The notes beneath the pieces were generated by a model. The model was not told the DNA's origin. It worked only from the letters and a program-made list of their open reading frames with translations, and made no database searches. Below are positions 1 through 64,000 of a stretch of DNA of 64,000 bases, one piece after another (positions within the stretch are counted from its first letter, which is position 1; each line of letters starts with the position of its first letter). The DNA comes from a virus (taxonomy: Duplodnaviria; Heunggongvirae; Uroviricota; Caudoviricetes). The stretch lies in the IMG/VR virus record IMGVR_UViG_2718218133_000001; one strand, written 5' to 3'. The translations under genes and the position numbers were made by a program.

Positions 1-71
1 CCTACCGTTTCGGTTTAAGTTTTTCTTCCAGTTTCTCCAACAGGAAAAACGCATAGGATTCAGTAAGCCTT

Positions 72-953
72 TCAGCGTCCTGAATCGGTATACCCCCATA
101 CAAAACCAGGTTGGACACTAAGGTCTGATAGCTTTTCAATCCCCACCTGTGGAATGAAGTCGGTAGCCCGAAAGGGCACCCACAGACGGGTATACGCACC
201 CTCTGTGGACTCCTTTGTATCCTGGTTTGGGCATTTGTGCGGCGGGAGACGAAGACGCATTTCGCCTTTATCGATGTAGCACGGTAAACCATGTTCGAGC
301 TTTTCATGAGCCAGCCGGATGTGTGCCGCCAGCTTCATAAATTCAGTATCAATGGCCATCCGTTTGATCGTTTCATAACGACGCTCAGCCTGCTCTTCAC
401 GAGTACCGCTAACATCGTTATAAAGTTCACACTGATAAGCGAATTCCCAAAAACGCAAATCAACGATCGCTTCTTTGAATTCCGCGTCGTCTTCAGGTGG
501 CAATGCTGCTCGGCGCATCTCCAGCATTTCCATTGCCCAACCATCAAGCGGCACGATACGCCATTGATAAGGCACGCCCTCTACAGACACCTCAATATCG
601 TCAATGAACGGTTCCACTTCCAGGACCTGGATATCTTCAGCCAGAGCATTCATATCGCAATCGTAATAATGCTCTTTACCGCAATGTTTACAGGTGTAGG
701 TAAATGTCTCGATCGGTGTTTCGCGGGAGCCAGTAAATATCCACCATAACGCGGTAATCCGGTCCTGTGCCGTCCATTTCAGTGGATCATGTTTCGCAGC
801 TTCAGCCAGCAAGGCTTTTAAATACGCTGTTGTCTGCTGTTCTTGTTCCTCCGGTGTTATCGAGTTGAAACGCATCGCATCAGCAATATTTGGCTGACGG
901 AACTGGATTAATTCAGTTGGCCGCGATGGTAGCGGGAAAAGGGGTAAAAGCAT
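72..953 (-). CDS. hypothetical phage protein in virion/morphogenesis block (P1 pmgB-position by synteny)
   Basis: 293-aa ORF, first of three tightly packed minus-strand ORFs; no motif recognised. Confidence 0.45.
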   Translation of the reverse strand: MLLPLFPLPSRPTELIQFRQPNIADAMRFNSITPEEQEQQTTAYLKALLAEAAKHDPLKWTAQDRITALWWIFTGSRETPIETFTYTCKHCGKEHYYDCDMNALAEDIQVLEVEPFIDDIEVSVEGVPYQWRIVPLDGWAMEMLEMRRAALPPEDDAEFKEAIVDLRFWEFAYQCELYNDVSGTREEQAERRYETIKRMAIDTEFMKLAAHIRLAHEKLEHGLPCYIDKGEMRLRLPPHKCPNQDTKESTEGAYTRLWVPFRATDFIPQVGIEKLSDLSVQPGFVWGYTDSGR

Positions 954-967
954 CCTTGCTCCTTAAT

Positions 968-1579
968 TTAAAGCGAAAAACTAAAGCCCAGAAGGGAAGC
1001 TAAAGAACTTGAGGATTGGTTAAACGTGCTGTGCAACGCGAAGGTCATTGGGAATGACTTAAATTCCGTAACCTGATCCCGCGCATAGGTGACATCGCCG
1101 GTAGTGACCGGGAATACCGTCATCTCATTTTCCAGTTTGGTTAAACCGGAGGACAGCAACCGATAAATACGCACATTGAGCAAATATTTAGACGGTATAT
1201 TCCCGGTACCGTCCGGATTGATCACCCGACTTTTTGCCGTCTTAAACCAGTCCAAAACGAGGCCATCAACGGTATCCCTGACCATCATTGTTATCTGCCC
1301 AGGCGAACGCTCCGTTGGCTGAAGGATATTCCCTCCGCCGATTTTAATCGTTTCATATTCGATGCTGTAATCGTGGTAGGTAATGTCTTTAGCAAAGAAG
1401 TCTGCCCCCTCCAGACCATCAACTTCGACAGAGAACTGCCATCCTTGCGCGAACAGCATTTTGTTCATGATGATTGACGTCAGCTTACCAACTTCCCGCT
1501 CACCAACGCCGGAGCCAAATAATGTCGTCGTTAATGCCGAAGATACATAAGACTTTACTGAAGCAACATTAAGCCCCAT
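968..1579 (-). CDS. putative virion protein (possible tail tube, P1 tub position)
   Basis: 203-aa ORF 14 bp from the next gene; size and position fit a tube protein; assignment by synteny only. Confidence 0.4.
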   Translation of the reverse strand: MGLNVASVKSYVSSALTTTLFGSGVGEREVGKLTSIIMNKMLFAQGWQFSVEVDGLEGADFFAKDITYHDYSIEYETIKIGGGNILQPTERSPGQITMMVRDTVDGLVLDWFKTAKSRVINPDGTGNIPSKYLLNVRIYRLLSSGLTKLENEMTVFPVTTGDVTYARDQVTEFKSFPMTFALHSTFNQSSSSLASLLGFSFSL

Positions 1580-1589
1580 ATCAGCCCCC

Positions 1590-2201
<612 letters not shown>

Positions 2202-2350
2202 CATTTGTTCATTGAGTGGGAATATTGCCGTCCGGGAGTAATATGGTATCATTAAGTTAGAGTAGGTAGTGTAGATGGAATGAGGAGTATCATATGGTTA
2301 TCACACAATCAGGTTGCTTTGAGTCAGGTTGTTTTGAGTAAAACAATAAA

Positions 2351-2377
2351 ACGCCCTTTAATGGGCGTATTTTTTTA
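2351..2377 (+). terminator. hairpin (ACGCCC..GGGCGT) followed by T-run; left boundary of the AT-rich island
   Basis: stem-loop plus T7 run seen in sequence. Confidence 0.4.
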
Positions 2378-2386
2378 GGATTTAAA

Positions 2387-3280
2387 ATGCATTCTTTACA
2401 GAAATACATAAAACATAAATATACTCACTTAACTTTTTTTCTCTCATTACTTTTCTTCATGATATTTGAATCTCGAGAAGATATTATCAAGAAAACATTA
2501 TCTTTTTCTCTCGATGAAGTTTTACCATTCTTAATGTTTGCGTTCTTCTCCGCCTTTATCAGCATAACGATAAAGGAAAAGATAGCAAAAAAATACCCAG
2601 AAACAAACGATGGGATTACCATTATAGCTTTAATCTTTGGTGTAACGCTATATAGTGTATTTATATTATATTATTTATATGGTGATGTATACCAATCCAC
2701 AATTGCTTTACTTATAAGTTCTGTGCTACTTGGTTCTGGGTGGTGGGTTCAGGCTACTGTGAGTAAAGTAGCCGCAAGAAAATCACACACCTTAAATACA
2801 CTAATGAATCAAAGAAACAGTGAATTATTTCACAAAAAAGTCTCATCGGTAGCGAATACGTTCGGGCTTAGAAAAACCATAAATGAAATTATTGCCAAAC
2901 AAAGACTTATCCCAAATGATAAAGATTTAAAAAATAAAAAGGTCCATGATAAATACATATCAGCAGGTAATGATATGTTCTTCGTTCTTAATTATTATGA
3001 GTTTATCTGTTCAGGAATAATAAATGGAGACTTTGATGAAGATTCAATGAGAGAATGTCTTGGACAAATTGTTCCAGGTCTCGAAGTTAGAGCATTTCAT
3101 TTTATAAGAATTGCAAGAGAAATTTCAGGGAGTAGCTGCTTCTGTAATTTTGTTGCTGTTTCAGATAAATGGTCTACTAATGGAGGCTCTCTTATTCTCA
3201 GACACGAGAAAGGAGAACCTGTGATCAATAACCTGACCCATTGCTTTGAAGAAACAGCCTGTTATAACACAACATCTTAA
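2387..3280 (+). CDS. integral membrane protein (about 4 predicted TM helices) with about 150-aa cytoplasmic C-terminal domain of unknown function; AT-rich cargo gene
   Basis: 297-aa ORF, AGGA RBS 7 nt upstream of ATG, hydrophobic N-terminal segments, strongly AT-rich codon usage unlike flanking phage genes. Confidence 0.6.
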   Translation: MHSLQKYIKHKYTHLTFFLSLLFFMIFESREDIIKKTLSFSLDEVLPFLMFAFFSAFISITIKEKIAKKYPETNDGITIIALIFGVTLYSVFILYYLYGDVYQSTIALLISSVLLGSGWWVQATVSKVAARKSHTLNTLMNQRNSELFHKKVSSVANTFGLRKTINEIIAKQRLIPNDKDLKNKKVHDKYISAGNDMFFVLNYYEFICSGIINGDFDEDSMRECLGQIVPGLEVRAFHFIRIAREISGSSCFCNFVAVSDKWSTNGGSLILRHEKGEPVINNLTHCFEETACYNTTS

Positions 3281-3331
3281 TATTTTGTAACCCATAATCG
3301 CTTTATGGGTTACGTTAAATTTGCAATAAAA

Positions 3332-3808
3332 TTAATCGCCGCGCTTTAAGCATCCATCGTTTTTAGCTTGTTGATATAATTTACTTAGCCCAGAAAGAGG
3401 AAATGTGGCAATTTTTTCATTATCAACATAAGCATCGATCGCATTAGCATTTGAATCTGCTGCATCTTGCCAAAAGGCATACCACCAAGAATCTCCAACC
3501 ATTGACCCAAGATTGCTAAAAGGGTATTGCTCACCATCTAATGTTAATACTATTTTACTCTTGTCAGCATTATACTCTTTTTTATTATTCGACGACCTTA
3601 GCAACAGGCCTAAACTACCGGCACTATCTGGTGATCCATACATGAAACCCATATCACATAAAAAACTTATCTTATCACCATTTTGATTATGGATTGTATA
3701 TTCTCTCCCCCCTCTATCTTCAATTACATTCCATTGTAGAGGATCAATTTTTGCAAATACTCCTGCTGAAATTAACGATACAAATAATAAAAACCATCTC
3801 ATATTCAT
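3332..3808 (-). CDS. secreted/periplasmic protein with N-terminal signal peptide (MNMRWFLLFVSLISAGVFA)
   Basis: 158-aa ORF in AT-rich island; signal-peptide-like N-terminus; 22 bp downstream of the membrane ORF on the same strand. Confidence 0.55.
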   Translation of the reverse strand: MNMRWFLLFVSLISAGVFAKIDPLQWNVIEDRGGREYTIHNQNGDKISFLCDMGFMYGSPDSAGSLGLLLRSSNNKKEYNADKSKIVLTLDGEQYPFSNLGSMVGDSWWYAFWQDAADSNANAIDAYVDNEKIATFPLSGLSKLYQQAKNDGCLKRGD

Positions 3809-3830
3809 TTTTTTCGCTTCTTATCTGTAA

Positions 3831-4181
3831 TTATTCTGCAATATCATTTGCCCATTGCACGGCAGCAAAATGAGTGCCCAAGCCACTCAGGAAAGCAATT
3901 ATTCCCAAAACAATACTAGCTGCTGTTGATTCAAACAAAGCACCAATGCTATAGCCAATAGCTCCCCATACTAAGCTAAAGACAATCATCAATGGTATTG
4001 CCAGAAATTTTATTCTTAAACTAAAAATCAGTCCAAGAAATGAACCGCCAAAGGCCCACCATGATTTAGACATTAAACCTATCAGTATTGACAGAATTCC
4101 TATTTCAATAAAGAGAATATTAGATTGCTCTTCATTGAATTTCGCATTTGTTACACCTTTACGAACATGTTCAGATGACAT
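3831..4181 (-). CDS. small integral membrane protein (about 3 TM helices)
   Basis: 116-aa ORF, hydrophobic stretches, AT-rich; forms a two-gene operon with 3332..3808. Confidence 0.5.
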   Translation of the reverse strand: MSSEHVRKGVTNAKFNEEQSNILFIEIGILSILIGLMSKSWWAFGGSFLGLIFSLRIKFLAIPLMIVFSLVWGAIGYSIGALFESTAASIVLGIIAFLSGLGTHFAAVQWANDIAE

Positions 4182-4327
4182 GATTAACTATCTCCAGCCA
4201 CAGATAAAACGCCTTAAAATAACATTTTGTAGCACAAAGTTTCACCATGCAATGGTCAAAGTCTTTGATCCATATCAATTAGAGTTATACATTTTAGTTG
4301 CATAGCTAATAATTTATACGGACACAA

Positions 4328-4344
4328 ATTGCTCTAATTATTTT
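4328..4344 (+). promoter_or_regulatory. C1 repressor operator (ATTGCTCTAATTATTTT), Op51-like, upstream of c4/icd/ant
   Basis: match to P1 C1 operator consensus ATTGCTCTAATAAATTT. Confidence 0.55.
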
Positions 4345-4539
4345 GTTTTTTTAGTTTCATATGCTACATTAACTCGCTTGCGTGCTAATGCATTTTCGGT
4401 TTATCCTAAACAAGCATCTTAGTAAAACGGATGCCGGGATTGGAACCCCGGATAATGCAAAAGGCGACACAGACGCCAAAAGCGTCTTTTTTATGTCATG
4501 CCATCGCACAACCATACGTAGCACATAGCTACGAGATCA

Positions 4540-4640
4540 ATGGTAGTGCTGGCTGGGCTGCCGAAAGGCAGGCCGGTTCCCTTTTGCGCCGGTAGTTCCA
4601 ACCCAGTCAGTGCTACCGCCATTGAGATTGGAACCTCACG
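4540..4640 (+). ncRNA. c4: probable c4-like antisense immunity RNA region (immI)
   Basis: position between Op51-like operator and icd as in P1; structured GC-rich leader; boundaries approximate. Confidence 0.3.
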
Positions 4641-4677
4641 CGGTAGCTCCTTAAATTAGCAAAAGGAGGCTGCCATT

Positions 4678-4899
4678 GTGGCTACTATCCCTACCCCAAC
4701 TCATCCTGAATTTATCTGGCGCTTTTACTCCTGCCAGAAACGTCACTATCACTTCGTTATTGCACCGACAGAAGATGAGGCTCGCTCTCAGCTTCCGGAT
4801 GCACCCTGTATTTTCTCTGCCCGCTTTTCTACCGATTCGCGCAATTCTCTCAGTTACTGGAGCCTCCCTGTTAACGCTTCTGCTCAGGAGGGACTATGA
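4678..4899 (+). CDS. icd: Icd-like cell division inhibitor, translationally coupled to ant
   Basis: 73-aa ORF with GTG start after AAAGGAGG RBS; stop overlaps ant start; matches P1 immI organisation. Confidence 0.5.
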   Translation: MATIPTPTHPEFIWRFYSCQKRHYHFVIAPTEDEARSQLPDAPCIFSARFSTDSRNSLSYWSLPVNASAQEGL

Positions 4900-5987
4900 G
4901 AACGTCATTAGTCACCCGTGAAGAGATGATCGAGGCAATTGAACAGCACACTGCCTGTATCAGTACCAGGGATATACCAGGCGTTATTGCCAACTACTTC
5001 ATGATCACCAAACAACTTTACCGGAGAAAGGACAAGAACGCGGTTCACCGTATCCTGTTGTCTGATATCCGCGAATACCTGCTCGAACAGGGTCATCTGA
5101 ATTACGCAACCGTCGCAGCCGAAGCACGCAAGGAGGCACACAGAATGAAAGCAAATAACGTTAAATTAGAAAAAATTCATGCACCTTCAGTTCAGGAATC
5201 AGAGCTGGTGGTTGCTCAAAATCAGCCTGATGAAATTCCCGTTCTGGAATGGCTGGGAGTACGTGTAGTGACAACTGAGACTCTTGCTAAGGGGTATGGG
5301 ACCGATGAAGCGAATATTCGTAAAAATTTGTCTCGCAACCCCGATCGCTTTGAAGAAGGTAAGCATTACTATCTCTTAACTGGTTCAAAATTAAAGGAAT
5401 TTAAAAGGCTAGTGACTATTAGTCACTTGGTTAGCAAATATACAAGTCAGGTAATTCTCTGGGCCGAGCGCGGCGCTGCACGCATGTCTAAGATCGTGGA
5501 CACAAATGAAGCTTGGGCATTCTTTGAAAAACTGGAAGACAGCTACTTCCGGCAAAAAGAACAGCAACCGGTCGCAATCCCCCAAACATTACCAGAAGCC
5601 CTACGCCTGGCTGCCGAGTTAGCAGAACAGAAAATGCAGTTGGAACAACAGCTGGTGGCCGCAGCCCCTAAAGTCGATTTTGCCGACCGGGTATCAGTGG
5701 CCAATGGAATCCTGATCGGGAACTTTGCAAAGGTCGTTGGACTTAAGCAAAACGCCCTTTTCTCATGGTTGCGCCAGAATGGCATTCTCATGGCTTTTGG
5801 AGCGCGCAAAAACGTACCGCGCCAACAGTACATCAACGCCGGGTATTTCACGGTGAAAGAAGTGGTGCTGGATGATGAAAATGGCTACCAGATACGGCTG
5901 ACGCCCCAATTAACGGGTAAAGGCCAGCAGTGGTTAACTCGCAAGCTACTTGATGCTGGTTTGTTAAAACCAGTAGCAATAGGTTAA
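4896..5987 (+). CDS. ant: antirepressor Ant (KilAC-type C-terminal domain)
   Basis: 363-aa ORF; C-terminal about 130 aa is paralogous to the kilA C-terminus. Confidence 0.7.
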   Translation: MRTSLVTREEMIEAIEQHTACISTRDIPGVIANYFMITKQLYRRKDKNAVHRILLSDIREYLLEQGHLNYATVAAEARKEAHRMKANNVKLEKIHAPSVQESELVVAQNQPDEIPVLEWLGVRVVTTETLAKGYGTDEANIRKNLSRNPDRFEEGKHYYLLTGSKLKEFKRLVTISHLVSKYTSQVILWAERGAARMSKIVDTNEAWAFFEKLEDSYFRQKEQQPVAIPQTLPEALRLAAELAEQKMQLEQQLVAAAPKVDFADRVSVANGILIGNFAKVVGLKQNALFSWLRQNGILMAFGARKNVPRQQYINAGYFTVKEVVLDDENGYQIRLTPQLTGKGQQWLTRKLLDAGLLKPVAIG

Positions 5988-5998
5988 CAAAAGAAAAA

Positions 5999-6025
5999 AA
6001 CCTGCCAGCAAACTGGCAGGTTTCT
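5999..6025. terminator. hairpin CCTGCCAG..CTGGCAGG flanked by A-run and TTTCT
   Basis: seen in sequence after ant stop. Confidence 0.45.
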
Positions 6026-6066
6026 GAGCAGATCGTCCAACCCGATCTGGATCGAGTCAGAAAAAT

Positions 6067-6082
6067 TTGCTCTAATAAATTT
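6067..6082 (+). promoter_or_regulatory. C1 operator (TTGCTCTAATAAATTT) upstream of kilA-repL
   Basis: consensus match. Confidence 0.5.
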
Positions 6083-6151
6083 CGTTTTCTAAGTGCAAAG
6101 AATCACCATTTCGAGCTGGTGATTGAAGGTTGATGCAAATTTGGAGAAAAA

Positions 6152-6952
6152 ATGCAACAAACATTCAATGCGGATATGAATATATCAAACCTTCATCAAA
6201 ATGTCGATCCTTCAACCACTCTGCCTGTTATTTGTGGTGTTGAAATTACGACCGACCGCGCTGGCCGTTACAACCTTAATGCTCTACACAGAGCGAGCGG
6301 ACTCGGTGCCCATAAAGCGCCAGCTCAATGGCTAAGAACGCTGTCAGCCAAACAGCTCATCGAAGAGCTTGAAAAAGAAACTATGCAGAATTGCATAGTT
6401 TCGTTCGAAGGCCGTGGCGGCGGCACTTTTGCCCATGAATTGCTCGCTGTGGAGTACGCAGGCTGGATTTCTCCCGCGTTTCGGCTGAAGGTAAACCAGA
6501 CATTTATCGACTATCGAGCCGGAAGATTACAACCTGCTATTCCGCAGAGTCTCCCTGAAGCTCTCCGTTTGGCTGCCGACCTGGCAGAGCAAAAGCAACG
6601 GCTGGAGCAAAAAATGCTTATGGATGCACCTAAAGTCGAATTCGCCGAACGCGTTGCTACCGCCAGCGGGGTTCTAATCGGCAACTATGCCAAAGTGCTC
6701 GGCCTGGGCCAAAACTATCTCTTCACCTGGTTGCGTGATAACGGAATTCTGATCGCAACCGGTGAACGCAGGAACGTCCCCAAACAAGAATACATATCCC
6801 GTGGGTATTTCACCCTTAAAGAAACCGTGATCGATACAAGCAATGGAAGCAGGATTTCTTTCACGACTCGTATAACCGGCAAAGGTCAGCAGTGGCTGAT
6901 GAAGCGATTGCTTGATGCTGGTGTGCTGGTACCTGTCGCAGCAACGCGCTAA
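6152..6952 (+). CDS. kilA: KilA (KilA-N/Bro-N N-terminal domain + antirepressor-type C-terminal domain)
   Basis: 266-aa ORF directly upstream of repL as in P1; C-terminus paralogous to Ant. Confidence 0.65.
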   Translation: MQQTFNADMNISNLHQNVDPSTTLPVICGVEITTDRAGRYNLNALHRASGLGAHKAPAQWLRTLSAKQLIEELEKETMQNCIVSFEGRGGGTFAHELLAVEYAGWISPAFRLKVNQTFIDYRAGRLQPAIPQSLPEALRLAADLAEQKQRLEQKMLMDAPKVEFAERVATASGVLIGNYAKVLGLGQNYLFTWLRDNGILIATGERRNVPKQEYISRGYFTLKETVIDTSNGSRISFTTRITGKGQQWLMKRLLDAGVLVPVAATR

Positions 6953-6981
6953 CAGACGTAGTAAGAACCACCAGCATTGTA

Positions 6982-7827
6982 ATGCTGGCTAAAGTCACTT
7001 TCCTGAGCTGTATAACGATGAGCGATTTTACTTTTTCTGGCTATGAATTGGCCTGCTTTGTAACACACTCCGGTCTATCCCGTAGCGCCGGGCATATCCT
7101 GTCGCAATGTGCAAATCTAGCGGCAACAACCAGTGAATACTTCATTCACAAGCCTCACCGCCTGATCGCGGCAGAAACTGGTTATAGCCAATCAACCGTC
7201 GTTCGTGCATTCCGTGAAGCTGTAAACAAAGGAATTCTGTCTGTAGAGATTGTTATCGGCGATCACCGTGAACGTCGCGCTAACCTGTACCGGTTTACAC
7301 CATCCTTTTTGGCCTTCGCACAACAAGCCAAAAATGCGCTGATTAAAAGCAAATTAAAGATCTCTTCAGCGGCAACCAAGGTTAAAGCTGTTCTCGCTAA
7401 GACATTGTCTTTATTTAATTTTTTATCCACACCCCCATGTCAAAATGATACCCCCTCCCCCTGTCAGGATGACGTGGCAATAAAGAATAAGAAGTCACAA
7501 GTTAAAAAAACAAAAAGATCAGTTTCCGGCGGTGCCGGAACGACCAGATTCAAAAAATTGACCTCATGGATCGCTGAGGCAAAAGCAAAGGCTGACAATC
7601 TGCGGTTATCCAAAAAACGCGCTCAAAAACATGAGTTCAAGCAGAAAGTAGAGGCGGCAGCGCGGAAATATGCTTACCTGAAGAACAAGCGTTCTCCTGA
7701 TATTAGCGGGGTATCAAACTTCGATAATCTGCCGCATTGCATGACGGTAAACGAAGCTCTTAATGCGGTTTTAGCCAAAAATAAAGATAACGAAAAATGG
7801 GGTATACCGGCAGGATTCAGAGGGTGA
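6982..7827 (+). CDS. repL: RepL lytic replication initiator
   Basis: 281-aa ORF following kilA, P1 lytic replicon arrangement; lysine-rich central region. Confidence 0.7.
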   Translation: MLAKVTFLSCITMSDFTFSGYELACFVTHSGLSRSAGHILSQCANLAATTSEYFIHKPHRLIAAETGYSQSTVVRAFREAVNKGILSVEIVIGDHRERRANLYRFTPSFLAFAQQAKNALIKSKLKISSAATKVKAVLAKTLSLFNFLSTPPCQNDTPSPCQDDVAIKNKKSQVKKTKRSVSGGAGTTRFKKLTSWIAEAKAKADNLRLSKKRAQKHEFKQKVEAAARKYAYLKNKRSPDISGVSNFDNLPHCMTVNEALNAVLAKNKDNEKWGIPAGFRG

Positions 7828-7830
7828 TAG

Positions 7831-7845
7831 ATTGCTCTAATCTGG
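7831..7845 (+). promoter_or_regulatory. C1 operator-like half match (ATTGCTCTAATCTGG)
   Basis: partial consensus match just after repL stop. Confidence 0.3.
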
Positions 7846-8091
7846 AGTCACCTGGCGTTTTCAGTTTGAGGTCGGAGATGCAATCTGATTTTTTACAGTT
7901 AGCGATTACTTTTTGCAGGGCATCGTTGAGACATATCCATATATAAAAACCCAAAGCCAGATCAAAACTTGTACTGATAAAAACACAGCTAACCATCACA
8001 ACTTGTAACGTTTATAATTAGTAAAAGAGTGATACATTGCTACTTTTACATATTTTTTGACTTAATTCATGGATAGTAATGGAGATGCATA

Positions 8092-9147
8092 ATGACTTAT
8101 GCTGGCACACAAACAGCAGATAACGCCGGGGATACCATGAAATCATATGCTATTTGGAATAATAAAGGTGGCGTAGGAAAGACCTACTTATCTTTCGCTA
8201 TGGCCTGTGAATACGCAAGGCAAAATCCAGAAAAGCGTATTATTTTTGCAGATATGTGCCCGCAGGCTAACTTATCTGAAATATTGCTCGGCGGTAACGG
8301 TACTGGTGCTGCTAACCTCGCGAGCTTAATTCAACAACGAAAAACTGTCGGTGGGTACTTTGACAGAAGAACTCGCAGCCCCCACATGCTTACCGGTTCA
8401 GAAACAAGTTTCTTAATTCATGTCTCTGAAATTAACGAGCATGTCCCTGACAATGTATTTTTGATTGCAGGCGACCCAAGCCTGGAAGTTCAGGCGCAAG
8501 TAATCAATCAGTTAAGCAGCGTAAACTTACCAGTTGACTCATGGAAAAGCATCCACCTGTGGCTACGAGATTTGCTTGTTGCATGTGCACAACAACAAGG
8601 TATCGAAGAAACCATTTGCTTTATTGATTGCAATCCCAGTTTCTCTGCCTATACCGAACTATCACTGATAGCAGCAAATGCAATTATAATACCTTGCTCA
8701 AGTGATGGTTCTTCGGCTCGAGCAGTGGATAACCTAAGCCAGTTGGTTTATGGCGTTGGAGTACAAAACGATTATCGTTCTGTTAACTTTTACGATCGGT
8801 GTCAACAGTTTGGTCTAGCGGTTCCTGTCATTCATTCTCTAGTTTTTAATCGTTCGACAGAGTATGACAAACGAGCAAGTAAAGCGTTTTCGGCAATGTT
8901 CGACGAAATCAGGGATAGAGCTGAAAATCTGCGGACGAATAAACCAACAGCGTTCCAAGGCGGAAATTTAAAAACGTTTACTGTGCCAGATAACCATTCC
9001 GTAGCTATAGTATCTTCCCATCTAGGAAGACCTCTATTTGATATAAAACCAGGCAGATATCAGATCCATGACACTGAGCCACAAATCAATAATGAACCAT
9101 TAGAAAGATATGGTGCAGCAATCGAACGTCTTGTTCAGAGTTTATAG
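8092..9147 (+). CDS. ParA/Soj-family deviant Walker-A ATPase (KGGVGKT), no adjacent ParB
   Basis: 351-aa ORF, GGAG RBS, Walker A motif near N-terminus; occupies the P1 rlfA position. Confidence 0.65.
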   Translation: MTYAGTQTADNAGDTMKSYAIWNNKGGVGKTYLSFAMACEYARQNPEKRIIFADMCPQANLSEILLGGNGTGAANLASLIQQRKTVGGYFDRRTRSPHMLTGSETSFLIHVSEINEHVPDNVFLIAGDPSLEVQAQVINQLSSVNLPVDSWKSIHLWLRDLLVACAQQQGIEETICFIDCNPSFSAYTELSLIAANAIIIPCSSDGSSARAVDNLSQLVYGVGVQNDYRSVNFYDRCQQFGLAVPVIHSLVFNRSTEYDKRASKAFSAMFDEIRDRAENLRTNKPTAFQGGNLKTFTVPDNHSVAIVSSHLGRPLFDIKPGRYQIHDTEPQINNEPLERYGAAIERLVQSL

Positions 9148-9171
9148 TGGCTTATCTCAGTCATAATGGCT

Positions 9172-9206
9172 AAAAAAAGGCTGCAACAGAGGTTGCAGCC
9201 TTTTTA
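9172..9206. terminator. bidirectional intrinsic terminator (AGGCTGCAAC..GTTGCAGCCT, A-run upstream, T-run downstream)
   Basis: seen in sequence between convergent genes. Confidence 0.6.
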
Positions 9207-9216
9207 TAAAATTACA

Positions 9217-9504
9217 TTAACAGACTGGTAGCGATAGTAAATTATTATTCCATCGATTGTCTGCATACGTTCTAATAAACTGCCTTCCACCATTACCAGG
9301 ATTAACAACCCCAACTTCTACACGATTACCTGCATTATCTGTTACATAGAATGTATGGAGATTATTATCAATAGCATTAATTACCTGCTCAACAGTCCAT
9401 TTCCCATTGCTAGTATTAAATTGAGGACTTCCCACATGAGTAATATGCTCATGGATTGATTGCGAGCCGGAGAGGGTAATGCAAGTAATGCGTACATCAG
9501 CCAT
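9217..9504 (-). CDS. DUF3892-like small phage protein (likely start MADVRIT)
   Basis: ORF-track ORF trimmed to internal ATG; sequence pattern recalled as DUF3892-like. Confidence 0.45.
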   Translation of the reverse strand: MADVRITCITLSGSQSIHEHITHVGSPQFNTSNGKWTVEQVINAIDNNLHTFYVTDNAGNRVEVGVVNPGNGGRQFIRTYADNRWNNNLLSLPVC

Positions 9505-9792
9505 ATATGCTTCCTTTATTCTATAGATTATAGGAATTGCGTCGTCCAAAAAACAAACAACACAATAACAATAAAGAAACATACACACAACAAAAACTAA
9601 CGCTATTTATTGATAGATTTGCCTGATGAATGCTAGCTCTCTTTGCTACCTAGCACTCAAACAAATAACAGAAGAAAGCCCCAGATAACATTACGCGTCC
9701 TGCAAGACGCTTAACATTAATCTGAGGCCATATCTATGCTTAGCATATCTAGATTAACCCTCTCCCCTTTTAAGGAGCAAGGAATTTTACTG

Positions 9793-10425
9793 CTATGCCG
9801 CCTTTCCAGTTATGGATTCTGCGACAAGAACAACCCCATGCTTACTTCGATCCGGATGTTCACTCCATATCTCGGATTCAGGAATACTTTTCCCGTCATA
9901 GCAAACACGTTCGCCATCAAATGGGTAATACTGAGCAGTATCGGTGTCAAGGATAAAAACTTTTAGTTCGGAAGAACGACGAGCGATGTGCTGCCAAAGA
10001 GCCTTTCCGCCTTCGTATTGCTCATTGTCACTTAGCAAAACAACTCCGGCTTTTGAAGCTACGGTTTCATAAACAAAAGTGGCTAAACCGACATCCCGGA
10101 CGATTCCATCAACCACGATACCTTCAATCTGGGCAACATCGTTATCTTCCCAGAACTTCCTCACCAGTACGCCTTCAAGCTGTGGGCGACGTTGAAGTTC
10201 AAGAGTGGCGACAACCTTATGGCGCATATCACCATCGATAATAGAAGGCGCAGCCTCTATTACAGCTGCAAATGGGGTTTTGGAATCCCATATAACCTGG
10301 TAAAGCACACCCTGGATGGTAACTCCGTCCAGGATCGAAAATCGACGAGCGACAGTACCCGGGGAGTACGACATTGGAATCACAGCCATTTTAGAGTCCC
10401 CCTTTAACAGTACAGGCACAAACAT
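9793..10425 (-). CDS. hypothetical phage protein
   Basis: 210-aa ORF (alternative start MAVIPMSY at 10389). Confidence 0.45.
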   Translation of the reverse strand: MFVPVLLKGDSKMAVIPMSYSPGTVARRFSILDGVTIQGVLYQVIWDSKTPFAAVIEAAPSIIDGDMRHKVVATLELQRRPQLEGVLVRKFWEDNDVAQIEGIVVDGIVRDVGLATFVYETVASKAGVVLLSDNEQYEGGKALWQHIARRSSELKVFILDTDTAQYYPFDGERVCYDGKSIPESEIWSEHPDRSKHGVVLVAESITGKAA

Positions 10426-10514
10426 CTACCTCAATAATTGTAGTTTATTAGAACATTAATAATCTAACATAAAACTCCAGACAATGTTATCGATGCATGT
10501 TTATATAAAATAGT

Positions 10515-10545
10515 TATAAAAAAAGCTCCCGAAGGAGCTTTAAAA
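10515..10545 (-). terminator. hairpin AGCTCC..GGAGCT with flanking A/T runs, downstream of 10561..11070
   Basis: seen in sequence. Confidence 0.45.
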
Positions 10546-10560
10546 TACAAGGGATGACTC

Positions 10561-11070
10561 TTAATCCCACTCAATCCAGTTGTAGACGATACGAAGTGAC
10601 GGGCGCACAGCGGCAGTCACATCTTCGGTACTAAAGTCGATTGCATCACTGTAGATTTTGCAGTCCAACATTTCAATTGTTGTAGCAGCTTTTGTCACAG
10701 CGTTAACCCCGGAAGATTTGGATTCAGGGGTAGCAGCCATCGTGATATCAACATAGTCCTTCGCCGCAATGCGATCCTTAATGAACTGAAGAATATCGCC
10801 TTCGATAGTCTCCACGCACTGGACCTGGATTTCCCCAGAGTTTCGAATTGGTCCGTGCTGGTTGAACTTCACACCATTCGGACCATAGTCCTCCACATCC
10901 TCGCGAGTCATTTCAGGGATTTGCGACGTACGAACAAGTACACTGATATCTTCATAGCCTGCAAAAGTGAGCTGGAATTCAGAAGATACCAGTCGTTCGC
11001 CTTTGGCCGCGTTGGCAGTATAGCGGCCCTTAATAAATTTACGGTTTCCCTTAGTGTTATTGTGCCCCAT
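10561..11070 (-). CDS. putative virion structural protein
   Basis: 169-aa ORF in operon downstream of sheath gene. Confidence 0.45.
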   Translation of the reverse strand: MGHNNTKGNRKFIKGRYTANAAKGERLVSSEFQLTFAGYEDISVLVRTSQIPEMTREDVEDYGPNGVKFNQHGPIRNSGEIQVQCVETIEGDILQFIKDRIAAKDYVDITMAATPESKSSGVNAVTKAATTIEMLDCKIYSDAIDFSTEDVTAAVRPSLRIVYNWIEWD

Positions 11071-11081
11071 ATAAAATCCTT

Positions 11082-11663
11082 TTACTGGAACGCCCGAACA
11101 ATATCGGAGCTGTTATATATCGAAGAACCGGTCAACTGGAGGTTGACGGTGTTTTTCAGGAAATATCCATTACTATCCCTTGGCGCATCGAGATCAAAAC
11201 TTAAGTCCTGGATGGCGACATCGGTGATGTTGATCCGGCGACCAATGTTTAGCGTCACGCGCTCCGGGATTCGACCACCAACATTGGCCGCTTTTAGCTC
11301 CGGGCTAATCATGGCTGTCAACGCGGCAATAGCGCCTGAAACTTCAATGAATGGATTGTTCAAAGCAATGAAAGTTACAGGCAGCGTGAACGTCGGCGGA
11401 GTCCCCCCTTCCCAAACCATTAAGCTATTCCAACGGGCAACCGACGTTGTTTCAGTACCTACTTGCACAAAACCACCCAGAGCACCAGAAACAGATCCCA
11501 TGGACATACCGGTAAACGGCGCTTCCCAATTCTGGGCCATGTTCATTGCCGCCCCCTGGCTGATATATCCGGTAACCTGGTACTGAGAGTTCGTTAAAGT
11601 AACTTTCAGAAATGGCGATACACCGTCAGCCTGGCTGTAAACCCCATAAGGAATAGGTGCCAT
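11082..11663 (-). CDS. putative virion structural protein
   Basis: 193-aa ORF, tight spacing. Confidence 0.45.
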   Translation of the reverse strand: MAPIPYGVYSQADGVSPFLKVTLTNSQYQVTGYISQGAAMNMAQNWEAPFTGMSMGSVSGALGGFVQVGTETTSVARWNSLMVWEGGTPPTFTLPVTFIALNNPFIEVSGAIAALTAMISPELKAANVGGRIPERVTLNIGRRINITDVAIQDLSFDLDAPRDSNGYFLKNTVNLQLTGSSIYNSSDIVRAFQ

Positions 11664-11698
11664 TCAAGTTAAAGGCCGGAGTTCTCCGGCCTCCTCCT

Positions 11699-12514
11699 TT
11701 AGCCAAGGCGCTTACGGCGCAGTTTCATTGACTTTTTGCGGGCAAGTTTTGCCGCGCCGGTCTGGGCTTTTCGACGCGCTTTTTTCAGCGCCGATTTTTG
11801 AGCCGCAGTCAGACGTTTTTTACGCAGGCGTTTACGGATGAGTTTGATCTCACCGTTACGAACAACCTTCTTAAATGCTTCAGTCAGCATTTCATCAGAA
11901 GTGCCAGCAACAACAAACGCCGCTTCCAGTTCGTCGCGGTCGTCGCTATCTAAACCAGCGATAGAGGCACCAACATCAGCAGCTGCGTCGTCGTCTTCAT
12001 CGTCAGCCAGTGCTTCGATCAGGTCATCATCTACACCGCATGCTGCGAGGAAGTCAGCAACATTTGCCCATGCTTCGTTATAGGCATCGTCCTGTTCTTC
12101 TGTAACTTCGGAGTCGTCGTCATCAGAGATACCAGCGATAGCCTGAACGAAACCATCAAGGGAGTCGAAAGTCAGATCACCGCTATCAGCCCAGGCGAAA
12201 ACGGCGTCGGCCGCATCACTCAACGCATTCTGCATAGCACTTCGATTTGCAGCTTCCAGAATCATCTGGTGCGCCTGTTCGACGGTCCATTCTTTACCGT
12301 CTTTCCCTTCCAGGATTTGCTCTGGAGCCGGGGCAGATGGAACGTTATCGTTAGTCTGTGCCGCCGGTTCCGGATTATTATTAATAACCGGATCTGTTGG
12401 CGGTTCGGCGCTTGCTCGGGCAGACTCCATCAGCTGCACAGGATCAGAGTTCAAAGCGAAACGGGACAGTCCATTCCCCAAAAATGCCCCGGATTGAAAA
12501 AAGTTTTTGCTCAT
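11699..12514 (-). CDS. acidic phage protein with strongly basic C-terminal tail
   Basis: 271-aa ORF; D/E-rich core, K/R-rich last 45 aa. Confidence 0.45.
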   Translation of the reverse strand: MSKNFFQSGAFLGNGLSRFALNSDPVQLMESARASAEPPTDPVINNNPEPAAQTNDNVPSAPAPEQILEGKDGKEWTVEQAHQMILEAANRSAMQNALSDAADAVFAWADSGDLTFDSLDGFVQAIAGISDDDDSEVTEEQDDAYNEAWANVADFLAACGVDDDLIEALADDEDDDAAADVGASIAGLDSDDRDELEAAFVVAGTSDEMLTEAFKKVVRNGEIKLIRKRLRKKRLTAAQKSALKKARRKAQTGAAKLARKKSMKLRRKRLG

Positions 12515-12523
12515 TGTATTCCC

Positions 12524-14113
12524 TTACTTAATAAGCAGCGGTACGCCCTGGATACGACGGGCTACGCCAGTCGGGCAGCAGGCCCAGACTACTTCCCATT
12601 TATCGAATTCCGCCTGCGTAACTTTCAGCACATACGGTTCTGTACCGTCAGCATCGGGATCACGAGGAGCCACCAGAGCGCCGGAGGCGACAAAGCGATC
12701 TAAAAGTTTGGTCATCCCTTTAGTCAGGCCAGCCGCAGTAATACCGTCCGGGCTATGCTTCATCTGTCGGGCTAACTGGACAAAGAAACGACTGATTGCA
12801 TTCATCAGGGATGGGACGTGCTGGAAGTGCAGATAGTTATCCTGCGTGCAGCAAGTTAAAGCATCGTCGATGATCATCTGGCCAGAGGTGCCAACAGATA
12901 CTTTATTGAGACGGCCCTTGACCATTGCTTCTTCGTCCGGGGTATCTTCCGGATACAGCGGTTGAATTGACGCACGAGCAATGACGGCACGTTCTTCACC
13001 AGCCGGTGAGTAATGCCAACCGCCGACATCAGAGTTTTTCTTGACGCCACGAGCTTTCGCCGCATACGCCGCGCCAGACAGACCGAAGACCACACGGGAT
13101 TGGGTCCATTTGTCTTTGCAGGAGAACGGGTAGTGATAGACAGAACAGCTTACATAATCGGTACCAAGTAAACCGGTACCCTCAACAGCTGTTAGTGCTT
13201 CTGCGTACCTTAATGTCGGTTTGACATCAAAGAAGCCATCAATCAGGCGATCTGCACAGATTTTACCTAATGCGGTGATAGCCGCATTGTCATAGCAGCC
13301 CAGGCCAAGAACAGCGGTGTACATGTACGGCGCATTATTCAGCACTTTAACCGCACGCAGGTAAGCAGCGGTTGAGATTTTCGACTGATCGCCATTGGTA
13401 CCGCCAGTGAATGCCACCGATTTTTTATTTGTTACTTTCGCTGTAGAAATCAGCTCTTCATTAACAACCGCACGCAGATATTTAGAACGGGCTTCCAGAG
13501 CCGTAGGCAGATAACACAAGCGGCCCATGTCATCTTTCGCTTCTTCCGCCAAAGACACAGTGTGTGTCTCCAGGGTCGTTACCACACCGAGCGAAGTCGT
13601 CTGGGTCAGTTTTAAGAGGAAGCGTTCATTACCCGCGCTGTCCGCTGTTGCCGTTTCGATGGTTAACTCACGGGTAGGTGAAATACACGGATCACCATCA
13701 TCAACGTAGATAGCAAAGGCTTCGCCGCTATCAAGTTCAATTTCAGAACCGTATGGCAACGCACTGTTAGCCGGTTCGCCTGATTCATCGAACATAATAA
13801 TCGGGAACTTCGCATCATCCGGAACAGCACGGACAACATAACCAGACGTTTGCTGAATAGCTTCGTACACATGGCGAATTGGTTCAAACTGTGAGCCGGA
13901 AGACGGCTTCAGCGGTTCGCCAAGAACATCTTCGTAATTGGACTCAGTAACCGCAAGAACAGTAAACGGCTTGCCACGCGCAAATACGCCAATACCAGCC
14001 CACAAGCTGCTATTTAATGCAACACCGGTAGATAACGTCGCATCGGCATTGATCGGGCTAACCGCGACGCCGGATGCATTACCTAATGACTGTTGAATTG
14101 AATATTGAGACAT
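12524..14113 (-). CDS. tail sheath protein (P1 gp22 position)
   Basis: 529-aa ORF immediately downstream of the capsid gene; size and position match P1 sheath. Confidence 0.55.
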   Translation of the reverse strand: MSQYSIQQSLGNASGVAVSPINADATLSTGVALNSSLWAGIGVFARGKPFTVLAVTESNYEDVLGEPLKPSSGSQFEPIRHVYEAIQQTSGYVVRAVPDDAKFPIIMFDESGEPANSALPYGSEIELDSGEAFAIYVDDGDPCISPTRELTIETATADSAGNERFLLKLTQTTSLGVVTTLETHTVSLAEEAKDDMGRLCYLPTALEARSKYLRAVVNEELISTAKVTNKKSVAFTGGTNGDQSKISTAAYLRAVKVLNNAPYMYTAVLGLGCYDNAAITALGKICADRLIDGFFDVKPTLRYAEALTAVEGTGLLGTDYVSCSVYHYPFSCKDKWTQSRVVFGLSGAAYAAKARGVKKNSDVGGWHYSPAGEERAVIARASIQPLYPEDTPDEEAMVKGRLNKVSVGTSGQMIIDDALTCCTQDNYLHFQHVPSLMNAISRFFVQLARQMKHSPDGITAAGLTKGMTKLLDRFVASGALVAPRDPDADGTEPYVLKVTQAEFDKWEVVWACCPTGVARRIQGVPLLIK

Positions 14114-14173
14114 AACTTTCCCTGTTATGCGCCCCGCGCGGGGGCGCTATGTTAAACGGAGAGCTTCCCCTGA

Positions 14174-15901
14174 TTACTCAGAGTCACCAGCATCAATCGT
14201 GTTACCGGTCAGGAAGTTAATTCCGCCATTTTTTGCCATAGTCAGAGTTACACGGGTGAAGTAGTCAGCACCGTTGCGTGGATGCATATCGTTGATAGCC
14301 GAACCCCACAGAGTGGTTCGGTTGACTAGTGCCGGGGTGGTCGGATGCTGGAATGGGACAGCCGGGACTGCATCACCAGTTACGAAGCCCGCTTTGCCCG
14401 GATTTTCATCACGGACGTAGCACAGCACATCCATTGGGCTGAACTGGATACCGTCGGCGGTCAGGTTCGTACAAATACCTTCTGGTACTTCGAACACTTT
14501 GACGTTGCCGAACAGAGTGCCAATGTAGTGGACGTATGGGGTCTGGATGTAATCTTCTGCTGGCTGGAAGAAATCCTTCGGCAATTGTTTGAAGAAAGAT
14601 GCCGCATCAGCACCGGCATACATCCCCATCGCACCAGAAGATTTAACACGCTCAATAATACCGCGATATACCGTCTGGAATTTGCCTCGAATGATGGTTG
14701 CCCACACATCAAAGGTCTGGTTAGCTGGTAGTGCAATATCAAAGGAGTCGGTCGCAAGAGTTCGCCAAATCATGATACGAAGACGAAGCATATCTTGCTC
14801 ATGGGACAGGTATTCCTTCAGGGTGCGGAACTGTAGGGAGCCAAGATCCAGACCAAATTCACGCTGTGCTTCATACGCCGCCTGTACCGTGTGCTCAGCC
14901 GCGATGACGAACTGGTTTGGGAACAGGGTGTAACTCTTCATTTCGTGGTTGATAAGTGGGATCAGCTCAGGAGCTGCTTCTATATTGATCTCCGCCTCAA
15001 TGGCGATCTCAGTGCCTTTATCCGGCGCTTTGGAGAACGACAGGGCAATCTGACCAACGTTGTAATTCAAAGAGCAAGTAACAGTGATTTGTTCGCCTGC
15101 TTTGTTATTGAATGTGTGAAGCAGAGTACCGGAGCCGTTATCAACAACAGACTTAATACGGTTAACGTAGATGTTTGTGCGACCTTTGCGAATCGGGACA
15201 CTCTGACCTTCGACATCTTCCATCTTGAAGGTTGCAGTTTTGCTGGTGCCGTCGGAGCTTGCAACCAGCACATAGCGGCGGCGCAACTGGCTGTACACGC
15301 CAACGGATTGCATGTCCAGAACATCACCAATAGCATAGGAGCCAAAAGAAGAACCCGCTACGTTAAAGATTTCATAGATTTCGGACTTGTCACGCGTAAC
15401 CGGAATGAATGTACACGCATCAGCGGTAGCTGCCCCCAACTGAACAGGCAGGATCATCGCCAAGAATAAAGGCAGACGCATAACCCCGTCAGAAACACTC
15501 ATCATCTCTGCCGCGACTGATTCCAGCATCGCTTTATTGGTGGCGTCCATGCTATTGCGGGTGGACTCAATCAGGCAGTTTTCCAGCGTCTGATGGCAGG
15601 AGGCCAGAATTTCCGGACGTGGCATAGATTTATGTGTTGCGGCGTAGTCAGCCAGTGCACTTGCCCACGCTGTAGCGATTTGAGCGGTGGCATTATCAGA
15701 GATACCCGCAAAAATTGGGTCTTTACGTGCAGCTTCAAGGATAGATGCGGCACGCGCGGCATCATCTTTAATGAATTGGTTATCAGTACCGAACTGCGCA
15801 GTGCTTGCCCAGCCAAGCACAGCTTTAGAGCGTTTTGCGATATCTGCAATACGATTCTGGTATTCGCGTAAGTTACTCAATTTACTCTTCCTTAAACACA
15901 A
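14174..15901 (-). CDS. major capsid protein (P1 gp23 position); probable start at internal TTG near 15880 after AAGGAAGAG RBS
   Basis: 575-aa ORF adjacent to parS as gene 23 is in P1. Confidence 0.5.
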   Translation of the reverse strand: MCLRKSKLSNLREYQNRIADIAKRSKAVLGWASTAQFGTDNQFIKDDAARAASILEAARKDPIFAGISDNATAQIATAWASALADYAATHKSMPRPEILASCHQTLENCLIESTRNSMDATNKAMLESVAAEMMSVSDGVMRLPLFLAMILPVQLGAATADACTFIPVTRDKSEIYEIFNVAGSSFGSYAIGDVLDMQSVGVYSQLRRRYVLVASSDGTSKTATFKMEDVEGQSVPIRKGRTNIYVNRIKSVVDNGSGTLLHTFNNKAGEQITVTCSLNYNVGQIALSFSKAPDKGTEIAIEAEINIEAAPELIPLINHEMKSYTLFPNQFVIAAEHTVQAAYEAQREFGLDLGSLQFRTLKEYLSHEQDMLRLRIMIWRTLATDSFDIALPANQTFDVWATIIRGKFQTVYRGIIERVKSSGAMGMYAGADAASFFKQLPKDFFQPAEDYIQTPYVHYIGTLFGNVKVFEVPEGICTNLTADGIQFSPMDVLCYVRDENPGKAGFVTGDAVPAVPFQHPTTPALVNRTTLWGSAINDMHPRNGADYFTRVTLTMAKNGGINFLTGNTIDAGDSE

Positions 15902-16004
15902 GGCACTTGTGTGAATCCCTTTTCGGAAGAGATTTTATTGAAAGTCACTTGTTGACTTTCTCGTGACAAGCAAATTTTTTATTTTTTTCGGGAGGAGGGG
16001 AGGA

Positions 16005-16105
16005 AGGTAAAATCCAAGGTGAAATCGTGGCGATTTCACCTTGAAATTTTATAGGTATTTACTTTAAAAACAGTAGGTTAATAGTGAAATTTGAATGGCG
16101 AAAGT
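16005..16105. other. parS: parS partition site (boxA ATTTCAC heptamers, boxB TCGCCA hexamers, palindrome GTGAAATCGTGGCGATTTCAC)
   Basis: motifs read from sequence immediately downstream of parB. Confidence 0.65.
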
Positions 16106-17107
16106 TTAAGGCTTCGGCTTTTTATCGAGGCTCTTTCTAAGGATATGCCCAATCATCCTGTCGAGTTCTTCCTGTAGCTCTTTTGAAAGTCGATTAAACT
16201 CATAAGAAAATGCACGGCCTTTCACGCGCTTCCTTGCAAAGCGATCCTTGTCCTCAAATTTCCATAATTCAGTAACTACGGACTTATCTTTAGAACCTTT
16301 ATCCGTGAGTAGTGAGGCTTCCTTTGTTATCAAGCGCAGGATTTTATTTTTAACTTCATCTTCGGCCATTTCTTCAATGGATAAGATGTCGTTTATTTCC
16401 GGGGATATGTTTTGAATAAGCTGATCAAACTCTAAATTCTTGTTCCCCATTTCGTCGCCAACAGCACAAAGCGTTTTGTAGTCCGAAAAGGTTAATTCCG
16501 ACTGCACAGGGAAAAGGGCGACTAATTCTTCCGGAGCACTCGCAGCCTGGAGAGCACGCGTGACCTTCGCCTGAGACAGCCCTTCTTTGGCTGCAATATC
16601 CTTCTGACTCATCCCATCATTTTTCATTCGCATCAAACGCAGACCTATTTCTCGAATGCTGTGCTGCAATGCTGTCTGAACGTCTTTCGCTAAATTTTGC
16701 GCTTCCTGAACGCTGATCTCCTGGTCCGTGACTAAAACCCGCAACCCTACGTTCTCTAAGATGGCAGAAGCTCGACGCCGGGAACCATCCAAAATTTCAA
16801 TTTTCCCTGTAGCCCGTCTAACACCTATTGCAGGGTAAAATTGCTGATGCTTAATAGTGCTTCGGATACTTTTTAATGATTTTGGCGTAAGAGATGCCTG
16901 GTCACGCCCGTTGTTATGCTGATCAACAAAGGTATCGCTTTCTACCTGGTTCGGAGGTATTACCTCTTCAATAAATGTGGCCTGGCGACCAGTTGATAAC
17001 TTGAATACCTGCTCGACTCGATCGCCAGAGGCTGAAGAACTATCAAATCCGCTTAATATTGAAGGATTAAGGGTTCGCCCAATTGTTGGTCTGTTTTTCT
17101 TTGACAT
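16106..17107 (-). CDS. parB: ParB partition protein
   Basis: 333-aa ORF matching P1 ParB in size and sequence as recalled; downstream of parA. Confidence 0.85.
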   Translation of the reverse strand: MSKKNRPTIGRTLNPSILSGFDSSSASGDRVEQVFKLSTGRQATFIEEVIPPNQVESDTFVDQHNNGRDQASLTPKSLKSIRSTIKHQQFYPAIGVRRATGKIEILDGSRRRASAILENVGLRVLVTDQEISVQEAQNLAKDVQTALQHSIREIGLRLMRMKNDGMSQKDIAAKEGLSQAKVTRALQAASAPEELVALFPVQSELTFSDYKTLCAVGDEMGNKNLEFDQLIQNISPEINDILSIEEMAEDEVKNKILRLITKEASLLTDKGSKDKSVVTELWKFEDKDRFARKRVKGRAFSYEFNRLSKELQEELDRMIGHILRKSLDKKPKP

Positions 17108-17123
17108 GGGGGTTTCTTACTCC

Positions 17124-18320
17124 TCAGTTAGATCTGATAAATTCAATACGGTCAAAAACTGCTTTAGCAAAATCTTCCGCAGCAATTCGCGCGTTCTTCA
17201 ATGCATCAGCACTACCAACATACGTTGCCGGGTTAGCTGAAATAACAGTGTCAAAAGACTCGCCGCAGCGTTCAAAACCGTCAAGGCGAGGGAGGACAAC
17301 ATCAAGCATATCCCCACCGAACACTTCTTTAGCCAGGCTATGGCAATACTTATGGTCTGCCTTGTTACTCAACTTGGACATAAAACCAATGTTAGTTGCA
17401 AGCTGACACTCGCAGCCTTCATCCGAAATGAGTTTCACCAACTCAGGAAGGCGGGCAACGTATTTAAGCGATGAGTGGAAATCAACCGTTGCAGGCGGCA
17501 GAGGTGTAAACAGTATATTGGCCGAGGCCAAAGCATTTTTCAGGAAGGCGTCAAGGTGAGGACCACTATCAACGAGGATAAAGTCATAATCGCTCTTCAG
17601 CTTATCAATCACATTTTCTTTCAGGACTGCATGGATGTTCTGACCCGGTAGATGCTCATTGCACAGCTCTCTCCAATCGGATGCAATAAAGGCATCGTCA
17701 ATCGACGCAGGCATAACGTCAACCCCAGGTACAACAGAAGGAACAATAAACTCCTCTAACAGCTCTTCACGGCTTACATTCTGCAACATAGCCTGTGCAG
17801 ATGTTGCGTTTACGATACCAATAGAGTGTTTATGGCTTAAAAACATCGTTGCTGAAGATTGCGGATCAAGGTCAATAACCAGAATCCTTAAATCTTCCAT
17901 CAGAAGATGAGGATGAGCACGCATTGCATGCGCCAGAGAAACCGTCGATACAGTTTTTGACACACCGCCTTTAAGATTGGAGATGAAAATCACATACGCT
18001 TCGCTGTAGCGATCCCGGTATTTTGGCACTCCGCGATGTTCATATATGTCAATGATGTTCTGAATTGACATCGCATATTTCATTGAAGAGCCAGCAGGGC
18101 GTTTATCGAAAACATAACCCTTTTCTTCCATTTCACTTACGGCATAGTCAACGTTCGCACGAGTCAGTAGAGGCAATTTTGCCAGTGCCGCTTTCGCATA
18201 GACCTGGTAAAACTCGTTCGCGTGTAGCTCATCCTTTTGCAACTGTACTTGTTCAGTCAGAACATTGAGCATTCTATTTGCTCTTTGAGCAACCTTGTGA
18301 AGCTGGCTGGAATCACTCAT
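17124..18320 (-). CDS. parA: ParA partition ATPase (type Ia, N-terminal HTH extension)
   Basis: 398-aa ORF with Walker A KGGVSKT; matches P1 ParA size. Confidence 0.85.
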   Translation of the reverse strand: MSDSSQLHKVAQRANRMLNVLTEQVQLQKDELHANEFYQVYAKAALAKLPLLTRANVDYAVSEMEEKGYVFDKRPAGSSMKYAMSIQNIIDIYEHRGVPKYRDRYSEAYVIFISNLKGGVSKTVSTVSLAHAMRAHPHLLMEDLRILVIDLDPQSSATMFLSHKHSIGIVNATSAQAMLQNVSREELLEEFIVPSVVPGVDVMPASIDDAFIASDWRELCNEHLPGQNIHAVLKENVIDKLKSDYDFILVDSGPHLDAFLKNALASANILFTPLPPATVDFHSSLKYVARLPELVKLISDEGCECQLATNIGFMSKLSNKADHKYCHSLAKEVFGGDMLDVVLPRLDGFERCGESFDTVISANPATYVGSADALKNARIAAEDFAKAVFDRIEFIRSN

Positions 18321-18488
18321 CGAAAGTCATCCTTTATGCTGTATTTTTGAATTTAATTAAAAATGCTGCATAAAATAATAATGTATGCGTAGATGCTTGT
18401 ACATAGCATTCTCTGCATGTTTGGTTCATTTTGCACGATTGAGAGTTACAAGGAGGGCACAAAAAAGCCCCGTTCAGGGGCATCAGTG

Positions 18489-19298
18489 TTATTTGCTAAG
18501 AGCAGCGAATAATCGTTCGAAATCGATAGTATCTATAGCACGCGTAAGCGCCGGAAGTTCAGCCTCAAAGTACCCGTGTCGATCGTAAAAGAAGGGACCG
18601 AAGAGCGAGGCATGTTGGATTCTACTTCGCCCCAGCCCGGACACACAGTTAAGCCCATTACCGGCTAAAAGGCTAAAAAACTTCTCTGGATTATCGTGGT
18701 AAAGCTGGGAATCAATGGTGGCGGTTAACTCTTCCATAGGGAAGCACACCCGCCCTGTATCCCAGGGATATTTAGTCCGAAGCATAAACATTGCTTTCAG
18801 CAATTCACATTGAGCGCGGATCGCGTCCGGTTCATAGCCAGATATGGAGACATAAGCCACGTCCCTCATTCCTGCGTCATCTTTGAAAGTCACGATAGAA
18901 GTAACATCCAGCTCTTTTTCGAAAGAGCAAGCAGCATCTACTGGACGCTGAAGTAAATCATTCGACTTAATGCGCTCGAGAATCCCTCCCCACATATCAT
19001 TTAGATATTCGATATGAGCCAAAACCTTATCAAGACACTCTCGTGTAAACCATTCAGTATGCCCGCCACCGGCGCTTTTCTCCCACGGCGCATTCCAGGG
19101 GAAAAAGGTTGCGTGTAAAGCCCGCTCAAGATTAACCATTGCCAAACGCGTACCACGATAGACCCGTGAAAGCGCAAAATCGGGACTCACTTGTAGCCCT
19201 TTAAACCGTGCCAATGGACCACATGAAATGCCGATTTTAAAAGTATCTCCGTTCTCTGGCACCAGAACGTAGAGGTAGTGTTGTTTCTCTTCTTGCAT
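18489..19298 (-). CDS. T5orf172 (GIY-YIG-like) domain protein with about 170-aa unknown C-terminal domain, between incA and parA
   Basis: 269-aa ORF; N-terminus YLYVLV..KIGIS...LH..F...HTEWF pattern characteristic of T5orf172 family. Confidence 0.55.
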   Translation of the reverse strand: MQEEKQHYLYVLVPENGDTFKIGISCGPLARFKGLQVSPDFALSRVYRGTRLAMVNLERALHATFFPWNAPWEKSAGGGHTEWFTRECLDKVLAHIEYLNDMWGGILERIKSNDLLQRPVDAACSFEKELDVTSIVTFKDDAGMRDVAYVSISGYEPDAIRAQCELLKAMFMLRTKYPWDTGRVCFPMEELTATIDSQLYHDNPEKFFSLLAGNGLNCVSGLGRSRIQHASLFGPFFYDRHGYFEAELPALTRAIDTIDFERLFAALSK

Positions 19299-19309
19299 AT
19301 CAATACCAC

Positions 19310-19590
19310 TGCTTGATGAGAACCGCGCAAATGTTGACTATGCGCGAAGGTTAATGTGAATAGTTGACTATGCGCGATGTGACTACAGTCAAAAGTTGAC
19401 TGTAGTCGATTTAACTCCACCAAAGATCGACTATGTAAGATATTGTCGGGAGAAACGTTGACTATACGCGATGAAATGCCCCTAAAAGCCATCTCAATAG
19501 CGACTTGCAGAATATTGACGCCAGCAAAAATCCACCAGCGTCAACGAATGTCGCCTATAGTCAACTTCTCGCTATCGCATATAGTCAATA
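19310..19590. repeat. incA: incA iteron array (RepA-binding repeats, core TTGACTATGCGCGA, mixed orientation)
   Basis: multiple copies of the core read directly downstream of repA. Confidence 0.6.
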
Positions 19591-20475
19591 TTATGGATTG
19601 CGCTTATGGATCTGGAAGCCGATTTTCCTGCCGTTTTTTATCTCTGAAAATTTAAGATATTCAATAGCTTCCAAATCTTTCATGGCTTTTCTGATAACGC
19701 TATTTTGCACGCTAACGGATGATTTGAGATTAAGCCTCGCTCTAAGGCGCTCAATGCTGACAGGTGCCGGGTTGGCGGGTAGAGCCTCAAAGAATGTATA
19801 CAGTACCTTGGCCGTCTCTTTGCGCCCTAGTTTATCCAGCATCTTCAGCTTCAGGATTCGCTTATAGTCAACATAGTAAAGTTCAGATAGCTGTTTCTGC
19901 GGCTGGATCTCGATAACATCAAGCTCGGTATTCAGGCTGCTATATGCCAACAAGTTGACGTTAATGTTATTGAGATGACCTTTTGCCGCCGGGAAGCGGA
20001 ATTTGACAACTGTCTGCTGAATGCGTGTCAGAGAATCATCAATACTTTTACGGAACGCCTTTGAAAGGCGCTTACGTGGATAGCCGCATCGATCGGCAAA
20101 CTCGGAGAATGGCAGGGTGATTATACCGTCATCATCAGGTGCGTAGTCAAACAACGCGGAGGTTATGCCCACCCACACCTTAAAATCAGTATCCATATCC
20201 AGGCGTGGACCATGAATTTCAATTCCCTCATAGCCTTCCTGCTCAACAATTTTGAGGCTTGATAGTTCTTCAGTTGCGTTCGTTGTGTTTGTTGTAACTG
20301 ACGATCCGCGACGTAGCGCCACATTGGTAGATTTTAAGGTTGGCACAAACACACCTAAGCGCAACAAAGCGATGGGTTGTATAGTGCTGTTGTTATTGGG
20401 CTTCAGGCTGTGGATTTCTCCTGTATTTCCTGCAACTTCTTCAACGCTAAGGAAGCCTTTACTTTCTTCCGGCAT
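19591..20475 (-). CDS. repA: RepA plasmid replication initiator (RepE/RepA iteron-binding family); ORF open to 20511, likely start ATG at 20473-20475
   Basis: flanked by iteron arrays; conserved GPRLDM.TDFK motif; GGAGAA RBS before internal ATG. Confidence 0.8.
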   Translation of the reverse strand: MPEESKGFLSVEEVAGNTGEIHSLKPNNNSTIQPIALLRLGVFVPTLKSTNVALRRGSSVTTNTTNATEELSSLKIVEQEGYEGIEIHGPRLDMDTDFKVWVGITSALFDYAPDDDGIITLPFSEFADRCGYPRKRLSKAFRKSIDDSLTRIQQTVVKFRFPAAKGHLNNINVNLLAYSSLNTELDVIEIQPQKQLSELYYVDYKRILKLKMLDKLGRKETAKVLYTFFEALPANPAPVSIERLRARLNLKSSVSVQNSVIRKAMKDLEAIEYLKFSEIKNGRKIGFQIHKRNP

Positions 20476-20559
20476 CACGGTTTCTCCATGTGTGGCGCGG
20501 CCTGACGTCAATTTGGATGGCTGTTATCAACAGCTGTGAATATTCAGACTCTAAAATCG

Positions 20560-20670
20560 CTTACAGTCAATGTTTCTGTCGCGTATAGTCAACAATAAAT
20601 CGCGTGCAGTCAACAATAAATCGTGCACAGTCAACATAAAATCGCGTATAGTCAATGTTGATCCCATTTC
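20560..20670. repeat. incC: incC iterons of plasmid origin oriR (about 21-bp period, core TCGCGTATAGTCAA)
   Basis: 4-5 tandem repeats immediately upstream of repA. Confidence 0.6.
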
Positions 20671-20696
20671 AGGCCAGTAATGACGCGGCTTACAGC

Positions 20697-20767
20697 GATC
20701 CGGGATCTTCTTTGGATCTTCCTAGGTTCTCTTTAGGATCTGTTTATTGGATCTATGCTGTGGATAA
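20697..20767. other. oriR: oriR core: five GATC (Dam) sites plus DnaA box TGTGGATAA
   Basis: GATC at 20697, 20704, 20715, 20737, 20750; DnaA box at 20759-20767. Confidence 0.55.
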
Positions 20768-20810
20768 GTTGAATAAACCGGCCAACAAAGCCGGTTGGAA
20801 GGAAGTCATA

Positions 20811-21203
20811 TTATTCTACGCTTTCGATAAGAAGACCATGTTCATAACATTTAAGCTCATCGCCTTCATACAGGAATTGGTATCCAACACCACCATCTTC
20901 ATGGACATTAGGGAATAACTCATAACTCACTGAAGAGCAAATCACACCAATGCAGCGATCAACGCCTTCTCGTTCTTCAGTGCTGAAAAAATCCTCTTCG
21001 GTAAGAACATGAGTACATTGCTCATCAGCATAGGTCGGAAATACATGCTCAATGCAATCCGGGTGTTTTAAACCAAGCTGATCGGCAAGCTCGAAAGCAC
21101 GACGGTATTGTTCAGATCCTGGCTTGCCAACAGTGATTTGCTCAATTTTGTAGATTGAAGTCGCTTTGTTGATAGTTTGCTTTACTGTTACTTTATCAGA
21201 CAT
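20811..21203 (-). CDS. hypothetical protein
   Basis: 130-aa ORF downstream of oriR. Confidence 0.45.
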   Translation of the reverse strand: MSDKVTVKQTINKATSIYKIEQITVGKPGSEQYRRAFELADQLGLKHPDCIEHVFPTYADEQCTHVLTEEDFFSTEEREGVDRCIGVICSSVSYELFPNVHEDGGVGYQFLYEGDELKCYEHGLLIESVE

Positions 21204-21214
21204 AAAAATCCCTT

Positions 21215-21478
21215 TTAGTTACCGCTAATAGCTCGGTTGTAATCATTAACGTTGCGATTCTTCCTGTTAATCCCCATCAGCATCGTTTCTGTATCGAGGA
21301 TATACGCTGGCAGATCATCAAAATATTCACTGCTAAACTCTGGCATCCTGCACATAAATGCACTTTTGGGGGCAGGGTGGTTAACCTTTGTCGGCGTCGG
21401 CGTTAAATTCGCTGATCGACTCCCGGAGCAACCGCTGAGTGTCAGCAGGAATACGCTGGCGAACATTACCCGCCGCAA
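21215..21478 (-). CDS. mlp: lipoprotein precursor (signal MRRVMFASVFLLTLSGC with lipobox), Mlp-like; start uncertain (TTG 21476-21478 or ATG 21464-21466)
   Basis: lipobox LSG-C after a hydrophobic stretch; overlaps the 3' end of the upstream gene out of frame. Confidence 0.5.
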   Translation of the reverse strand: MRRVMFASVFLLTLSGCSGSRSANLTPTPTKVNHPAPKSAFMCRMPEFSSEYFDDLPAYILDTETMLMGINRKNRNVNDYNRAISGN

Positions 21479-21803
21479 CCAGTTGTTTCTGAACTTCAGC
21501 TTTTCGTTCCATTTGCCTGTCAGCATACTTGGCTTGTTCTGATTCATTTTTCACTTCCTGGCTGTGAAAATGTTGCTCTGCTTTGTTCATCGTCTCAATG
21601 GTCTGGTTAAGATCCATTATTGACTTATCACGTTCCTTAACAGCCTGATTAAGACTGCCAATTTTCTCTATGGCTTGCTTTAGCTGATGACGTTCCCATG
21701 CAAACCCAGCACCAACAAGTGCGCAAATCAGAACAAGAACACCAGTAGCAGCAAGTTTCTCCTTCAAAGACAAAGCTGTTTTTAACGTAGAAAAGAATGA
21801 CAT
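21381..21803 (-). CDS. membrane-anchored coiled-coil protein (ppfA-like), start MSFFSTLK after AGGAGG RBS
   Basis: ORF-track ORF trimmed to RBS-supported ATG; one N-terminal TM helix. Confidence 0.5.
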   Translation of the reverse strand: MSFFSTLKTALSLKEKLAATGVLVLICALVGAGFAWERHQLKQAIEKIGSLNQAVKERDKSIMDLNQTIETMNKAEQHFHSQEVKNESEQAKYADRQMERKAEVQKQLVAAGNVRQRIPADTQRLLRESISEFNADADKG

Positions 21804-21842
21804 GTCTTCCTCCTGAAGAAAAATTATCAATGAAGTCCTTTG

Positions 21843-22631
21843 TTACTGTGCCGCTTTGTTTAATTCATCAAGAACAGAATCAGGAACCAAAGCGGCAACT
21901 GCGCTGGCTGTGCTGGCCTTATTTGCTGATGCTTCCGCAAGCGCGGTACCGATAGCATGGTTATAAGCAGTTATGGCTACGCTGGCGCTTTCCTTCGCTC
22001 GTTCATACTGCTGTTGCAATGCTGCTACCGGTACTGTTGTCTGGTCGAAAAAAGCACCAAATTGTTCAGTAACTTCCTTCAGTGCTTCAACTTGTTGTTC
22101 TGTCAGTGCTGGTGGGGGAGTGGCAGTGCCGCCGCCTGAACCAGAGCCTGACGAGCTTCCTGAGCCAGTGTTAAGGGTCTGGTTAATCTCCCCCATAGCA
22201 GCGACTAAACTTGATGTATTAAGCGCGTTTACAGCGTCCTCAAGCGATTTAGTAATAGTCACATCACCAATGGCAATAGAGATCGGCAGTTCTGATACTT
22301 CTCGCTCATTAGCACGACAGTAAACATCCCAACCAATATCGAGTTGAAGGAGCATTGACAGATCAGCATAACCAGCCAACAGGTCCGCGTGCTTAGTTGC
22401 CAGTTCTCCAATGTTCGTTAAGCCGGTTGTGGTTGTTCTGATCGTTGAAACATAGCTGGTAATAGTGTCGGGATAGACAATTGTATCCAGAATTAATCCG
22501 GTCAATTCTTCTGCAAGCAGTTTTGCTGTGTTAGCACTGTTTCGTGCCGATGTTATGGCACCAGGTGTTTTCATCCCACCGGCGGCGGCCAATTTTTTAT
22601 ATGCGGATAACTGGTAGTCTTTTTCCAGCAT
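21843..22631 (-). CDS. hypothetical protein with Gly/Ser-rich linker (start MLEKDYQ after AGGAGA RBS)
   Basis: trimmed from 281-aa ORF to RBS-supported start. Confidence 0.45.
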   Translation of the reverse strand: MLEKDYQLSAYKKLAAAGGMKTPGAITSARNSANTAKLLAEELTGLILDTIVYPDTITSYVSTIRTTTTGLTNIGELATKHADLLAGYADLSMLLQLDIGWDVYCRANEREVSELPISIAIGDVTITKSLEDAVNALNTSSLVAAMGEINQTLNTGSGSSSGSGSGGGTATPPPALTEQQVEALKEVTEQFGAFFDQTTVPVAALQQQYERAKESASVAITAYNHAIGTALAEASANKASTASAVAALVPDSVLDELNKAAQ

Positions 22632-22639
22632 GATATCTC

Positions 22640-22924
22640 CTAACTTACCTGAACCAGGCCGTCTCCGGACGCTACGGTAGATCCGCATGAAACAGGGTCA
22701 CCAACGCATACGATCCCTTTACCATTGACGGTAAACCATGCCCTGGTTGATATAGCTTGCCCACCGTGCGTACTGTTTCCATCGGTATGCTGTGCATATT
22801 GCTTACCATCAACTAACACTTCGACTCCGTTGACTTTAAGTAGTGGCTCACTCTCTACAGGAGGCCTGGATGGGAATCCTCCGTGCCCCGAACAAATGCT
22901 GTCTTTTGTTGCAATACTTGCCAC
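22640..22924 (-). CDS. PAAR-repeat domain protein
   Basis: 94-aa ORF with PAAR-like CxGHGG and VNGKGxVxVGDxVSCGS motifs. Confidence 0.55.
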   Translation of the reverse strand: MASIATKDSICSGHGGFPSRPPVESEPLLKVNGVEVLVDGKQYAQHTDGNSTHGGQAISTRAWFTVNGKGIVCVGDPVSCGSTVASGDGLVQVS

Positions 22925-23004
22925 GTCATCACCAATTATTTGCTCTGGTTTTCGTTATTTTAACTTAGGTTACTTGTGGTCTATATGGTGTTAACTATTG
23001 CATG

Positions 23005-23021
23005 ATTGCTCTAATAAATAT
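23005..23021 (+). promoter_or_regulatory. C1 operator (ATTGCTCTAATAAATAT) upstream of uhr-hrdC-dmt operon
   Basis: consensus match. Confidence 0.55.
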
Positions 23022-23092
23022 TGTTTTTTATGTCGTGTTTTCGGTACCATTCAGCCATCGCCCTTCAATGGGTATTTGTTTGGAGTCGTCAG

Positions 23093-23377
23093 ATGCAGAT
23101 GGAGCTAATAAGCCGCAAAGAGTTCGATAGCCGTGTAACCAGCGGTGAACTCGACAACTTGCAGGCTATCAAGGTGAAAGAAGGCTTTTGCCTCATTGGG
23201 AATCAGAGCGGAACAAATCGCGTTTTTATGCTTCGCCGTACGGATTTGAAGCCATTTGTCTGGAAGAACGAAATTGGTCCCAGCTCATACGCTCAAACTA
23301 GGGGGTGTCTCAACCTGGCCTTTTTCTACAAAAACGAGCTTTCTGTGGTTGATATTCAAGGGTTACAACATGTTTAA
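23093..23377 (+). CDS. small protein upstream of hrdC (uhr-like)
   Basis: GGAG RBS before ATG at 23093; overlaps hrdC start. Confidence 0.4.
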
Positions 23378-24275
23378 GCACTGGAAAAACATTACTATTT
23401 ATAAACTTTCTCGTGAAGCGGATCTGACCGACTTAGAAGATAAAAAGAAAATGATCCTTTTCACGCCATGCGGTAGTCAGGATATGGCCAAGTTCGGTTT
23501 TGTATCTCCATTTGGTGATAATTCCGAAGTTATCGCTATGCATGGAAATGGTTTTATCCTTGTTGAAGCAAAGCGCGAAACAAAAATCCTTCCCCCGCCG
23601 GTTATCCAGCGAGCTATTCAAGAAAAAATTGAAAAACTCGAGCAAGAACAAGCGCGTAAACTGAAGAAAACAGAGAAGGACTCCCTGAAAGACGAAGTTC
23701 TGCATTCTCTTCTGCCACGGGCTTTTTCAAAGTTTTCTGTTATCCAGGCGATCTACGACGGTTCAACTAAACGTATCTATATCAATGCCAGCGCGCGGCA
23801 GGCAGAGGATATGCTCGCGCTTATGCGTAAATCTCTGGGTTCTCTTCCTGTTGTTCCCCTAAGTGTTGAAAATCCCATTGAATTAACGCTGACCGACTGG
23901 GTACGTGATGGTAGTGCTCCACAGGGATTTCAAATGGGGGATGCGGCAGAACTTAAGGCAGTGCTTGAGGATGGCGGTATTGCCCGAGTGAAAAAGCAGG
24001 ATTTGGGAAGCGATGAAATTTCCACACACCTGGAAGCTGGCAAGCTCGTTACTAAGTTGGCACTCGACTGGCAGAACCGCATTAAATTTACACTGGACCA
24101 TAACTTCAGCCTTACCAGCGTCAAATTTGCGGATGAATTGCTTGAGCAGAACTCTGATATTGATAGTGAAGATGTTGCGCAGCGACTGGACGCAGATTTC
24201 TTCCTGTTGACCAGTGAAATTTCGTGCCTGGTTGATGCTCTGGTAAATGCCCTTGGTGGAGAGGCTAAGCAGTGA
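23370..24275 (+). CDS. hrdC: RdgC-like recombination-associated protein (P1 HrdC)
   Basis: strong similarity to E. coli RdgC recalled across the whole length ([36 protein letters not shown]); start MFKHWKN. Confidence 0.8.
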
Positions 24276-26290
24276 AAGAGCTGTGCTATGGATCTGTTTG
24301 CAGTGGAATTGAAGCCGCGAGTATTGCCTGGGAACCGTTGGGTATGCGTCCGGCGTGGTTTGCTGAAATCGAGCCTTTTCCATCTGCCGTTCTTGCGCAC
24401 CGCTGGCCCCATGTCGCCAACCTTGGCGACATGACAAAACTTGCCAAAAAAGTCCTGGCTGGGGAAATCGAATCCCCTGATGTGCTCGTCGGGGGTACGC
24501 CTTGTCAGGCATTCAGTATCGCGGGCTTACGTGGTGGGCTTGATGATGAACGCGGCGCGCTAACTTTGAAGTATGTGGAGCTTGCAAATGCAATTGACGA
24601 CAAACGGTCTGAGTCCTTCCTCAAACCGACAGTTATCGTCTGGGAAAATGTCCCAGGAGTCCTGTCATCGGCAGATAACGCCTTCGGATGTTTCCTTGCC
24701 GGATTGGCTGGAGAAGATGCGCCATTTGAACCAGGTGATCGACCTGAATCAGGAAAAAGTAACGCGTTCTGGCGGTGGGATGGCAAAACCGGTTGCCATG
24801 CTCCAAAGTGGCCGCAGTGTGGTTGTATTTATGGACCGCAGCGAAAGGTGGCCTGGAGAATCCTTGATGCCCAATACTTCGGAGTGGCACAACGACGCCG
24901 ACGCGTGTTTGTTGTCGCAAGTGCTCGAACAGACCTCGATCCCGCAACGGTACTTTTTGAGTTCGAAGGCGTGCGCCGGAATATTGCGCCGAGCAGAGGC
25001 GAGGGGAAGGAAACTACCAGATATACTTCAAACATCGCTATCAGATCTTGCGATGATACAAACATAGTTGCCATGGCACATGGGCAAGGAGGGGCTGAGA
25101 TAAAAACCGATAATTCGGCACCAACTTTGACATGTAACCATGAAGCACCAATTGTATTGCTCGTCGACGGTAGAATGCGCCGTCTTATCCCTGTCGAATG
25201 TGAAAGGCTGCAAGGTTTTCCTGATGGACATACATTGATCCCTACGGAAAAGCGTAAAAAAGTTTCTTCAGATGAACTGGCATACCTTCGCAAAAACTAT
25301 CCTGATTTGAGCGAAGAAGAGGCCGCGATGCTTGCAGCTGACGGACCGCGTTACAAAGCGATCGGCAATAGTATGGCGATACCAGTAATGCGCTGGATTG
25401 GCGATCGGATTGCCAAGGCTGCATGTCGGCAGAAGGAAGGGAGTGAAACAAAAGAGCGAAAAGTTAAACCAGCGGCAGAATTCGAACGGTCCATATTCAA
25501 ATGGGCTGGTGGAAAATTTGGTGTTCTGGAACAAATCTTTCGCTATTTGCCAGAAGGGAAGCGCCTGATTGAGCCTTTCGTTGGTGGCGGAGCTGTCTTC
25601 ATGAATGCCGGATACCAGGAAAATCTGCTAAATGATGTGAATGCTGACCTGATTAACTTTTACAAGACTCTGCAACGCGAGGCGCATTCACTTATCACTC
25701 TGGCACATCGTTTCTTCCAGGACTACAACACGCAGGAAGGATACCTGGCAGTACGGAATGCGTTTAACAAACAAGTCTATGATGATTTACATCGCGCAGC
25801 GGCGTTTTTGTTCCTGAACCGACATTGTTTTAACGGATTGACGCGTTACAACCAAGCCGGTGAGTTCAATGTCGGTTATGGGAAGTATAAAACTCCGTAT
25901 TTCCCATTGCAGGAGATGGAAGCCTTCCTTGGTGCGGAAGGGCGTTCTGAGTTTGTATGTGGTGATTTTGCTGCGGTGATTGAAGCTGCCGGAGAAGGAG
26001 ATGTCATCTTTTGCGATCCGCCGTATGAACCGCTCCCAAATACAGAGGGATTCACGAACTATTCCGGTCATGACTTTAAGTTTGAAGAGCAAAAACGCCT
26101 GGCGTCTCTGTTGACGGATGCTCATCGCCGAGGTGCAAAGGTTCTCATTACTAACAGTGGCGCGCCAAACATCAGAGAACTTTATCAGGACAGTGGCTTC
26201 AGAGTGGAACCTCTTTTTGCCAGACGTTCTGTGTCTTGTAAGGGGGACACTCGAGGTGTTGCTCATGACGTTATAGCAATATTGCTCTAA
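24272..26290 (+). CDS. dmt: bifunctional DNA methyltransferase: N-terminal C5-cytosine MTase ([12 protein letters not shown]) fused to C-terminal Dam-like N6-adenine MTase (FKWAGGK, DPPY)
   Basis: 672-aa ORF; GTG start overlapping hrdC stop; canonical MTase motifs seen. Confidence 0.8.
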
Positions 26291-26297
26291 TAAATTT
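26281..26297 (+). promoter_or_regulatory. C1 operator (ATTGCTCTAATAAATTT, perfect consensus) overlapping dmt stop codon
   Basis: exact consensus. Confidence 0.55.
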
Positions 26298-26474
26298 ATT
26301 AGTGTAATATCGCCTCAATGAATCGTGATTTATAGAGCGATTTAGCTGTTAGCCGCGACAGGCGCGGCGGCAAGTATGGCGGGGTAGTGACTCCTTCCCC
26401 CTCATGACGCCGAGTTGCCAGGTTGACCATACGCCTAAGTGGCAACACCGAAGTGCGTTACGAGCTTCCAGTTT

Positions 26475-26500
26475 GCCCATCTTCGGGTGGGCGTTTTTTT
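26475..26500 (+). terminator. intrinsic terminator (GCCCA..TGGGC stem + T7)
   Basis: seen in sequence about 180 bp after dmt. Confidence 0.5.
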
Positions 26501-26965
26501 CAGGGTTTTCGTCATGGTTAGCGACTTTGCGGCGGTTTAGAAACTGACCATTAAAGTAAATGCAAACGATGATCTGATGATGGTAGCGGCCTAAGAAGCC
26601 AGACGCCACGGGGTATGAGTCGTCCCCCGTCAAAAAATCGACCGCAGAGTGTCCCCGTCTGTGTATTAGGGAACGGGGAGGCACAACAGGTAAGGGCGCT
26701 GGTGTGATTAACCAGATGAACGAGAAGGGGCCATCTGTTGGTCAGCGTCCTTTCCTGTTGCGTCTTCTTTTCAGCGTAACAGCGGTGCTTAACAGCACTT
26801 TGGGTACAGTTCCACGAATTTACGGGTATATCCCGTCATGCTGAAAGCGCTAATCACGCTGGAAGCCAGGGTTATGCATCCCCTGTTACCGAATTGCAGC
26901 CAGGGCGCGGTGCGCCGAAAAGCATACGGAGGTGGAAGCCCTCGCCGGAGACGTACCCGGCAAGT

Positions 26966-27041
26966 GATGGTGTAGCTCAGCGGTTAGAGCGGTTGACTGT
27001 TAATCAACGGGTCGATGGTTCAAATCCATCCACCATCGCCA
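26966..27041 (+). tRNA. tRNA-Asn (anticodon GTT)
   Basis: manual cloverleaf fold: 7-bp acceptor GATGGTG/CACCATC, anticodon loop CTGTTAA, T-loop TTCAAAT, encoded CCA. Confidence 0.8.
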
Positions 27042-27043
27042 AT

Positions 27044-27119
27044 GCCGGTTTAGCTCAGTTGGTAGAGCGCCTGCCTTGTAAGCAGGATGTCAGCGGTTCG
27101 AGTCCGTTAATCGGCACCA
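27044..27119 (+). tRNA. tRNA-Thr (anticodon TGT)
   Basis: manual fold: acceptor GCCGGTT/AATCGGC, anticodon loop CTTGTAA, T-loop GGTTCGAGTCC, encoded CCA. Confidence 0.8.
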
Positions 27120-28047
27120 GCACAACAGGTAAGGGTATTTTGCGACGTCGGAGATCGCCGAGCTTGGCAGAGGGTTCGAATCCCTACGAAGTACCCTTAC
27201 CGTTGTGATGAATGCGCAGGCTGATGCGCGAAAGACATTGCAGCTATTGCGGAAAAGAGCTGTTCGGCGGGGCAATTAAACGCCCGTGAGAGTCTGAAAT
27301 AACCGCAAGCCGGAGATCAGCACCGGTCATCACAACACAACAGGTAAGGGCATTCTCCCTTATGGGGCTTGGCTTAAATGCATCGAGTGCTCTTACCGTT
27401 GTGATGAAGTGCAGCTCTTTGAAGCAACCAGAAGATAAGCATCTGGCTTCACAACATAAACCGCAGGAACGACCAATAAACGGTAGTCCGTATGGAGAAC
27501 ACCCCGTTGAGGAAGAGGCCTGGCCGGAACCGTAACCGGCACTACAACGTTGAGAACACTGGCGTAACGGGGTCATATCCCAATCTACGAATAAATGTTG
27601 CGTTGCAGCGTGACAACCAGTGTTCTCAACATTGTGGTGAATGCACAGGCTGATGTGCCGCAACTACAGTAGTGCGCGCTTTGCGGGGCTTGCTACAACC
27701 CTGTGTCGGAGTTCAGCACCGACCATCACAGTTTGATTCTCTGGCATGAGCATAACGCTGAAATAAGTCCAGCTTGGTGCGGCCCGATCACCCGCCGTTA
27801 GCTCCACGAAACGGAGCACGTAACAGGTAAGAGCATTCTCCTGTAACGGGTTCATATCCCAATCTACAGGTCCACCAAGAATGCTCTTTCCGTTGCGGTG
27901 AATGCGGCTAAGCGCACGCGGGGAAATGGTTATATCAGTCCATTCATTTCTCCTTGTTTCCCCGTCCACGGTGGATAACCAGCCAAAGGACACCGGGAGG
28001 CACCCGGCACCGCAGCTTTTTTATTCGTTAAATAATGGAGTGAGAGG

Positions 28048-28284
28048 ATGCAGAACAATCCGAACAAATGTCGAACGCTATGGGTGCGGTTATATATTTA
28101 TGCCGTCCTCTGTTTGATTGTGTCACTGGTTCTGTATGTTTGGCTTTTGCCAAATATGATCTCATCTAACAGCACAATACTTGTATTGTTGGGAGTCCTT
28201 CTCGCGCTCATTTACCCGGCTTTCGCAGTAGTCTTTTTTCGTGAAAAAACCAGGAAATTAATTAATGAAAAAAACGTTGATTAG
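28048..28284 (+). CDS. small two-TM membrane protein upstream of the SPFH lipoprotein
   Basis: 78-aa ORF, GGAGTGAGAGG RBS, two hydrophobic helices; overlaps plp start. Confidence 0.5.
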   Translation: MQNNPNKCRTLWVRLYIYAVLCLIVSLVLYVWLLPNMISSNSTILVLLGVLLALIYPAFAVVFFREKTRKLINEKNVD

Positions 28285-29092
28285 TGCAGCGATTATTTTG
28301 GGTTCTTTATGTCTGACCGGATGCGATCGGGTAGAGCCAGGTAACGTAGGGATCAAAGTAAATAAGCTGGGGGATGATAAAGGTATCGGTGAAGTAGTTG
28401 GCGTTGGTCGCTACTGGACAGGCTTGAATACTGAAGTTTATATCTTCCCGACCTTTAAGCAAATGAAGACATACGATGAGCCGTTCAGCTTCCAGATGAG
28501 CGACGGAACAACCATTGGTTACCACATCGGCGTAGCCTACAAGGTTGATCCAGCAAAAGTCACAACGGTATTTCAGACCTATCGCAAAGGTGTAGATGAT
28601 ATTACTGATACCGATCTACGCCAGAAGGTTGCAGATGCTCTGAACCGGTTAGCCAGCAAAATGACCACCGACAAATTTATCGACGGTGGCAAATCTGAAT
28701 TGCTTGATGCAGCCCTTAAAGACATTCAGGAAGAAATGACGCCAATCGGCATTCAGGTGATGAGCCTCTCTTATGTAGGTAAGCCAGAATACCCGCCAAC
28801 AGTTATTGACAGTATTAACGCCAAAGTCACGGCAAACCAAAAAACCCTGCAACGCGAGCAAGAGGTCAAACAACGTGAAGCAGAGGCCAACATGCTGCGC
28901 GCGGAAGCTGCCGGACAGGCTGATGCTATTCGCACAAAAGCCCAGGCCGAAGCTGATGCCATTCGTTTACGTGGTGAAGCTCTGCGCCAGAACCCCGGTG
29001 TTATGGAGTTGGAAGCGATCAACAAATGGAACGGTACATTACCGCAGTATATGACCAGTAATACCGCTGTTCCGTTTGTTCCGGTGAAATAA
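28265..29092 (+). CDS. plp: SPFH/band-7 domain lipoprotein (Plp-like)
   Basis: 275-aa ORF; lipobox LTGC; coiled-coil C-terminus (QREQEVKQREAEANMLRAEAAGQADAIR). Confidence 0.65.
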   Translation: MKKTLISAAIILGSLCLTGCDRVEPGNVGIKVNKLGDDKGIGEVVGVGRYWTGLNTEVYIFPTFKQMKTYDEPFSFQMSDGTTIGYHIGVAYKVDPAKVTTVFQTYRKGVDDITDTDLRQKVADALNRLASKMTTDKFIDGGKSELLDAALKDIQEEMTPIGIQVMSLSYVGKPEYPPTVIDSINAKVTANQKTLQREQEVKQREAEANMLRAEAAGQADAIRTKAQAEADAIRLRGEALRQNPGVMELEAINKWNGTLPQYMTSNTAVPFVPVK

Positions 29093-29119
29093 AAGCGTAA
29101 GCAAAATTGGCAGTAATCC

Positions 29120-29195
29120 GGCCCTTTAGCTCAGTGGTTAGAGCTGGCGACTCATAATCGCACGGTCACCGGTTCAAGTCCGGTAGGGGCCACCA
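29120..29195 (+). tRNA. tRNA with anticodon CAT (Met or lysidine-modified Ile)
   Basis: manual fold: acceptor GGCCCTT/AGGGGCC, anticodon loop CTCATAA, T-loop GGTTCAAGTCC, encoded CCA. Confidence 0.75.
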
Positions 29196-29481
29196 TATTT
29201 GGTTGTAACACGGCGTCTGGCACATGCGTCGTTAGCGGTCTGGTGACGTTAAAAGGGGGGAACCTTGCCCCTAGCTCAGGCAACGAACCAGGTAGCCGGA
29301 ATGTGCAAGCCACCGTTTGTTGTTTCTCGGGTAAAGGGATTCACCATCCTGGCGATTCGGTGTGACAGCCGGGAAGAGTCCGGCGCATTAATCCTGATTT
29401 TCTGGTGATGACTCATATCGTTAGGAGTGATTTGAGTATGCCGATTATATCTGACATTCAGCACGCCTGGGTGGAGTGCTA

Positions 29482-30846
29482 ATGTCTGCATCCCCTCTTG
29501 AATCCATGCCAAATTCCCTTAGTGCAGAACAAGCTGTACTTGGTGGCTTAATGCTTGATAACTGCCGCTGGGATGAAGTTGCAGATCGTATAGTTGCTGA
29601 TGATTTTTATACCAGTGCTCATCGTGAAATTTTCAGTGAGATGGAGAGGTTATTAAGTCATGGCAAACCGATTGATTTGATAACACTTGCTGAAGCACTT
29701 GAACAGAACGGTAAATTAGAACGCGCCGGTGGTTTTGCGTACCTTGCGGAGATGTCAAAGAACACGCCCAGCGCGGCAAATATTTGTGCTTATGCGGATA
29801 TCGTTCGTGAACGCGCGGTTGTTCGTGAAATGATTTCCGTCGCAAATGAAATAGCCGAAGCTGGATATGCGCAGGATGGCAGGGGCAGCAATGAATTGCT
29901 GGATATGGCCGAGCGCCGCGTTTTTGAAATAGCTGAAAAACGACAAAAGAGCGGTAGTGGTCCAAAAGATATCGCCAGCATTCTCGATGCAACGGTATCT
30001 CGCATAGAAGAGTTGTTTCAGCGACCGCATGATGGTGTAACGGGGCTTGATACCGGATTTACCGACCTCAATAAGAAGACGGCAGGACTTCAGCCGTCCG
30101 ATCTCATTATTGTCGCCGCCCGCCCATCGATGGGGAAGACCACGTTTGCGATGAATCTCGTCGAAAATGCCGCAGTCCGTAACGATAAGCCCGTATTGGT
30201 TTTTAGCCTTGAGATGCCGAGCCACCAGCTGATGATGCGCTCACTGGCTTCTCTTGCACGCGTTGATCAGACTCGTATTAGAACGGGGCAACTTAACGAC
30301 GATGATTGGGCGCGGGTTTCTGGCGCAATGGGTATTCTGTTGGACAAGCAGAATATTTTTATTGATGACTCAAGCGCCCTGACGCCGACAGAGCTACGTT
30401 CCCGCGCTCGTCGTGTTTATAAAGAAAATGGTGGTTTGAGCATGATTATGATCGACTACCTGCAACTTATGCGCGTCCCCGAGCTGCAAGATAACCGAAC
30501 GCTGGAAATTGCCGAGATTTCTCGCTCACTGAAGGCGTTGGCGAAGGAATTACAAGTACCGGTGGTGGCATTGTCACAACTTAATCGATCGCTTGAACAG
30601 CGTGCGGACAAACGACCGGTAAATTCAGATTTACGTGAATCAGGAGCAATTGAGCAGGACGCAGACCTGATCATGTTTCTGTATCGCGATGAAGTTTATC
30701 ACCCGGATAGCGAAATGAAGGGCATTGCCGAGGTAATTATCGGAAAGCAACGAAATGGCCCAATTGGCACGGTGAGATTGGCTTTTAACGGCCAATACTC
30801 ACGGTTTGATAACTATGCTGGTGCTGACTGGCAAGAGGATTATTAA
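29482..30846 (+). CDS. ban: DnaB-family replicative helicase Ban
   Basis: Walker A RPSMGKTT, DnaB motifs; ATG at 29482 after GGTGGAG RBS. Confidence 0.9.
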   Translation: MSASPLESMPNSLSAEQAVLGGLMLDNCRWDEVADRIVADDFYTSAHREIFSEMERLLSHGKPIDLITLAEALEQNGKLERAGGFAYLAEMSKNTPSAANICAYADIVRERAVVREMISVANEIAEAGYAQDGRGSNELLDMAERRVFEIAEKRQKSGSGPKDIASILDATVSRIEELFQRPHDGVTGLDTGFTDLNKKTAGLQPSDLIIVAARPSMGKTTFAMNLVENAAVRNDKPVLVFSLEMPSHQLMMRSLASLARVDQTRIRTGQLNDDDWARVSGAMGILLDKQNIFIDDSSALTPTELRSRARRVYKENGGLSMIMIDYLQLMRVPELQDNRTLEIAEISRSLKALAKELQVPVVALSQLNRSLEQRADKRPVNSDLRESGAIEQDADLIMFLYRDEVYHPDSEMKGIAEVIIGKQRNGPIGTVRLAFNGQYSRFDNYAGADWQEDY

Positions 30847-44560: not shown

Positions 44561-44760
44561 CAATCGTAAAAACCCATACCGGTACCGTGATCACCAAAGA
44601 TGGCCCGAAGGTAAAAAAACTGCACCAAACAGAGCGGATGTGGGTCGTTGGCAAAAACGAGTTTTACCACAAAGAAACTGGACGCCGCCACTTTGCAGAA
44701 AATACGCGCCGTCGACTGCTGTTAGACACCATCAAGCCTATCGAGGTGAAGCATGTTTAA
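44557..44760 (+). CDS. small hypothetical protein
   Basis: 67-aa ORF, overlapping stop/start in operon. Confidence 0.35.
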   Translation: MTIVKTHTGTVITKDGPKVKKLHQTERMWVVGKNEFYHKETGRRHFAENTRRRLLLDTIKPIEVKHV

Positions 44761-44992
44761 ACAGAACGAAAAGGCTATCGCTCAAATTGCTGATTATATC
44801 CCGCGTGCGTGCCGGGGTATGCAGTTGCAGGAAGCCAAAGCGCGCCTGGAGAAAAAAATTGCGCTCTATATTGATGACGGCTGTGATGCTGCTGTTCTTA
44901 ACGCAGCGTTCGCGCCAGCTCTTAACAGTCATACGCGGGAGTCTTTTTTTTCGCGCATCGCAGCGCAGATCCGTAAAGGAGGCAACCAGTGA
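44753..44992 (+). CDS. small hypothetical protein
   Basis: 79-aa ORF, overlapping stop/start. Confidence 0.35.
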   Translation: MFKQNEKAIAQIADYIPRACRGMQLQEAKARLEKKIALYIDDGCDAAVLNAAFAPALNSHTRESFFSRIAAQIRKGGNQ

Positions 44993-45636
44993 GCAAGATT
45001 GATTATCAAAAGCTTCGTGAAATCGCTGAAAAAACAAAAATTGCTGGTGAAGCACCTGTAATGCCTTTCGATCAGCGAATTAATGCGCTTAACGATTTTA
45101 TGAAGCACTTTTCGCCAGATATCGCGCTGGCATTGTTGGATGAACGGGAAAGAAACCAGCAATACATCAAACGCCGCGACCAGGAGAACGAGGAAATTGC
45201 GCTAACGGTAGGGAAGCTGCGTGTTGAGCTGGAAGGCAAAGACAGCAAAATAGCCAATCTTACCGCCGAACGCGATGCTCTTCGTGAAGGTGAGATGGGC
45301 GACGCTAGGCATAGCAACACACGGGCCGCAGCTGATATCTACTTCCAACTGGTCGAGGAGTGCGAAATTCCTGCTGGCGGATCTCTGGTCGAGTACGTTG
45401 ACGATATGCGCGAGAAGCTGGAAGCCGCAGAGAAGCGCATTGCAGAGTTAGAAAGTGGTTCTCAGGCACAAAAGTTAGTTGAAGCAATCATTGTTGCGAT
45501 AGAAAACGAACAGGAAAGGCTTTTTGATGAAGATTACCTAATGGATTCGAAAGAATGCATTGACGTAATTCGTGAAGAAGTAAAGCGATGGAATGATTCC
45601 CGTGCCGCTGGCATTCGCATCAACGGAGGTGAGTAG
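44989..45636 (+). CDS. Ead/Ea22-like coiled-coil protein
   Basis: N-terminus MSKIDYQKLREIAEK typical of Ead/Ea22 family. Confidence 0.5.
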   Translation: MSKIDYQKLREIAEKTKIAGEAPVMPFDQRINALNDFMKHFSPDIALALLDERERNQQYIKRRDQENEEIALTVGKLRVELEGKDSKIANLTAERDALREGEMGDARHSNTRAAADIYFQLVEECEIPAGGSLVEYVDDMREKLEAAEKRIAELESGSQAQKLVEAIIVAIENEQERLFDEDYLMDSKECIDVIREEVKRWNDSRAAGIRINGGE

Positions 45637-45808
45637 TGCGTGTGGCATGTATCGGCTTGTTACCGTACCCGACTCGTTTTTGGGCTTCTGCGCTAATTGC
45701 AAAGCCACATGTCCTGATGGCTGACAACATCATCCCGGCACCAAAGCGCCGCCATACCGGTATTGCAGCGGCACGACGAGCAGCAAAGAGACGCAGGAGA
45801 GCAAAGCG

Positions 45809-45997
45809 ATGAAAAACCGTAAAGCAAAGATTCTGTTAGTTCGTAGAAACGCTCCTGGCGTCTGGCAGTGGGTGAGACTCAGCAACCGACGGATGGGGTT
45901 AATGAAACATTACGGGATGATGGATTGTGGTTTTTGCAAAAAGCCCAGCGCGGCGCAAAACCGCTGGAAAAACCACTTGCGTACTAAAGGAGAGTGA
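45809..45997 (+). CDS. small basic hypothetical protein
   Basis: 62-aa ORF with AGGAGA RBS. Confidence 0.35.
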   Translation: MKNRKAKILLVRRNAPGVWQWVRLSNRRMGLMKHYGMMDCGFCKKPSAAQNRWKNHLRTKGE

Positions 45998-45998
45998 T

Positions 45999-46208
45999 AT
46001 GGCTATCGCTGCAAGTTACACCATGCATCTCTATTGTGACTGCCGTCAGTGCACGGAAGGTGTATATCCAGTGCCAGACTTCGGTGAGTATATAGGTACG
46101 TCATGGGCTGGCTGTGCAAAAGAGGCGCGCAAGGATGGCTGGCGAATAAGCAAAGACAAAACGCGTGCTTTTGCGCCCGGGCATAAAGTTTTGAGGATTA
46201 ACAAATGA
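45999..46208 (+). CDS. small Cys-rich hypothetical protein
   Basis: AAAGGAGAG RBS before ATG at 45999. Confidence 0.4.
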   Translation: MAIAASYTMHLYCDCRQCTEGVYPVPDFGEYIGTSWAGCAKEARKDGWRISKDKTRAFAPGHKVLRINK

Positions 46209-47482
46209 CCACTATAACCAAAGAGCGACTGCTGACAATCAAGCAGTGGCGCGAAACATACGGACCGGGTAGCAACGTTGTACTGCCAGCAGAAGAAGCG
46301 GAAGAACTGGCACGGATTGCTCTGGCATCGCTGGAAGCAAAACCAATAGGTGCATTCCACATTGCAGAACAGCAAGTTGACGGCACAAGTGACTACCTCA
46401 AGGATGGAGAATGGCCTATTGATAATGGAATTATTGAGGTCTACGCCGCTCCCCCCGTTCCAGTAGTACCGGAAGAAAAACCAATGCCTAACGCTCTAAG
46501 CATGCTTGAAAGAGAGATCACACAACTGATTGGTGATGCGCAGGAAGCCACTGTTACTGGCTATGAGTTAATCGCTGAAGCTTGGCGTTTGATGGATGGA
46601 CAAGACCCTAAAACCAGCGATTGGCATAGCAAGGCTTCGAAGTATTTAAATTCCAATATTGTAGAAAAAGTTGATGATGACCGTATTGAGGCTGTTAAGG
46701 CTGTTTTGCGTAGACTGGCTGGCAACTCTCCGGTAATTCCAGGTGAGGTGCTGTCAGCAATTATGAAGGTTGCCAGGGTTCGTGCCGATTTCGATGATTT
46801 TGACGGTGACAGGCGAGGTGTCGGTGATTGTCTGGATGAGGCTGAGCAAGAGCTTATCGTTACCATTAACAAATATGCCAGTCAGTTGGCAGCAGAACCG
46901 ATAGCGACTAATAACGTTCGAGAGCAGCAGACAGCCGTTCCGCCAGTTCCGGAAATACAGGATGATGTCGCGCAAGCAATTGAAAATCTCAAGCAGAAGT
47001 TAGTGGAATGCAATCGCTATAACTACTGCGCAGATGCAGTTAAAGGCGTAGAGGATGCCTGCCACGCTGCCATGCTTCAGGGTAGCCAACCTGTAAGCCA
47101 AACTTACAAGTTGCCAGTTAATACACCTTGCCAAGATGCGCCAGCCCATATCTGGCTGCAAACGGCTGGAGTATGGCCAGAAGATGGCGAGTTAAGCGAA
47201 TTAACGTGGTGCAGCCACAATCAGCACCATGATGACACGCTATATGTTCGAGCTGACCTTGTGAATGGCAACTCTCCGGTAACTCCGGATGGTTGGATAA
47301 GCTGTAGTGAGCGAATGCCCGCTCAAGATGATTGGATTTTAATTTATTCAAAGCACGGTGAGTATATGGCAGGACAGGTGCAAGGGGAATACGTAGAGTT
47401 GAGCGACGGCACTTTATCGTGGTTAGGGAACGCCTTGTTCTGGATGCTGCTACCAGAACCTCCCCAGGAGGCAGGTCAATGA
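46205..47482 (+). CDS. hypothetical protein with DUF551-like C-terminus
   Basis: 425-aa ORF; C-terminal WISCSERMP...LLPEPP pattern. Confidence 0.45.
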   Translation: MTTITKERLLTIKQWRETYGPGSNVVLPAEEAEELARIALASLEAKPIGAFHIAEQQVDGTSDYLKDGEWPIDNGIIEVYAAPPVPVVPEEKPMPNALSMLEREITQLIGDAQEATVTGYELIAEAWRLMDGQDPKTSDWHSKASKYLNSNIVEKVDDDRIEAVKAVLRRLAGNSPVIPGEVLSAIMKVARVRADFDDFDGDRRGVGDCLDEAEQELIVTINKYASQLAAEPIATNNVREQQTAVPPVPEIQDDVAQAIENLKQKLVECNRYNYCADAVKGVEDACHAAMLQGSQPVSQTYKLPVNTPCQDAPAHIWLQTAGVWPEDGELSELTWCSHNQHHDDTLYVRADLVNGNSPVTPDGWISCSERMPAQDDWILIYSKHGEYMAGQVQGEYVELSDGTLSWLGNALFWMLLPEPPQEAGQ

Positions 47483-47546
47483 GCTGGCCTGAAGCATTCG
47501 CAACGGTAGGAATTGTGATGGCGGCAGCACTGGGTTTGTATTCAAT

Positions 47547-47798
47547 TTGTCGCTGGTGGTAACGATGGGAAAAATAACTTTTGTAGTCGAATTTGAGGAT
47601 GGCAAAGAGCCACCTGTTAGCGCCAATCTTGATGTTGCTGGTGGCAGGCTTGTTTCGGTTCTATTTGGTGACTACCGAGATGACTTCTTCCAACCAGAAG
47701 AAGTTGATGTAGTGCGAGAGGCATTAAACGAGTTAAGTGTTGATAACGATGATGCTCATGCGGAAATCATCCAAAAAATGGAACTGCTAACTCACTAA
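47547..47798 (+). CDS. small acidic hypothetical protein
   Basis: 83-aa ORF. Confidence 0.35.
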   Translation: MSLVVTMGKITFVVEFEDGKEPPVSANLDVAGGRLVSVLFGDYRDDFFQPEEVDVVREALNELSVDNDDAHAEIIQKMELLTH

Positions 47799-47880
47799 AT
47801 TATCAATTATGGTGCTATCACCTACGACACCGAGAGAAAATTTATAATGTCAAAAGTAAATGTTTTGATTTTTTCAGCAA

Positions 47881-48270
47881 TTGTTGGCTTTGGTTTTACT
47901 GCCGGAGTGCAGATTTATATTACGTGGGAAAAAATCATCAACTACGCATGGAGTTGTTTTATTAAGTGAGGTAAGTATGTGGAGAGGTAATAGTCATGGC
48001 AAAAGCCAGATGATACTTACCGAATATCAGTTTGACCATAAAACCAATAAATCACGTTCAGTATATTTGCTTCGGCACAATAGCCGCGTAAGGAATACCG
48101 TGCTGGAGCAAAATCTGACTGTTGAAATGGATAATTACGGGGGCTTCAAGCCAACAATTTCGCTTGATGATTTTCCTCGTGGTTTAAGCGAAAGAGAAGC
48201 AATGCTGAAATTAGCAGAATGGCTACAAAGATTAAGCATTGCTATTGAAGATAACTGGTCTGAACCTTAA
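47881..48270 (+). CDS. hypothetical protein
   Basis: 129-aa ORF. Confidence 0.35.
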   Translation: MLALVLLPECRFILRGKKSSTTHGVVLLSEVSMWRGNSHGKSQMILTEYQFDHKTNKSRSVYLLRHNSRVRNTVLEQNLTVEMDNYGGFKPTISLDDFPRGLSEREAMLKLAEWLQRLSIAIEDNWSEP

Positions 48271-48276
48271 ATTTAT

Positions 48277-48651
48277 ATGATGACACTAAAACATTTTCTT
48301 GACCGCCCATTATGGGCGGCAGCCGCAGGCTATGACTTTAATTATATGGATTGCATGTCTTATACCGCCAATGCATACGACCATTCCTTCAGTCTGCTGT
48401 TTAATTCTTTAAGAATATTGCCGCAAACAGAAGTTGGAGAGCTTCATTTATGGCTATTGGGCTTTATCGCGGCTGTCGTTGGTATTGCTATATGGCCTTT
48501 TATTTTCTGGCTGGTGGCTGTTGTAGTGTGGGTTAAGTGCAAGACATACCGGAAAAAGTATTTCTTAGGTGATGGAATGACTGATATTGCCAAAATGAAC
48601 ATTGAAGAATGGACTAAGGAATGTGAAAAGAAATGGCGCAAAAAGAAATGA
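48277..48651 (+). CDS. membrane protein (2 TM)
   Basis: 124-aa ORF with hydrophobic helices. Confidence 0.4.
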   Translation: MMTLKHFLDRPLWAAAAGYDFNYMDCMSYTANAYDHSFSLLFNSLRILPQTEVGELHLWLLGFIAAVVGIAIWPFIFWLVAVVVWVKCKTYRKKYFLGDGMTDIAKMNIEEWTKECEKKWRKKK

Positions 48652-49283
48652 CCAGAATCACTGAAGAGCGCATATCAGAGATTATTTCCCGTATCGAAAT
48701 GTATGGTCACGGTGCTGGATATACGGCAGATGAAGTATTGGAAATAGCCCAGCAGATGCTGGCCTTGAGACAAAAAGAGCAACATGAAAGTAATACGTGT
48801 AGATTGAATTTTGAGCATTGGCTGGAACAGCAACGCGGGAAAATCGATGTGGACTGTGGTTGTGTGTCCACTGAAACATTCATGCACTGGCTGCGGGTAG
48901 CTTACGAGGCTGGCAACTATCCGGATATTCCGGATAGTTCGGTGCCAGCACCAGGAAAGGGCGTCACCGGTGAACGTATCCGAATTAAGCCGCATGTTTA
49001 TCGCGAACTGGTTAACCGTCTCCACGATACAGCGATCAAGTGTGCTGGCACCCAGCAATTACGAGAAAGAATTAGCCGTGTTTTGGGCGACGTTATTACA
49101 CCAGATCATCATAAACAAGCCGAGAAAAGTGGCCTGGAAAGGTGTCGCCTTGAGGCGGCATTAAACATTAAGCCGGGGCATACGCTTGGCATTATTGATG
49201 CACTATTGGTTCATAAGATGGCCAGGGCTTTATTGCCGCTGGTGGCTGAAAAGCATGAGGTGGACCATGCCAACGAAAGCTGA
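48633..49283 (+). CDS. hypothetical protein
   Basis: 216-aa ORF overlapping previous stop. Confidence 0.4.
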   Translation: MAQKEMTRITEERISEIISRIEMYGHGAGYTADEVLEIAQQMLALRQKEQHESNTCRLNFEHWLEQQRGKIDVDCGCVSTETFMHWLRVAYEAGNYPDIPDSSVPAPGKGVTGERIRIKPHVYRELVNRLHDTAIKCAGTQQLRERISRVLGDVITPDHHKQAEKSGLERCRLEAALNIKPGHTLGIIDALLVHKMARALLPLVAEKHEVDHANES

Positions 49284-49535
49284 ATTACAGGTGCGCGTAG
49301 ATGAGCTTGAAAAAGAGAACGCGAGCCTCAAAAAAATGCTGTCGCGGGCGGAAAGGGAATTATCAGGCAAATTATTGCCAGAAGAACTGCCACCAGCAGA
49401 TATACCTGATCGAGTGTCCTGGTGGATGAAGTATTTCCGTGCACCGTGGGAGGCGTTTTGGTGCTACGACCATCGCAGATGGTGTGATGAACTTGATAGC
49501 AATTTTCCCTACTTTGCGGAAGGGAACACCTGCCC

Positions 49536-49886
49536 TCAATGCAGGGGATAGCATTTGACGAAATCGATCACCCTATCCTGAACTTCAGAAAGAAGGTCTT
49601 TTTCACGCGCCAGGACGTCAGGATATTGACGTTCTGGCCTTACCAGATGCCGGAGCTTCCCATTAAGCAGAATGGCCTCAGAAAACACTTTTACGCTGTG
49701 CTTTATCCCCTCTGTTTCACTTTTCAGCGTCAAAATAAAGCGCAATTGCTTATTAGCCTGATTCGGATTCAATACACGAATTTGCAGTTCGTCTATGCTG
49801 TTCCGCAATGGGATTGATGCCACCACACTGGTGCAGTCTCTGATTGTCTGAATTGAACGGCTAACATTGAGAACGTTATTGTGCAT
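49536..49886 (-). CDS. hypothetical protein on opposite strand to surrounding operon
   Basis: 116-aa ORF; no motif recognised. Confidence 0.35.
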   Translation of the reverse strand: MHNNVLNVSRSIQTIRDCTSVVASIPLRNSIDELQIRVLNPNQANKQLRFILTLKSETEGIKHSVKVFSEAILLNGKLRHLVRPERQYPDVLAREKDLLSEVQDRVIDFVKCYPLH

Positions 49887-49918
49887 GTGCCTGATCCACT
49901 AACTCCTGGAGGTTTCTT

Positions 49919-50170
49919 GTGTCAGATCGAAATATAGCAGCTAAAAGCCAGGAAGAGCGAGACAAGGTGAACGTAGACCTTGCCGCCAGCGGCGTTGCTT
50001 ACAAAGAACGGCTGAATATACCTGTGATTGCAGAGCAGGTGGCCCGTGAGCAACCGGAAAACCTGCGCGCCTATTTCATGGAACGGCTACGGCACTACCG
50101 GCAGTTAAGCCTCCAGTTGCCAAAAGGGAGCGATCCGGTGTATCAGAACGAGGATGCACCAAAAAAATAA
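49919..50170 (+). CDS. hot: Hot, homolog of DNA polymerase III theta subunit (HolE)
   Basis: GTG start after GGAGG RBS; [32 protein letters not shown] resembles theta. Confidence 0.75.
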
Positions 50171-50257
50171 CGGCAAGATGGGGGAGAAATGTGATTAGCC
50201 CCCAGCGTGGCGCGCCTACAAACCCCGCTTTCACAAACTATGCCTTTTCAATGTATA

Positions 50258-50273
50258 CTGTATGAATAAACAG
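50258..50273 (+). promoter_or_regulatory. LexA box (CTGTATGAATAAACAG) upstream of humD
   Basis: CTGT-N8-ACAG consensus. Confidence 0.65.
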
Positions 50274-50293
50274 TATCATTGAGGTAAAACGCT

Positions 50294-50683
50294 ATGGGCT
50301 TCCCTTCTCCTGCGGCGGATTATGTTGAAAGCCGAATTTCTCTTGATCAGCAGATAATTAGACATCCTTCAGCGACCTACTTCATGCGGGCAGCTGATAG
50401 CCATCACCGTGAGGGAATATTGCAGGGTGCTTTGCTGGTGGTTGATTCCTCGCTTACTCCGGTTGATGGTTCTCTGCTTGTGTGCGCTATGGAGGGTGAA
50501 TATCGCATAAAGAGATACAGGAAGTATCCGCGCCAGCACCTGGAGGACTTAAGCACCGGGAAGAAAGAGGCGTTACCAGTAGATGACGATGGATACACGG
50601 GCAGTAATGCTGTTTTTGGTGTGATCACTCATGTCATCAATGATGCCCGAAGTGGGGAATTTGATGATTGTCCGGTTATTTAA
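50294..50683 (+). CDS. humD: UmuD-like S24 peptidase HumD
   Basis: 129-aa ORF, UmuD'-like sequence, SOS box upstream. Confidence 0.8.
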   Translation: MGFPSPAADYVESRISLDQQIIRHPSATYFMRAADSHHREGILQGALLVVDSSLTPVDGSLLVCAMEGEYRIKRYRKYPRQHLEDLSTGKKEALPVDDDGYTGSNAVFGVITHVINDARSGEFDDCPVI

Positions 50684-50723
50684 GCTGCAAAGTGCTGGTG
50701 CTTTATGCCTGTGAAGTTTATAA

Positions 50724-50748
50724 TTGTGTACACATAACGAGTACACGA
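50724..50748 (+). promoter_or_regulatory. phd-doc operator palindromes (GTGTACAC / GTACAC)
   Basis: palindromes immediately upstream of phd. Confidence 0.45.
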
Positions 50749-50755
50749 GGTGTTT

Positions 50756-50977
50756 ATGCAATCCATTAACTTCCGTACCGCGCGTGGCAACCTTTCTGAA
50801 GTGCTCAACAATGTTGAAGCCGGGGAAGAGGTTGAAATCACCCGCAGAGGCCGTGAGCCAGCAGTAATTGTCAGCAAGGCTACTTTCGAAGCCTACAAAA
50901 AAGCGGCGCTGGATGCTGAATTTGCATCCCTGTTTGACACCCTGGACTCCACCAACAAGGAACTGGTTAACCGATAA
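50756..50977 (+). CDS. phd: Phd antitoxin
   Basis: 73-aa [32 protein letters not shown]... matches P1 Phd as recalled. Confidence 0.9.
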
Positions 50978-51357
50978 TGAGACATATATCACCGGAAGAA
51001 CTTGTTGCGCTTCATGATGCGAATATAAGCCGCTACGGCGGCCTGCCGGGAATGTCTGATCCGGGTAGGGCAGAGGCCATTATCGGGAGAGTTCAGGCCA
51101 GAGTTGCCTACGAAGAGATCACCGACCTTTTCGAAGTCTCCGCCACCTACCTGGTGGCTACAGCGAGAGGGCATATATTCAATGATGCCAATAAGCGTAC
51201 CGCGCTAAACAGTGCGCTGCTATTTCTACGCCGTAACGGGGTGCAGGTATTTGATTCACCTGAACTGGCAGACCTTACCGTAGGCGCTGCGACTGGCGAG
51301 ATATCTGTATCTTCTGTCGCCGACACGTTACGTAGATTGTATGGTTCTGCGGAGTAG
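50977..51357 (+). CDS. doc: Doc toxin (Fic-fold kinase)
   Basis: 126-aa ORF, ATGA overlap with phd. Confidence 0.9.
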
Positions 51358-51361
51358 ATTA

Positions 51362-51541
51362 ATGGCACGTAAATACAACAAGTTGTCCCGTGAAGCGTTA
51401 AAGATGCTTCTTGATGGCGTGAGCCGCCGCAAGGTAAAGCAATACCTGGTTGGTAAGCAAATTGGAGTCAGGACCGCTATTGCTGTGTTATGCCGTCAGG
51501 AAATGGTTGTGCTTAAACAGAGAATGCCGGGCAGCAGATAA
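51362..51541 (+). CDS. small basic protein after doc (pdcA-like)
   Basis: RBS-supported ATG at 51362. Confidence 0.4.
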   Translation: MARKYNKLSREALKMLLDGVSRRKVKQYLVGKQIGVRTAIAVLCRQEMVVLKQRMPGSR

Positions 51542-51568
51542 AGCCCAATCAGTGATTAAAGGTGTGAT

Positions 51569-52612
51569 GTGAAAGCCATAATTACTCCCTTTGTACAGAA
51601 AGAGCTTGGCCTCGCCACGTTCAAAGTGGATCAGGAGGTCAGAAAGCTGGTGGAGGCTGGCCGTAAATTTATTATGGAGCCGGTGCCGCGTGAGTTAATC
51701 GAGCACATGGAAGACGGCCTCGTTGTTACCGAGCAAACCATGGCAACAAATGAGGCGTTGCAGCCGTTTTTTAACAGCGATGAACTGTTTCGCCGTATTG
51801 GTGGAATTGACTCGCTGGTGGCGTGGTTGCGTAGGAAAGAGGGTCAATGCCAGGCCGCAGATCGTAGTTGGTGTGACAACCATATTGTCCACGCTGAACG
51901 AGACAATAGCGCGGTGTTGTTGTGCTGGCATCACGATAACCATTACCGGATGCGTGGTTTTAATGAGCTGAAAGAAACGCTGCACAATAATCGCGTTAAC
52001 TGGATACTGGATGTCGCCCGTCAGGAAATGGGCCTTTCAAATAGCCATGATTTAAGTATTCAGGAGCTGTGCTGGTGGGCTTTCATGCGCAACATGATGC
52101 ACCTGATGCCGGAAGAAGTCTGCCGCATATCAATAAATAAGATGAAGGCTACTCCGCAGGATAGCGGACCTCTGAAAGAGGCGGATATTCGCCCGTATGA
52201 CGATCGCGCTACAGCATATGTTCAGATGATGGAAGAACGCGCCGCGCCGATGCGTGCAAAAGTATGCCCTGTGGATGTTGACTCCGATCCAGGTATGGCG
52301 CATTTCAAAATACCAAAACTTCAATCGCTAAAATTGCCCGAGTACATGGACTTTGTGGCTTCCCGTCCATGCTGTGGCTGTGGAGCTGCGGGAGCTGGCG
52401 CTCACATTACGCCTTATATCGTTCGTCATAGTCGATTATGCGCGCATGACATTTATGCTATTCCTCTGTGCCAGTCATGCCAGCGTGATATTGAGCGTGA
52501 CCGCGATAATTGGGAGAAGACGCACGGTAGGCTGGCGATGCATCAACGATTGTTCTTTGATTACGCGCTTGGAGTCGGCGCTATCACAAGTCATTCGTCG
52601 AGCGTTAGATAA
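51569..52612 (+). CDS. Cys-rich protein after doc (pdcB-like)
   Basis: 347-aa ORF. Confidence 0.5.
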
Positions 52613-52620
52613 AATTGCTC
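52604..52620 (+). promoter_or_regulatory. C1 operator-like site (ATTGCTCTAATGTATTG) upstream of lpa, overlapping preceding stop codon
   Basis: partial consensus. Confidence 0.4.
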
Positions 52621-52700
52621 TAATGTATTGCTATTTCTTTAATCGAGGGTATTATATTCGACGTTGATTAGTTGACATGGGCTAATCAGTAGGTGACAGG

Positions 52701-53153
52701 ATGTTACTTAACTGGCAGGGACGCCACTTCATGGAAATAAATCACTCACGAATAACATCGTACGAGATTGCGGATTACATGATCCGCACTAAATCTCTTC
52801 TATCAGCGAAAGAACTCGCAGCAATTCTTGAAAAGGAATACCCGCATCTGGATGTCGATAAGCGCGATGTTTATCTGCGCTTAAAGGCTATCGCTGTGTC
52901 TAAGTATTCGTCTGTTTTGATTGATGACAGTACACGCCCACGTAGATTTCAGATCCACTCTCTGAATCCTGAATTCTTTCGCCGCAGCCGCGCTCCGCGC
53001 CGGTTTGATGAAAAACTCCAGAACGAACTCTATATGACGCAGGACGAAAAGGAACGCCGGGAGCACCAGCCTTGGGTGATGGCGCGTCAACTTTTCAATA
53101 AGGTGGTCCGTCAGCACCGTCATTACGGTAATGCCACATCCGCACGTATCTGA
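52701..53153 (+). CDS. lpa: late promoter activator Lpa (gp10)
   Basis: 150-aa ORF directly upstream of pacA. Confidence 0.55.
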   Translation: MLLNWQGRHFMEINHSRITSYEIADYMIRTKSLLSAKELAAILEKEYPHLDVDKRDVYLRLKAIAVSKYSSVLIDDSTRPRRFQIHSLNPEFFRRSRAPRRFDEKLQNELYMTQDEKERREHQPWVMARQLFNKVVRQHRHYGNATSARI

Positions 53154-53239
53154 TTGATTGCTTGCCCGTTCCGGGCCTTTTGACATGTGACTTTCGTTAC
53201 CCTCGCGTCAAAAAGAGTTTTATACGAAAGGAAGCATAA

Positions 53240-54433
53240 GTGACCTGGGACGATCACAAGAAGAATTTTGCTCGCCTGGCGCGAGATGGTGGTTACACCA
53301 TCGCACAGTATGCCGCCGAGTTTAATCTTAACCCTAATACCGCACGTCGTTATCTCCGTGCCTTCAAAGAAGACACCAGGACAGCGGACAGCCGCAAGCC
53401 AAATAAGCCAGTCAGGAAGCCTCTAAAAAGCATGATCATTGATCACGCTAATGATCAACGTGCAGGTGATCACATTGTGGCTGAAATGGCTGAAAAACAA
53501 AGAGTTAATGCTGTTGTCAGTGCCGCAGTCGAGAACGCTAAGCGCCAAAATAAGCGCATAAATGATCGTTCTGATGATCATGACGTGATCACCCGCGCCC
53601 ACCGTACCTTACGTGATCGCCTGGAACGCGACACCCTGGATGATGATGGTGAACGCTTTGAATTCGAAGCTGGCGATTACCTGATAGATAACGTTGAAGC
53701 GCGGAAGGCCGCGCGCGCTATGTTGCGTCGGTCCGGGGCCGATGTTCTGGAAACCACTCTTCTGGAAAAGTCTCTTTCTCATCTCCTTATGCTGGAGAAC
53801 GCCAGGGATACGTGTATTCGCCTGGTGCAGGAAATGCGCGATCAGCAAAAAGACGATGATGAAGGTACTCCGCCTGAATACCGTATCGCGAGCATGCTAA
53901 ACAGCTGTTCCGCGCAGATAAGCAGCCTGATCAATACCATTTACAGCATCCGGAATAACTATCGAAAAGAAAGCCGGGAGGCGGAAAAGCACGCTTTATC
54001 TATGGGGCAAGCTGGCATTGTTAAGCTGGCATACGAACGAAAGCGTGAAAATAACTGGTCAGTGCTGGAAGCGGCTGAATTCATCGAGGCGCATGGAGGA
54101 AAAGTGCCTCCCCTGATGCTGGAGCAAATCAAAGCCGATCTGCGTGCTCCTAAGACCAATACCGATGATGAGGAAAACCAAACAGCATCTGGCGCTCCAT
54201 CACTTGAAGATCTGGATAAAATCGCGCGAGAACGGGCCGCCAGCCGCCGCGCTGATGCCGCATTGTGGATTGAGCATCGTAGAGAAGAAATTGCCGATAT
54301 CGTCGATACAGGTGGTTATGGTGATGTCGATGCGGAAGGCATATCAAACGAAGCATGGCTTGAACAGGATCTGGACGAAGACGAGGAGGAAGACGAAGAA
54401 GTTACCCGCAAACTGTACGGGGATGATGATTAA
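53240..54433 (+). CDS. pacA: terminase small subunit PacA (contains pac site)
   Basis: 397-aa ORF, GTG start after AAGGAAG RBS; acidic C-terminus; internal pac hexamers. Confidence 0.85.
53433..53619 (+). other. pac: pac packaging site: two clusters of four TGATCA/G hexamers containing Dam GATC sites
   Basis: hexamers at 53433, 53440, 53452, 53467 and 53563, 53575, 53586, 53614. Confidence 0.75.
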
Positions 54434-55917
54434 TGGCCAGAAGTTGCGTAACGGACCCACGTTGGCGCGAGCTGGTGGCGCTATATCGTTATGACTGGAT
54501 TGCGGCCGCTGATGTGTTGTTTGGGAAGACACCAACCTGGCAGCAGGATGAGATCATTGAGTCCACGCAGCAGGACGGCAGTTGGACAAGTGTGACCTCC
54601 GGCCATGGTACTGGTAAATCGGATATGACGAGTATCATTGCAATACTCTTCATCATGTTTTTCCCCGGCGCTCGCGTCATTCTGGTCGCTAACAAAAGAC
54701 AGCAAGTCCTTGATGGTATTTTCAAATACATAAAGAGCAATTGGGCTACTGCTGTTAGCAGATTCCCGTGGTTGTCGAAGTATTTCATTCTTACAGAAAC
54801 GTCTTTTTTTGAGGTGACTGGCAAGGGTGTTTGGACAATATTGATAAAGTCCTGTCGCCCCGGGAATGAGGAGGCGTTGGCTGGTGAACACGCCGATCAT
54901 CTCTTGTATATCATCGACGAAGCGTCGGGTGTGAGTGATAAAGCATTCAGTGTGATAACAGGTGCGCTGACCGGTAAGGATAACCGTATTCTGCTTCTTT
55001 CCCAGCCTACGCGACCTTCAGGCTATTTCTACGATTCACACCACAGACTAGCTATTCGCCCGGGAAATCCTGATGGATTGTTTACTGCGATAATACTGAA
55101 TAGTGAAGAATCTCCGCTTGTAGATGCAAAATTTATACGAGCAAAACTTGCGGAGTATGGCGGTCGTGATAACCCCATGTACATGATCAAAGTACGTGGT
55201 GAATTTCCCAAATCTCAAGATGGCTTTCTTCTTGGTCGTGATGAGGTTGAGCGGGCGACGCGGCGAAAGGTCAAGATTGCCAAAGGATGGGGCTGGGTTG
55301 CATGTGTTGACGTTGCTGGTGGCACAGGACGAGATAAGTCCGTTATTAATATCATGATGGTGTCCGGCCAGCGAAATAAACGCCGTGTAATCAACTATCG
55401 TATGCTGGAATACACAGACGTTACAGAAACGCAGTTAGCCGCCAAGATTTTCGCAGAATGTAACCCAGAACGGTTCCCGAACATAACCATAGCTATTGAT
55501 GGCGATGGCTTGGGGAAATCGACGGCTGATCTAATGTACGAACGCTATGGCATTACCGTCCAGCGTATCCGCTGGGGTAAAAAGATGCACAGCCGTGAAG
55601 ATAAAAGCCTTTATTTCGATATGCGCGCTTTCGCGAATATTCAGGCGGCAGAAGCTGTAAAATCAGGGCGTATGAGGCTTGATAAGGGGGCTGCGACTAT
55701 AGAGGAAGCATCAAAGATACCGGTAGGGATAAATTCCGCAGGTCAATGGAAGGTGATGTCAAAGGAAGATATGAAGAAAAAACTCAACCTGCACTCACCG
55801 GACCATTGGGATACATATTGTTTCGCTATGTTGGCGAACTATGTTCCCCAGGATGAAGTGCTTAGCGTCGAAGACGAAGCGCAGGTTGATGAAGCTCTGG
55901 CATGGCTTAATGAATAA
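54433..55917 (+). CDS. pacB: terminase large subunit PacB
   Basis: 494-aa ORF overlapping pacA stop; ATPase and nuclease-type motifs. Confidence 0.8.
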
Positions 55918-55941
55918 CTCATTAACCATGCCGGATAGAAA

Positions 55942-56793
55942 CTATTGCGCGCTTTCGGGGTTGTCGTTTACTGGCTGCCCCTTCTTAGTTTTACGGCTGC
56001 GCGTAACTGATGCGGCTGATTTGACCTTTTTCTCTTCGCGAGTGATGGCAATTTGTTTTTTTACATTTTCAATATCTGCCAGGCGATATATTTTTGCCTG
56101 CGGCCAGCGGTCGCAGATGATCGGTTCTATAGAGTCATAAAGGCTAAATTTTGCTTTCTCGAATTCACCGTTGATGATGATTCCATCACGGAGAGTTTCA
56201 TCGCAGATAAACACACCACACAGCGGCACATGGTAACTAACTGATTTACCATCATTGTAGTTAGGGCTACTGGAAATGTAATGGACGCGCAGCATTGTTT
56301 CGCTAAAGCCGTGTACACGCATACGGAATTTTTCATCCTCCGGGTACTGCTTCATTAGCTCTTTTGTTGCTTCCAGGTTCTCTATGTATTTCGCACTGTG
56401 CTCATTGATCCCCGCGCTTTTCTGGATGCGAATGTCCTTATCAATCAGATGAATAATGCGGCCAGCGGTCATGTTGACGCTGTTCACAGCTTCTGTCTGA
56501 TAAGTTGTAACCTTACGCACACCGCGAAGGATGTTAGGCACTGGATATAAAATAGTCTTTGGGATATTGAGGTCTGGGTACTGTTCCAGTTCTCGCGCCA
56601 TTAAAGTCCATTTATCAATTTCAGCCTGAATGCTGTCCGTTTCTTTGAACGGCAGAACGACAACCGGGCGTACAGGACGACCGTCGCTGGCGGCATCAAC
56701 GTGTTGGGCGCGTGCAACAGCTTTTTTTAGAAAGAGATCCCTGAAGCTGACGAACTCCTGGTACAGTTGTTCGCCGTAGACATAATTTATCAT
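55942..56793 (-). CDS. c1: C1 repressor of lysis
   Basis: 283-aa ORF matching P1 C1 size and position. Confidence 0.85.
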   Translation of the reverse strand: MINYVYGEQLYQEFVSFRDLFLKKAVARAQHVDAASDGRPVRPVVVLPFKETDSIQAEIDKWTLMARELEQYPDLNIPKTILYPVPNILRGVRKVTTYQTEAVNSVNMTAGRIIHLIDKDIRIQKSAGINEHSAKYIENLEATKELMKQYPEDEKFRMRVHGFSETMLRVHYISSSPNYNDGKSVSYHVPLCGVFICDETLRDGIIINGEFEKAKFSLYDSIEPIICDRWPQAKIYRLADIENVKKQIAITREEKKVKSAASVTRSRKTKKGQPVNDNPESAQ

Positions 56794-56887
56794 TGATCCT
56801 CCTCCAGAATTGACATGGCCAACAACTCACAGCGGATTACACTGGGAGTTGTTGGCCACCATTATAGAAGGATCCAACGAAAATAAT

Positions 56888-56904
56888 AGATTTATTAGTG
56901 CATT
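56888..56904 (-). promoter_or_regulatory. C1 operator-like site upstream of c1 (Op99-like)
   Basis: ATTTATTAGTGCAT partial match. Confidence 0.35.
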
Positions 56905-57113
56905 TATTGTGAGTCTGGCTGGTTAGTGGCCATGAGATATTCGATTGTGTCAGTGAGATCATCCAGGTCGTCTTGGGTGATGCGGTACTCCTGATTGGAT
57001 ATCTTTGAGTAGTGTTCAGCAATGGCGCGGGCAGCGTCGGTTTCGGCAGGGTCTACAGATAAAGCGTTAGAGCAATGTCTAACGTCGTCGATGGTTGGTG
57101 GAATGAAAGCCAT
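56904..57113 (-). CDS. coi: Coi (C1 inactivator)
   Basis: 69-aa ORF upstream of c1. Confidence 0.75.
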   Translation of the reverse strand: MAFIPPTIDDVRHCSNALSVDPAETDAARAIAEHYSKISNQEYRITQDDLDDLTDTIEYLMATNQPDSQ

Positions 57114-57352
57114 AATTATGCCTCACTGTATTGACAACACAGAGCCTGAAGCTCTGACCTACTGTTTCACCCATGATCCATGCTGGGGTAATCTAACAAC
57201 ATTGCGCTGTGTGTAAGATGAGCAATGCATAGCTGTAATGCCGTTGTATAAGGTTTCCCTGTTTGCTCATTTCCTTCTGAGCCGCTCTACAACGCTGAAG
57301 ACACATTAAATAGTGAATCCAAAGTCGTATTACGAAACGGCGGCAAAACTAT

Positions 57353-57368
57353 AATTTATTAGAGCAAT
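57353..57368 (-). promoter_or_regulatory. C1 operator (AATTTATTAGAGCAAT, reverse orientation)
   Basis: consensus match. Confidence 0.5.
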
Positions 57369-57434
57369 TGTCAAACAACAATGAAAAACAATCCAGTTTT
57401 TGGCTGGTGGAGTGGGATTTTTCTCTCAAAACTT

Positions 57435-57451
57435 ATTGCTCTAATAATTCT
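57435..57451 (+). promoter_or_regulatory. C1 operator (ATTGCTCTAATAATTCT)
   Basis: consensus match. Confidence 0.5.
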
Positions 57452-57494
57452 TGATTTTTATGCGCAGCTGGACGTAAACTCCTCTTCGGACCTA

Positions 57495-57528
57495 ATAACT
57501 TCGTATAGCATACATTATACGAAGTTAT
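57495..57528 (+). other. loxP: loxP site (ATAACTTCGTATA-GCATACAT-TATACGAAGTTAT)
   Basis: exact 34-bp loxP. Confidence 0.97.
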
Positions 57529-57717
57529 CTTAAGGGTTATTGAACATGATCAATTTACCTGTAAATCCATACAGTTCAATACCTTATCAGGTCAAATAGT
57601 GATCACTTGATCATTTGATCAAGGTTGCGCTACGTAAAATCTGTGAAATGTTGGCAGTGTTAGTGCTCCAGATTTCGCGTAGCGCACTTAGCACCACCAA
57701 TCAATCAGAGGTGAAAA

Positions 57718-57939
57718 ATGGGATATTCAGCTGCTAAAGTGTCCACTCATATTGAGCTTGAGAAAAACCGTGGTTACTGGCGGGCAAAAGGGTTTGATCG
57801 TGATAGTTGTCAACTGTCATTATCGCGCGGTGAAGAGAAAATAGAACGCACGCGCGGTCGCTGGCGTTTCTATGACGAGAACCATAAACAGGTAAAGGCA
57901 GAGCCGATCCTGTACACTTTACTTAAAACCATTATCTGA
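57718..57939 (+). CDS. small basic ORF between loxP and cre
   Basis: 73-aa ORF, GAGGTG RBS, stop 8 bp before cre ATG. Confidence 0.35.
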   Translation: MGYSAAKVSTHIELEKNRGYWRAKGFDRDSCQLSLSRGEEKIERTRGRWRFYDENHKQVKAEPILYTLLKTII

Positions 57940-57946
57940 GTGTTAA

Positions 57947-58978
57947 ATGTCCAATTTACTGACCGTACACCAAAATTTGCCTGCATTACCGGTCGATGCA
58001 ACGAGTGATGAGGTTCGCAAGAACCTGATGGACATGTTCAGGGATCGCCAGGCGTTTTCTGAGCATACCTGGAAAATGCTTCTGTCCGTTTGCCGATCGT
58101 GGGCGGCATGGTGCAAGTTGAATAACCGGAAATGGTTTCCCGCAGAACCTGAAGATGTTCGCGATTATCTTCTATATCTTCAGGCGCGCGGTCTGGCAGT
58201 AAAAACTATCCAGCAACATTTGGGCCAGCTAAACATGCTTCATCGTCGGTCCGGGCTGCCACGACCAAGTGACAGTAATGCTGTTTCACTGGTCATGCGA
58301 CGGATCCGAAAAGAAAACGTTGATGCCGGTGAACGTGCAAAACAGGCACTGGCGTTCGAACGCACTGATTTCGACCAGGTTCGTTCACTCATGGAAAATA
58401 GCGATCGCTGCCAGGATATACGTAATCTGGCATTTCTGGGGATTGCTTATAACACCCTATTACGTATAGCCGAAATTGCCAGGATCAGGGTTAAAGATAT
58501 CTCACGTACTGACGGTGGGAGAATGTTAATCCATATTGGCAGAACGAAAACGCTGGTTAGCACCGCAGGTGTAGAGAAGGCACTTAGCCTGGGGGTAACT
58601 AAACTGGTCGAGCGATGGATTTCTGTCTCTGGTGTGGCTGATGATCCGAATAACTACTTGTTTTGCCGTGTCAGAAAAAATGGTGTTGCCGCGCCATCTG
58701 CCACCAGCCAGCTATCAACTCGCGCCCTGGAAGGGATTTTTGAAGCAACTCATCGATTGATTTACGGCGCTAAGGATGACTCTGGTCAGAGATACCTGGC
58801 CTGGTCTGGACACAGTGCCCGTGTCGGAGCCGCGCGAGATATGGCCCGCGCCGGAGTTTCAATACCGGAGATCATGCAAGCTGGTGGCTGGACCAACGTA
58901 AATATTGTCATGAACTATATCCGTAACCTGGATAGTGAAACGGGGGCAATGGTGCGCCTGCTGGAAGATGGCGATTAG
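57947..58978 (+). CDS. cre: Cre tyrosine recombinase
   Basis: 343-aa sequence recognised as Cre. Confidence 0.97.
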   Translation: MSNLLTVHQNLPALPVDATSDEVRKNLMDMFRDRQAFSEHTWKMLLSVCRSWAAWCKLNNRKWFPAEPEDVRDYLLYLQARGLAVKTIQQHLGQLNMLHRRSGLPRPSDSNAVSLVMRRIRKENVDAGERAKQALAFERTDFDQVRSLMENSDRCQDIRNLAFLGIAYNTLLRIAEIARIRVKDISRTDGGRMLIHIGRTKTLVSTAGVEKALSLGVTKLVERWISVSGVADDPNNYLFCRVRKNGVAAPSATSQLSTRALEGIFEATHRLIYGAKDDSGQRYLAWSGHSARVGAARDMARAGVSIPEIMQAGGWTNVNIVMNYIRNLDSETGAMVRLLEDGD

Positions 58979-58995
58979 CCGTTCATTTGCGTTTG

Positions 58996-59012
58996 ATTGC
59001 TCTAATTATTTG
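58996..59012 (+). promoter_or_regulatory. C1 operator (ATTGCTCTAATTATTTG) after cre
   Basis: consensus match. Confidence 0.5.
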
Positions 59013-59028
59013 ATATTTATGGTGACGC

Positions 59029-59340
59029 ATGCGGAAGGATTTCAAAATAGACGGAAAATATGTGGTGCTGTCTGTAAGCTCTCAAATTCAGTCACCATCT
59101 GTCATTGTCACCGTAAAGTTGAGCGATAGGATGCCTGATATCGACTCGATATCTGTTGCGTTCCCCGTTAAAAGCATGCGGAGTGCTGAACATTTTGTGA
59201 TGAATGCAACGGAGGAGGAAGCGCGGCGCGGGCTTACTAGAGTGATGGTGGAATTTGGCGAACTCCTGGGTAAGGTAAACAATGCCCTTTCAATCAGTTC
59301 AGCAAGATCCAAAGCGTTAACAGCTTCCATGATGAAATAA
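59029..59340 (+). CDS. hypothetical protein between cre and ref (cra-position)
   Basis: 103-aa ORF. Confidence 0.4.
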   Translation: MRKDFKIDGKYVVLSVSSQIQSPSVIVTVKLSDRMPDIDSISVAFPVKSMRSAEHFVMNATEEEARRGLTRVMVEFGELLGKVNNALSISSARSKALTASMMK

Positions 59341-59344
59341 AAAA

Positions 59345-59363
59345 AGCCTGGCAAGGAGCCAGG
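59345..59363. terminator. hairpin GCCTGGC..GCCAGGC preceded by A-run
   Basis: seen in sequence. Confidence 0.35.
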
Positions 59364-59471
59364 CTGCACAAAAGAGCGGTTTTGTATTCCGCATCCAATC
59401 AATCAAGAAGGAGTATAGCACACAGGTACTGAAGTGAAAAAATGTGATTCGCGATTAACAAAATATCTACC

Positions 59472-59488
59472 ATTGCTCTAATTGATTG
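59472..59488 (+). promoter_or_regulatory. C1 operator (ATTGCTCTAATTGATTG) upstream of ref
   Basis: consensus match. Confidence 0.5.
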
Positions 59489-59586
59489 CTATAATTAAGC
59501 CGCAGTTTTTGTCAACTACGAAGACGTTGCCATTACTTAACTCCTTGACATCATTGGCGGCCATTAGGCCGCCTTTTTTTTGCCAT

Positions 59587-60147
59587 ATGAAAACAATCGA
59601 ACAAAAACTTGAACAGCGCCGCGAGTGGCAGAAGGCAGCCAGAGAACGAGCGATCGCTCGGCAACGGGAAAAGTTGGCTGACCCCGCCTGGCGAGAATCG
59701 CAATATCAGAAAATGCGGGATTCTATCGACCGCCGTATCGCTAAACAGAAAGAGCGCCCACCAGCCAGCAAAACGCGGAAAAGTGCGGTAAAGATAAAAT
59801 CTCGTGGCTTGAAGGGGCGAACATCGACAGCGGAGGAACGGAGCATCGCCAATGCTCTTGGCGCTCTCCCCTGCATTGCCTGCTACATGCATGGAGTAAT
59901 ATCTGAAGAGGTATCTCTGCACCATATCTCCGGTCGTACCGCGCCGGGTTGTCACAAAAAGCAATTGCCCCTTTGTAGATGGCACCACCAGCATGCAGCA
60001 CCGGCTGAAGTAAGAGAAAAATACCCCTGGCTGGTCCCTGTTCATGCCGATGGTGTGGTTGGAGGCAAGAAAGAATTCACCTTGCTGAACAAGTCAGAGA
60101 TGGAGTTGCTGGCTGACGCCTATGAGATGGCAAACATCATGCACTAA
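59587..60147 (+). CDS. ref: Ref recombination enhancement function (HNH-type endonuclease)
   Basis: 186-aa ORF; Cys/His cluster CIACYMHG...LHHISGR...CRWHH. Confidence 0.8.
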   Translation: MKTIEQKLEQRREWQKAARERAIARQREKLADPAWRESQYQKMRDSIDRRIAKQKERPPASKTRKSAVKIKSRGLKGRTSTAEERSIANALGALPCIACYMHGVISEEVSLHHISGRTAPGCHKKQLPLCRWHHQHAAPAEVREKYPWLVPVHADGVVGGKKEFTLLNKSEMELLADAYEMANIMH

Positions 60148-60336
60148 TAAATATATTATTTTTAATCTGAAATAATTGACAACTGACAAGTGACTTCAGT
60201 CAGAATCATCACATGCCCGGTACGGATGGATCCCTTTTCAAATATTCCATGGACGGCACAGTCTGAGTACCGGGCGCTACCTTCAGTTGTATTGCTAAGC
60301 CGCCGCTGGTGGCTTTTCTTTTTTGTAGGGGGCGCT

Positions 60337-60978
60337 ATGGATAAGAAAATATGCGTTGTTTCGATGAGCGTCGGCAAACCGGCGTCAATGACTGCTGCAT
60401 GGATCAACAATGAGCTAATAATGGCTGAGCGGACCAGCTACCCTGAACGCCGCCGCGATATGGAACTCCAGCTGCTGCGCGAATTGCGAGAAAAAGAGGA
60501 AAAGGGTTTTATCGTGCTGGTGGAAGAGGAAAACAGCTTTATTACTGGTCGAGTTGGCCAGCGTGTAAGGTTGCGCGATCCCTTCATGAACGGCAGACCG
60601 GTACTGATTGAAGCAATGCAGATTTACAAGGAATTGGAACGCCAGAAAGCGATCAAGTTACCGCGCAAGGAATCCGGCAAATACATCCTTCACCAAAGCA
60701 TCTTCGATTCCGAACACGATAAAAAAGGCGATGAATTTTTCAACATCAACTGGAGCGAAATAACGACAGAACATGTTCTGACGTTACTATGTTGCTTTGC
60801 GACGGAATACAACAACGTTGCCAGCGCCGACTACATCAGGGCAATGGTTGGAGAAGTTGAGGCCCGCCAGGAACCATCGTTACTAAGCCCTCTGATTAAC
60901 ATAATTCGCGGAACCCAAACGCTGGCACAAAAACAGGTGCCTAAGGGAGTATTAACAGGAAAAGGAAATTATCTATAA
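60337..60978 (+). CDS. mat: Mat-like protein (start MDKKICV after AGGGGG RBS)
   Basis: position after ref as in P1. Confidence 0.5.
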   Translation: MDKKICVVSMSVGKPASMTAAWINNELIMAERTSYPERRRDMELQLLRELREKEEKGFIVLVEEENSFITGRVGQRVRLRDPFMNGRPVLIEAMQIYKELERQKAIKLPRKESGKYILHQSIFDSEHDKKGDEFFNINWSEITTEHVLTLLCCFATEYNNVASADYIRAMVGEVEARQEPSLLSPLINIIRGTQTLAQKQVPKGVLTGKGNYL

Positions 60979-61034
60979 ACGTCAATGCATTAGGGTATAC
61001 TTCTCCGTAGAACTATAAGTAAATGGAGTAAGTA

Positions 61035-62342
61035 ATGAGCGAATATGTTGAGTTAGCATACGCTGCCGCTACAAGCAGGCTTTGTCTATTTACCGGGACT
61101 GGCTTTTCAAAGGCAGTCTCGAACGGTGAAGCTCCAACGTGGAAGGAACTATTAAAAAAAGTTTGCAGCAAAGTTCACAATGCCAAAAAGTTGGAAGACA
61201 CGTTATTCCCTGATGATAAACCACCAGCACTGAGTCTTGAAGAAGCCGCACAAATACTATCTTTGAAGCTCAATATTGAGGGTAAGTCGATTTATGATGA
61301 AATTGTTGACATCATATCTCCAATTCAACTTGGAGAAGACATATCAAATATAAAAGATTTTTTCCAAAAAAACTCATTCCGTGTCATTACAACAAATTAT
61401 GACAAGTTGGCTGAATGCTTGGTTGGAGATGAAAGTGTGCAGTCTATCACGCCCGGCCTGCCAATTCCAAAGTATCCATCCAAGGTGAAAATATATCATG
61501 TTCATGGTTCTATTGATTCGCCAAAAAATATGATTGTCACTTCAGATGATTACTTCAGATTTATAAATTCCGATACTTATTTTTCACGAAAACTTAGTAC
61601 GATGCTGCATGAAAATACAGTTGCGATATTAGGGTATTCTTTAAGCGACACAAATCTTAAAGCAATTATAAATGACTATAAAAAATTTTCGAAAAATAAT
61701 GCCCTGTGCTCTAATATCTTTTTGATATCTCGCAACAAAGTAAGTCAAGATATGAAGGATTATTACTTCTATTGCTTTGGTATAAGGGTAATTGACAATA
61801 CAGAAATAGATTGTTTCTTTAGTCGATTAAGTTATAAGATTTCTCTCATTAAAGACATCATTGAAAGAGCGCGCGAAAATATCAGAAAAGTTGTTTCGGG
61901 GGCTTACACTTATAAAAATGAATATCTTAAATTAGAGGATTCATTTTATCAAATTATATCATCAATTATATCGGAAGGTTTAGATTGGAATGATGATAAA
62001 GTCGTTTCTCTTTTCGAAAGGATAATAGAAAAAAAGAGAAAGTTAACAAGGAATAACGGAGCGTGGGAGCAATATGAACAGTTGGCAAAATGGCTTATAT
62101 ATTTTGGAAGCATCATAGAGGTTAGCAATACTAAGTATGAAAAAACATATTTAGACGCAGTTGAATACTCGATGGGTCATATGAGTAAAGAAAGGAATTG
62201 GGGAGTTTCTTGGCATGCTTACAGAGCTTGGGAAACACGATGGCCTGCAATAATTGCCTCAAATAGATTAATGATAAAAAACCACATTGAAACATTAGGC
62301 ACCTTGAAGGACGCCAACCTTATAGTTAAGAATATAGTGTAA
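61035..62342 (+). CDS. SIR2-family (sirtuin-like NADase fold) protein with about 150-aa helical C-terminal domain; solitary AT-rich cargo gene at the res-mod position
   Basis: 435-aa ORF; motifs GTGFS (about aa 20), ITTNYD (about aa 120), YHVHGS (about aa 157) in ThsA/DSR-like order; GGAG RBS. Confidence 0.75.
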   Translation: MSEYVELAYAAATSRLCLFTGTGFSKAVSNGEAPTWKELLKKVCSKVHNAKKLEDTLFPDDKPPALSLEEAAQILSLKLNIEGKSIYDEIVDIISPIQLGEDISNIKDFFQKNSFRVITTNYDKLAECLVGDESVQSITPGLPIPKYPSKVKIYHVHGSIDSPKNMIVTSDDYFRFINSDTYFSRKLSTMLHENTVAILGYSLSDTNLKAIINDYKKFSKNNALCSNIFLISRNKVSQDMKDYYFYCFGIRVIDNTEIDCFFSRLSYKISLIKDIIERARENIRKVVSGAYTYKNEYLKLEDSFYQIISSIISEGLDWNDDKVVSLFERIIEKKRKLTRNNGAWEQYEQLAKWLIYFGSIIEVSNTKYEKTYLDAVEYSMGHMSKERNWGVSWHAYRAWETRWPAIIASNRLMIKNHIETLGTLKDANLIVKNIV

Positions 62343-62361
62343 TTGTGGTCGATAAAAATTT

Positions 62362-62385
62362 ATCGGGCAGATAAAACTGCCCGAT
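62362..62385. terminator. bidirectional hairpin ATCGGGCAG..CTGCCCGAT between SIR2 gene and lxc
   Basis: perfect 9-bp stem seen in sequence, T-rich flank on minus strand. Confidence 0.5.
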
Positions 62386-62388
62386 AAA

Positions 62389-62637
62389 TTAATCAGCATT
62401 CAGGAGCAATGCGTTATCTATGATGATCTGCTCCCATTCTTCGAATGCCCGGTCACGGACGCCCTGGGGAACGCTGTTAGTTTTGAAATCGACGACCGTA
62501 CGCCATTTCCCGTCCGGACGGTACATGCGCAGAGCTTTACTTCCCCCTTCCCTGCGCACCTCAACGTTATGCTTATCAGCAAACTCTTGTAATGCTCGTA
62601 GCGTCCCATGCTTTACTGTGTAGTATCGCTTTTTCAA
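62389..62637 (-). CDS. lxc: Lxc/Bof-like C1 co-repressor (82 aa)
   Basis: size and position match P1 lxc; sequence not independently recognised. Confidence 0.45.
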   Translation of the reverse strand: MKKRYYTVKHGTLRALQEFADKHNVEVRREGGSKALRMYRPDGKWRTVVDFKTNSVPQGVRDRAFEEWEQIIIDNALLLNAD

Positions 62638-63074
62638 GTTTTCTCTCCAGCCTGTGCTAAGGCTTCAACTTCCAAATCGTAAGACTCAAACTCATAGTCC
62701 TGGTCGTCAACCTCTTCAGGCACTGGCAGTAAATGCCAGGCTGAGTATATCTGACCATTATCAAAACGCTCCTGGCTGTAGAGCGTCGCAGCTATGAGCG
62801 TCAGCGCCGGGCGGTCATAACGGTAAATTTTGCGAACGTCACGGTCAACGAGACGACCGAAATTACCATAACCGCGCTCCAGTAATAATTTTTTAATTTC
62901 CGGCCAGTATGGACCATAGCTGCGGTACAGGCGGGGATTTTTCAGTAATCGCCCGCGTAGCCCTGACAGGAAGAAATCAACGTATTCGTCTTCTGTCTTT
63001 CCTAACAACGCTGTACGGAGTACCGCCTCAAGATATGTTTTATTCGGTTTTATTGTATCAGATAGTGTGGCCAT
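62634..63074 (-). CDS. Ulx-like protein (upstream of lxc)
   Basis: 146-aa ORF with ATGA overlap to lxc. Confidence 0.4.
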   Translation of the reverse strand: MATLSDTIKPNKTYLEAVLRTALLGKTEDEYVDFFLSGLRGRLLKNPRLYRSYGPYWPEIKKLLLERGYGNFGRLVDRDVRKIYRYDRPALTLIAATLYSQERFDNGQIYSAWHLLPVPEEVDDQDYEFESYDLEVEALAQAGEKT

Positions 63075-63107
63075 ATTATGCGACGCCCGGCGAACCGGGC
63101 GCTCCTG

Positions 63108-63881
63108 TTATGCGTATTGTTGGATGACGGCCAGAACGTCCGCCAGGTTGTGTTTTGTCTCGATAATCCACCAGTTACCCGGGAAATCGCTGTTCTTCGC
63201 CTTCGCTGGCAGCCAGCGAGCGCCGAATTTCGCCTTGATTGCGTCTTTCGCACGGAAAAGAACGCCTTTCATGCCTGAGGCTTCCTGAAGCCCAAATACC
63301 TCGCCAGCGGCGAATTTTGGTGCGTACATCATCTTCAGGTCGGCGGTGGATACGCGATAATTCAGACCAAGAGACTGAGCTATGCTGGTGGCATCACCCT
63401 GTATTGATGATAACTCTTCTTGTTTCTCGTTTCTGGCGGCAATTTCTTCCTCCGTGATGTTGCCAAGGGCCAGGTTTATCCGATCAGCGTCGGCCTGTTT
63501 CTCTTCATCGGTGCGCCCGGCAAGAACCGTGTTAATTCTCTGCAATATCTCCACATGATTCTTACGCATGCTGAGCAATTCCGGCGTAACTTCGTTAAGA
63601 TCCACCAGCCCAAGGATGGCAAGGTCGGAAAACATTGATACCAGGTTGTAGGTCATGCGATAGCTGAGTTGGCCATAGGCTGATGGCAACTGCACCGCAT
63701 CCATTTTATAGGCATCCATAAATTTAGAGCCGTCGTTTACGACATCCGCAATTGCCGGTGTGATTTTTCCTGTGGTGGCGGCCTCCCTGATTGCTGTTAC
63801 CCACGATTGAGTCAGCGCGGAAACTGCATGATTCAGATTGGCTTTGCGTTCTGCTGCAATGCGCGCGCTTGCAGCGTCCAT
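63108..63881 (-). CDS. hypothetical protein; reading frame appears open upstream to the window edge, so this may be the C-terminal part of a larger protein
   Basis: 257-aa ORF from ATG; my manual translation found no in-frame stop between 63882 and 64000. Confidence 0.4.
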   Translation of the reverse strand: MDAASARIAAERKANLNHAVSALTQSWVTAIREAATTGKITPAIADVVNDGSKFMDAYKMDAVQLPSAYGQLSYRMTYNLVSMFSDLAILGLVDLNEVTPELLSMRKNHVEILQRINTVLAGRTDEEKQADADRINLALGNITEEEIAARNEKQEELSSIQGDATSIAQSLGLNYRVSTADLKMMYAPKFAAGEVFGLQEASGMKGVLFRAKDAIKAKFGARWLPAKAKNSDFPGNWWIIETKHNLADVLAVIQQYA

Positions 63882-64000
63882 TGACTGTTTGATCTCGTCT
63901 TTATTGCTGTAAATGCCAATGGTGCCAAACTGTGCTGTGGTGATCTCATAATCTGACGCCCGGAACTCATTGGTACCGAAAATGGCATTGGTGACTTCAA

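Follow-up and report, generated by a model that had tools for sequence, protein, structure and literature searches.

The interval between pmgC and c4 holds the genes simC-simB-simA in P1, of which simC is the active gene of the simABC superimmunity (superinfection-exclusion) operon. We analyzed a 64-kb stretch of a P1-like IncY phage-plasmid (the window), in which the corresponding slot is filled by an AT-rich island of other genes. This raises the question of what these genes encode and whether they also act against superinfecting phages. A first-pass annotation had proposed a single three-gene membrane/periplasmic island in the sim position, with likenesses to superinfection-exclusion modules and to the membrane effectors of abortive-infection systems.

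An AT-rich island in the pmgC-c4 hotspot

Based on breakpoint mapping, the island proper occupies positions 2369-4227, close to the 2380-4200 originally assigned to it, and the description of a sharply AT-rich segment at the sim position was borne out. Windowed GC content is 33.6% for positions 2250-4350 compared to 46.9% for the whole window, lower than in any other 2.1-kb stretch there, and GC3 is 0.25-0.27 in the island's three genes compared to 0.48 in pmgC and ant1. The left anchor of the hotspot is pmgC (1590-2156, minus strand), the gene that closes the tail-tube/sit virion block. On the other side the immI region begins with an isrK-like small RNA (4414-4492, plus strand; Rfam RF01394, 58.5 bits at a gathering cutoff of 50), followed by the C4 antisense RNA that forms the right anchor (4536-4623, plus strand; RF01695, 76.7 bits), icd (4678-4899) 3' of the C4 RNA, ant1 (4896-5987) 3' of icd, and kilA and repL.

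The open reading frames are as first annotated: a 297-aa gene (A297; 2387-3280, plus strand) and, convergent with it on the minus strand, an operon for a 116-aa protein (C116; 3831-4181) and a 158-aa protein (B158; 3332-3808), with the B158 gene starting 22 nt after C116. All three are real genes under purifying selection, with dN/dS of 0.15 for A297, 0.21 for B158 and 0.08-0.17 for C116. The island looks like accessory, or 'moron', cargo: deviant GC content, presence/absence polymorphism among related phages and terminator hairpins were all seen, and a convincing promoter was found for neither module. A sigma-70 scan returned no more sites than shuffled sequence and none that was suitably placed. 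The promoter of the C116-B158 operon presumably lies in the AT-rich spacer upstream of C116 (4228-4413).

Two modules exchanged independently

The notion of one three-gene island had to be abandoned, as breakpoints and comparison among P1-like plasmids revealed two modules exchanged independently of each other. DNA from pmgC to position 2208 is 96-99% identical to P1 and P7. Homology to P1 extends to 2368 through a P1-type spacer (2209-2368), which is retained solely in the present variant and P1, and three other related loci (L028, L002 and L029) and P7 diverge at 2208/2209. The 3' end of this spacer is a terminator-like hairpin (2351-2368, ACGCCCTTTAATGGGCGT) with T-runs on both strands. Module 1 (2369-3337, plus strand), delimited by breakpoints at 2368/2369 and 3337/3338, is a self-contained DUF4760 gene cassette comprising A297 and a hairpin with a 12-bp stem between the convergent genes (3286-3314), which is probably a bidirectional terminator; sister plasmids carry an SH3/TM gene in its place. 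Module 2 (3338-4227, minus strand, which is the sim strand) is the C116-B158 operon, found as a block of 95% identity in L028 and 89% identity in L002 with different flanks, and the spacer upstream of C116 is common to L002 but not L028.

Each module has a prevalence of about 1% among complete Escherichia coli genomes, and the carriers are P1-like plasmids. Module 1 was found in 45 of 5,426 genomes, plasmid-borne every time, and module 2 in 81 of 5,426 genomes, plasmid-borne at 82 of 83 places. Some plasmids have retained the DUF4760 gene next to a truncated C116-B158 module, and unrelated genes occupy the slot in other P1-like plasmids. Every slot cargo that we observed encodes envelope proteins: the N-termini of P1 SimA, SimB and SimC resemble signal peptides when read from their translations, P7 carries a lipoprotein and a DUF5384 protein that are both annotated with signal peptides, and the SH3 protein of sister plasmids has one hydrophobic segment. 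The sim region has already been recognized as variable and low in GC in P1-like phage-plasmids (PMC9603915). Even if the proteins described here are not anti-phage, this modular structure is a clean case of cargo replacement.

A297 is a DUF4760 membrane protein

No recognizable motif had been reported for any of the three proteins, which proved wrong for two of them, A297 (DUF4760) and B158 (YfjT/YkfB family). A297 matched PF15956 (DUF4760) with 52.5 bits (cutoff of 25, E = 7.7e-14) across residues 120-262 and model positions 13-141 of 141, and RefSeq gives the same annotation. Typical members of this family are roughly 140-200 aa long in the Pfam description. The domain is matched in full, TM start included, but A297 and its 22 closest relatives have about three additional N-terminal TM helices. 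The protein corresponds to phrog_21275, related PHROGs are all without known function, and we found no functional studies of DUF4760 in the literature.

Hydropathy revealed two clear TM segments in A297 (residues 44-62 and 76-94), and two weaker ones can be read from the sequence (approximately 13-28 and 104-124), in agreement with the roughly four TM helices and cytoplasmic domain first described. The C-terminal ~170 aa, which include the DUF4760 domain, are probably cytoplasmic, because Lys/Arg-rich stretches precede the first TM segment, separate the second from the third and follow the last, and the positive-inside rule then places this part inside the cell. The AlphaFold2 model is helical throughout (pLDDT of 82.6). 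Invariant positions in 22 homologues comprise Q122, R131, H134, T135, N137, Q142-R-N-S145, N202-Y-Y-E-F206, D217 and C224.

Homologues of A297 travel as lone cargo. In Pseudomonas prophages they lie between the lysis cassette and integrase, at the prophage end; in Erwinia, immediately 3' of the primase gene carried by a P4-like satellite; and in another setting, beside an integrase. The most likely role of A297 is that of an anti-phage protein anchored in the membrane, which would act by exclusion or abortive infection.

B158 and C116, two predicted envelope proteins

Family alignment and profile matches assign B158 to the YfjT/YkfB family (PF27224), a secreted and presumably periplasmic group. 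PF27224 is precomputed on P0024, which is 93% identical to B158, and on a Salmonella homologue labeled YfjT; B158 itself is 28% identical to E. coli K-12 YfjT (BLASTP, E = 1e-11), and PGAP names it 'YfjT/YkfB family phage-associated protein'. The signal peptide noted earlier is present (MNMRWFLLFVSLISAGVFA, with cleavage before K), and the predicted fold is a beta-sandwich with one helix (AlphaFold2 pLDDT of 85.7, pTM of 0.78). YfjT and YkfB, from the K-12 cryptic prophages CP4-57 and CP4-6, share with B158 the same length, a signal peptide and a pair of conserved cysteines (Cys51 and Cys153 in B158). All are prophage-borne with genes for small membrane proteins or lipoproteins upstream (ypjK and yfjS in K-12), although hhalign connects C116 with neither YpjK nor YfjS. 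No functional studies of YfjT were found in the literature, and no phenotype is known for K-12 YfjT or YkfB. K-12 ykfB is driven by a FliA promoter and its deletion has no motility phenotype (PMC4183435); no FliA-type promoter was seen upstream of B158.

C116 (phrog_15014) has three to four TM segments, which fits its earlier description as a membrane protein, and begins with an invariant N-terminal motif, V6-R-K-G-x-T-N-A-x-F-N-E17. Scans of the protein and its homologues yielded no Pfam family, and Pfam scans of whole C116-family and YfjT-family alignments gave no consistent weak match. In two phages, C116 homologues occupy the slot between the chaperone and tape-measure genes, where HK97 carries its gp15 moron. 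Tail genes adjoin C116 homologues in L011 and L047, as at the present locus; other neighbors include an integrase, a STAND NTPase, a NERD-UvrD helicase, an AAA_15/21 ATPase and PIN-like ORFs, and one homologue is surrounded by metabolic genes.

C116 mostly occurs without YfjT, including in metagenome-assembled genomes labeled as Bacillota or Oscillospiraceae, which have no periplasm. Among the distinct non-E. coli contexts examined, a YfjT gene lies beside C116 only in a Salmonella P1-like element and in viral contig L048. We therefore rejected C116 and YfjT as an obligate two-gene module, since YfjT is absent from most non-E. coli C116 loci. Two other candidate identities for C116 fared poorly as well. 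As a colicin immunity protein, it compared poorly with the putative 178-aa immunity protein of L048 (hhalign probability of 0.3%), and the island has no colicin gene. As a holin, it drew weak support from 1 of 12 homologues, which matched Phage_holin_3_3 (LydA-holin) at E = 0.045, and the present locus is not a lysis cassette.

Module 2 resembles the downstream portion of a sim-type operon

In sister elements, the C116 and YfjT-family genes follow a gene for a longer, secreted form of SimA (SimA-long). The gene order is SimA-long (212 aa)-C116-B158-SH3/TM in E. coli pRHBSTW-00312_2, SimA-long (222 aa)-C116 (72% identity)-YfjT (28% identity) in the Salmonella P1-like element, and SimA-long (215 aa)-YfjT (37% identity) in p1303_95. 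The trio recurs across divergent elements, including a 97-kb viral contig, L048, with a DUF4431-SimA-like fusion, C116 (58%) and YfjT (31%), where a pore-forming colicin-like gene lies beside the SimA-like/C116/YfjT trio. On a metagenome contig, C116 (66%) adjoins a DUF4431-SimA-like fusion. Judged by these gene orders, C116-B158 appears to make up the downstream genes of a sim-type operon led by full-length SimA. P1 simA corresponds to the first ~46 codons of SimA-long and is a 5' remnant of the full-length gene. A tblastn search with SimA-long identified neither SimA-long nor any other simA sequence in the window.

Superinfection exclusion and its alternatives

Based on genomic context, the reading of the island with the best support is superinfection exclusion at the level of the envelope; we hold it tentatively, as one that may well be right and that we stop short of calling probable. 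C116 in the inner membrane and B158 in the periplasm would be produced, in that order, from one operon on the sim strand of the prophage and would act in the envelope, where DNA of a superinfecting phage would be halted on its way through the periplasm and across the inner membrane. Such a block would amount to superinfection exclusion of the kind demonstrated for P1 sim, HK97 gp15 and P22 SieA. That the lysogen expresses the genes, that the proteins have this topology and that they act against phages are all inferred.

Exclusion is favored because slot, strand and operon logic match P1 simABC, because C116 homologues have SimA-long as operon partner and occupy the gp15 slot, because all slot cargo consists of envelope proteins and A297 relatives are lone cargo, and because foreign composition is combined with own terminators, purifying selection and a prevalence of ~1% in P1-like plasmids. 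It is weakened because the proteins resemble none of the known exclusion proteins compared and have no PADLOC match, because C116 is mostly found without YfjT, even in lineages lacking a periplasm, because SimA-long is absent from the window and some plasmids carry truncated C116-B158, and because a convincing promoter is lacking and K-12 YfjT/YkfB have no known phenotype. The suggestion that the membrane and periplasmic proteins form an exclusion pair thus survives in part: the genes are tied to sim-type operons and the gp15 slot, but their pairing is not obligate.

Abortive infection, in which A297, C116 or both would be suicide effectors that permeabilize or depolarize the inner membrane once the DUF4760 domain in the cytoplasm, or else the invariant N-terminal peptide of C116, senses an infecting phage, seems to us rather unlikely. 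Transmembrane proteins are widely considered to be Abi effectors (PMC9122126), and the TM-plus-cytoplasmic-domain architecture and invariant polar motif are in keeping with this idea, as are the lone A297 relatives near integrases, a prophage end and a satellite primase and the defense-island-like NTPase, helicase, ATPase and PIN-like genes near C116. However, the resemblance to such effectors noted at first extends to architecture and not to homology with SieB, RexB or PADLOC models. The window is also without an associated sensor gene, a periplasmic B158 is at odds with cytoplasmic sensing, and sim, the sole characterized occupant of the slot, works by exclusion and not suicide. We are similarly doubtful of lysogenic conversion, whereby the genes would change the surface of the E. 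coli host, its tolerance of stress, or its resistance to colicins, bacteriocins or serum, with no role in phage competition. All three products are envelope proteins, the non-defense roles of morons are diverse (PMC3594210), YfjT/YkfB paralogues are kept in K-12 cryptic prophages, one of them with its FliA promoter, and both the colicin-like gene of L048 and the metabolic genes around one C116 homologue would suit a benefit to the host. Against this stand the strong positional tie to the sim operon and gp15 slot, the unaffected motility of the ykfB deletion and the dissimilarity of C116 to the putative L048 immunity protein.

A role in the phage's own life cycle, be it in lysis timing, through a holin- or antiholin-like C116, or in assisting DNA injection or virion assembly beside the tail-tube/sit genes, is very improbable. 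Tail genes are adjacent here and in L011 and L047, and there is the single weak holin match, but this lies far under threshold and is not common to other members; moreover, either module is present in just ~1% of complete E. coli genomes, other P1-like plasmids have unrelated genes in the slot, simABC is not needed for plaques (PMC10695390), and the genes have foreign GC content and are transcribed opposite to or separately from the late operon. Hardly credible, finally, is the view that the genes are decaying, non-functional leftovers of recombination at the hotspot. The locus is indeed mosaic and holds remnants, among them P1 simA and the truncated module 2 of some plasmids, and SimA-long is missing from the window, but three intact ORFs with dN/dS of 0.08-0.21 and residues strongly conserved in distant homologues indicate otherwise.

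A more far-reaching conjecture, which we offer as speculation that is unlikely to hold in full, is that SimA-long, C116 and a YfjT/YkfB protein make up an unrecognized envelope-spanning exclusion system of P1-like and other phage-plasmids. P1 sim would then be a recombined, partly degenerate derivative and K-12 yfjT and ykfB its stranded relatives, and, independently, the four-TM DUF4760 protein would be a new single-gene, membrane-anchored anti-phage protein that moves among integrated prophages, P1-like plasmids and further elements associated with integrases. Phage-plasmids of the P1 type disseminate resistance genes and are frequent in E. coli of clinical and animal origin, and the cargo of their variable slots influences whether a given phage, therapeutic and transducing phages among them, can enter the host. 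If exclusion or defense is the true function, three uncharacterized families, including K-12 yfjT and ykfB, gain a role, the structure of the 40-year-old sim locus is explained as stacked remnants of cargo turnover, and the pmgC-c4 interval becomes a small, well-bounded hotspot to mine, like those of P2 and P4.

Comparison with known exclusion and defense systems

None of the experimentally characterized exclusion proteins that we compared shows sequence or profile similarity to the island's products. Homology to conserved P1 Sim proteins, which the first-pass annotation had named as evidence against its own reading, was not seen: comparisons of A297, B158 and C116 with SimA, SimB and SimC gave BLASTP E values of at least 0.3 or no alignment and hhalign probabilities of at most 2.3%. 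Against HK97 gp15, C116 reached 0.75%; against P22 SieA, A297 reached 2.1% and C116 0.3%; and lambda/P22 SieB and lambda RexB gave at most 4.1%. The hhalign panel also included P22 gp17, P7 upf50.0 and upf50.5, YpjK and YfjS, with all probabilities below 6%. None of the three proteins matched the 5,027 defense-protein models of PADLOC-DB v2.0.0 at E <= 1, an NCBIfam search of all three gave nothing useful, and PDB searches by sequence and profile returned chance-level matches only.

The likenesses are instead those of position and architecture. Like P1 simABC, C116-B158 is an accessory operon in the pmgC-c4 slot on the strand leading away from c4, with a secreted product; A297 is an extra, convergent gene on the opposite strand. 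Citing Kliem & Dreiseikelmann 1989, PMC9177967 attributes superinfection exclusion to sim, and simABC is non-essential and dispensable for plaque formation (PMC10695390). T4 Imm and Sp pair a membrane protein with a periplasmic one, and their targets are the incoming DNA or lysozyme (PMC11436027); here the likeness drawn is one of architecture, and the T4 proteins are encoded by separate genes of a lytic phage, while the pairing of C116 with YfjT is not obligate. Lambda/P22 SieB and lambda RexB are prophage-expressed and have TM helices at the N-terminus and a helical portion in the cytoplasm, as predicted for A297. HK97 gp15 is a proven superinfection-exclusion moron (PMC3594210) and, like C116, a small inner-membrane protein from a compositionally foreign gene, in a genomic position shared with C116 homologues; gp15, of the YebO family, has 62 aa and one TM helix, whereas C116 has 116 aa, three to four TM segments and the conserved N-terminal motif. 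P22 SieA, which blocks DNA entry at the inner membrane, is likewise a multi-TM prophage protein, and its gene lies between the ejection-protein gene 16 and immI (mnt/arc/ant), an arrangement that mirrors the order of virion block, sim slot and immI in P1-like elements.

Two modules at the sim position

The window belongs to a P1-like IncY phage-plasmid, and the 2.6 kb around the island (2369–4227) matches E. coli plasmids (for example, NZ_CP023961) at 100% identity. As the first-pass annotation had it, the island forms a sharply AT-rich segment at the position held in P1 by simC, simB and simA, all on the minus strand. Windowed calculation revealed a clear compositional shift, with 33.6% GC in 2250–4350 compared to 46.9% for the whole window, the lowest of any 2.1-kb stretch in all 64 kb, and a GC3 of 0.25–0.27 in the island genes compared to 0.48 in flanking pmgC and ant1. 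The proposed layout also agreed with the ORF coordinates: A297 (297 aa; 2387–3280, plus strand) is convergent with a minus-strand operon encoding C116 (116 aa; 3831–4181) and B158 (158 aa; 3332–3808), the latter starting 22 nt 3' of C116. All three are under purifying selection (dN/dS of 0.15 for A297, 0.21 for B158 and 0.08–0.17 for C116) and are therefore real genes rather than chance ORFs of AT-rich DNA.

The left flank comprises sit, pmgB, tub and pmgC, and the right flank an isrK-like sRNA of the Hfq-binding type (4414–4492; Rfam RF01394, 58.5 bits) immediately 5' of the C4 antisense RNA (4536–4623), together with icd, ant1, kilA and repL. DNA of the c4 region was closer to D6 (93% identity), JL22 (89%) and RCS47 (86%) than to P1, for which megablast gave no match there. 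A 39-aa 'ash family protein' CDS in the RefSeq annotation (L001:6441–6560, about 4540–4659 in the window) overlaps the C4 RNA and probably reflects misannotation.

When compared pairwise with sister elements, the DNA showed sharp breakpoints at 2208/2209, 2368/2369, 3337/3338 and 4227/4228. The genes and location of the three-gene island stand, and the breakpoints divide what had been taken for a single unit into module 1 (2369–3337), containing the A297 gene and a hairpin with a 12-bp stem between the convergent genes (3286–3314), and module 2 (3338–4227), the C116-B158 operon. Other plasmids retain module 2 with module 1 swapped for a sim-strand gene, whose 344-aa product is annotated as SH3-domain-containing and has one hydrophobic segment, and some carry an intact module 1 beside a truncated module 2. 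Among 5426 complete E. coli genomes, module 1 was found in 45, plasmid-borne every time, and module 2 in 81 (82 of 83 places on plasmids). Only 24 of the 764 PLSDB plasmids matching the flanks had the arrangement of the window.

Eight variable, low-GC regions have been described in P1-like phage-plasmids, the sim region among them (PMC9603915). Cargo in this pmgC-c4 slot includes simABC in P1, a lipoprotein and a DUF5384 protein in P7 and many plasmids, full-length secreted SimA (SimA-long) with a YfjT-family protein in p1303_95, SimA-long-C116-B158-SH3 in pRHBSTW-00312_2 and SimA-long-C116-YfjT in a Salmonella P1-like element. All alternative cargo seen in the slot consists of secreted, lipid-anchored or membrane proteins.

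No promoter could be identified in a search of both modules. Upstream of A297 there is a single sigma-70-like site (2225–2252), which, if used, would place a terminator-like hairpin (2351–2368) in the A297 5' UTR. Within 2351–2377, this GC-rich hairpin has T-runs on both strands and lies at the module boundary, 10 nt before the A297 ribosome-binding site. Since its position leaves no promoter space within the module, it may serve as attenuator of a long 5' UTR.

Island proteins and their relatives

None of the three proteins had been credited with a recognisable motif, which proved incorrect for A297 and B158. A297 is a DUF4760 protein (PF15956; 52.5 bits, cut-off 25, residues 120–262) with two clear transmembrane segments by hydropathy (44–62 and 76–94) and two weaker ones read off the sequence by eye (about 13–28 and 104–124). 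Because Lys/Arg-rich stretches occur before segment 1, between segments 2 and 3 and after the last, the DUF4760 domain is predicted to be cytoplasmic by the positive-inside rule. The 22 closest homologues, from Erwinia, Citrobacter, Pseudomonas and metagenomes (30–64% identity), share invariant Q122, R131, H134, T135, N137, Q142-R-N-S145, N202-Y-Y-E-F206, D217 and C224. Full-length relatives were lone genes in every context seen: between the lysis cassette (lysozyme, DUF2514) and integrase in Pseudomonas prophages, straight after a P4-like satellite primase gene and before integrase fragments in Erwinia, and adjoining an integrase on a metagenome contig. Such sites, at prophage ends or near integrases and satellites, are typical of morons (independent accessory gene units) and defence cargo (PMC9122126, PMC3594210).

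B158 carries a signal peptide and is assigned to the YfjT/YkfB family, based on PF27224 precomputed on a 93% identical protein (P0024) and a match to YfjT of the E. coli K-12 cryptic prophage CP4-57 (28% identity, E 1e-11); the newest PGAP naming agrees. The family is small, with 22 representatives among 1.84 billion proteins, and conserves W26, G33, C51, W109 and C153, the Cys pair being compatible with a periplasmic disulfide. In CP4-57, a 78-aa membrane protein and an inner-membrane lipoprotein precede YfjT (ypjK-yfjS-yfjT; L009:10446–11616), an envelope trio reminiscent of sim-type operons. Transcription of the K-12 paralogue ykfB is driven by a FliA promoter within yafY (PMC4183435); upstream of B158 in the window, no FliA-like site was found.

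C116 matched no Pfam family, has 3–4 transmembrane segments and carries an invariant N-terminal motif, V6-R-K-G-x-T-N-A-x-F-N-E17. Homologues with 43–72% identity occur in Salmonella, Vibrio and MAGs labelled Pseudomonas, Pseudidiomarina, Deltaproteobacteria, Bacillota and Oscillospiraceae. Their neighbours include an integrase in one context, an nSTAND NTPase with a DUF6602 protein or a NERD-UvrD helicase (L023, L024), an AAA_15/21 ATPase in another and ORFs that by eye resemble PIN toxins; one homologue sits amid metabolic genes. Over the first ~50 residues shown, the copies at L023:3986–4351 and L024:3986–4351, from MAGs with the labels Bacillota and Pseudomonas, hardly differ, which points to either very recent transfer or mis-binned contigs, and these labels may therefore be unreliable.

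Relationship to sim operons

The possibility, raised at first pass, that these are conserved P1 Sim proteins was not borne out, as no resemblance to SimA, SimB or SimC was found for A297, B158 or C116. The C116-B158 pair nonetheless belongs to the sim operon lineage. In three sister P1-like elements, the operon is headed by intact SimA-long genes (212–222 aa; L028:3734–4372, L029:2154–2801 and L007:4234–4902), the first 40 residues being 92% identical to P1 SimA in two E. coli plasmids, with 56% over 39 aa in the Salmonella element. P1 DNA homology to these elements resumes inside the SimA-long gene, at L003 7385; P1 simA (L003:7393–7551; 52 aa) is thus its 5' remnant, which gives the classical sim locus the appearance of remnants piled up by cargo replacement. 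P1 SimB (111 aa; L003:7054–7389) is 52% identical to residues 52–137 of a 298-aa D6 protein (L020:6802–7698) and terminates where the alignment does; simB may likewise be a truncated remnant of a longer gene.

Two unrelated contigs, one metagenomic and the other viral (L048, 97 kb), carry a DUF4431-SimA-like fusion gene ahead of a C116 homologue; on L048 a YfjT homologue (31% identity) adjoins. That the SimA-like/C116/YfjT association recurs at 28–72% protein identity favours a functional link, though not an obligate one: most other C116 contexts examined lack a YfjT neighbour, and the membrane-periplasmic pair is no fixed module. On L048, a pore-forming colicin-like gene (L048:5060–6208; PF01024, E 8e-15) comes after the trio, and the opposite strand encodes a 178-aa membrane protein (L048:6234–6770) that is probably the colicin immunity product; L048 would then be a phage-plasmid carrying a colicin.

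Proposed function

Of the readings considered, the one best supported, held tentatively, is that both modules provide prophage-expressed envelope accessory functions, most probably against superinfecting phages, with exclusion the leading though uncertain candidate. The arguments come from context: the slot cargo consists of secreted, lipid-anchored or membrane proteins, and sim, the sole characterised occupant, is dispensable (PMC10695390) and causes superinfection exclusion (PMC9177967, citing Kliem & Dreiseikelmann 1989). C116 in the inner membrane and B158 in the periplasm, plus SimA-long where present, would interfere with passage of incoming DNA, the blocked step being tail-tip or tape-measure-mediated transit across the periplasm and inner membrane. 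A297 would be an independent membrane-anchored exclusion or abortive-infection protein, its invariant cytoplasmic polar cluster forming an active or sensing site. Beyond 'envelope-located accessory protein', we infer each of these steps. Counting against exclusion are the absence of homology to the exclusion or defence proteins compared, structural-neighbour searches that returned nothing informative, C116 homologues in MAGs of phyla without a periplasm (with the caveat on labels), the lack of an identifiable promoter and the absence of a known phenotype for K-12 yfjT and ykfB.

Abortive infection is unlikely by comparison. A host-fitness role unrelated to phages is similarly unlikely. A role in the phage's own cycle is improbable, sim being dispensable, and so is junk, given purifying selection on all three genes.

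Comparison with known systems

The hotspot and its low GC were already known, and public plasmid annotation lists the genes as DUF4760 or hypothetical proteins. New are the two-module anatomy with exact breakpoints, the placement of B158 in YfjT/YkfB, the recurrent SimA-like/C116/YfjT association, the recognition of P1 simA, and probably simB, as what remains of longer genes, a position for C116 like that of gp15 and the lone-cargo pattern of four-TM DUF4760 proteins. Should the products prove to be exclusion proteins, they would represent new families within a known functional class; they are good, cheap experimental candidates, with no surprising mechanism in hand.

Two parallels further favour exclusion. 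In P22, sieA (L050:13336–13830) is flanked by the ejection-protein gene 16 on one side and the immI genes mnt/arc/ant on the other, mirroring the P1 order of virion block, exclusion gene or sim slot, and antirepressor immunity region. In HK97, the product of gene 15 (L051:204–392) sits in the inner membrane and prevents genome entry (PMC3594210), and C116 homologues in two phages (L011:3212–3559 and L047:4001–4351) fill this same chaperone-to-tape-measure slot.

What the first reader, a model, noticed from the sequence alone, without database searches (positions are those of the whole stretch)
18489..19298. T5orf172 (GIY-YIG-like) domain gene inserted between incA and the par operon
The plasmid maintenance cassette is otherwise textbook (oriR, repA, incA, parA, parB, parS), but a 269-aa ORF sits between the incA iterons and parA. 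Its N-terminus has the T5orf172 pattern (YLYVLV...KIGIS...LH..F...EWF), a domain related to GIY-YIG nucleases and seen in some defence and anti-defence proteins. The 170-aa C-terminal domain is unassigned. Being co-directional and upstream of parA, it would be transcribed with or into the partition operon.
Basis: partly seen in the sequence, partly recalled or inferred. Interest (0 to 1): 0.6.

Follow-up and report, generated by a model that had tools for sequence, protein, structure and literature searches.

The report
Nuclease gene riding P1 replicon cassette
The gene is real and carries a predicted DNA-cutting domain, but it is a long-standing, already annotated and dispensable passenger of an alternative replication module found in about 400 P1-like phage-plasmids, and its role is still unknown.

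Summary
The 269-aa ORF exists (18489-19298, minus strand). Its N-terminus passes Pfam's T5orf172 cut-off (27.5 bits against 20).

It is not an insertion into a textbook P1 cassette. It lies inside a 2,250-bp alternative replicon cassette (18423-20672). That cassette holds the origin iterons, a RepA only 42% identical to P1 RepA, the incA-like iterons, this gene and a terminator. This is the published p0111 type.

The gene sits at this position in about 400 plasmids and in 411 of 5,426 complete E. coli genomes. RefSeq calls it "GIY-YIG nuclease family protein". A diverged P1-like clade shows the same pairing, so the linkage to this RepA type is old.

It is the fastest-evolving gene locally: 44% identity, against 67-89% for the partition, RepA and capsid proteins. 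Its pN/pS is 0.33. It has been knocked out repeatedly.

The acidic C-terminal domain has no homologue among 1.84 billion representative proteins, and it could not be modelled.

Best reading (confidence 0.38): a conflict nuclease resembling a homing endonuclease, not a maintenance gene. A terminator and the par operon's own promoter argue against co-transcription with par. Interest is modest.

The parts
18489..19298 (-). orf269: a 269-aa T5orf172/GIY-YIG-family protein. RefSeq names it 'GIY-YIG nuclease family protein'; it matches PHROG 2876 over its full length.
19044..19277 (-). N-terminal T5orf172 domain (residues 8-85). It holds Y8-L-Y10, K21-I-G23, R31 and E82-W-F, all invariant in the 44%-identical orthologue.
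18492..18983 (-). C-terminal orphan domain (residues 106-269). It is acidic (pI about 5.1) and 32% identical to the only diverged orthologue. It has no Pfam, PDB or other homologue.
18457..18481 (-). Intrinsic-terminator-like hairpin (GCCCC-UGAAC-GGGGC) followed by UUUUUU, 7 nt after the stop codon.
18375..18403 (-). Promoter-like site TGTACA-17-TATTAT upstream of parA. It lies in the ~100-bp stretch that aligns without mismatch with P1, where the P1 record annotates Ppar. Homology to P1 begins 17 bp upstream of the -35 hexamer.
19333..19589 (.). incA-like control iterons: six copies, four in one orientation and two in the other. The last copy lies 35 bp upstream of the orf269 ATG.
19591..20511 (-). 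repA of the p0111 type. It is 42% identical to P1 RepA and 84% identical to the RepA of the diverged locus L003. RefSeq annotates a 294-aa form that starts downstream of this ORF's TTG.
20557..20656 (-). Five origin iterons spaced 21 bp apart (the incC equivalent).
18423..20672 (.). The 2,250-bp replicon-specificity cassette that replaces 1,491 bp of P1. It holds the origin iterons, repA, the control iterons, orf269 and the terminator.
16106..18320 (-). parA (18320-17124) and parB (17107-16106). ParA is 99.7% and ParB 100% identical to P1. They are downstream neighbours, not part of the cassette.

Best explanation
orf269 is an accessory 'conflict' endonuclease resembling a free-standing homing endonuclease. 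It belongs to the p0111-type replicon cassette of P1-like phage-plasmids and is not a plasmid-maintenance gene.

Shown here:
- It has a T5orf172 domain.
- It sits at the edge of the replaced cassette.
- It has been linked to this RepA type since before two backbone clades split.
- It evolves fast, and it is dispensable.

Inferred:
- The N-terminal domain cuts DNA with the GIY-YIG-type Tyr/Arg/Glu set (Y8/Y10, R31, E82).
- The rapidly diverging C-terminal domain sets what is cut, through DNA or through a protein partner.
- The gene is expressed weakly in the plasmid state. The source would be read-through from the autoregulated repA promoter or a weak promoter buried in the last iterons.
- The protein acts on co-resident or incoming related DNA, such as a rival P1-like element carrying the other cassette. 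Repair or loss of the cut molecule then favours the cassette that carries the gene.
For: - Pfam T5orf172 scores above its cut-off. T5orf172 is a GIY-YIG subfamily. A glutamate-dependent nuclease activity was shown for ICP1 Odn, and the family is treated as homing endonucleases in phages (PMC8263062; PMC10448857).
- The candidate catalytic residues are invariant between orthologues that share 44% identity.
- The gene abuts a recombination boundary. P1 homology resumes 67 bp past its stop codon. That is the situation described in 'Nuclease genes occupy boundaries of genetic exchange'.
- Between clades it is 44% identical. RepA is 84%, ParA 89%, ParB 67% and the capsid protein 81%. The N domain is 64% identical and the C domain 32%.
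- Within the E. coli lineage its pN/pS is 0.33. Neighbouring genes lie between 0.00 and 0.15.
- Independent knock-outs recur: S112* in 5 of 45 loci and in an O111:H8 plasmid, Q228* in SJ46, a 1.76-kb insertion, and several frameshift alleles.
- No P1 late promoter and no C1 operator lies nearby, which places the gene in the plasmid-state regulatory domain.
Against: - The C-terminal domain is acidic (pI about 5.1) in both orthologues. It has no Zn-finger or other recognisable DNA-binding module, unlike I-TevI-type enzymes and 87% of the T5orf172 homing endonucleases surveyed.
- The gene was not found uncoupled from the p0111-type repA. It has no paralogues and no other genomic context. So there is no direct sign of independent mobility.
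- It has been retained since before two backbone clades split. That fits a selected function better than a pure invade-and-decay cycle.
- Nucleotide diversity shows no trough centred on the gene.
- Nuclease activity is untested. Alignment to solved GIY-YIG structures is sub-threshold (E=0.15) and covers only the first 60 residues.
Confidence: 0.38

Rival explanations
1. It is a single-protein anti-phage or anti-plasmid defence nuclease carried by the prophage-plasmid. The C-terminal domain senses an invader protein or state and releases the nuclease domain.
For: - An acidic, fast-evolving C-terminal domain fits a protein-sensing module better than a DNA binder.
- The gene appears to belong to the plasmid-state regulatory domain.
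- It is dispensable and often lost, as defence genes are.
- T5orf172 nucleases do take part in conflicts between genetic elements.
Against: - No PADLOC family matches.
- The family is confined to one position in one replicon type of one phage-plasmid group. Defence genes normally appear in many contexts and taxa.
- There is no partner or immunity gene.
Confidence: 0.22
2. It is a domesticated T5orf172 protein with a regulatory or accessory role for this replicon. It could modulate RepA-iteron handcuffing, copy number or par expression, by analogy with CapR, a nuclease-derived repressor.
For: - The gene is strictly and anciently linked to one RepA/iteron type and starts directly after the last control iteron in both clades.
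- CapR gives a precedent for domestication of this family.
Against: - At least 7 of 45 sampled loci carry knocked-out alleles on otherwise intact replicons. These include the studied phage SJ46 and O111/O157 plasmids.
- pN/pS is 5-6 times that of repA and parB (0.05 and 0.06) and far above parA (0.00).
- The candidate catalytic residues are conserved.
- There is no DNA-binding signature.
Confidence: 0.12
3. It is a decaying relic with no current function, carried along only because it lies between essential elements of the cassette.
For: - Nonsense, frameshift and insertion alleles recur.
- Its pN/pS is the highest in the neighbourhood.
Against: - pN/pS of 0.33 still indicates purifying selection, and about 80% of sampled copies are intact.
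- A full-length orthologue persists after divergence to 44% identity, with motifs conserved along both domains.
Confidence: 0.13

Closest known systems
T5orf172-family putative homing endonucleases of ICP1, T5-like and other phages (Barth et al. 2023, PMC10448857)
   Same: - Same Pfam domain.
- A single free-standing gene next to essential genes.
- It lies at a boundary of genetic exchange between related genomes.
- Its alleles are unstable, with stops and frameshifts.
- It has a two-part architecture with the nuclease domain at one terminus.
   Different: - It has no CapR/DUF723/DUF4397 Zn-finger DNA-binding domain; the partner domain is an acidic orphan.
- It is single-copy, with no paralogues.
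- It was not found away from one repA type.
- It lives in a plasmid replicon rather than in a lytic-phage gene cluster.
Odn (ICP1 Gp88), the origin-directed T5orf172 nuclease (PMC8263062)
   Same: It is a T5orf172 nuclease tied to a conflict over iteron-type replicons. Odn cuts a rival element's origin at its iterons. Here the gene lies next to iterons, in a cassette that exists in two alternative forms.
   Different: Odn's specificity domain is a copy of the rival's RepA_N domain and is N-terminal. Here the C-terminal domain shows no similarity to either RepA type (hhalign probability below 1%). No target is known.
GIY-YIG free-standing homing endonucleases of T4 (I-TevI and the Seg proteins). 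This comparison rests on established knowledge of those families, not on a test made here.
   Same: An N-terminal catalytic domain of about 100 aa followed by a separate C-terminal domain, with an intergenic position between conserved genes.
   Different: Those enzymes have basic, recognisable DNA-binding modules, whereas this protein is acidic overall (pI 5.5). The only similarity to a solved GIY-YIG structure is sub-threshold (1ywl, a protein of unknown function, E=0.15).
Gene gp57 of phage-plasmid JL22 and the equivalent genes of RCS47 and SJ46 (PMC9603915; RefSeq 'GIY-YIG nuclease family protein')
   Same: It is the same gene at 98-100% identity, in the same position between repA' (p0111) and parA.
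   Different: Nothing differs. This is the known, uncharacterised gene.

Membership tests
Pfam T5orf172 (PF10544; GIY-YIG clan) | Whole-protein score at or above Pfam's gathering cut-off of 20 bits | tested here: met
   The score is 27.5 bits at E=4.7e-6. Residues 8-85 match profile positions 2-87 of 101. PHROG 681 'endonuclease' also matches residues 4-100 at E=5.5e-9.
GIY-YIG nuclease superfamily (catalytically competent member) | Conserved Tyr of the first motif, the second motif, the catalytic Arg and the catalytic Glu, all alignable to characterised enzymes | tested here: inconclusive
   Y8/Y10, K21-I-G23, R31 and E82 are invariant between the two orthologues. The first 60 residues align to the GIY-YIG structure 1ywl with the motifs and the Arg in register, but only at E=0.15. 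The alignment does not reach the Glu position. Activity is untested.
Free-standing homing endonuclease | A recognisable DNA-binding or specificity domain attached to the nuclease domain | tested here: not met
   The C-terminal domain has no Pfam hit at E up to 10 and no PDB hit. It is acidic (pI 5.1) and has no conserved Cys cluster. The AF2 models are poor (pLDDT 54 and 47). Winged-helix proteins appear among the Foldseek matches only at E>0.3.
Free-standing homing endonuclease | Presence/absence polymorphism of the gene alone at an otherwise homologous site | tested here: not met
   The gene is absent from IncY-type relatives, but it always differs together with repA and the iterons. In PLSDB, 401 records hold the gene and 403 hold the cassette, so no clean gene-less p0111 cassette and no IncY cassette with the gene came to light.
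Free-standing homing endonuclease | Cleavage of the gene-less allele and biased inheritance of the gene | not testable with these tools
   This needs nuclease assays and co-residence or co-infection crosses.
Odn-like chimeric origin-directed nuclease | A specificity domain homologous to a replication initiator's DNA-binding domain | tested here: not met
   hhalign of the C-domain profile against the p0111-type RepA and the P1 RepA gives probabilities of 0.3% and 0.2%.
Known anti-phage defence systems (PADLOC-DB v2) | A match to any defence-protein model | tested here: not met
   No family matches at E up to 1.
P1 plasmid-maintenance set (repA, inc, par) | Required for stable inheritance, so conserved intact and under strong purifying selection | tested here: not met
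   pN/pS is 0.33, against 0.00-0.06 for parA, repA and parB. Nonsense, frameshift and insertion alleles occur on otherwise intact replicons.

The most novel reading that the evidence does not exclude
The gene is a replicon-linked 'incompatibility weapon'. In this reading the nuclease is carried by the p0111-type cassette and attacks the rival IncY-type cassette of P1-like elements that share the same partition system, or the rival's initiator-DNA complex. That would help keep the old two-cassette dimorphism seen in both backbone clades. The orphan acidic C-terminal domain would be a new targeting module that works through a protein partner rather than through direct DNA recognition.
Probability: 0.12. 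Interest if true: 0.7.

Novelty: new member of a known kind. Interest (0 to 1): 0.3.

Why it matters
P1-like phage-plasmids are common carriers of resistance genes. This gene alone is in 7.6% of complete E. coli genomes. They come in two replicon types, and why both types persist is not explained.

A nuclease has stayed tied to one type since before two backbone clades split, yet it evolves faster than the partition, RepA and capsid genes around it. That makes it a reasonable candidate for a factor in competition between co-resident elements. It also offers an easy genetic handle, because natural nonsense alleles already exist.

If it turns out to be only a decaying passenger, nothing changes for P1 biology. 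As it stands the gene is already annotated and has been noted in print. The additions here are its evolutionary pattern, the orphan C-terminal domain, and the correction that it is not an insertion and is unlikely to be part of the par transcript.

Tried and rejected
- **Structure route.** Two AlphaFold2 runs, one full length and one of the C domain alone, each used the only available two-sequence alignment. They gave pLDDT 54 and 47. Foldseek against the PDB returned nothing at E<=0.001. Replication-initiator and other winged-helix proteins (RctB, pPS10 RepA WH1, JetB, ORC/Cdt1) recur among matches at E 0.3-8. I treat that as a lead only.
- **Sequence route for the C domain.** An exhaustive HMMER profile search of 1.84 billion representatives found only the family itself. 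Pfam at E up to 10 and a PDB profile search found nothing.
- **Odn-type chimera.** There is no similarity to either RepA type.
- **Defence-family membership.** PADLOC has no match, and NCBIfam has none either.
- **Sweep or co-conversion signal.** Gene-wise synonymous diversity looked lowest at orf269. A sliding-window pi over 38 aligned sequences (the window plus 37 loci) showed a broad low-diversity region across par, orf269 and most of repA, not a trough centred on the gene. I rejected this as evidence.
- **Regulation.** No sigma-70-like site passes the scan upstream of the ATG. The best hand-found candidate, TTCACA-18-CAACAT, overlaps the last iteron, scores 8 of 12 and is not conserved in L003. 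No P1 late-promoter box or C1 operator lies near the gene.
- **Intermediate RepA relatives.** A search for plasmids with intermediate RepA that might carry the gene in another context found only the same approximately 400 plasmids (84% identical to the L003 RepA) and then RepFIB-type proteins below 60% identity.
- **Literature.** No paper links T5orf172 or GIY-YIG to P1-like elements functionally.

Full report
**What is in the sequence**

The ORF reported at 18489-19298 is real. It lies on the minus strand, starts at an ATG (19298) and encodes 269 aa.

Reading the minus strand, the order of features is:
- five origin iterons (20557-20656);
- repA (20511-19591);
- six further iterons (19333-19589);
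- the ORF;
- a GC-rich hairpin followed by a U-run (18481-18457);
- a promoter-like site, TGTACA-17-TATTAT (18403-18375);
- parA (18320-17124);
- parB (17107-16106).

The iteron consensus matches 12 times in this 1.3-kb stretch. Only 1.5 matches are expected in the whole window. The hairpin folds at -11.9 kcal/mol, with a z-score of -2.5 against shuffles.

**Domain assignment**

Pfam-A gives T5orf172 (PF10544) over residues 8-85, at 27.5 bits against a curated cut-off of 20. PHROGs places the full length in phrog_2876 (unknown function). Residues 4-100 also match an 'endonuclease' family. PADLOC and NCBIfam give nothing.

The C-terminal ~165 residues have no Pfam match at E up to 10 and no relative among PDB sequences. 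An exhaustive profile search of 1.84 billion representative proteins found nothing outside the family itself. The domain is acidic in both known lineages (pI about 5.1) and has no conserved cysteine cluster.

Two AlphaFold2 attempts failed for lack of homologues (pLDDT 54 and 47). The fold searches were not significant.

**It is not an insertion into the P1 cassette**

Against P1 (NC_005856), the window is 99.0% identical from 15901 to 18422 and 95.8% identical from 20673 onward. The 2,250 bp in between replace 1,491 bp of P1.

The junctions are sharp. One lies 17 bp upstream of the Ppar -35 hexamer. The other comes immediately after the last origin iteron, before the GATC-rich part of oriR.

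The RepA encoded here is 42% identical to P1 RepA. P1 has about 190 bp and no gene between incA and Ppar.

This is the replicon type that plasmid typing calls p0111. [quoted passage not shown] It found the two types in 24 and 31 of 55 P1-like elements (PMC9603915). An earlier survey also listed ORFs inserted between repA and parA in pSvP1 (PMC6906374).

**Distribution**

| Collection | Result |
|---|---|
| Phage records | 12 hold the whole cassette (RCS47, SJ46, JL22, phi456 and others) |
| PLSDB plasmids | 403 match the cassette, 390 at full length, 97.8-100% identical |
| PLSDB plasmids | 401 match the protein |
| Complete E. coli genomes | 411 of 5,426 carry the gene: 413 places on plasmids, 7 on chromosomes |

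RefSeq annotates the gene as 'GIY-YIG nuclease family protein'. I found no copy outside P1-like elements. The only other hit is an N-domain-only match of 34% identity in a Cupriavidus plasmid.

**An old linkage to one RepA type**

The only diverged full-length relative (P0004, 44% identity) sits in the same place, between repA and parA, on a 95.7-kb P1-like contig (L003). The closest annotated backbones to that contig are Salmonella P1-like plasmids. One of them (L051) has a 286-aa RepA and a 394-bp iteron-filled gap before parA, with no gene.

Pairwise identities give a two-by-two pattern:

| Comparison | Identity |
|---|---|
| RepA, window vs L003 | 84% |
| RepA, P1 vs L051 | 84% |
| RepA, any pair across the two types | 40-42% |
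| ParA, within a backbone pair (window/P1; L003/L051) | 99.7%; 96.7% |
| ParB, within a backbone pair (window/P1; L003/L051) | 100%; 91.9% |
| Capsid protein, L003 vs L051 | 91% |

Both backbone clades therefore carry both cassette types. The two RepA types have diverged equally between the clades. The T5orf172 gene goes with the p0111 type in both. So the gene has belonged to this cassette since before the clades split.

**How it evolves**

Between the clades, the protein is 44% identical. RepA is 84%, ParA 89%, ParB 67% and the capsid protein 81%. The N domain is 64% identical and the C domain 32%.

Within the E. coli lineage I compared 45 loci from IMG/VR and GTDB with the window:

| Gene | pN/pS |
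|---|---|
| orf269 | 0.33 |
| upfA | 0.15 |
| capsid gene (gp23) | 0.09 |
| parB | 0.06 |
| repA | 0.05 |
| parA | 0.00 |

Knock-outs are recurrent and independent:
- S112* occurs in five loci and in an O111:H8 plasmid, where RefSeq annotates a 111-aa GIY-YIG protein plus a separate hypothetical protein.
- Q228* occurs in SJ46.
- One locus has a 1.76-kb insertion with a 229-bp deletion.
- Several frameshift products exist (P0013-P0016), along with a C-terminal-only ORF (P0003).

By cluster size, the intact form has 1,241 member sequences. The 111-aa form has 151 and the C-terminal-only form has 229. The gene is therefore dispensable for replication, partition and phage viability. It is still under some purifying selection.

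**Regulation**

No scan-passing promoter precedes the ATG on the minus strand, and no terminator-like site lies between repA and the ORF. No P1 late-promoter box or C1 operator is nearby. The last iteron lies 35 bp upstream of the ATG, and closer still in L003.

From this I infer weak expression in the plasmid state, by read-through from the autoregulated repA promoter or from a weak iteron-embedded promoter. So does the par promoter, which lies in the stretch identical to P1. The hairpin is not conserved in L003.

**Interpretation**

T5orf172 is a GIY-YIG subfamily. Nuclease activity that depends on a conserved glutamate was shown for ICP1 Odn. That enzyme cuts a rival element's iteron origin using a RepA-derived DNA-binding domain (PMC8263062). 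In ICP1 and many other phages, T5orf172 genes behave as free-standing homing endonucleases: they sit beside essential genes, decay often and mark boundaries of genetic exchange (PMC10448857).

The present gene shares several of those traits:
- the domain itself;
- invariant candidate catalytic residues (Y8/Y10, K21-I-G23, R31, E82);
- the boundary position;
- the decay pattern;
- a fast-changing second domain.

It departs in three ways. First, the second domain is acidic and is not one of the Zn-finger modules found in 87% of such genes. Second, it shows no similarity to either RepA type. Third, the gene was not found separated from its repA type.

I therefore commit, at about 0.38, to an accessory conflict nuclease resembling a homing endonuclease that acts on co-resident or incoming related DNA. 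A sensor-plus-nuclease defence protein comes next (0.22), then a relic (0.13) and a domesticated replicon accessory (0.12). The remainder is left for roles not considered.

**Verdict**

The 'inserted gene' and 'par co-transcription' parts of the interpretation are not supported. The gene is already annotated and noted in print, and its function is unknown.

What is new here is threefold. The gene is an old, strictly linked component of one of two alternative replicon cassettes. It evolves faster than the partition, RepA and capsid genes around it. Its C-terminal domain is an orphan. That justifies modest interest (0.30) and a simple set of experiments.

Noticed in passing
window 18423-20672, compared with L001 (P1), L003 and L051: Two backbone clades of P1-like elements each carry both replicon cassette types. 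RepA is 84% identical within a type across the clades and 40-42% identical between types. This looks like an old, maintained replicon dimorphism.
   Followed up: partly
window 19858-19872 (inside repA): A further iteron copy (GTTGACTATAAGCGA, one mismatch) lies inside the repA coding sequence. It has the same orientation as the origin iterons.
   Followed up: no
window 19591-20511: The mechanical ORF for repA starts at a TTG and gives 306 aa. RefSeq records annotate an 885-nt (294-aa) gene. In 16 of the 45 loci the alignment to this ORF starts at its second base. The true start is probably downstream of this TTG.
   Followed up: partly
window 1-38461 compared with P1 44421-79999: The window is collinear with P1 but mosaic. 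There is no P1 match, or only about 70% identity, at 2369-5576 (the immunity region), 7842-10518, 18423-20672 and 28023-29110. Identity inside the capsid gene (about 14000-15600) drops to 87-92%.
   Followed up: no
L046 6295-8057 (IMG/VR UViG_2645727563_000002): A 1.76-kb insertion interrupts the gene near the boundary between its two domains and is accompanied by a 229-bp deletion. I did not identify the inserted DNA.
   Followed up: no
protein P0005 (197 aa; E. coli plasmid, 108-kb contig): This is a chimeric ORF. An unrelated 79-aa N-terminus is joined to residues 106 onward of the C-terminal domain, exactly at the domain boundary. Plasmid NZ_CP019262 likewise keeps only residues 99-269.
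   Followed up: no
E. coli genome search: Seven of the 420 places that hold the gene are on chromosomes rather than plasmids. These could be integrated P1-like elements or assembly artefacts.
   Followed up: no
L050 (E. coli O111:H8 plasmid p7_55_62A-3): This O111:H8 plasmid carries the S112* allele. That allele leaves a free-standing 111-aa nuclease domain plus a separately annotated 126-aa C-terminal ORF. The 111-aa form has 151 member sequences in the protein collection.
   Followed up: partly

Follow-up and report, generated by a model that had tools for sequence, protein, structure and literature searches.

The window, by which we mean the whole stretch of 64,000 nucleotides that was analysed, comes from a P1-like phage, and positions 26300-28030 are the untranslated leader of the C1-repressed ban operon. 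A C1 operator (ATTGCTCTAATAAATTT, 26281..26297, + strand, as are all features given below) was identified by sequence inside the Pban promoters, corresponding to Obana/P1ban/P2ban of the P1 record AF234172, and this promoter region is the start of the transcription unit which carries the tRNAs, hairpins and RNA domains described here. The leader transcript from Pban extends for ~1.7 kb without a conserved reading frame before the protein genes and ban, and a terminator scan showed that it contains terminators. We found no mention of the ban operon in the literature searched.

Alignment with the Qin prophage of K-12 showed that 26345..26460 is a homologue of the ~137-nt element which precedes dicF, and this part of P1 is annotated as a 'dicF-like region'. 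The terminator scan and the alignment also placed an intrinsic terminator hairpin and U run at 26471..26500, which occupies the position of dicF in Qin and is possibly the 3' end of an sRNA. The DicF model (RF00039) had no match in the window, with the K-12 control scoring 76.7 bits; the likeness to the DicF sRNA is confined to the sequence just upstream of dicF, and the window has other sequence at the position of dicF itself. Two tRNA genes follow, tRNA-Asn (GUU; 26966..27041; ARAGORN, and Rfam at 74.5 bits) and tRNA-Thr (UGU; 27044..27119; ARAGORN and Rfam).

An array of repeated structured units had been predicted around these tRNA genes from the sequence, and five stable hairpins, A1 to A5, do indeed lie there. 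Their folding energies range from -34 to -56 kcal/mol and their z-scores from -4.45 to -6.27 against dinucleotide shuffles, with 0/200 shuffles folding as well. Hairpins were chosen by motif-anchored selection and then with R1, a covariance model made from homologous stems; this superseded a blind local-fold harvest, which was too noisy as it collected stems from coding regions. A1 (26682..26762; fold z -5.1) is nearly symmetric and scores 32.2 bits with R1 on the + strand and slightly more, 36.6 bits, on the - strand, leaving its orientation ambiguous. Between A1 and tRNA-Asn (26763-26965) there was no significant structure (fold z -1.4). A2 (27121..27207; R1 48.8 bits, fold z -5.7) is separated by one base from the CCA end of tRNA-Thr, and is followed by A3 (27336..27403; R1 51.9 bits, fold z -4.45), A4 (27540..27639; fold z -6.27) and A5 (27819..27897; R1 47.9 bits, fold z -5.95).

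The original prediction also held that the units share conserved arms which pair as long stems. This was true of A1, A2, A3 and A5, all of which matched R1, but not fully of A4, which has a divergent arm type and no R1 match. R1 describes a 6-bp base of CACAAC/GUUGUG, a 1-nt bulge, 2 bp, a 1x1 mismatch and an AAGnGC/GCnCUU stem, and when the 64-kb window was scanned it matched A3, A2, A5 and A1 (E 1e-12 to 7e-7), with no other significant match. A4 has a family-like architecture, position and tip motif, with a mid-stem sequence which deviates (CUACAACGUUGAGAAC...), and an A4-type hairpin is found directly 3' of tRNA-Thr in other P1-like contigs; it is tied to the R1 family only by this architecture, by where it occurs and by hairpins of intermediate form, of which that of D6 (32.8 bits) is an example. 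The hairpin family is absent from Rfam 15, and at E ≤ 10 the sole near-matches of the hairpins in Rfam were to microRNA-precursor models, as would be expected of any long hairpin.

The proposed folding and covariance check was carried out on 34 distinct hairpins, taken from lambdoid as well as P1-like phages, and the stem was found to be conserved: its covariation score was 0.409 vs 0.158 in shuffles (reached by 0/500) and ~0.075 with slid partners, and 12 of the 19 stem pairs showed changes on both sides. Paired cells made up 93.3% of the stem alignment vs 79.7% in shuffles, although this percentage, but not the compensatory changes, is inflated by the folding filter with which the hairpins were harvested. 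The bulge at column 7 was conserved, as was the mismatch at columns 10/42, which was unpaired in 25/34 hairpins. Three stem positions carry U-G pairs which would be C-A mismatches if the other strand were used, favouring the transcribed strand. Orientation was the same as that of the neighbouring B domains (see below) in 49 of 57 matches, the 8 exceptions all being of the nearly symmetric A1 type.

Placement was similarly regular. In P1-like arrays the A hairpin starts 0-2 nt past the CCA end of a tRNA, and elsewhere it lies directly 3' of an sRNA-type terminator U run or of a small hairpin such as GCUCCACGAAACGGAGC (27801..27817), which a listing of hairpin contexts showed immediately 5' of A hairpins in many phages. 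The A elements were confined to phage operon leaders. Some family members are only 41-48 nt long and have no cargo at their tips at all, indicating that the stem itself is the functional part. A pattern scan of whole genomes (596 Gb) gave 104 matches, about chance level, and only those confirmed by R1 were used; it should be noted that ~20 identical matches in unrelated taxa were due to lambda DNA contamination.

These observations bear on the possibility that the A elements act as DNA, with the imperfect palindromes serving as attC-like recombination sites or miniature mobile palindromes. As in integron attC sites there are AAC...GTT ends, bulged bases, a variable centre and a cassette-like array, and the CACAAC...GTTGTG ends recall RYYYAAC...GTTRRRY. 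The module content of P1-like phages also changes exactly at A arms, the order being Thr-A2-B1-A3-B2 in the window, Thr-A2-B2 in P1 and D6, and Thr-A3-B2 in P7 and Ro157. However, these differences between phages are explained by homologous recombination of the ordinary kind, acting on direct repeats of 15-17 bp, the U-G pairs and the orientation bias track the transcribed strand, and no element lies outside phage operon leaders. With the sequence [GA]CACAAC/GTTGTG[YR] the ends depart from the R-box consensus, the third Y being an A, the spacers are paired, and the annotated records of these loci contain no integron integrase or integron context. The attC/MITE reading was rejected on consensus, strand bias and context, and we consider any DNA-level role very unlikely.

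It would be even more surprising if the array were there to encode the minus-strand proteins Plp and Upl, with the repeats being repeats of coding sequence. The ORFs are annotated in AF234172, and the window has minus-strand ORFs of 139 and 109 aa, but plp overlaps tRNA-Thr, the plp/upl ORFs are in 2-3 pieces or absent in the window, P7, D6, SJ46 and Ro157, the predicted sequences are Cys/Ser/Gly-rich with non-ATG starts, and RNA pairing covaries on the opposite strand. The units were thus correctly placed by the original prediction in the leader and trailer of the tRNAs without coding potential, as there is no conserved ORF and plp/upl are broken or absent in relatives.

Four of the hairpins are followed by a different kind of unit. 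The 3' consensus first proposed for the repeats combines two elements: its first half does lie in the hairpin, but its second half (GGTGAATGC[AG]CAGGCTGATG) begins another closed RNA domain, B, which opens with GGUGAAUGC... and whose closing helix reuses the 3' strand of A. B1 (27202..27336; identified by fold, BLAST and family covariation) is closed by the helix GUUGUGAUG/CAUCACAAC, its first hairpin has the loop GGCUGA and its last the loop AGAUCAGCA, and by BLAST it is 97-98% identical to sequences in lambdoid and Stx2 phages. B2 (27398..27455) is a candidate short B-like unit suggested by repeat family D2, with a fold z of only -1.4, and contains just the closing helix and one hairpin. B3 (27631..27732) was identified by its fold and is included in the B-family alignment as an identical P1 copy. 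B1 and B3, which are of type 1, matched no Rfam family, and this widespread type-1 domain seems not to have been described before. B4 (27892..28022; fold z -3.5) is STnc100/PasD-like: Rfam family RF02076 matches 27894-28014 with 37.8 bits, under its gathering score of 47. GUUGCGGUG/CACCGCAGC forms its closing helix, and the UUUUUU that comes next is probably where the array terminates.

In contrast to the stems, the tips of the A hairpins are variable, and it is here that the T-arm-like sequences that had been pointed out are located: GGGTTCGAATCCC at 27171-27185, and GGG[GT]TCATATCCCAATCTAC at 27570-27588 and 27849-27867. The first of these is a canonical T-arm copy (AGGGUUCGAAUCCCU) in the tip of A2, stacked beside the 3' strand, and A2 was the only hairpin of the array in which G53, a UUCRANY loop and C61 were all found. 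The tips of A4 (27562-27589) and A5 (27840-27870) hold a motif resembling a CAU anticodon arm, with a GGG/CCC stem and a 7-nt loop containing U-CAU-A. Among 43 distinct cargos the T-loop pattern GTTCRANTC was found 5 times in sense and 0 times in antisense (0.055 expected), and the motif [stem]-AC-GGG-nYCAUAW-CCC-AAUC-[stem'] was found 7 times in sense and 0 times in antisense. The outer stem of this motif covaries at 7/7 pairs, its CAU is invariant, and the copy in mEp460 (GGGCUCAUAACCC) is the same as the anticodon stem-loop of initiator tRNA. The motif seems to be previously undescribed.

Such pieces had raised the question of whether the units are tRNA pseudogenes. We found that they are not, since conservation and covariation lie in the long stem, the tRNA-like pieces being variable tip cargo. 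As predicted, none of the units forms a canonical cloverleaf: ARAGORN and the Rfam tRNA model, the latter at its gathering threshold and also at E ≤ 10, gave no tRNA here except tRNA-Asn and tRNA-Thr, and the only tRNAs which they identified overall were Asn, Thr and a CAU tRNA, none of them inside any unit. Descent from decayed tRNA genes, or from tRNA cassettes that long processing stalks used to flank, is favoured by the perfect T arm of A2, which is followed by 7 nt and ACC in the manner of a tRNA 3' end, and by the arrays of relatives, which hold additional real tRNAs (Tyr, Ser, Arg). Yet 0/111 tRNAs of the fetched loci were enclosed in an A stem, the A hairpins instead following the tRNAs, and such an origin appears quite unlikely.

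The function of the A hairpins is indicated by homologues outside P1-like phages. In K-12 the Qin prophage has an A hairpin (R1 52.8 bits) upstream of dicF, at positions 874-957 of the extracted locus L003 (NC_000913.3 1649173-1649256), and lambda has one at 44787-44862 of J02459 (R1 54.8 bits, E 5e-15), directly 3' of the tR' terminator of 6S RNA in the Q-dependent late leader. Ragunathan et al. (2023), with Faubladier (1990) as cited, describe a 190-nt DicF precursor whose 5' end is RNase III-dependent. Placed by fragment length only (~±3 nt), this end falls at about L003 position 946, within the 3' arm of the hairpin. The lambda late leader, too, is reported to hold RNase III sites (Daniels et al. 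1988). The A stems are 19 to >25 bp long and double-stranded over about two helical turns, as is usual for substrates of RNase III.

We therefore favour, with a probability of roughly 0.6, the explanation that the A hairpins are RNase III processing sites which punctuate a long non-coding early precursor into tRNAs and small RNAs. That the units yield processed small RNAs had been suggested before, with RNase P or RNase E as the nuclease; RNA processing is most likely right, but the homologues in the Qin dicF precursor and the lambda late leader point to RNase III instead. Under this explanation a + strand transcript from the C1-controlled Pban would carry the A hairpins, tRNA-Asn, tRNA-Thr and the structured RNA domains, and RNase III would most likely cut the P1 copies ~10-12 bp up from the stem base. 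A cut in A2 would remove the trailer of tRNA-Thr, because A2 begins one base past the CCA. Other cuts would part upstream sRNA/terminator units from downstream RNA and generate the 5' ends of the B domains which follow. The short lower stem left behind would then melt and release GUUGUG. As this sequence doubles as the 5' strand of B's closing helix, B could then refold and close. The lower-stem sequence (CACAAC.., AAGnGC/GCnCUU) is conserved beyond what RNase III is known to need, and this may instead be due to a further binding factor, or to the elements having spread and recombined recently.

A different use of the same RNA would be to act on transcription, either as an anti-Rho or antiterminator RNA (HK022 put-like) or as a boxA-like NusB/E site, with the modules helping RNA polymerase to pass the terminators of a leader that is long and untranslated. 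The 1.7-kb untranslated leader does have terminators, A hairpins are often found directly after terminators, and the 3' arm UGCUCUUU matches the opening 8 nt of rrn boxA exactly. It is unlikely to serve as a boxA, however, because this stretch is base-paired and covaries with its partner strand. The pL/pR region of HK022 has no A or B element: across HK022 22000-31000 no R1 match exceeded 9 bits, and the B start motif was not overrepresented. Lambda bears an A hairpin despite having N and Q for antitermination. We think it improbable that the modules act on transcription in this way.

RNase III processing by itself does not account for tRNA-arm-like tips being enriched on one strand, and the T-arm and anticodon-arm-like tips are not required for processing. 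It may be, in keeping with the decoys suggested at first, that the tips themselves are functional, with the A stems being a Drosha-like display-and-release scaffold from which RNase III frees tips of 40-70 nt that imitate tRNA arms and so bind, titrate or distract factors which recognise tRNAs. The sense-only enrichment of the T-loop (5 vs 0.055 expected) and of the anticodon-arm-like motif (7 vs 0 in antisense) would fit this, as would the covariation of the motif's outer stem (7/7 pairs) with its invariant CAU, the identity of the mEp460 copy to the initiator anticodon stem-loop and the fact that the arrays adjoin real tRNA genes. Most cargos, including those of lambda, Qin, A1 and A3, have no resemblance to tRNA and some members are free of cargo, the flanks AC and AAUC of the motif are unlike tRNA, and the enrichment comes from a small sample of related members in which the resemblance was noticed post hoc. 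We regard such a scaffold as unlikely on balance, and the targets that could be named for it, namely defence or toxin anticodon nucleases (including fMet-specific VapC-type nucleases), MetRS, IF3 with the 30S P site and T-arm enzymes, as correspondingly doubtful. If it were true, the T arm and the initiator-type CAU anticodon arm with three G-C pairs would be decoys in the first transcripts made after derepression, directed against factors of the host or of rival elements, and the cassette-like shuffling of tips between phages would represent an arms race.

Rather than the doubtful ORFs (plp, upl) of its annotation, this 1.7-kb stretch of P1 is best taken to contain a modular array of non-coding RNAs, made up of tRNAs, sRNA-like domains and probable processing hairpins. 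One covarying hairpin family links the P1 array, the lambda late leader and the dicF locus. This gives testable predictions of cleavage for tRNA 3' maturation, sRNA biogenesis and ban expression. If the hairpins are RNase III sites only, this would be a useful annotation rather than a surprise.

Several known systems can be compared with the array. STnc100 and PasD have been described as related Hfq-associated prophage sRNAs, and their likeness concerns the B neighbours, not the A hairpins: B4 and the Qin dicF-dicB element both align to the STnc100 model (RF02076), having the closing helix, the terminal hairpin CCGGGAGGCACCCGG and a GGUGAAU start in common with it, but their scores (37.8 bits for B4 and 34.4 bits for the Qin element) are both below the gathering score of 47. 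The A hairpins resemble tRNA genes, and mimics of tRNA arms such as the anticodon-arm mimic of the thrS operator, in having a canonical T arm (A2) or a CAU-anticodon-like arm (A4 and A5), but differ from them in having no cloverleaf or acceptor end and in that the anticodon-like motif has its own conserved flanks, AC...AAUC. RNase III sites are also found between the cistrons of phage T7 early mRNA and in the processing stalks of rRNA. Like the A hairpins these are long imperfect stems with small internal loops which separate the units of a polycistronic precursor; they are unrelated in sequence, however, and have neither a conserved lower-stem sequence nor variable tip cargo. The array can also be compared with the probable RNase III hairpins of lambda and Qin, which fit the same covariance model (54.8 and 52.8 bits, with 32-52 bits in the window) and have in common with the window copies the CACAAC/GUUGUG base, the bulge, the mismatch and a site directly after a terminator or RNA gene. 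They differ in that there is one hairpin per leader rather than the five found in the leader of the window, where the copies flank tRNAs, bear tRNA-arm-like tips and are predicted to be cleaved.

The window derives from a P1-like phage, the region 26290-28050 showing 98-99% identity to P1-group phages, and a C1 operator, ATTGCTCTAATAAATTT, was found at 26281-26297. In the annotated P1 record, dmt is followed by the C1 operators and the promoters P1ban and P2ban, which start the corresponding stretch, and then by a 'dicF-like region', tRNA-Asn, tRNA-Thr, the minus-strand ORFs plp and upl, tciABC, a CAU tRNA and ban. The operator and this annotation therefore place the array of long RNA hairpins described here (A1 to A5) within the plus-strand leader of the repressor-controlled ban operon. 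The 'dicF-like region' (26345-26460 in the window) is homologous to what lies immediately 5' of dicF rather than to dicF itself; a different terminator-bearing RNA sequence follows at the dicF position (within 26345-26500) and could represent an sRNA, so far uncharacterised, that is transcribed from Pban. The ORFs plp and upl (69472-69849 and 69850-70041 in P1 record AF234172; minus-strand counterparts at 27244-27663 and 27664-27993 in the window) are antisense to the RNA modules, and plp additionally overlaps tRNA-Thr. In relatives both are broken up or lacking; it is therefore very unlikely that they are genes, and their annotations are probably artefacts. Elsewhere in the window, an isrK-like match (58.5 bits) and a C4 antisense RNA match (76.7 bits) at 4414-4623 are expected for the P1 immI region; this pair was also found in mEp460.

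All five repeated structured units of the original prediction were present, and folding placed them at 26682-26762 (A1), 27121-27207 (A2), 27336-27403 (A3), 27540-27639 (A4) and 27819-27897 (A5). Their folding energies ranged from -34 to -56 kcal/mol (z -4.45 to -6.27), with none of 200 shuffles equally stable. The only tRNAs identified in the array stretch by ARAGORN and Rfam were tRNA-Asn and tRNA-Thr, and neither tool gave a tRNA match in the A units (Rfam up to E ≤ 10), in agreement with the view that no unit folds into a canonical cloverleaf. The sole Rfam near-matches of the units (E ≤ 10) were microRNA-precursor models, which just means 'long hairpin'. The shared arms were recovered by repeat finding; however, the GGUGAAUGC[AG]CAGGCUGAUG half of the proposed 3' consensus is not part of the A 3' arm and is the start of a separate domain, B.

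Approximately 240 viral contigs were fetched with two conserved B motifs, and hairpins were harvested from them. The layout of the A hairpin is constant and consists, from the base upward, of a 6-bp CACAAC/GUUGUG helix, one bulged base, 2 bp, a 1x1 mismatch and an AAGnGC/GCnCUU-box stem, topped by a tip that varies greatly and measures from 0 to about 70 nt. Covariation was assessed in 34 distinct arm pairs, each made by joining the 24 terminal nt from either end of a hairpin. Arm-pair cells were paired in 93.3% of cases vs 79.7% in shuffles (n = 34), a percentage which is inflated by the folding filter used in the harvest; this filter does not inflate compensatory changes. Two-sided changes were found at 12 of the 19 base pairs of the stem, including the base helix (CGCAAC/GUUGCG, CACAGC/GCUGUG, CAAAAC/GUUUUG), and arm covariation was 0.409, compared to 0.158 in shuffles (0/500 reached 0.409) and ~0.075 with slid partners. 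The mismatch position was unpaired in 25 of 34 arm pairs, and three positions of the stem have U-G pairs, where the opposite strand would have C-A. A covariance model built from these homologous arms, R1, matched A3, A2, A5 and A1 in the 64-kb window and gave no other significant match there. A4 was not matched by R1; it shares its base, position and tip motif with other A hairpins, and arms of intermediate sequence are known, for example in the hairpin that follows tRNA-Ser in D6 (32.8 bits). In other loci 49 of 57 R1 matches had the same direction as the B domains, all eight exceptions being of the nearly symmetric A1 type. R1-confirmed hairpins were found in Enterobacterales, including Escherichia, Klebsiella, Kluyvera, Citrobacter, Enterobacter, Rahnella, Rouxiella, Erwinia, Sodalis and Pantoea. 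It should be noted that a stretch of the A 3' arm, UGCUCUUU (e.g. 27882-27889), equals the first 8 nt of rrn boxA; this is probably coincidental, as the stretch is base-paired and covarying.

The B domains lie next to the A hairpins and are predicted by folding to have a closing helix (e.g. GUUGUGAUG/CAUCACAAC), a first hairpin with the loop GGCUGA and a last hairpin CCGG-AGAUCAGCA-CCGG. Among 47 distinct phage copies, compensatory changes occurred at 7 of 9 pairs of the closing helix (e.g. GGAUUGGAUG/CAUCCAAUC and UGUGUAGGUG/CACCUACACA), and overall covariation was 0.259 vs 0.102 in shuffles, with the first hairpin fixed by the search pattern. The two loops, GGCUGA and AGAUCAGCA, do not vary and have 5 bp of complementarity; a loop-loop contact between them is possible and, the loops being invariant, would leave no covariation. 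Type-1 B domains (consensus GGUGAAUGC-GCRCAGGCUGAUGYGC ... AGCCGGAGAUCAGCACCGG-CCACC, with a variable middle) were found at 27202-27336 (B1) and 27631-27732 (B3) and in >90 distinct copies in loci L008-L242, and are widespread in enterobacterial prophages. Neither B1 nor B3 matched a family in Rfam 15. The last unit, B4 (27892-28022), is followed by a U run and scored 37.8 bits against Rfam STnc100, short of the gathering score (47); the K-12 element between dicF and dicB also matches STnc100 (34.4 bits). STnc100 and PasD have been described as related prophage sRNAs. The A and B modules share GUUGUG, which forms the A 3' base strand and, as its initial 6 nt, also opens the closing helix of the next B domain.

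Each tRNA run in P1-like arrays ends with Thr or Ser-UGA, and an A hairpin of any type begins 0-2 nt downstream. Elsewhere it is preceded by an sRNA-type terminator U run, a small hairpin GCUCCACGAAACGGAGC or the last B-domain hairpin, and downstream of it is a B domain or the 5' UTR of the first ORF. None of the 111 tRNAs in the fetched loci was inside an A stem, and cargo-less members of 41-48 nt exist which have no tip. This placement, the stems without a tRNA inside and the cargo-less members indicate that the conserved function is in the stem. One cargo-less A hairpin (53 bits) lies between the CAU tRNA and ban in D6. The tRNA content of the array varies in P1-like contigs (L004, L005, L007, L023, L031, L119 and L120), with sets of Asn-Thr, Asn-Tyr-Thr and Arg(UCU)-Tyr-Thr, plus Ser(UGA) and plus a CAU tRNA. 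Most of these tRNAs read ANN or UAY codons, a bias which, speculatively, would suit a defence against anticodon nucleases better than a role in codon supply. The sequence UUUGGUUGUAACACGGCGUCUGGCACAUGCGUCGUUAGCGGUC follows the CAU tRNA in the P1-like loci examined and is found just after pL in mEp460 (L001 3834-3880, L002 about 2750-2800, L005 3639-3686); in the window, where the CAU tRNA is at 29120-29195, the corresponding position would be 29196-29260, judging from other P1-like loci.

The order of modules after tRNA-Thr was A2-B1-A3-B2 in the window, A2-B2 in P1 and D6, and A3-B2 in P7 and Ro157, module gain and loss among P1-like phages being located exactly at the A arms. The B1 segment (27201-27337) had 97-98% identity to lambdoid and Stx2-converting phages, with the homology starting and ending at the A arms, and is absent from P1 itself. 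The A arms form direct repeats of 15-17 bp, and crossing-over between these explains all three arrangements, so that no site-specific system is required.

The tips differ even where the arms are near-identical. A canonical T-loop hairpin (GTTCRANTC, closing G-C pair) was found five times in sense and never in antisense in a set of 43 distinct tips (0.055 expected). The tip of A2 is one of these five, which upholds part of the proposed T-arm likeness; the second sequence put forward as T-arm-like is better called anticodon-arm-like. This motif, [stem]-AC-GGG-nYCAUAW-CCC-AAUC-[stem'], includes a 7-nt loop in which CAU lies between U33-like and A37-like positions, and occurred seven times in sense and never in antisense in the same tips (27562-27589 and 27840-27870 in the window; 3212-3252 in locus L002). 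In 12 copies CAU, CC and AA.C were invariant and all seven outer stem pairs covaried (0.494 vs 0.194 in shuffles), and over 13 nt the mEp460 copy, GGGCUCAUAACCC, matched the E. coli initiator tRNA anticodon stem-loop exactly. These strand counts, the covariation and the initiator identity speak for tips acting as decoys or mimics of tRNA arms. However, the likeness was recognised post hoc, the sample being small and its members related, and most tips (lambda, Qin, A1, A3) resemble nothing known; we consider this explanation improbable, and the tRNA-arm-like tips are the part worth experiment.

We infer, with a probability of about 0.6, that the A hairpins of P1 are RNase III processing sites on a long Pban precursor. 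After loss of C1 repression, Pban would make a long untranslated precursor, in which RNase III would cut every A hairpin approximately one helical turn above its base. The cuts would trim the tRNA-Thr trailer, part the sRNA, terminator and tRNA units from the downstream RNA and set the 5' ends of the B domains, and the short lower A stem would melt, freeing GUUGUG to close B.

Homologous hairpins were found beside studied RNAs. The Qin prophage of K-12 has an A hairpin upstream of dicF (NC_000913.3 1649173-1649256; 874-957 in the fetched locus, L003; R1 52.8 bits). According to the account of Ragunathan et al. (2023), citing Faubladier et al. (1990), a 190-nt DicF precursor is absent without RNase III, and primer extension located the precursor's 5' end. 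An RNA of 190 nt that stops at the dicF 3' end would start at ~946 in L003, within the 3' arm (937-957) and ~11 nt above the base. The lambda A hairpin (44787-44862; R1 54.8 bits, E 5e-15) begins immediately after tR', the terminator of 6S RNA, ~320 nt before S. The late leader in which it lies is reported to contain RNase III sites (Daniels et al.), which would fall in this hairpin.

A genome-wide pattern scan also gave ~20 identical matches on contigs of unrelated taxa, which were lambda DNA (L247, L249, L265, L269, L271, L281, L282, L285, L286, L293, L296, L305, L317, L318, L323 and others). The GTDB assemblies concerned include Pseudomonas, Shewanella, Oceanobacillus, Enterococcus and Bradyrhizobium; many of the contigs are short or of low coverage and two are about 48.5 kb. 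This lambda sequence is contamination.

Rfam 15 has no family for the A hairpin or for type-1 B domains. The present analysis adds a definition of the hairpin family that includes covariation, its occurrence in multiple copies and next to the 3' ends of tRNAs in P1, the distinction between A and B modules, and the tips that resemble tRNA arms. As RNase III processing at the homologous positions of lambda and Qin was already known in 1988-1990, the P1 units would join an already known type of site.

Follow-up and report, generated by a model that had tools for sequence, protein, structure and literature searches.

A SIR2_2 protein of 435 residues in the mat–lxc slot of P1-like phage-plasmids as a candidate autonomous anti-phage NADase

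The window analysed here, a stretch of 64,000 nucleotides with a P1 backbone, harbors an AT-rich cassette of 1.4 kb (60979–62388), inserted precisely between the mat and the lxc stop codon. Its gene encodes a protein that, by sequence, belongs to the SIR2_2 class and retains the catalytic Asn and His, and that is probably a 'mini-DSR', acting on its own in abortive infection or exclusion by depleting NAD+. A single polypeptide would combine an N-terminal SIR2_2 NAD+ glycohydrolase domain with a family-specific α-solenoid of 180 residues, the latter keeping the enzyme off until a cue arrives from an infecting phage. This cue would most likely be a phage protein, acting possibly via a change of the oligomeric state, upon which NAD+ would be destroyed and the infection aborted. 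The gene is exchangeable cargo of hot-spot RD-1, where it would shield lysogen and prophage from competing phages in the place occupied in P1 by EcoP1I. Presumptive in this model are the NADase activity and its trigger, the abortive outcome of infection and expression of the gene in lysogens.

The three SIR2 signatures reported in the initial annotation were all located in the order given there, namely FTGTGFSK (residues 19–26, with Gly21 and Gly23 as the GxG loop), TTNYD (119–123) and HVHGS (155–159). In the Pfam scan, which that annotation had proposed as a check, the protein matches SIR2_2 (PF13289) with 84.4 bits at a cut-off of 24.5 (E 1.1e-23, residues 117–252), as do ten of its distant relatives, and the canonical sirtuin family PF02146 gives no match at E≤1. 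A motif check for a zinc module found no CxxC in the protein, which contains only six scattered cysteines. Profile alignment places Asn121 and His157, within the TTNYD and VHG motifs, on the catalytic residues Asn133 and His171 of DSR2, the matched PDB entries of which include structures of the catalytic mutant H171A. Gly21, Gly23, Asn121, Asp123 and His157 are invariant in 28 homologues from α-, β- and γ-proteobacteria. The solved structures that Foldseek ranks nearest, DSR2, ThsA and KomC (E 5e-11 to 1e-8), are without exception NADases directed against phages. Characterised members of the SIR2_2 class ('SIRim') are NAD-processing immune proteins (PMC12700824).

The catalytic domain is followed by an all-helical domain predicted by AF2 with a pLDDT of 90. 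Its helical nature had been anticipated correctly in the initial annotation, its length of about 150 residues had not, as the domain spans about 180. This α-solenoid is found only in the fixed two-domain architecture of the protein's own family and yields generic fold matches only. A putative sensor role is suggested by analogy with DSR2, where binding of the phage tail-tube protein to the C-terminal α-solenoid turns on NAD+ hydrolysis (PMC11850899, PMC10981675). At least three allele classes are found in the slot of P1-like elements, with 98–100%, 84% and 58–59% identity. Between the 84% alleles identity amounts to 93–98% in the SIR2 domain and to 69% in the solenoid, and in the 98% allele seven of the seven amino-acid changes lie inside the solenoid. 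With a dN/dS of 0.05 for the SIR2 domain versus 0.14 for the solenoid, the protein is under purifying selection and the solenoid evolves faster; since its dN/dS is well below 1, this divergence falls short of demonstrated positive selection.

The mat–lxc interval of P1-like elements is a known variable hot-spot, RD-1 (PMC6906374, PMC10865808). Reference P1 (NC_005856) carries res, mod and IS5 between mat and lxc instead of the SIR2 gene, in agreement with the res-mod genes assigned to this position from the outset. The suggested comparison across P1-like phage-plasmids reveals, besides res-mod, a RelA/SpoT pair (PDC-S33), DUF2971 (PDC-S31), a PIN protein (PDC-S34), EAL+AraC, or an empty slot. 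Several of these other cargoes match defence or defence-candidate models, in keeping with the defence hot-spot that had been considered plausible. EcoP1I res-mod, relA_P1, the DUF2971 protein and the PIN protein share the slot of the P1 backbone with the SIR2 gene, but are unrelated to it in protein and mechanism. The SIR2 gene itself lies between mat and lxc on a P1 backbone in 16 IMG/VR contigs and at least 55 plasmids; because the slot is empty or otherwise filled in most P1-like elements, the gene is dispensable to them.

RCS47, with an empty slot, has 39 bp from the mat stop codon to that of lxc, and alignment to this site places the junctions of the cassette exactly at 60978/60979 and 62388/62389. 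The GC content is 0.28–0.37 across 61200–62400 versus 0.45–0.52 in mat and lxc/ulx; the first ~300 bp are less AT-rich (0.41). Both the AT-richness and the independent acquisition of the cassette had been proposed before and are supported. The ribosome-binding site noted earlier is present as well, 6 nt ahead of the ATG, within a leader that does not vary among the three SIR2 allele classes found in P1-like elements and is missing from the empty site. Coordinates are compiled in the table.

Table. Features of the mat–lxc region in window coordinates. Annotation of mat and lxc is taken from the near-identical plasmid CP056621.
Feature	Position	Strand	Description	Basis
mat control region	60138–60206	+	Omat 60138–60155 (C1 operator), Pmat −35 60176–60181 (σ70), LPmat −22/−10 60188–60206 (late promoter)	transfer from P1
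mat	60337–60978	+	maturation control; flanks the RD-1 slot on the left	ORF; CP056621 annotation; 94–98% to P1-family mat
Cassette leader	60979–61034	+	56 nt, RBS GGAG at 61025–61028	alignments with alleles and RCS47
SIR2 ORF	61035–62342	+	435 aa, ATG start	
SIR2_2 domain	61035–61799	+	immune-type sirtuin catalytic domain, residues 1–255	Pfam PF13289
C-terminal α-solenoid	61800–62342	+	residues 256–435 and stop codon; family-specific putative sensor/regulatory domain	
Hairpin	62357–62390	.	perfect 14-bp stem, cassette-borne, abuts/overlaps the lxc stop codon	folding
lxc	62389–62637	−	C1 modulator; flanks the RD-1 slot on the right	ORF; CP056621 and P1 annotation

At its distal end the cassette carries a stable hairpin (−23.9 kcal/mol, z = −6.2), which had been described as a perfect-stem terminator bracketing the SIR2 gene. 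The perfect stem is found, but its U-run is on the minus (lxc) side and not behind the SIR2 stop codon, and the terminator scan did not call this hairpin. Since the U-run is on the minus strand, the hairpin is likely the terminator of lxc, possibly a bidirectional one, and suits lxc better than the SIR2 gene. Different hairpins, one each, are observed at the same place in the empty site and in the 58% allele. The genes surrounding the cassette are cre, c8, ref, mat, lxc, ulx and darB, so that the earlier statement of no TIR, HerA or Argonaute partner nearby holds. An apparent truncation of darB (63108–63881) was introduced by the ORF lister where the window stops, as the frame is open to the end.

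The protein is a member of a family of about 434 residues with 50–62% identity across Proteobacteria and one fixed two-domain architecture. The exact protein is present on 555 public contigs, annotated as 'SIR2 family protein' (PHROG 7567), and a family member is found on about 123 PLSDB plasmid records. Among one-genome-per-species contigs of 185,579 species about 183 related stretches were detected, a patchy distribution, and most members are chromosomal, not on plasmids. The SIR2 gene is common in P1-like phage-plasmids from E. coli, Salmonella and Klebsiella of clinical relevance. A literature search, including by accession and PHROG id, found no paper on the protein or its family; a retrieved Vibrio cholerae NADase paper is about SIR2-HerA.

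In order to find partner genes, we clustered the ORFs lying up to 4 kb on either side of each of 66 genomic homologues. No partner is conserved in the 66 loci, the SIR2 gene alone being so, in line with the solitary gene of the initial annotation, and no second SIR2 or ThsA gene was found in them. About 13% of the immediate neighbours match unrelated defence models (MADS, type I REase, AbiD, AbiU, dGTPase, DRT), and on chromosomes the neighbourhood consists mostly of housekeeping genes and not of defence islands. By motif scan, a coiled-coil+TIR gene is located 95 nt downstream of the Vreelandella nanhaiensis homologue; a TIR gene homologous to it is found close to the copy in a Pseudomonas MAG. 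This neighbour, flagged by PADLOC as ThsB-like and present in two of the 66 loci, was judged incidental or lineage-specific. Among the other ORFs of the window the best 25 of 64 PADLOC families are all DNA methyltransferase models and weakly informative on partners.

The SIR2 gene is on the strand of mat and starts 56 nt behind it. A consensus scan found neither a σ70-like promoter nor a terminator in the leader, where weak −10-like hexamers only are discernible by eye. The cassette contains no C1 operator; the closest ones are those of the Omat region and an Oref-like site at 59472. Omat, Pmat and LPmat form the only recognisable promoter set 5′ of the gene on its strand; their region is 98% identical to P1 NC_005856 2590–2750, from the annotation of which the coordinates were transferred (window = P1 + 57510). 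In P1, mat is C1-repressed and driven by a late promoter (NC_005856 annotation). Because of this control and with no promoter of its own predicted, we can only infer expression of the SIR2 gene in lysogens; its product may arise for the most part while P1 itself grows lytically, a poor fit to lysogen defence. If Pmat/LPmat transcribe the gene along with mat once C1 repression is lifted, the protein might instead have a lytic-cycle or counter-defence role in the development of P1, for instance ADP-ribosylating or deacylating a target of host or phage or altering NAD-derived immune signalling, without protecting the lysogen. The shared strand, the distance of 56 nt from mat with neither promoter nor terminator predicted in it, the conserved promoter region and the identical leader, which suggests a fixed regulatory context, are in favor of such a role, and so is the contrast with P1 res and mod, which have promoters of their own and run in the opposite direction. 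Nevertheless, we regard it as unlikely: the gene is dispensable, its closest structural relatives are host-defence NADases, and family members stand alone in non-P1 chromosomes amid housekeeping or defence genes. Since the family is solitary in many non-P1 bacteria too, its function cannot hinge on the P1 lytic programme. A precedent for expression in the lysogen is relA_P1, a further + strand cargo of the slot, for which a lysogen phenotype is described (PMC10865808).

Alternatively, the protein might be the effector of a multi-gene system with its partner encoded elsewhere, either Thoeris-like with a TIR-made signal or an orphan of the Lamassu LmuA type. The domain-level PADLOC matches to ThsA (E 2e-17) and to the SIR2-type LmuA (E 6e-16; 433 aa and thus of the same length), as well as the two TIR genes, would agree with this, but only the SIR2 part of either profile is matched, with no SLOG domain and no C-terminal half of LmuA, and none of LmuB, LmuC, ThsB or HerA is conserved in the 66 loci. 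The PADLOC result for the rest of the window, with methyltransferase models throughout its best 25 families, likewise speaks against such a system, which we consider quite improbable. The RefSeq/PGAP product name 'SIR2 family NAD-dependent protein deacylase' implies an ordinary deacylase, whose task would be metabolic or regulatory and have nothing to do with phages; the many chromosomal copies flanked by housekeeping genes would suit this. This assignment is very unlikely in view of the lack of a canonical sirtuin match and of a CxxC zinc module, the immune functions of the characterised SIR2_2 members, the patchy distribution and the occurrence of the gene as mobile-element cargo in a hot-spot. 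Since P1 res-mod is considered a plasmid-stabilising module (PMC6906374), and single-protein toxic effectors in plasmid hot-spots are able to act in this way, a post-segregational function is conceivable in which the NADase is unleashed on plasmid loss and replaces the stabilising role of res-mod. There is, however, no antitoxin-like partner near the gene and most family members are chromosomal, rendering addiction the most doubtful explanation.

Beyond the favored reading as an abortive-infection or exclusion protein we tentatively put forward a broader one, to which we give somewhat less than even credence. The protein may represent a previously unrecognised family of autonomous immune sirtuins with the 180-residue solenoid as phage sensor; its alleles (58–100% identity) behind one leader may constitute a swappable specificity cassette with diversifying or balancing selection on the sensor. 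As the gene lies behind the C1/Lpa-controlled mat promoter, the protein might perhaps be deployed chiefly on prophage induction against co-infecting phages. If the favored reading is true, a protein uniting sensor and killer within 435 residues would surpass all autonomous sirtuin defences to date in compactness and be a tractable model of how a short α-solenoid gates a SIR2 active site. The allelic series at RD-1 would be a natural experiment on sensor specificity, and the presence of the family on plasmids could affect phage-therapy host range and phage competition. If the protein is inactive or non-defensive, it would be just another cargo with the annotation 'SIR2 family protein'.

Among SIR2 NADases, which are well established as effectors against phages, the characterised single-protein defences DSR1, DSR2 and Avs5 comprise about 1,000 residues or more, and small SIR2 defence proteins rely on partners, namely ThsB, HerA, pAgo or KomAB. 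The best PADLOC match of the protein is PDC-S25 (E 1.4e-26), likewise a single-gene SIR2 candidate, but it differs in length and is matched at positions 127–289 of 517 only, leaving the rest of the protein unmatched. ThsA of type I Thoeris (~476 aa) is similar in size and also contains a SIR2_2 NADase domain, which accounts for profile positions 108–229 of 478 only. Its C-terminal SLOG domain binds TIR-made gcADPR and it needs ThsB, whereas the present protein has an unrelated helical solenoid instead; without a SLOG/Macro match, without ThsB in the window and with so few TIR neighbours, assignment to Thoeris was rejected. The SIR2-type LmuA of Lamassu has an N-terminal SIR2 effector as well, yet is matched at positions 14–238 and not at 239–433, and neither the SMC-like LmuB nor LmuC lies beside the gene in the 66 loci. 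SIR2-HerA (Nezha) was dismissed given the mat/lxc neighbours, no conserved HerA in the 66 loci and a weak PADLOC match to the HerA-type SIR2 (E 7e-7). SPARSA (short pAgo-SIR2) and Avs5 were discarded for want of an APAZ, Argonaute or STAND match in the protein or of such a neighbour, and the canonical deacylases CobB/Sir2 for want of a PF02146 match and a 4-Cys Zn ribbon.

Structural and profile similarity is highest to DSR2 of Bacillus subtilis (PDB codes 8wkx and 8k98, among others). The NCBIfam equivalog models of DSR1 and DSR2 describe proteins of about 1,200 residues with a cut-off of 1400 bits; the 435-residue protein, far shorter as already remarked, reaches 26.2 bits for Dsr1 and 22.5 bits for Dsr2, in both cases by its SIR2 core only, and the PADLOC matches (Dsr1 E 4e-5, Dsr2 E 7e-7) are partial, so that membership in DSR1/DSR2 was rejected. 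Consistent with the earlier impression that no described SIR2 architecture applies, PADLOC, NCBIfam and Pfam gave core-domain matches only, and the protein fits none of the full-length models of ThsA, DSR1/2, SIR2-HerA, LmuA or PDC-S25. Despite the difference in length, the organization of DSR2 is paralleled: both proteins begin with a SIR2_2 NADase domain bearing TTNYD and VHG, continue with helical solenoid-type domains, and stand alone, DSR2 requiring no partner gene and the SIR2 gene being without a conserved neighbour in the 66 loci.

The SIR2-domain gene proposed in the initial annotation was confirmed as an open reading frame, the product of which matches Pfam SIR2_2 (E-value 1.1e-23) and contains all three anticipated SIR2 motifs. 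A total of 684 homologues was found, with full-length members of about 434 aa and 50–62% identity in Xenorhabdus, Pantoea, Klebsiella, Vibrio, Halomonas, Pseudomonas, Paracidovorax, Delftia, Rhizobium and others. In 28 aligned sequences (mean column identity 68%) the GxG loop, N121, D123 and H157 are invariant, and so are several Trp, Tyr and Asn-Arg positions of the C-terminal domain. When the family profile was aligned with solved structures, N121 and H157 fell on the DSR2 motifs TTNYD and VHG, and the matched PDB entries include structures of the DSR2 H171A mutant. The structures nearest to the AF2 model (pLDDT 84) are DSR2, ThsA and KomC, all of which are anti-phage NADases. By its sequence the protein can be assigned to the SIR2_2 or 'SIRim' class, which includes ThsA, DSR1/2 and vertebrate FAM118 (PMC12700824). 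Several members of the family look split or truncated, their ORFs encoding 274, 338, 118+136 and 318+111 aa versus about 434 aa, which suggests occasional pseudogenisation or sequencing frameshifts.

The exact protein is present on 555 public contigs, and at the DNA level the gene is found in 63 of 5,426 complete E. coli genomes, nearly always plasmid-borne. The whole mat-SIR2-lxc stretch occurs at an identity of at least 91% in 55 of 704 P1-like plasmid records. By tblastn, 123 plasmid records carry a full-length family member, with identities of at least 99% (n = 36), 95–99% (n = 4), 80–90% (n = 17) and 57–60% (n about 66). The context cre-c8-ref-mat-[SIR2]-ulx-darB is shared by 16 of the 28 full-length IMG/VR members, these 16 falling into three allele classes. 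The protein is already in the databases under generic annotation, as PHROG 7567 ('unknown function') and the RefSeq product 'SIR2 family NAD-dependent protein deacylase', while no description or test of it was found in the literature.

The genes surrounding the ORF are those of a P1-like phage-plasmid; a suspected truncation of darB was rejected, as its frame continues past the window end. In the empty site of RCS47 the stop codons of mat and lxc are separated by 39 bp, and comparison with it bounds the insert at exactly 60979-62388; it comprises a leader of 56 nt, the ORF and a hairpin of its own. As the initial annotation had stated, this is the slot of res and mod in P1, which lie there together with IS5 on the opposite strand under their own promoters, and most of the gene is AT-richer than its flanks (GC 0.28–0.37 versus 0.45–0.52). 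The gene had also been described as bracketed by a ribosome-binding site and a perfect-stem terminator; both the GGAG and the stem are present, but the U-run of the hairpin lies on the minus strand, so that it resembles an lxc terminator, or a bidirectional terminator, more than a classical one of the SIR2 gene. It was not called by a consensus terminator scan. A different GC-rich hairpin abuts the lxc stop in the empty site and in every SIR2 allele class, so that the lxc terminator would be re-supplied by whichever cargo fills the slot.

Coordinates of features in the window and at other loci (L-numbers: loci with a homologue, an allele, alternative slot cargo or the empty slot, in their own coordinates)
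Feature	Location	Strand	Remark
SIR2 ORF	window 61035-62342	+	435 aa, ORF listing
Shine-Dalgarno GGAG	6 nt before ATG of SIR2 ORF	+	sequence
Perfect 14-bp hairpin 3' of SIR2 ORF	window 62357-62390		-23.9 kcal/mol, z = -6.2 versus shuffles
Cre recombinase	window 57947-58978		then c8, ref, mat, all upstream of SIR2 gene
lxc	window 62389-62637	-	downstream of SIR2 gene, then ulx, darB, also minus strand
C1 operator matches (examples)	window 26281-26297; 57352-57368; 59472-59488		first exact
Identical leader and ORF start	window 60979-61047; L088, L091, L095, L097 at 5945-6013
Alleles compared for dS	window 61035-62339; L088 6001-7305
Hairpins abutting lxc stop	window 62357-62390; L091 about 7310-7345; L082 2294-2315
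Alternative slot cargoes (RelA/SpoT pair, DUF2971, PIN_12, EAL + AraC)	L083 1189-2288; L086 1187-2227 (-); L087 1131-2081 (-); L085 1235-2809
Coiled-coil+TIR genes	L008 9406-10308 (+); L032 6459-7208 (-)
Split/truncated members	L112 3509-4809; L116 6001-7303; L063 8496-9304; L013 7998-9356

Across other P1-like phages the mat-lxc interval holds varied cargo, namely a RelA/SpoT-type pair matching the PADLOC candidate PDC-S33, a DUF2971 protein (PDC-S31), a PIN_12 protein (PDC-S34) and, in one phage, an EAL-domain protein accompanied by an AraC-type regulator. The slot appears to be a pool of as yet unvalidated defence candidates, and the suggested defence hot-spot is a reasonable idea, yet the hot-spot itself is not new, having been published as RD-1 of P1-like elements (PMC6906374, PMC10865808).

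The C-terminal helical domain had been predicted correctly, although it comprises about 180 residues (256-435) instead of 150. Its profile retrieved only 94 clusters from 1.84 billion cluster representatives; all full-length matches are proteins of 406–480 aa in which it is C-terminal, and an N-terminal SIR2_2 domain was found in 10 of 10 tested. The SIR2_2-solenoid architecture is fixed, the solenoid not being found on other effectors.

Between the window protein and the allele of 84% identity, amino-acid identity is 98% in residues 1-60, 96% in 61-115, 93% in 116-255 and 69% in the solenoid (256-435), where all seven amino-acid changes of the 98% allele also fall. Versus the 84% allele, dN/dS (Nei-Gojobori) is 0.05 in the SIR2 domain and 0.14 in the solenoid; in the close pair with the 98% allele the values are 0 and 0.42. 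In the comparison with the 84% allele, dS is 0.22 in codons 1-115 and exceeds 1 in codons 116-435, which suggests a mosaic gene with a recombination breakpoint near codon 115, coincident with the less AT-rich first ~300 bp. All three allele classes, including that of 58–59% protein identity, share the same 56-nt leader and the same 13 nt at the start of the ORF, and coding divergence begins abruptly past codon 4; the shared stretch is a fixed recombination junction or, alternatively, a conserved regulatory element. Overall the pattern suggests that cassettes are exchanged at a fixed junction while the putative sensor evolves faster, and is not proof of positive selection.

With moderate confidence we consider the most likely function to be abortive infection or superinfection exclusion by a single NAD+-depleting protein that travels as cargo of RD-1. 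A lytic-cycle or counter-defence role is unlikely. Regulation nevertheless calls for caution about the favoured function. In the P1 reference annotation mat is under the C1 operator Omat, a sigma-70 promoter (Pmat) and a late promoter (LPmat), and this control region is 98% identical in the window. The SIR2 gene follows mat on the same strand after 56 nt, and since a consensus scan found no promoter-like or terminator-like site between them, it may be co-transcribed with mat, in which case the lysogen would keep it repressed and induction would switch it on. A counter-argument to such repression is relA_P1, a plus-strand cargo of the same slot, which has a clear lysogen phenotype and is functional as a clone that includes 134 bp of upstream DNA (PMC10865808). 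The C1 operator consensus ATTGCTCTAATAAATTT has 16 matches with at most three mismatches between window positions 4328 and 59488 (0.44 expected by chance) and none within the SIR2 cassette; the P1 immunity operator network is conserved across the window.

An effector with a trans-encoded partner is quite unlikely. Among 66 loci from one-genome-per-species contigs (±4 kb) no conserved neighbour family besides the SIR2 gene was found, and a second, ThsA-like SIR2 was absent from all. Immediate neighbours are heterogeneous, many being housekeeping genes (e.g. aconitase, EPSP synthase, Hsp90); about 13%, probably above a typical genomic background, match models of unrelated defence systems at E<1e-10, among them MADS, type I REase, AbiD, AbiU, dGTPase, DRT and DUF2971/PDC-S31. 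In Vreelandella nanhaiensis the gene 95 nt downstream of the SIR2 homologue encodes a protein of 301 aa whose N-terminus is a coiled coil and whose C-terminal part is a TIR domain (DLFISHASEDK), and a homologous gene lies near the SIR2 copy of one Pseudomonas MAG. This protein, found at only two of the 66 loci, is probably the ThsB-like PADLOC match among neighbours. A plain deacylase is very unlikely, as the protein lacks both a Pfam match to the canonical sirtuin family (PF02146) and a CxxC zinc module, hence the Zn ribbon; an addiction function is the most improbable reading. The proposed single-protein defence would gain significance if it proved autonomous and if sensor-domain specificity switched among the P1 alleles.

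The earlier view that no described architecture is matched holds for all systems compared. DSR2 would be closest in working mode, as a SIR2 NADase that acts autonomously and senses through a helical solenoid, both activity and sensing being putative here; however, the protein scores 22.5 bits versus an NCBIfam cut-off of 1400, is less than half as long and has an unrelated C-terminal domain. ThsA differs by its SLOG domain and ThsB gene, SIR2-HerA by HerA, SIR2-type LmuA by the LmuA C-terminal half and LmuB/C, and SPARSA and Avs5 by an Argonaute partner and a STAND domain, respectively, whereas the match to PDC-S25 is restricted to the core domain. The protein represents a distinct compact architecture among the well-known defence sirtuins.
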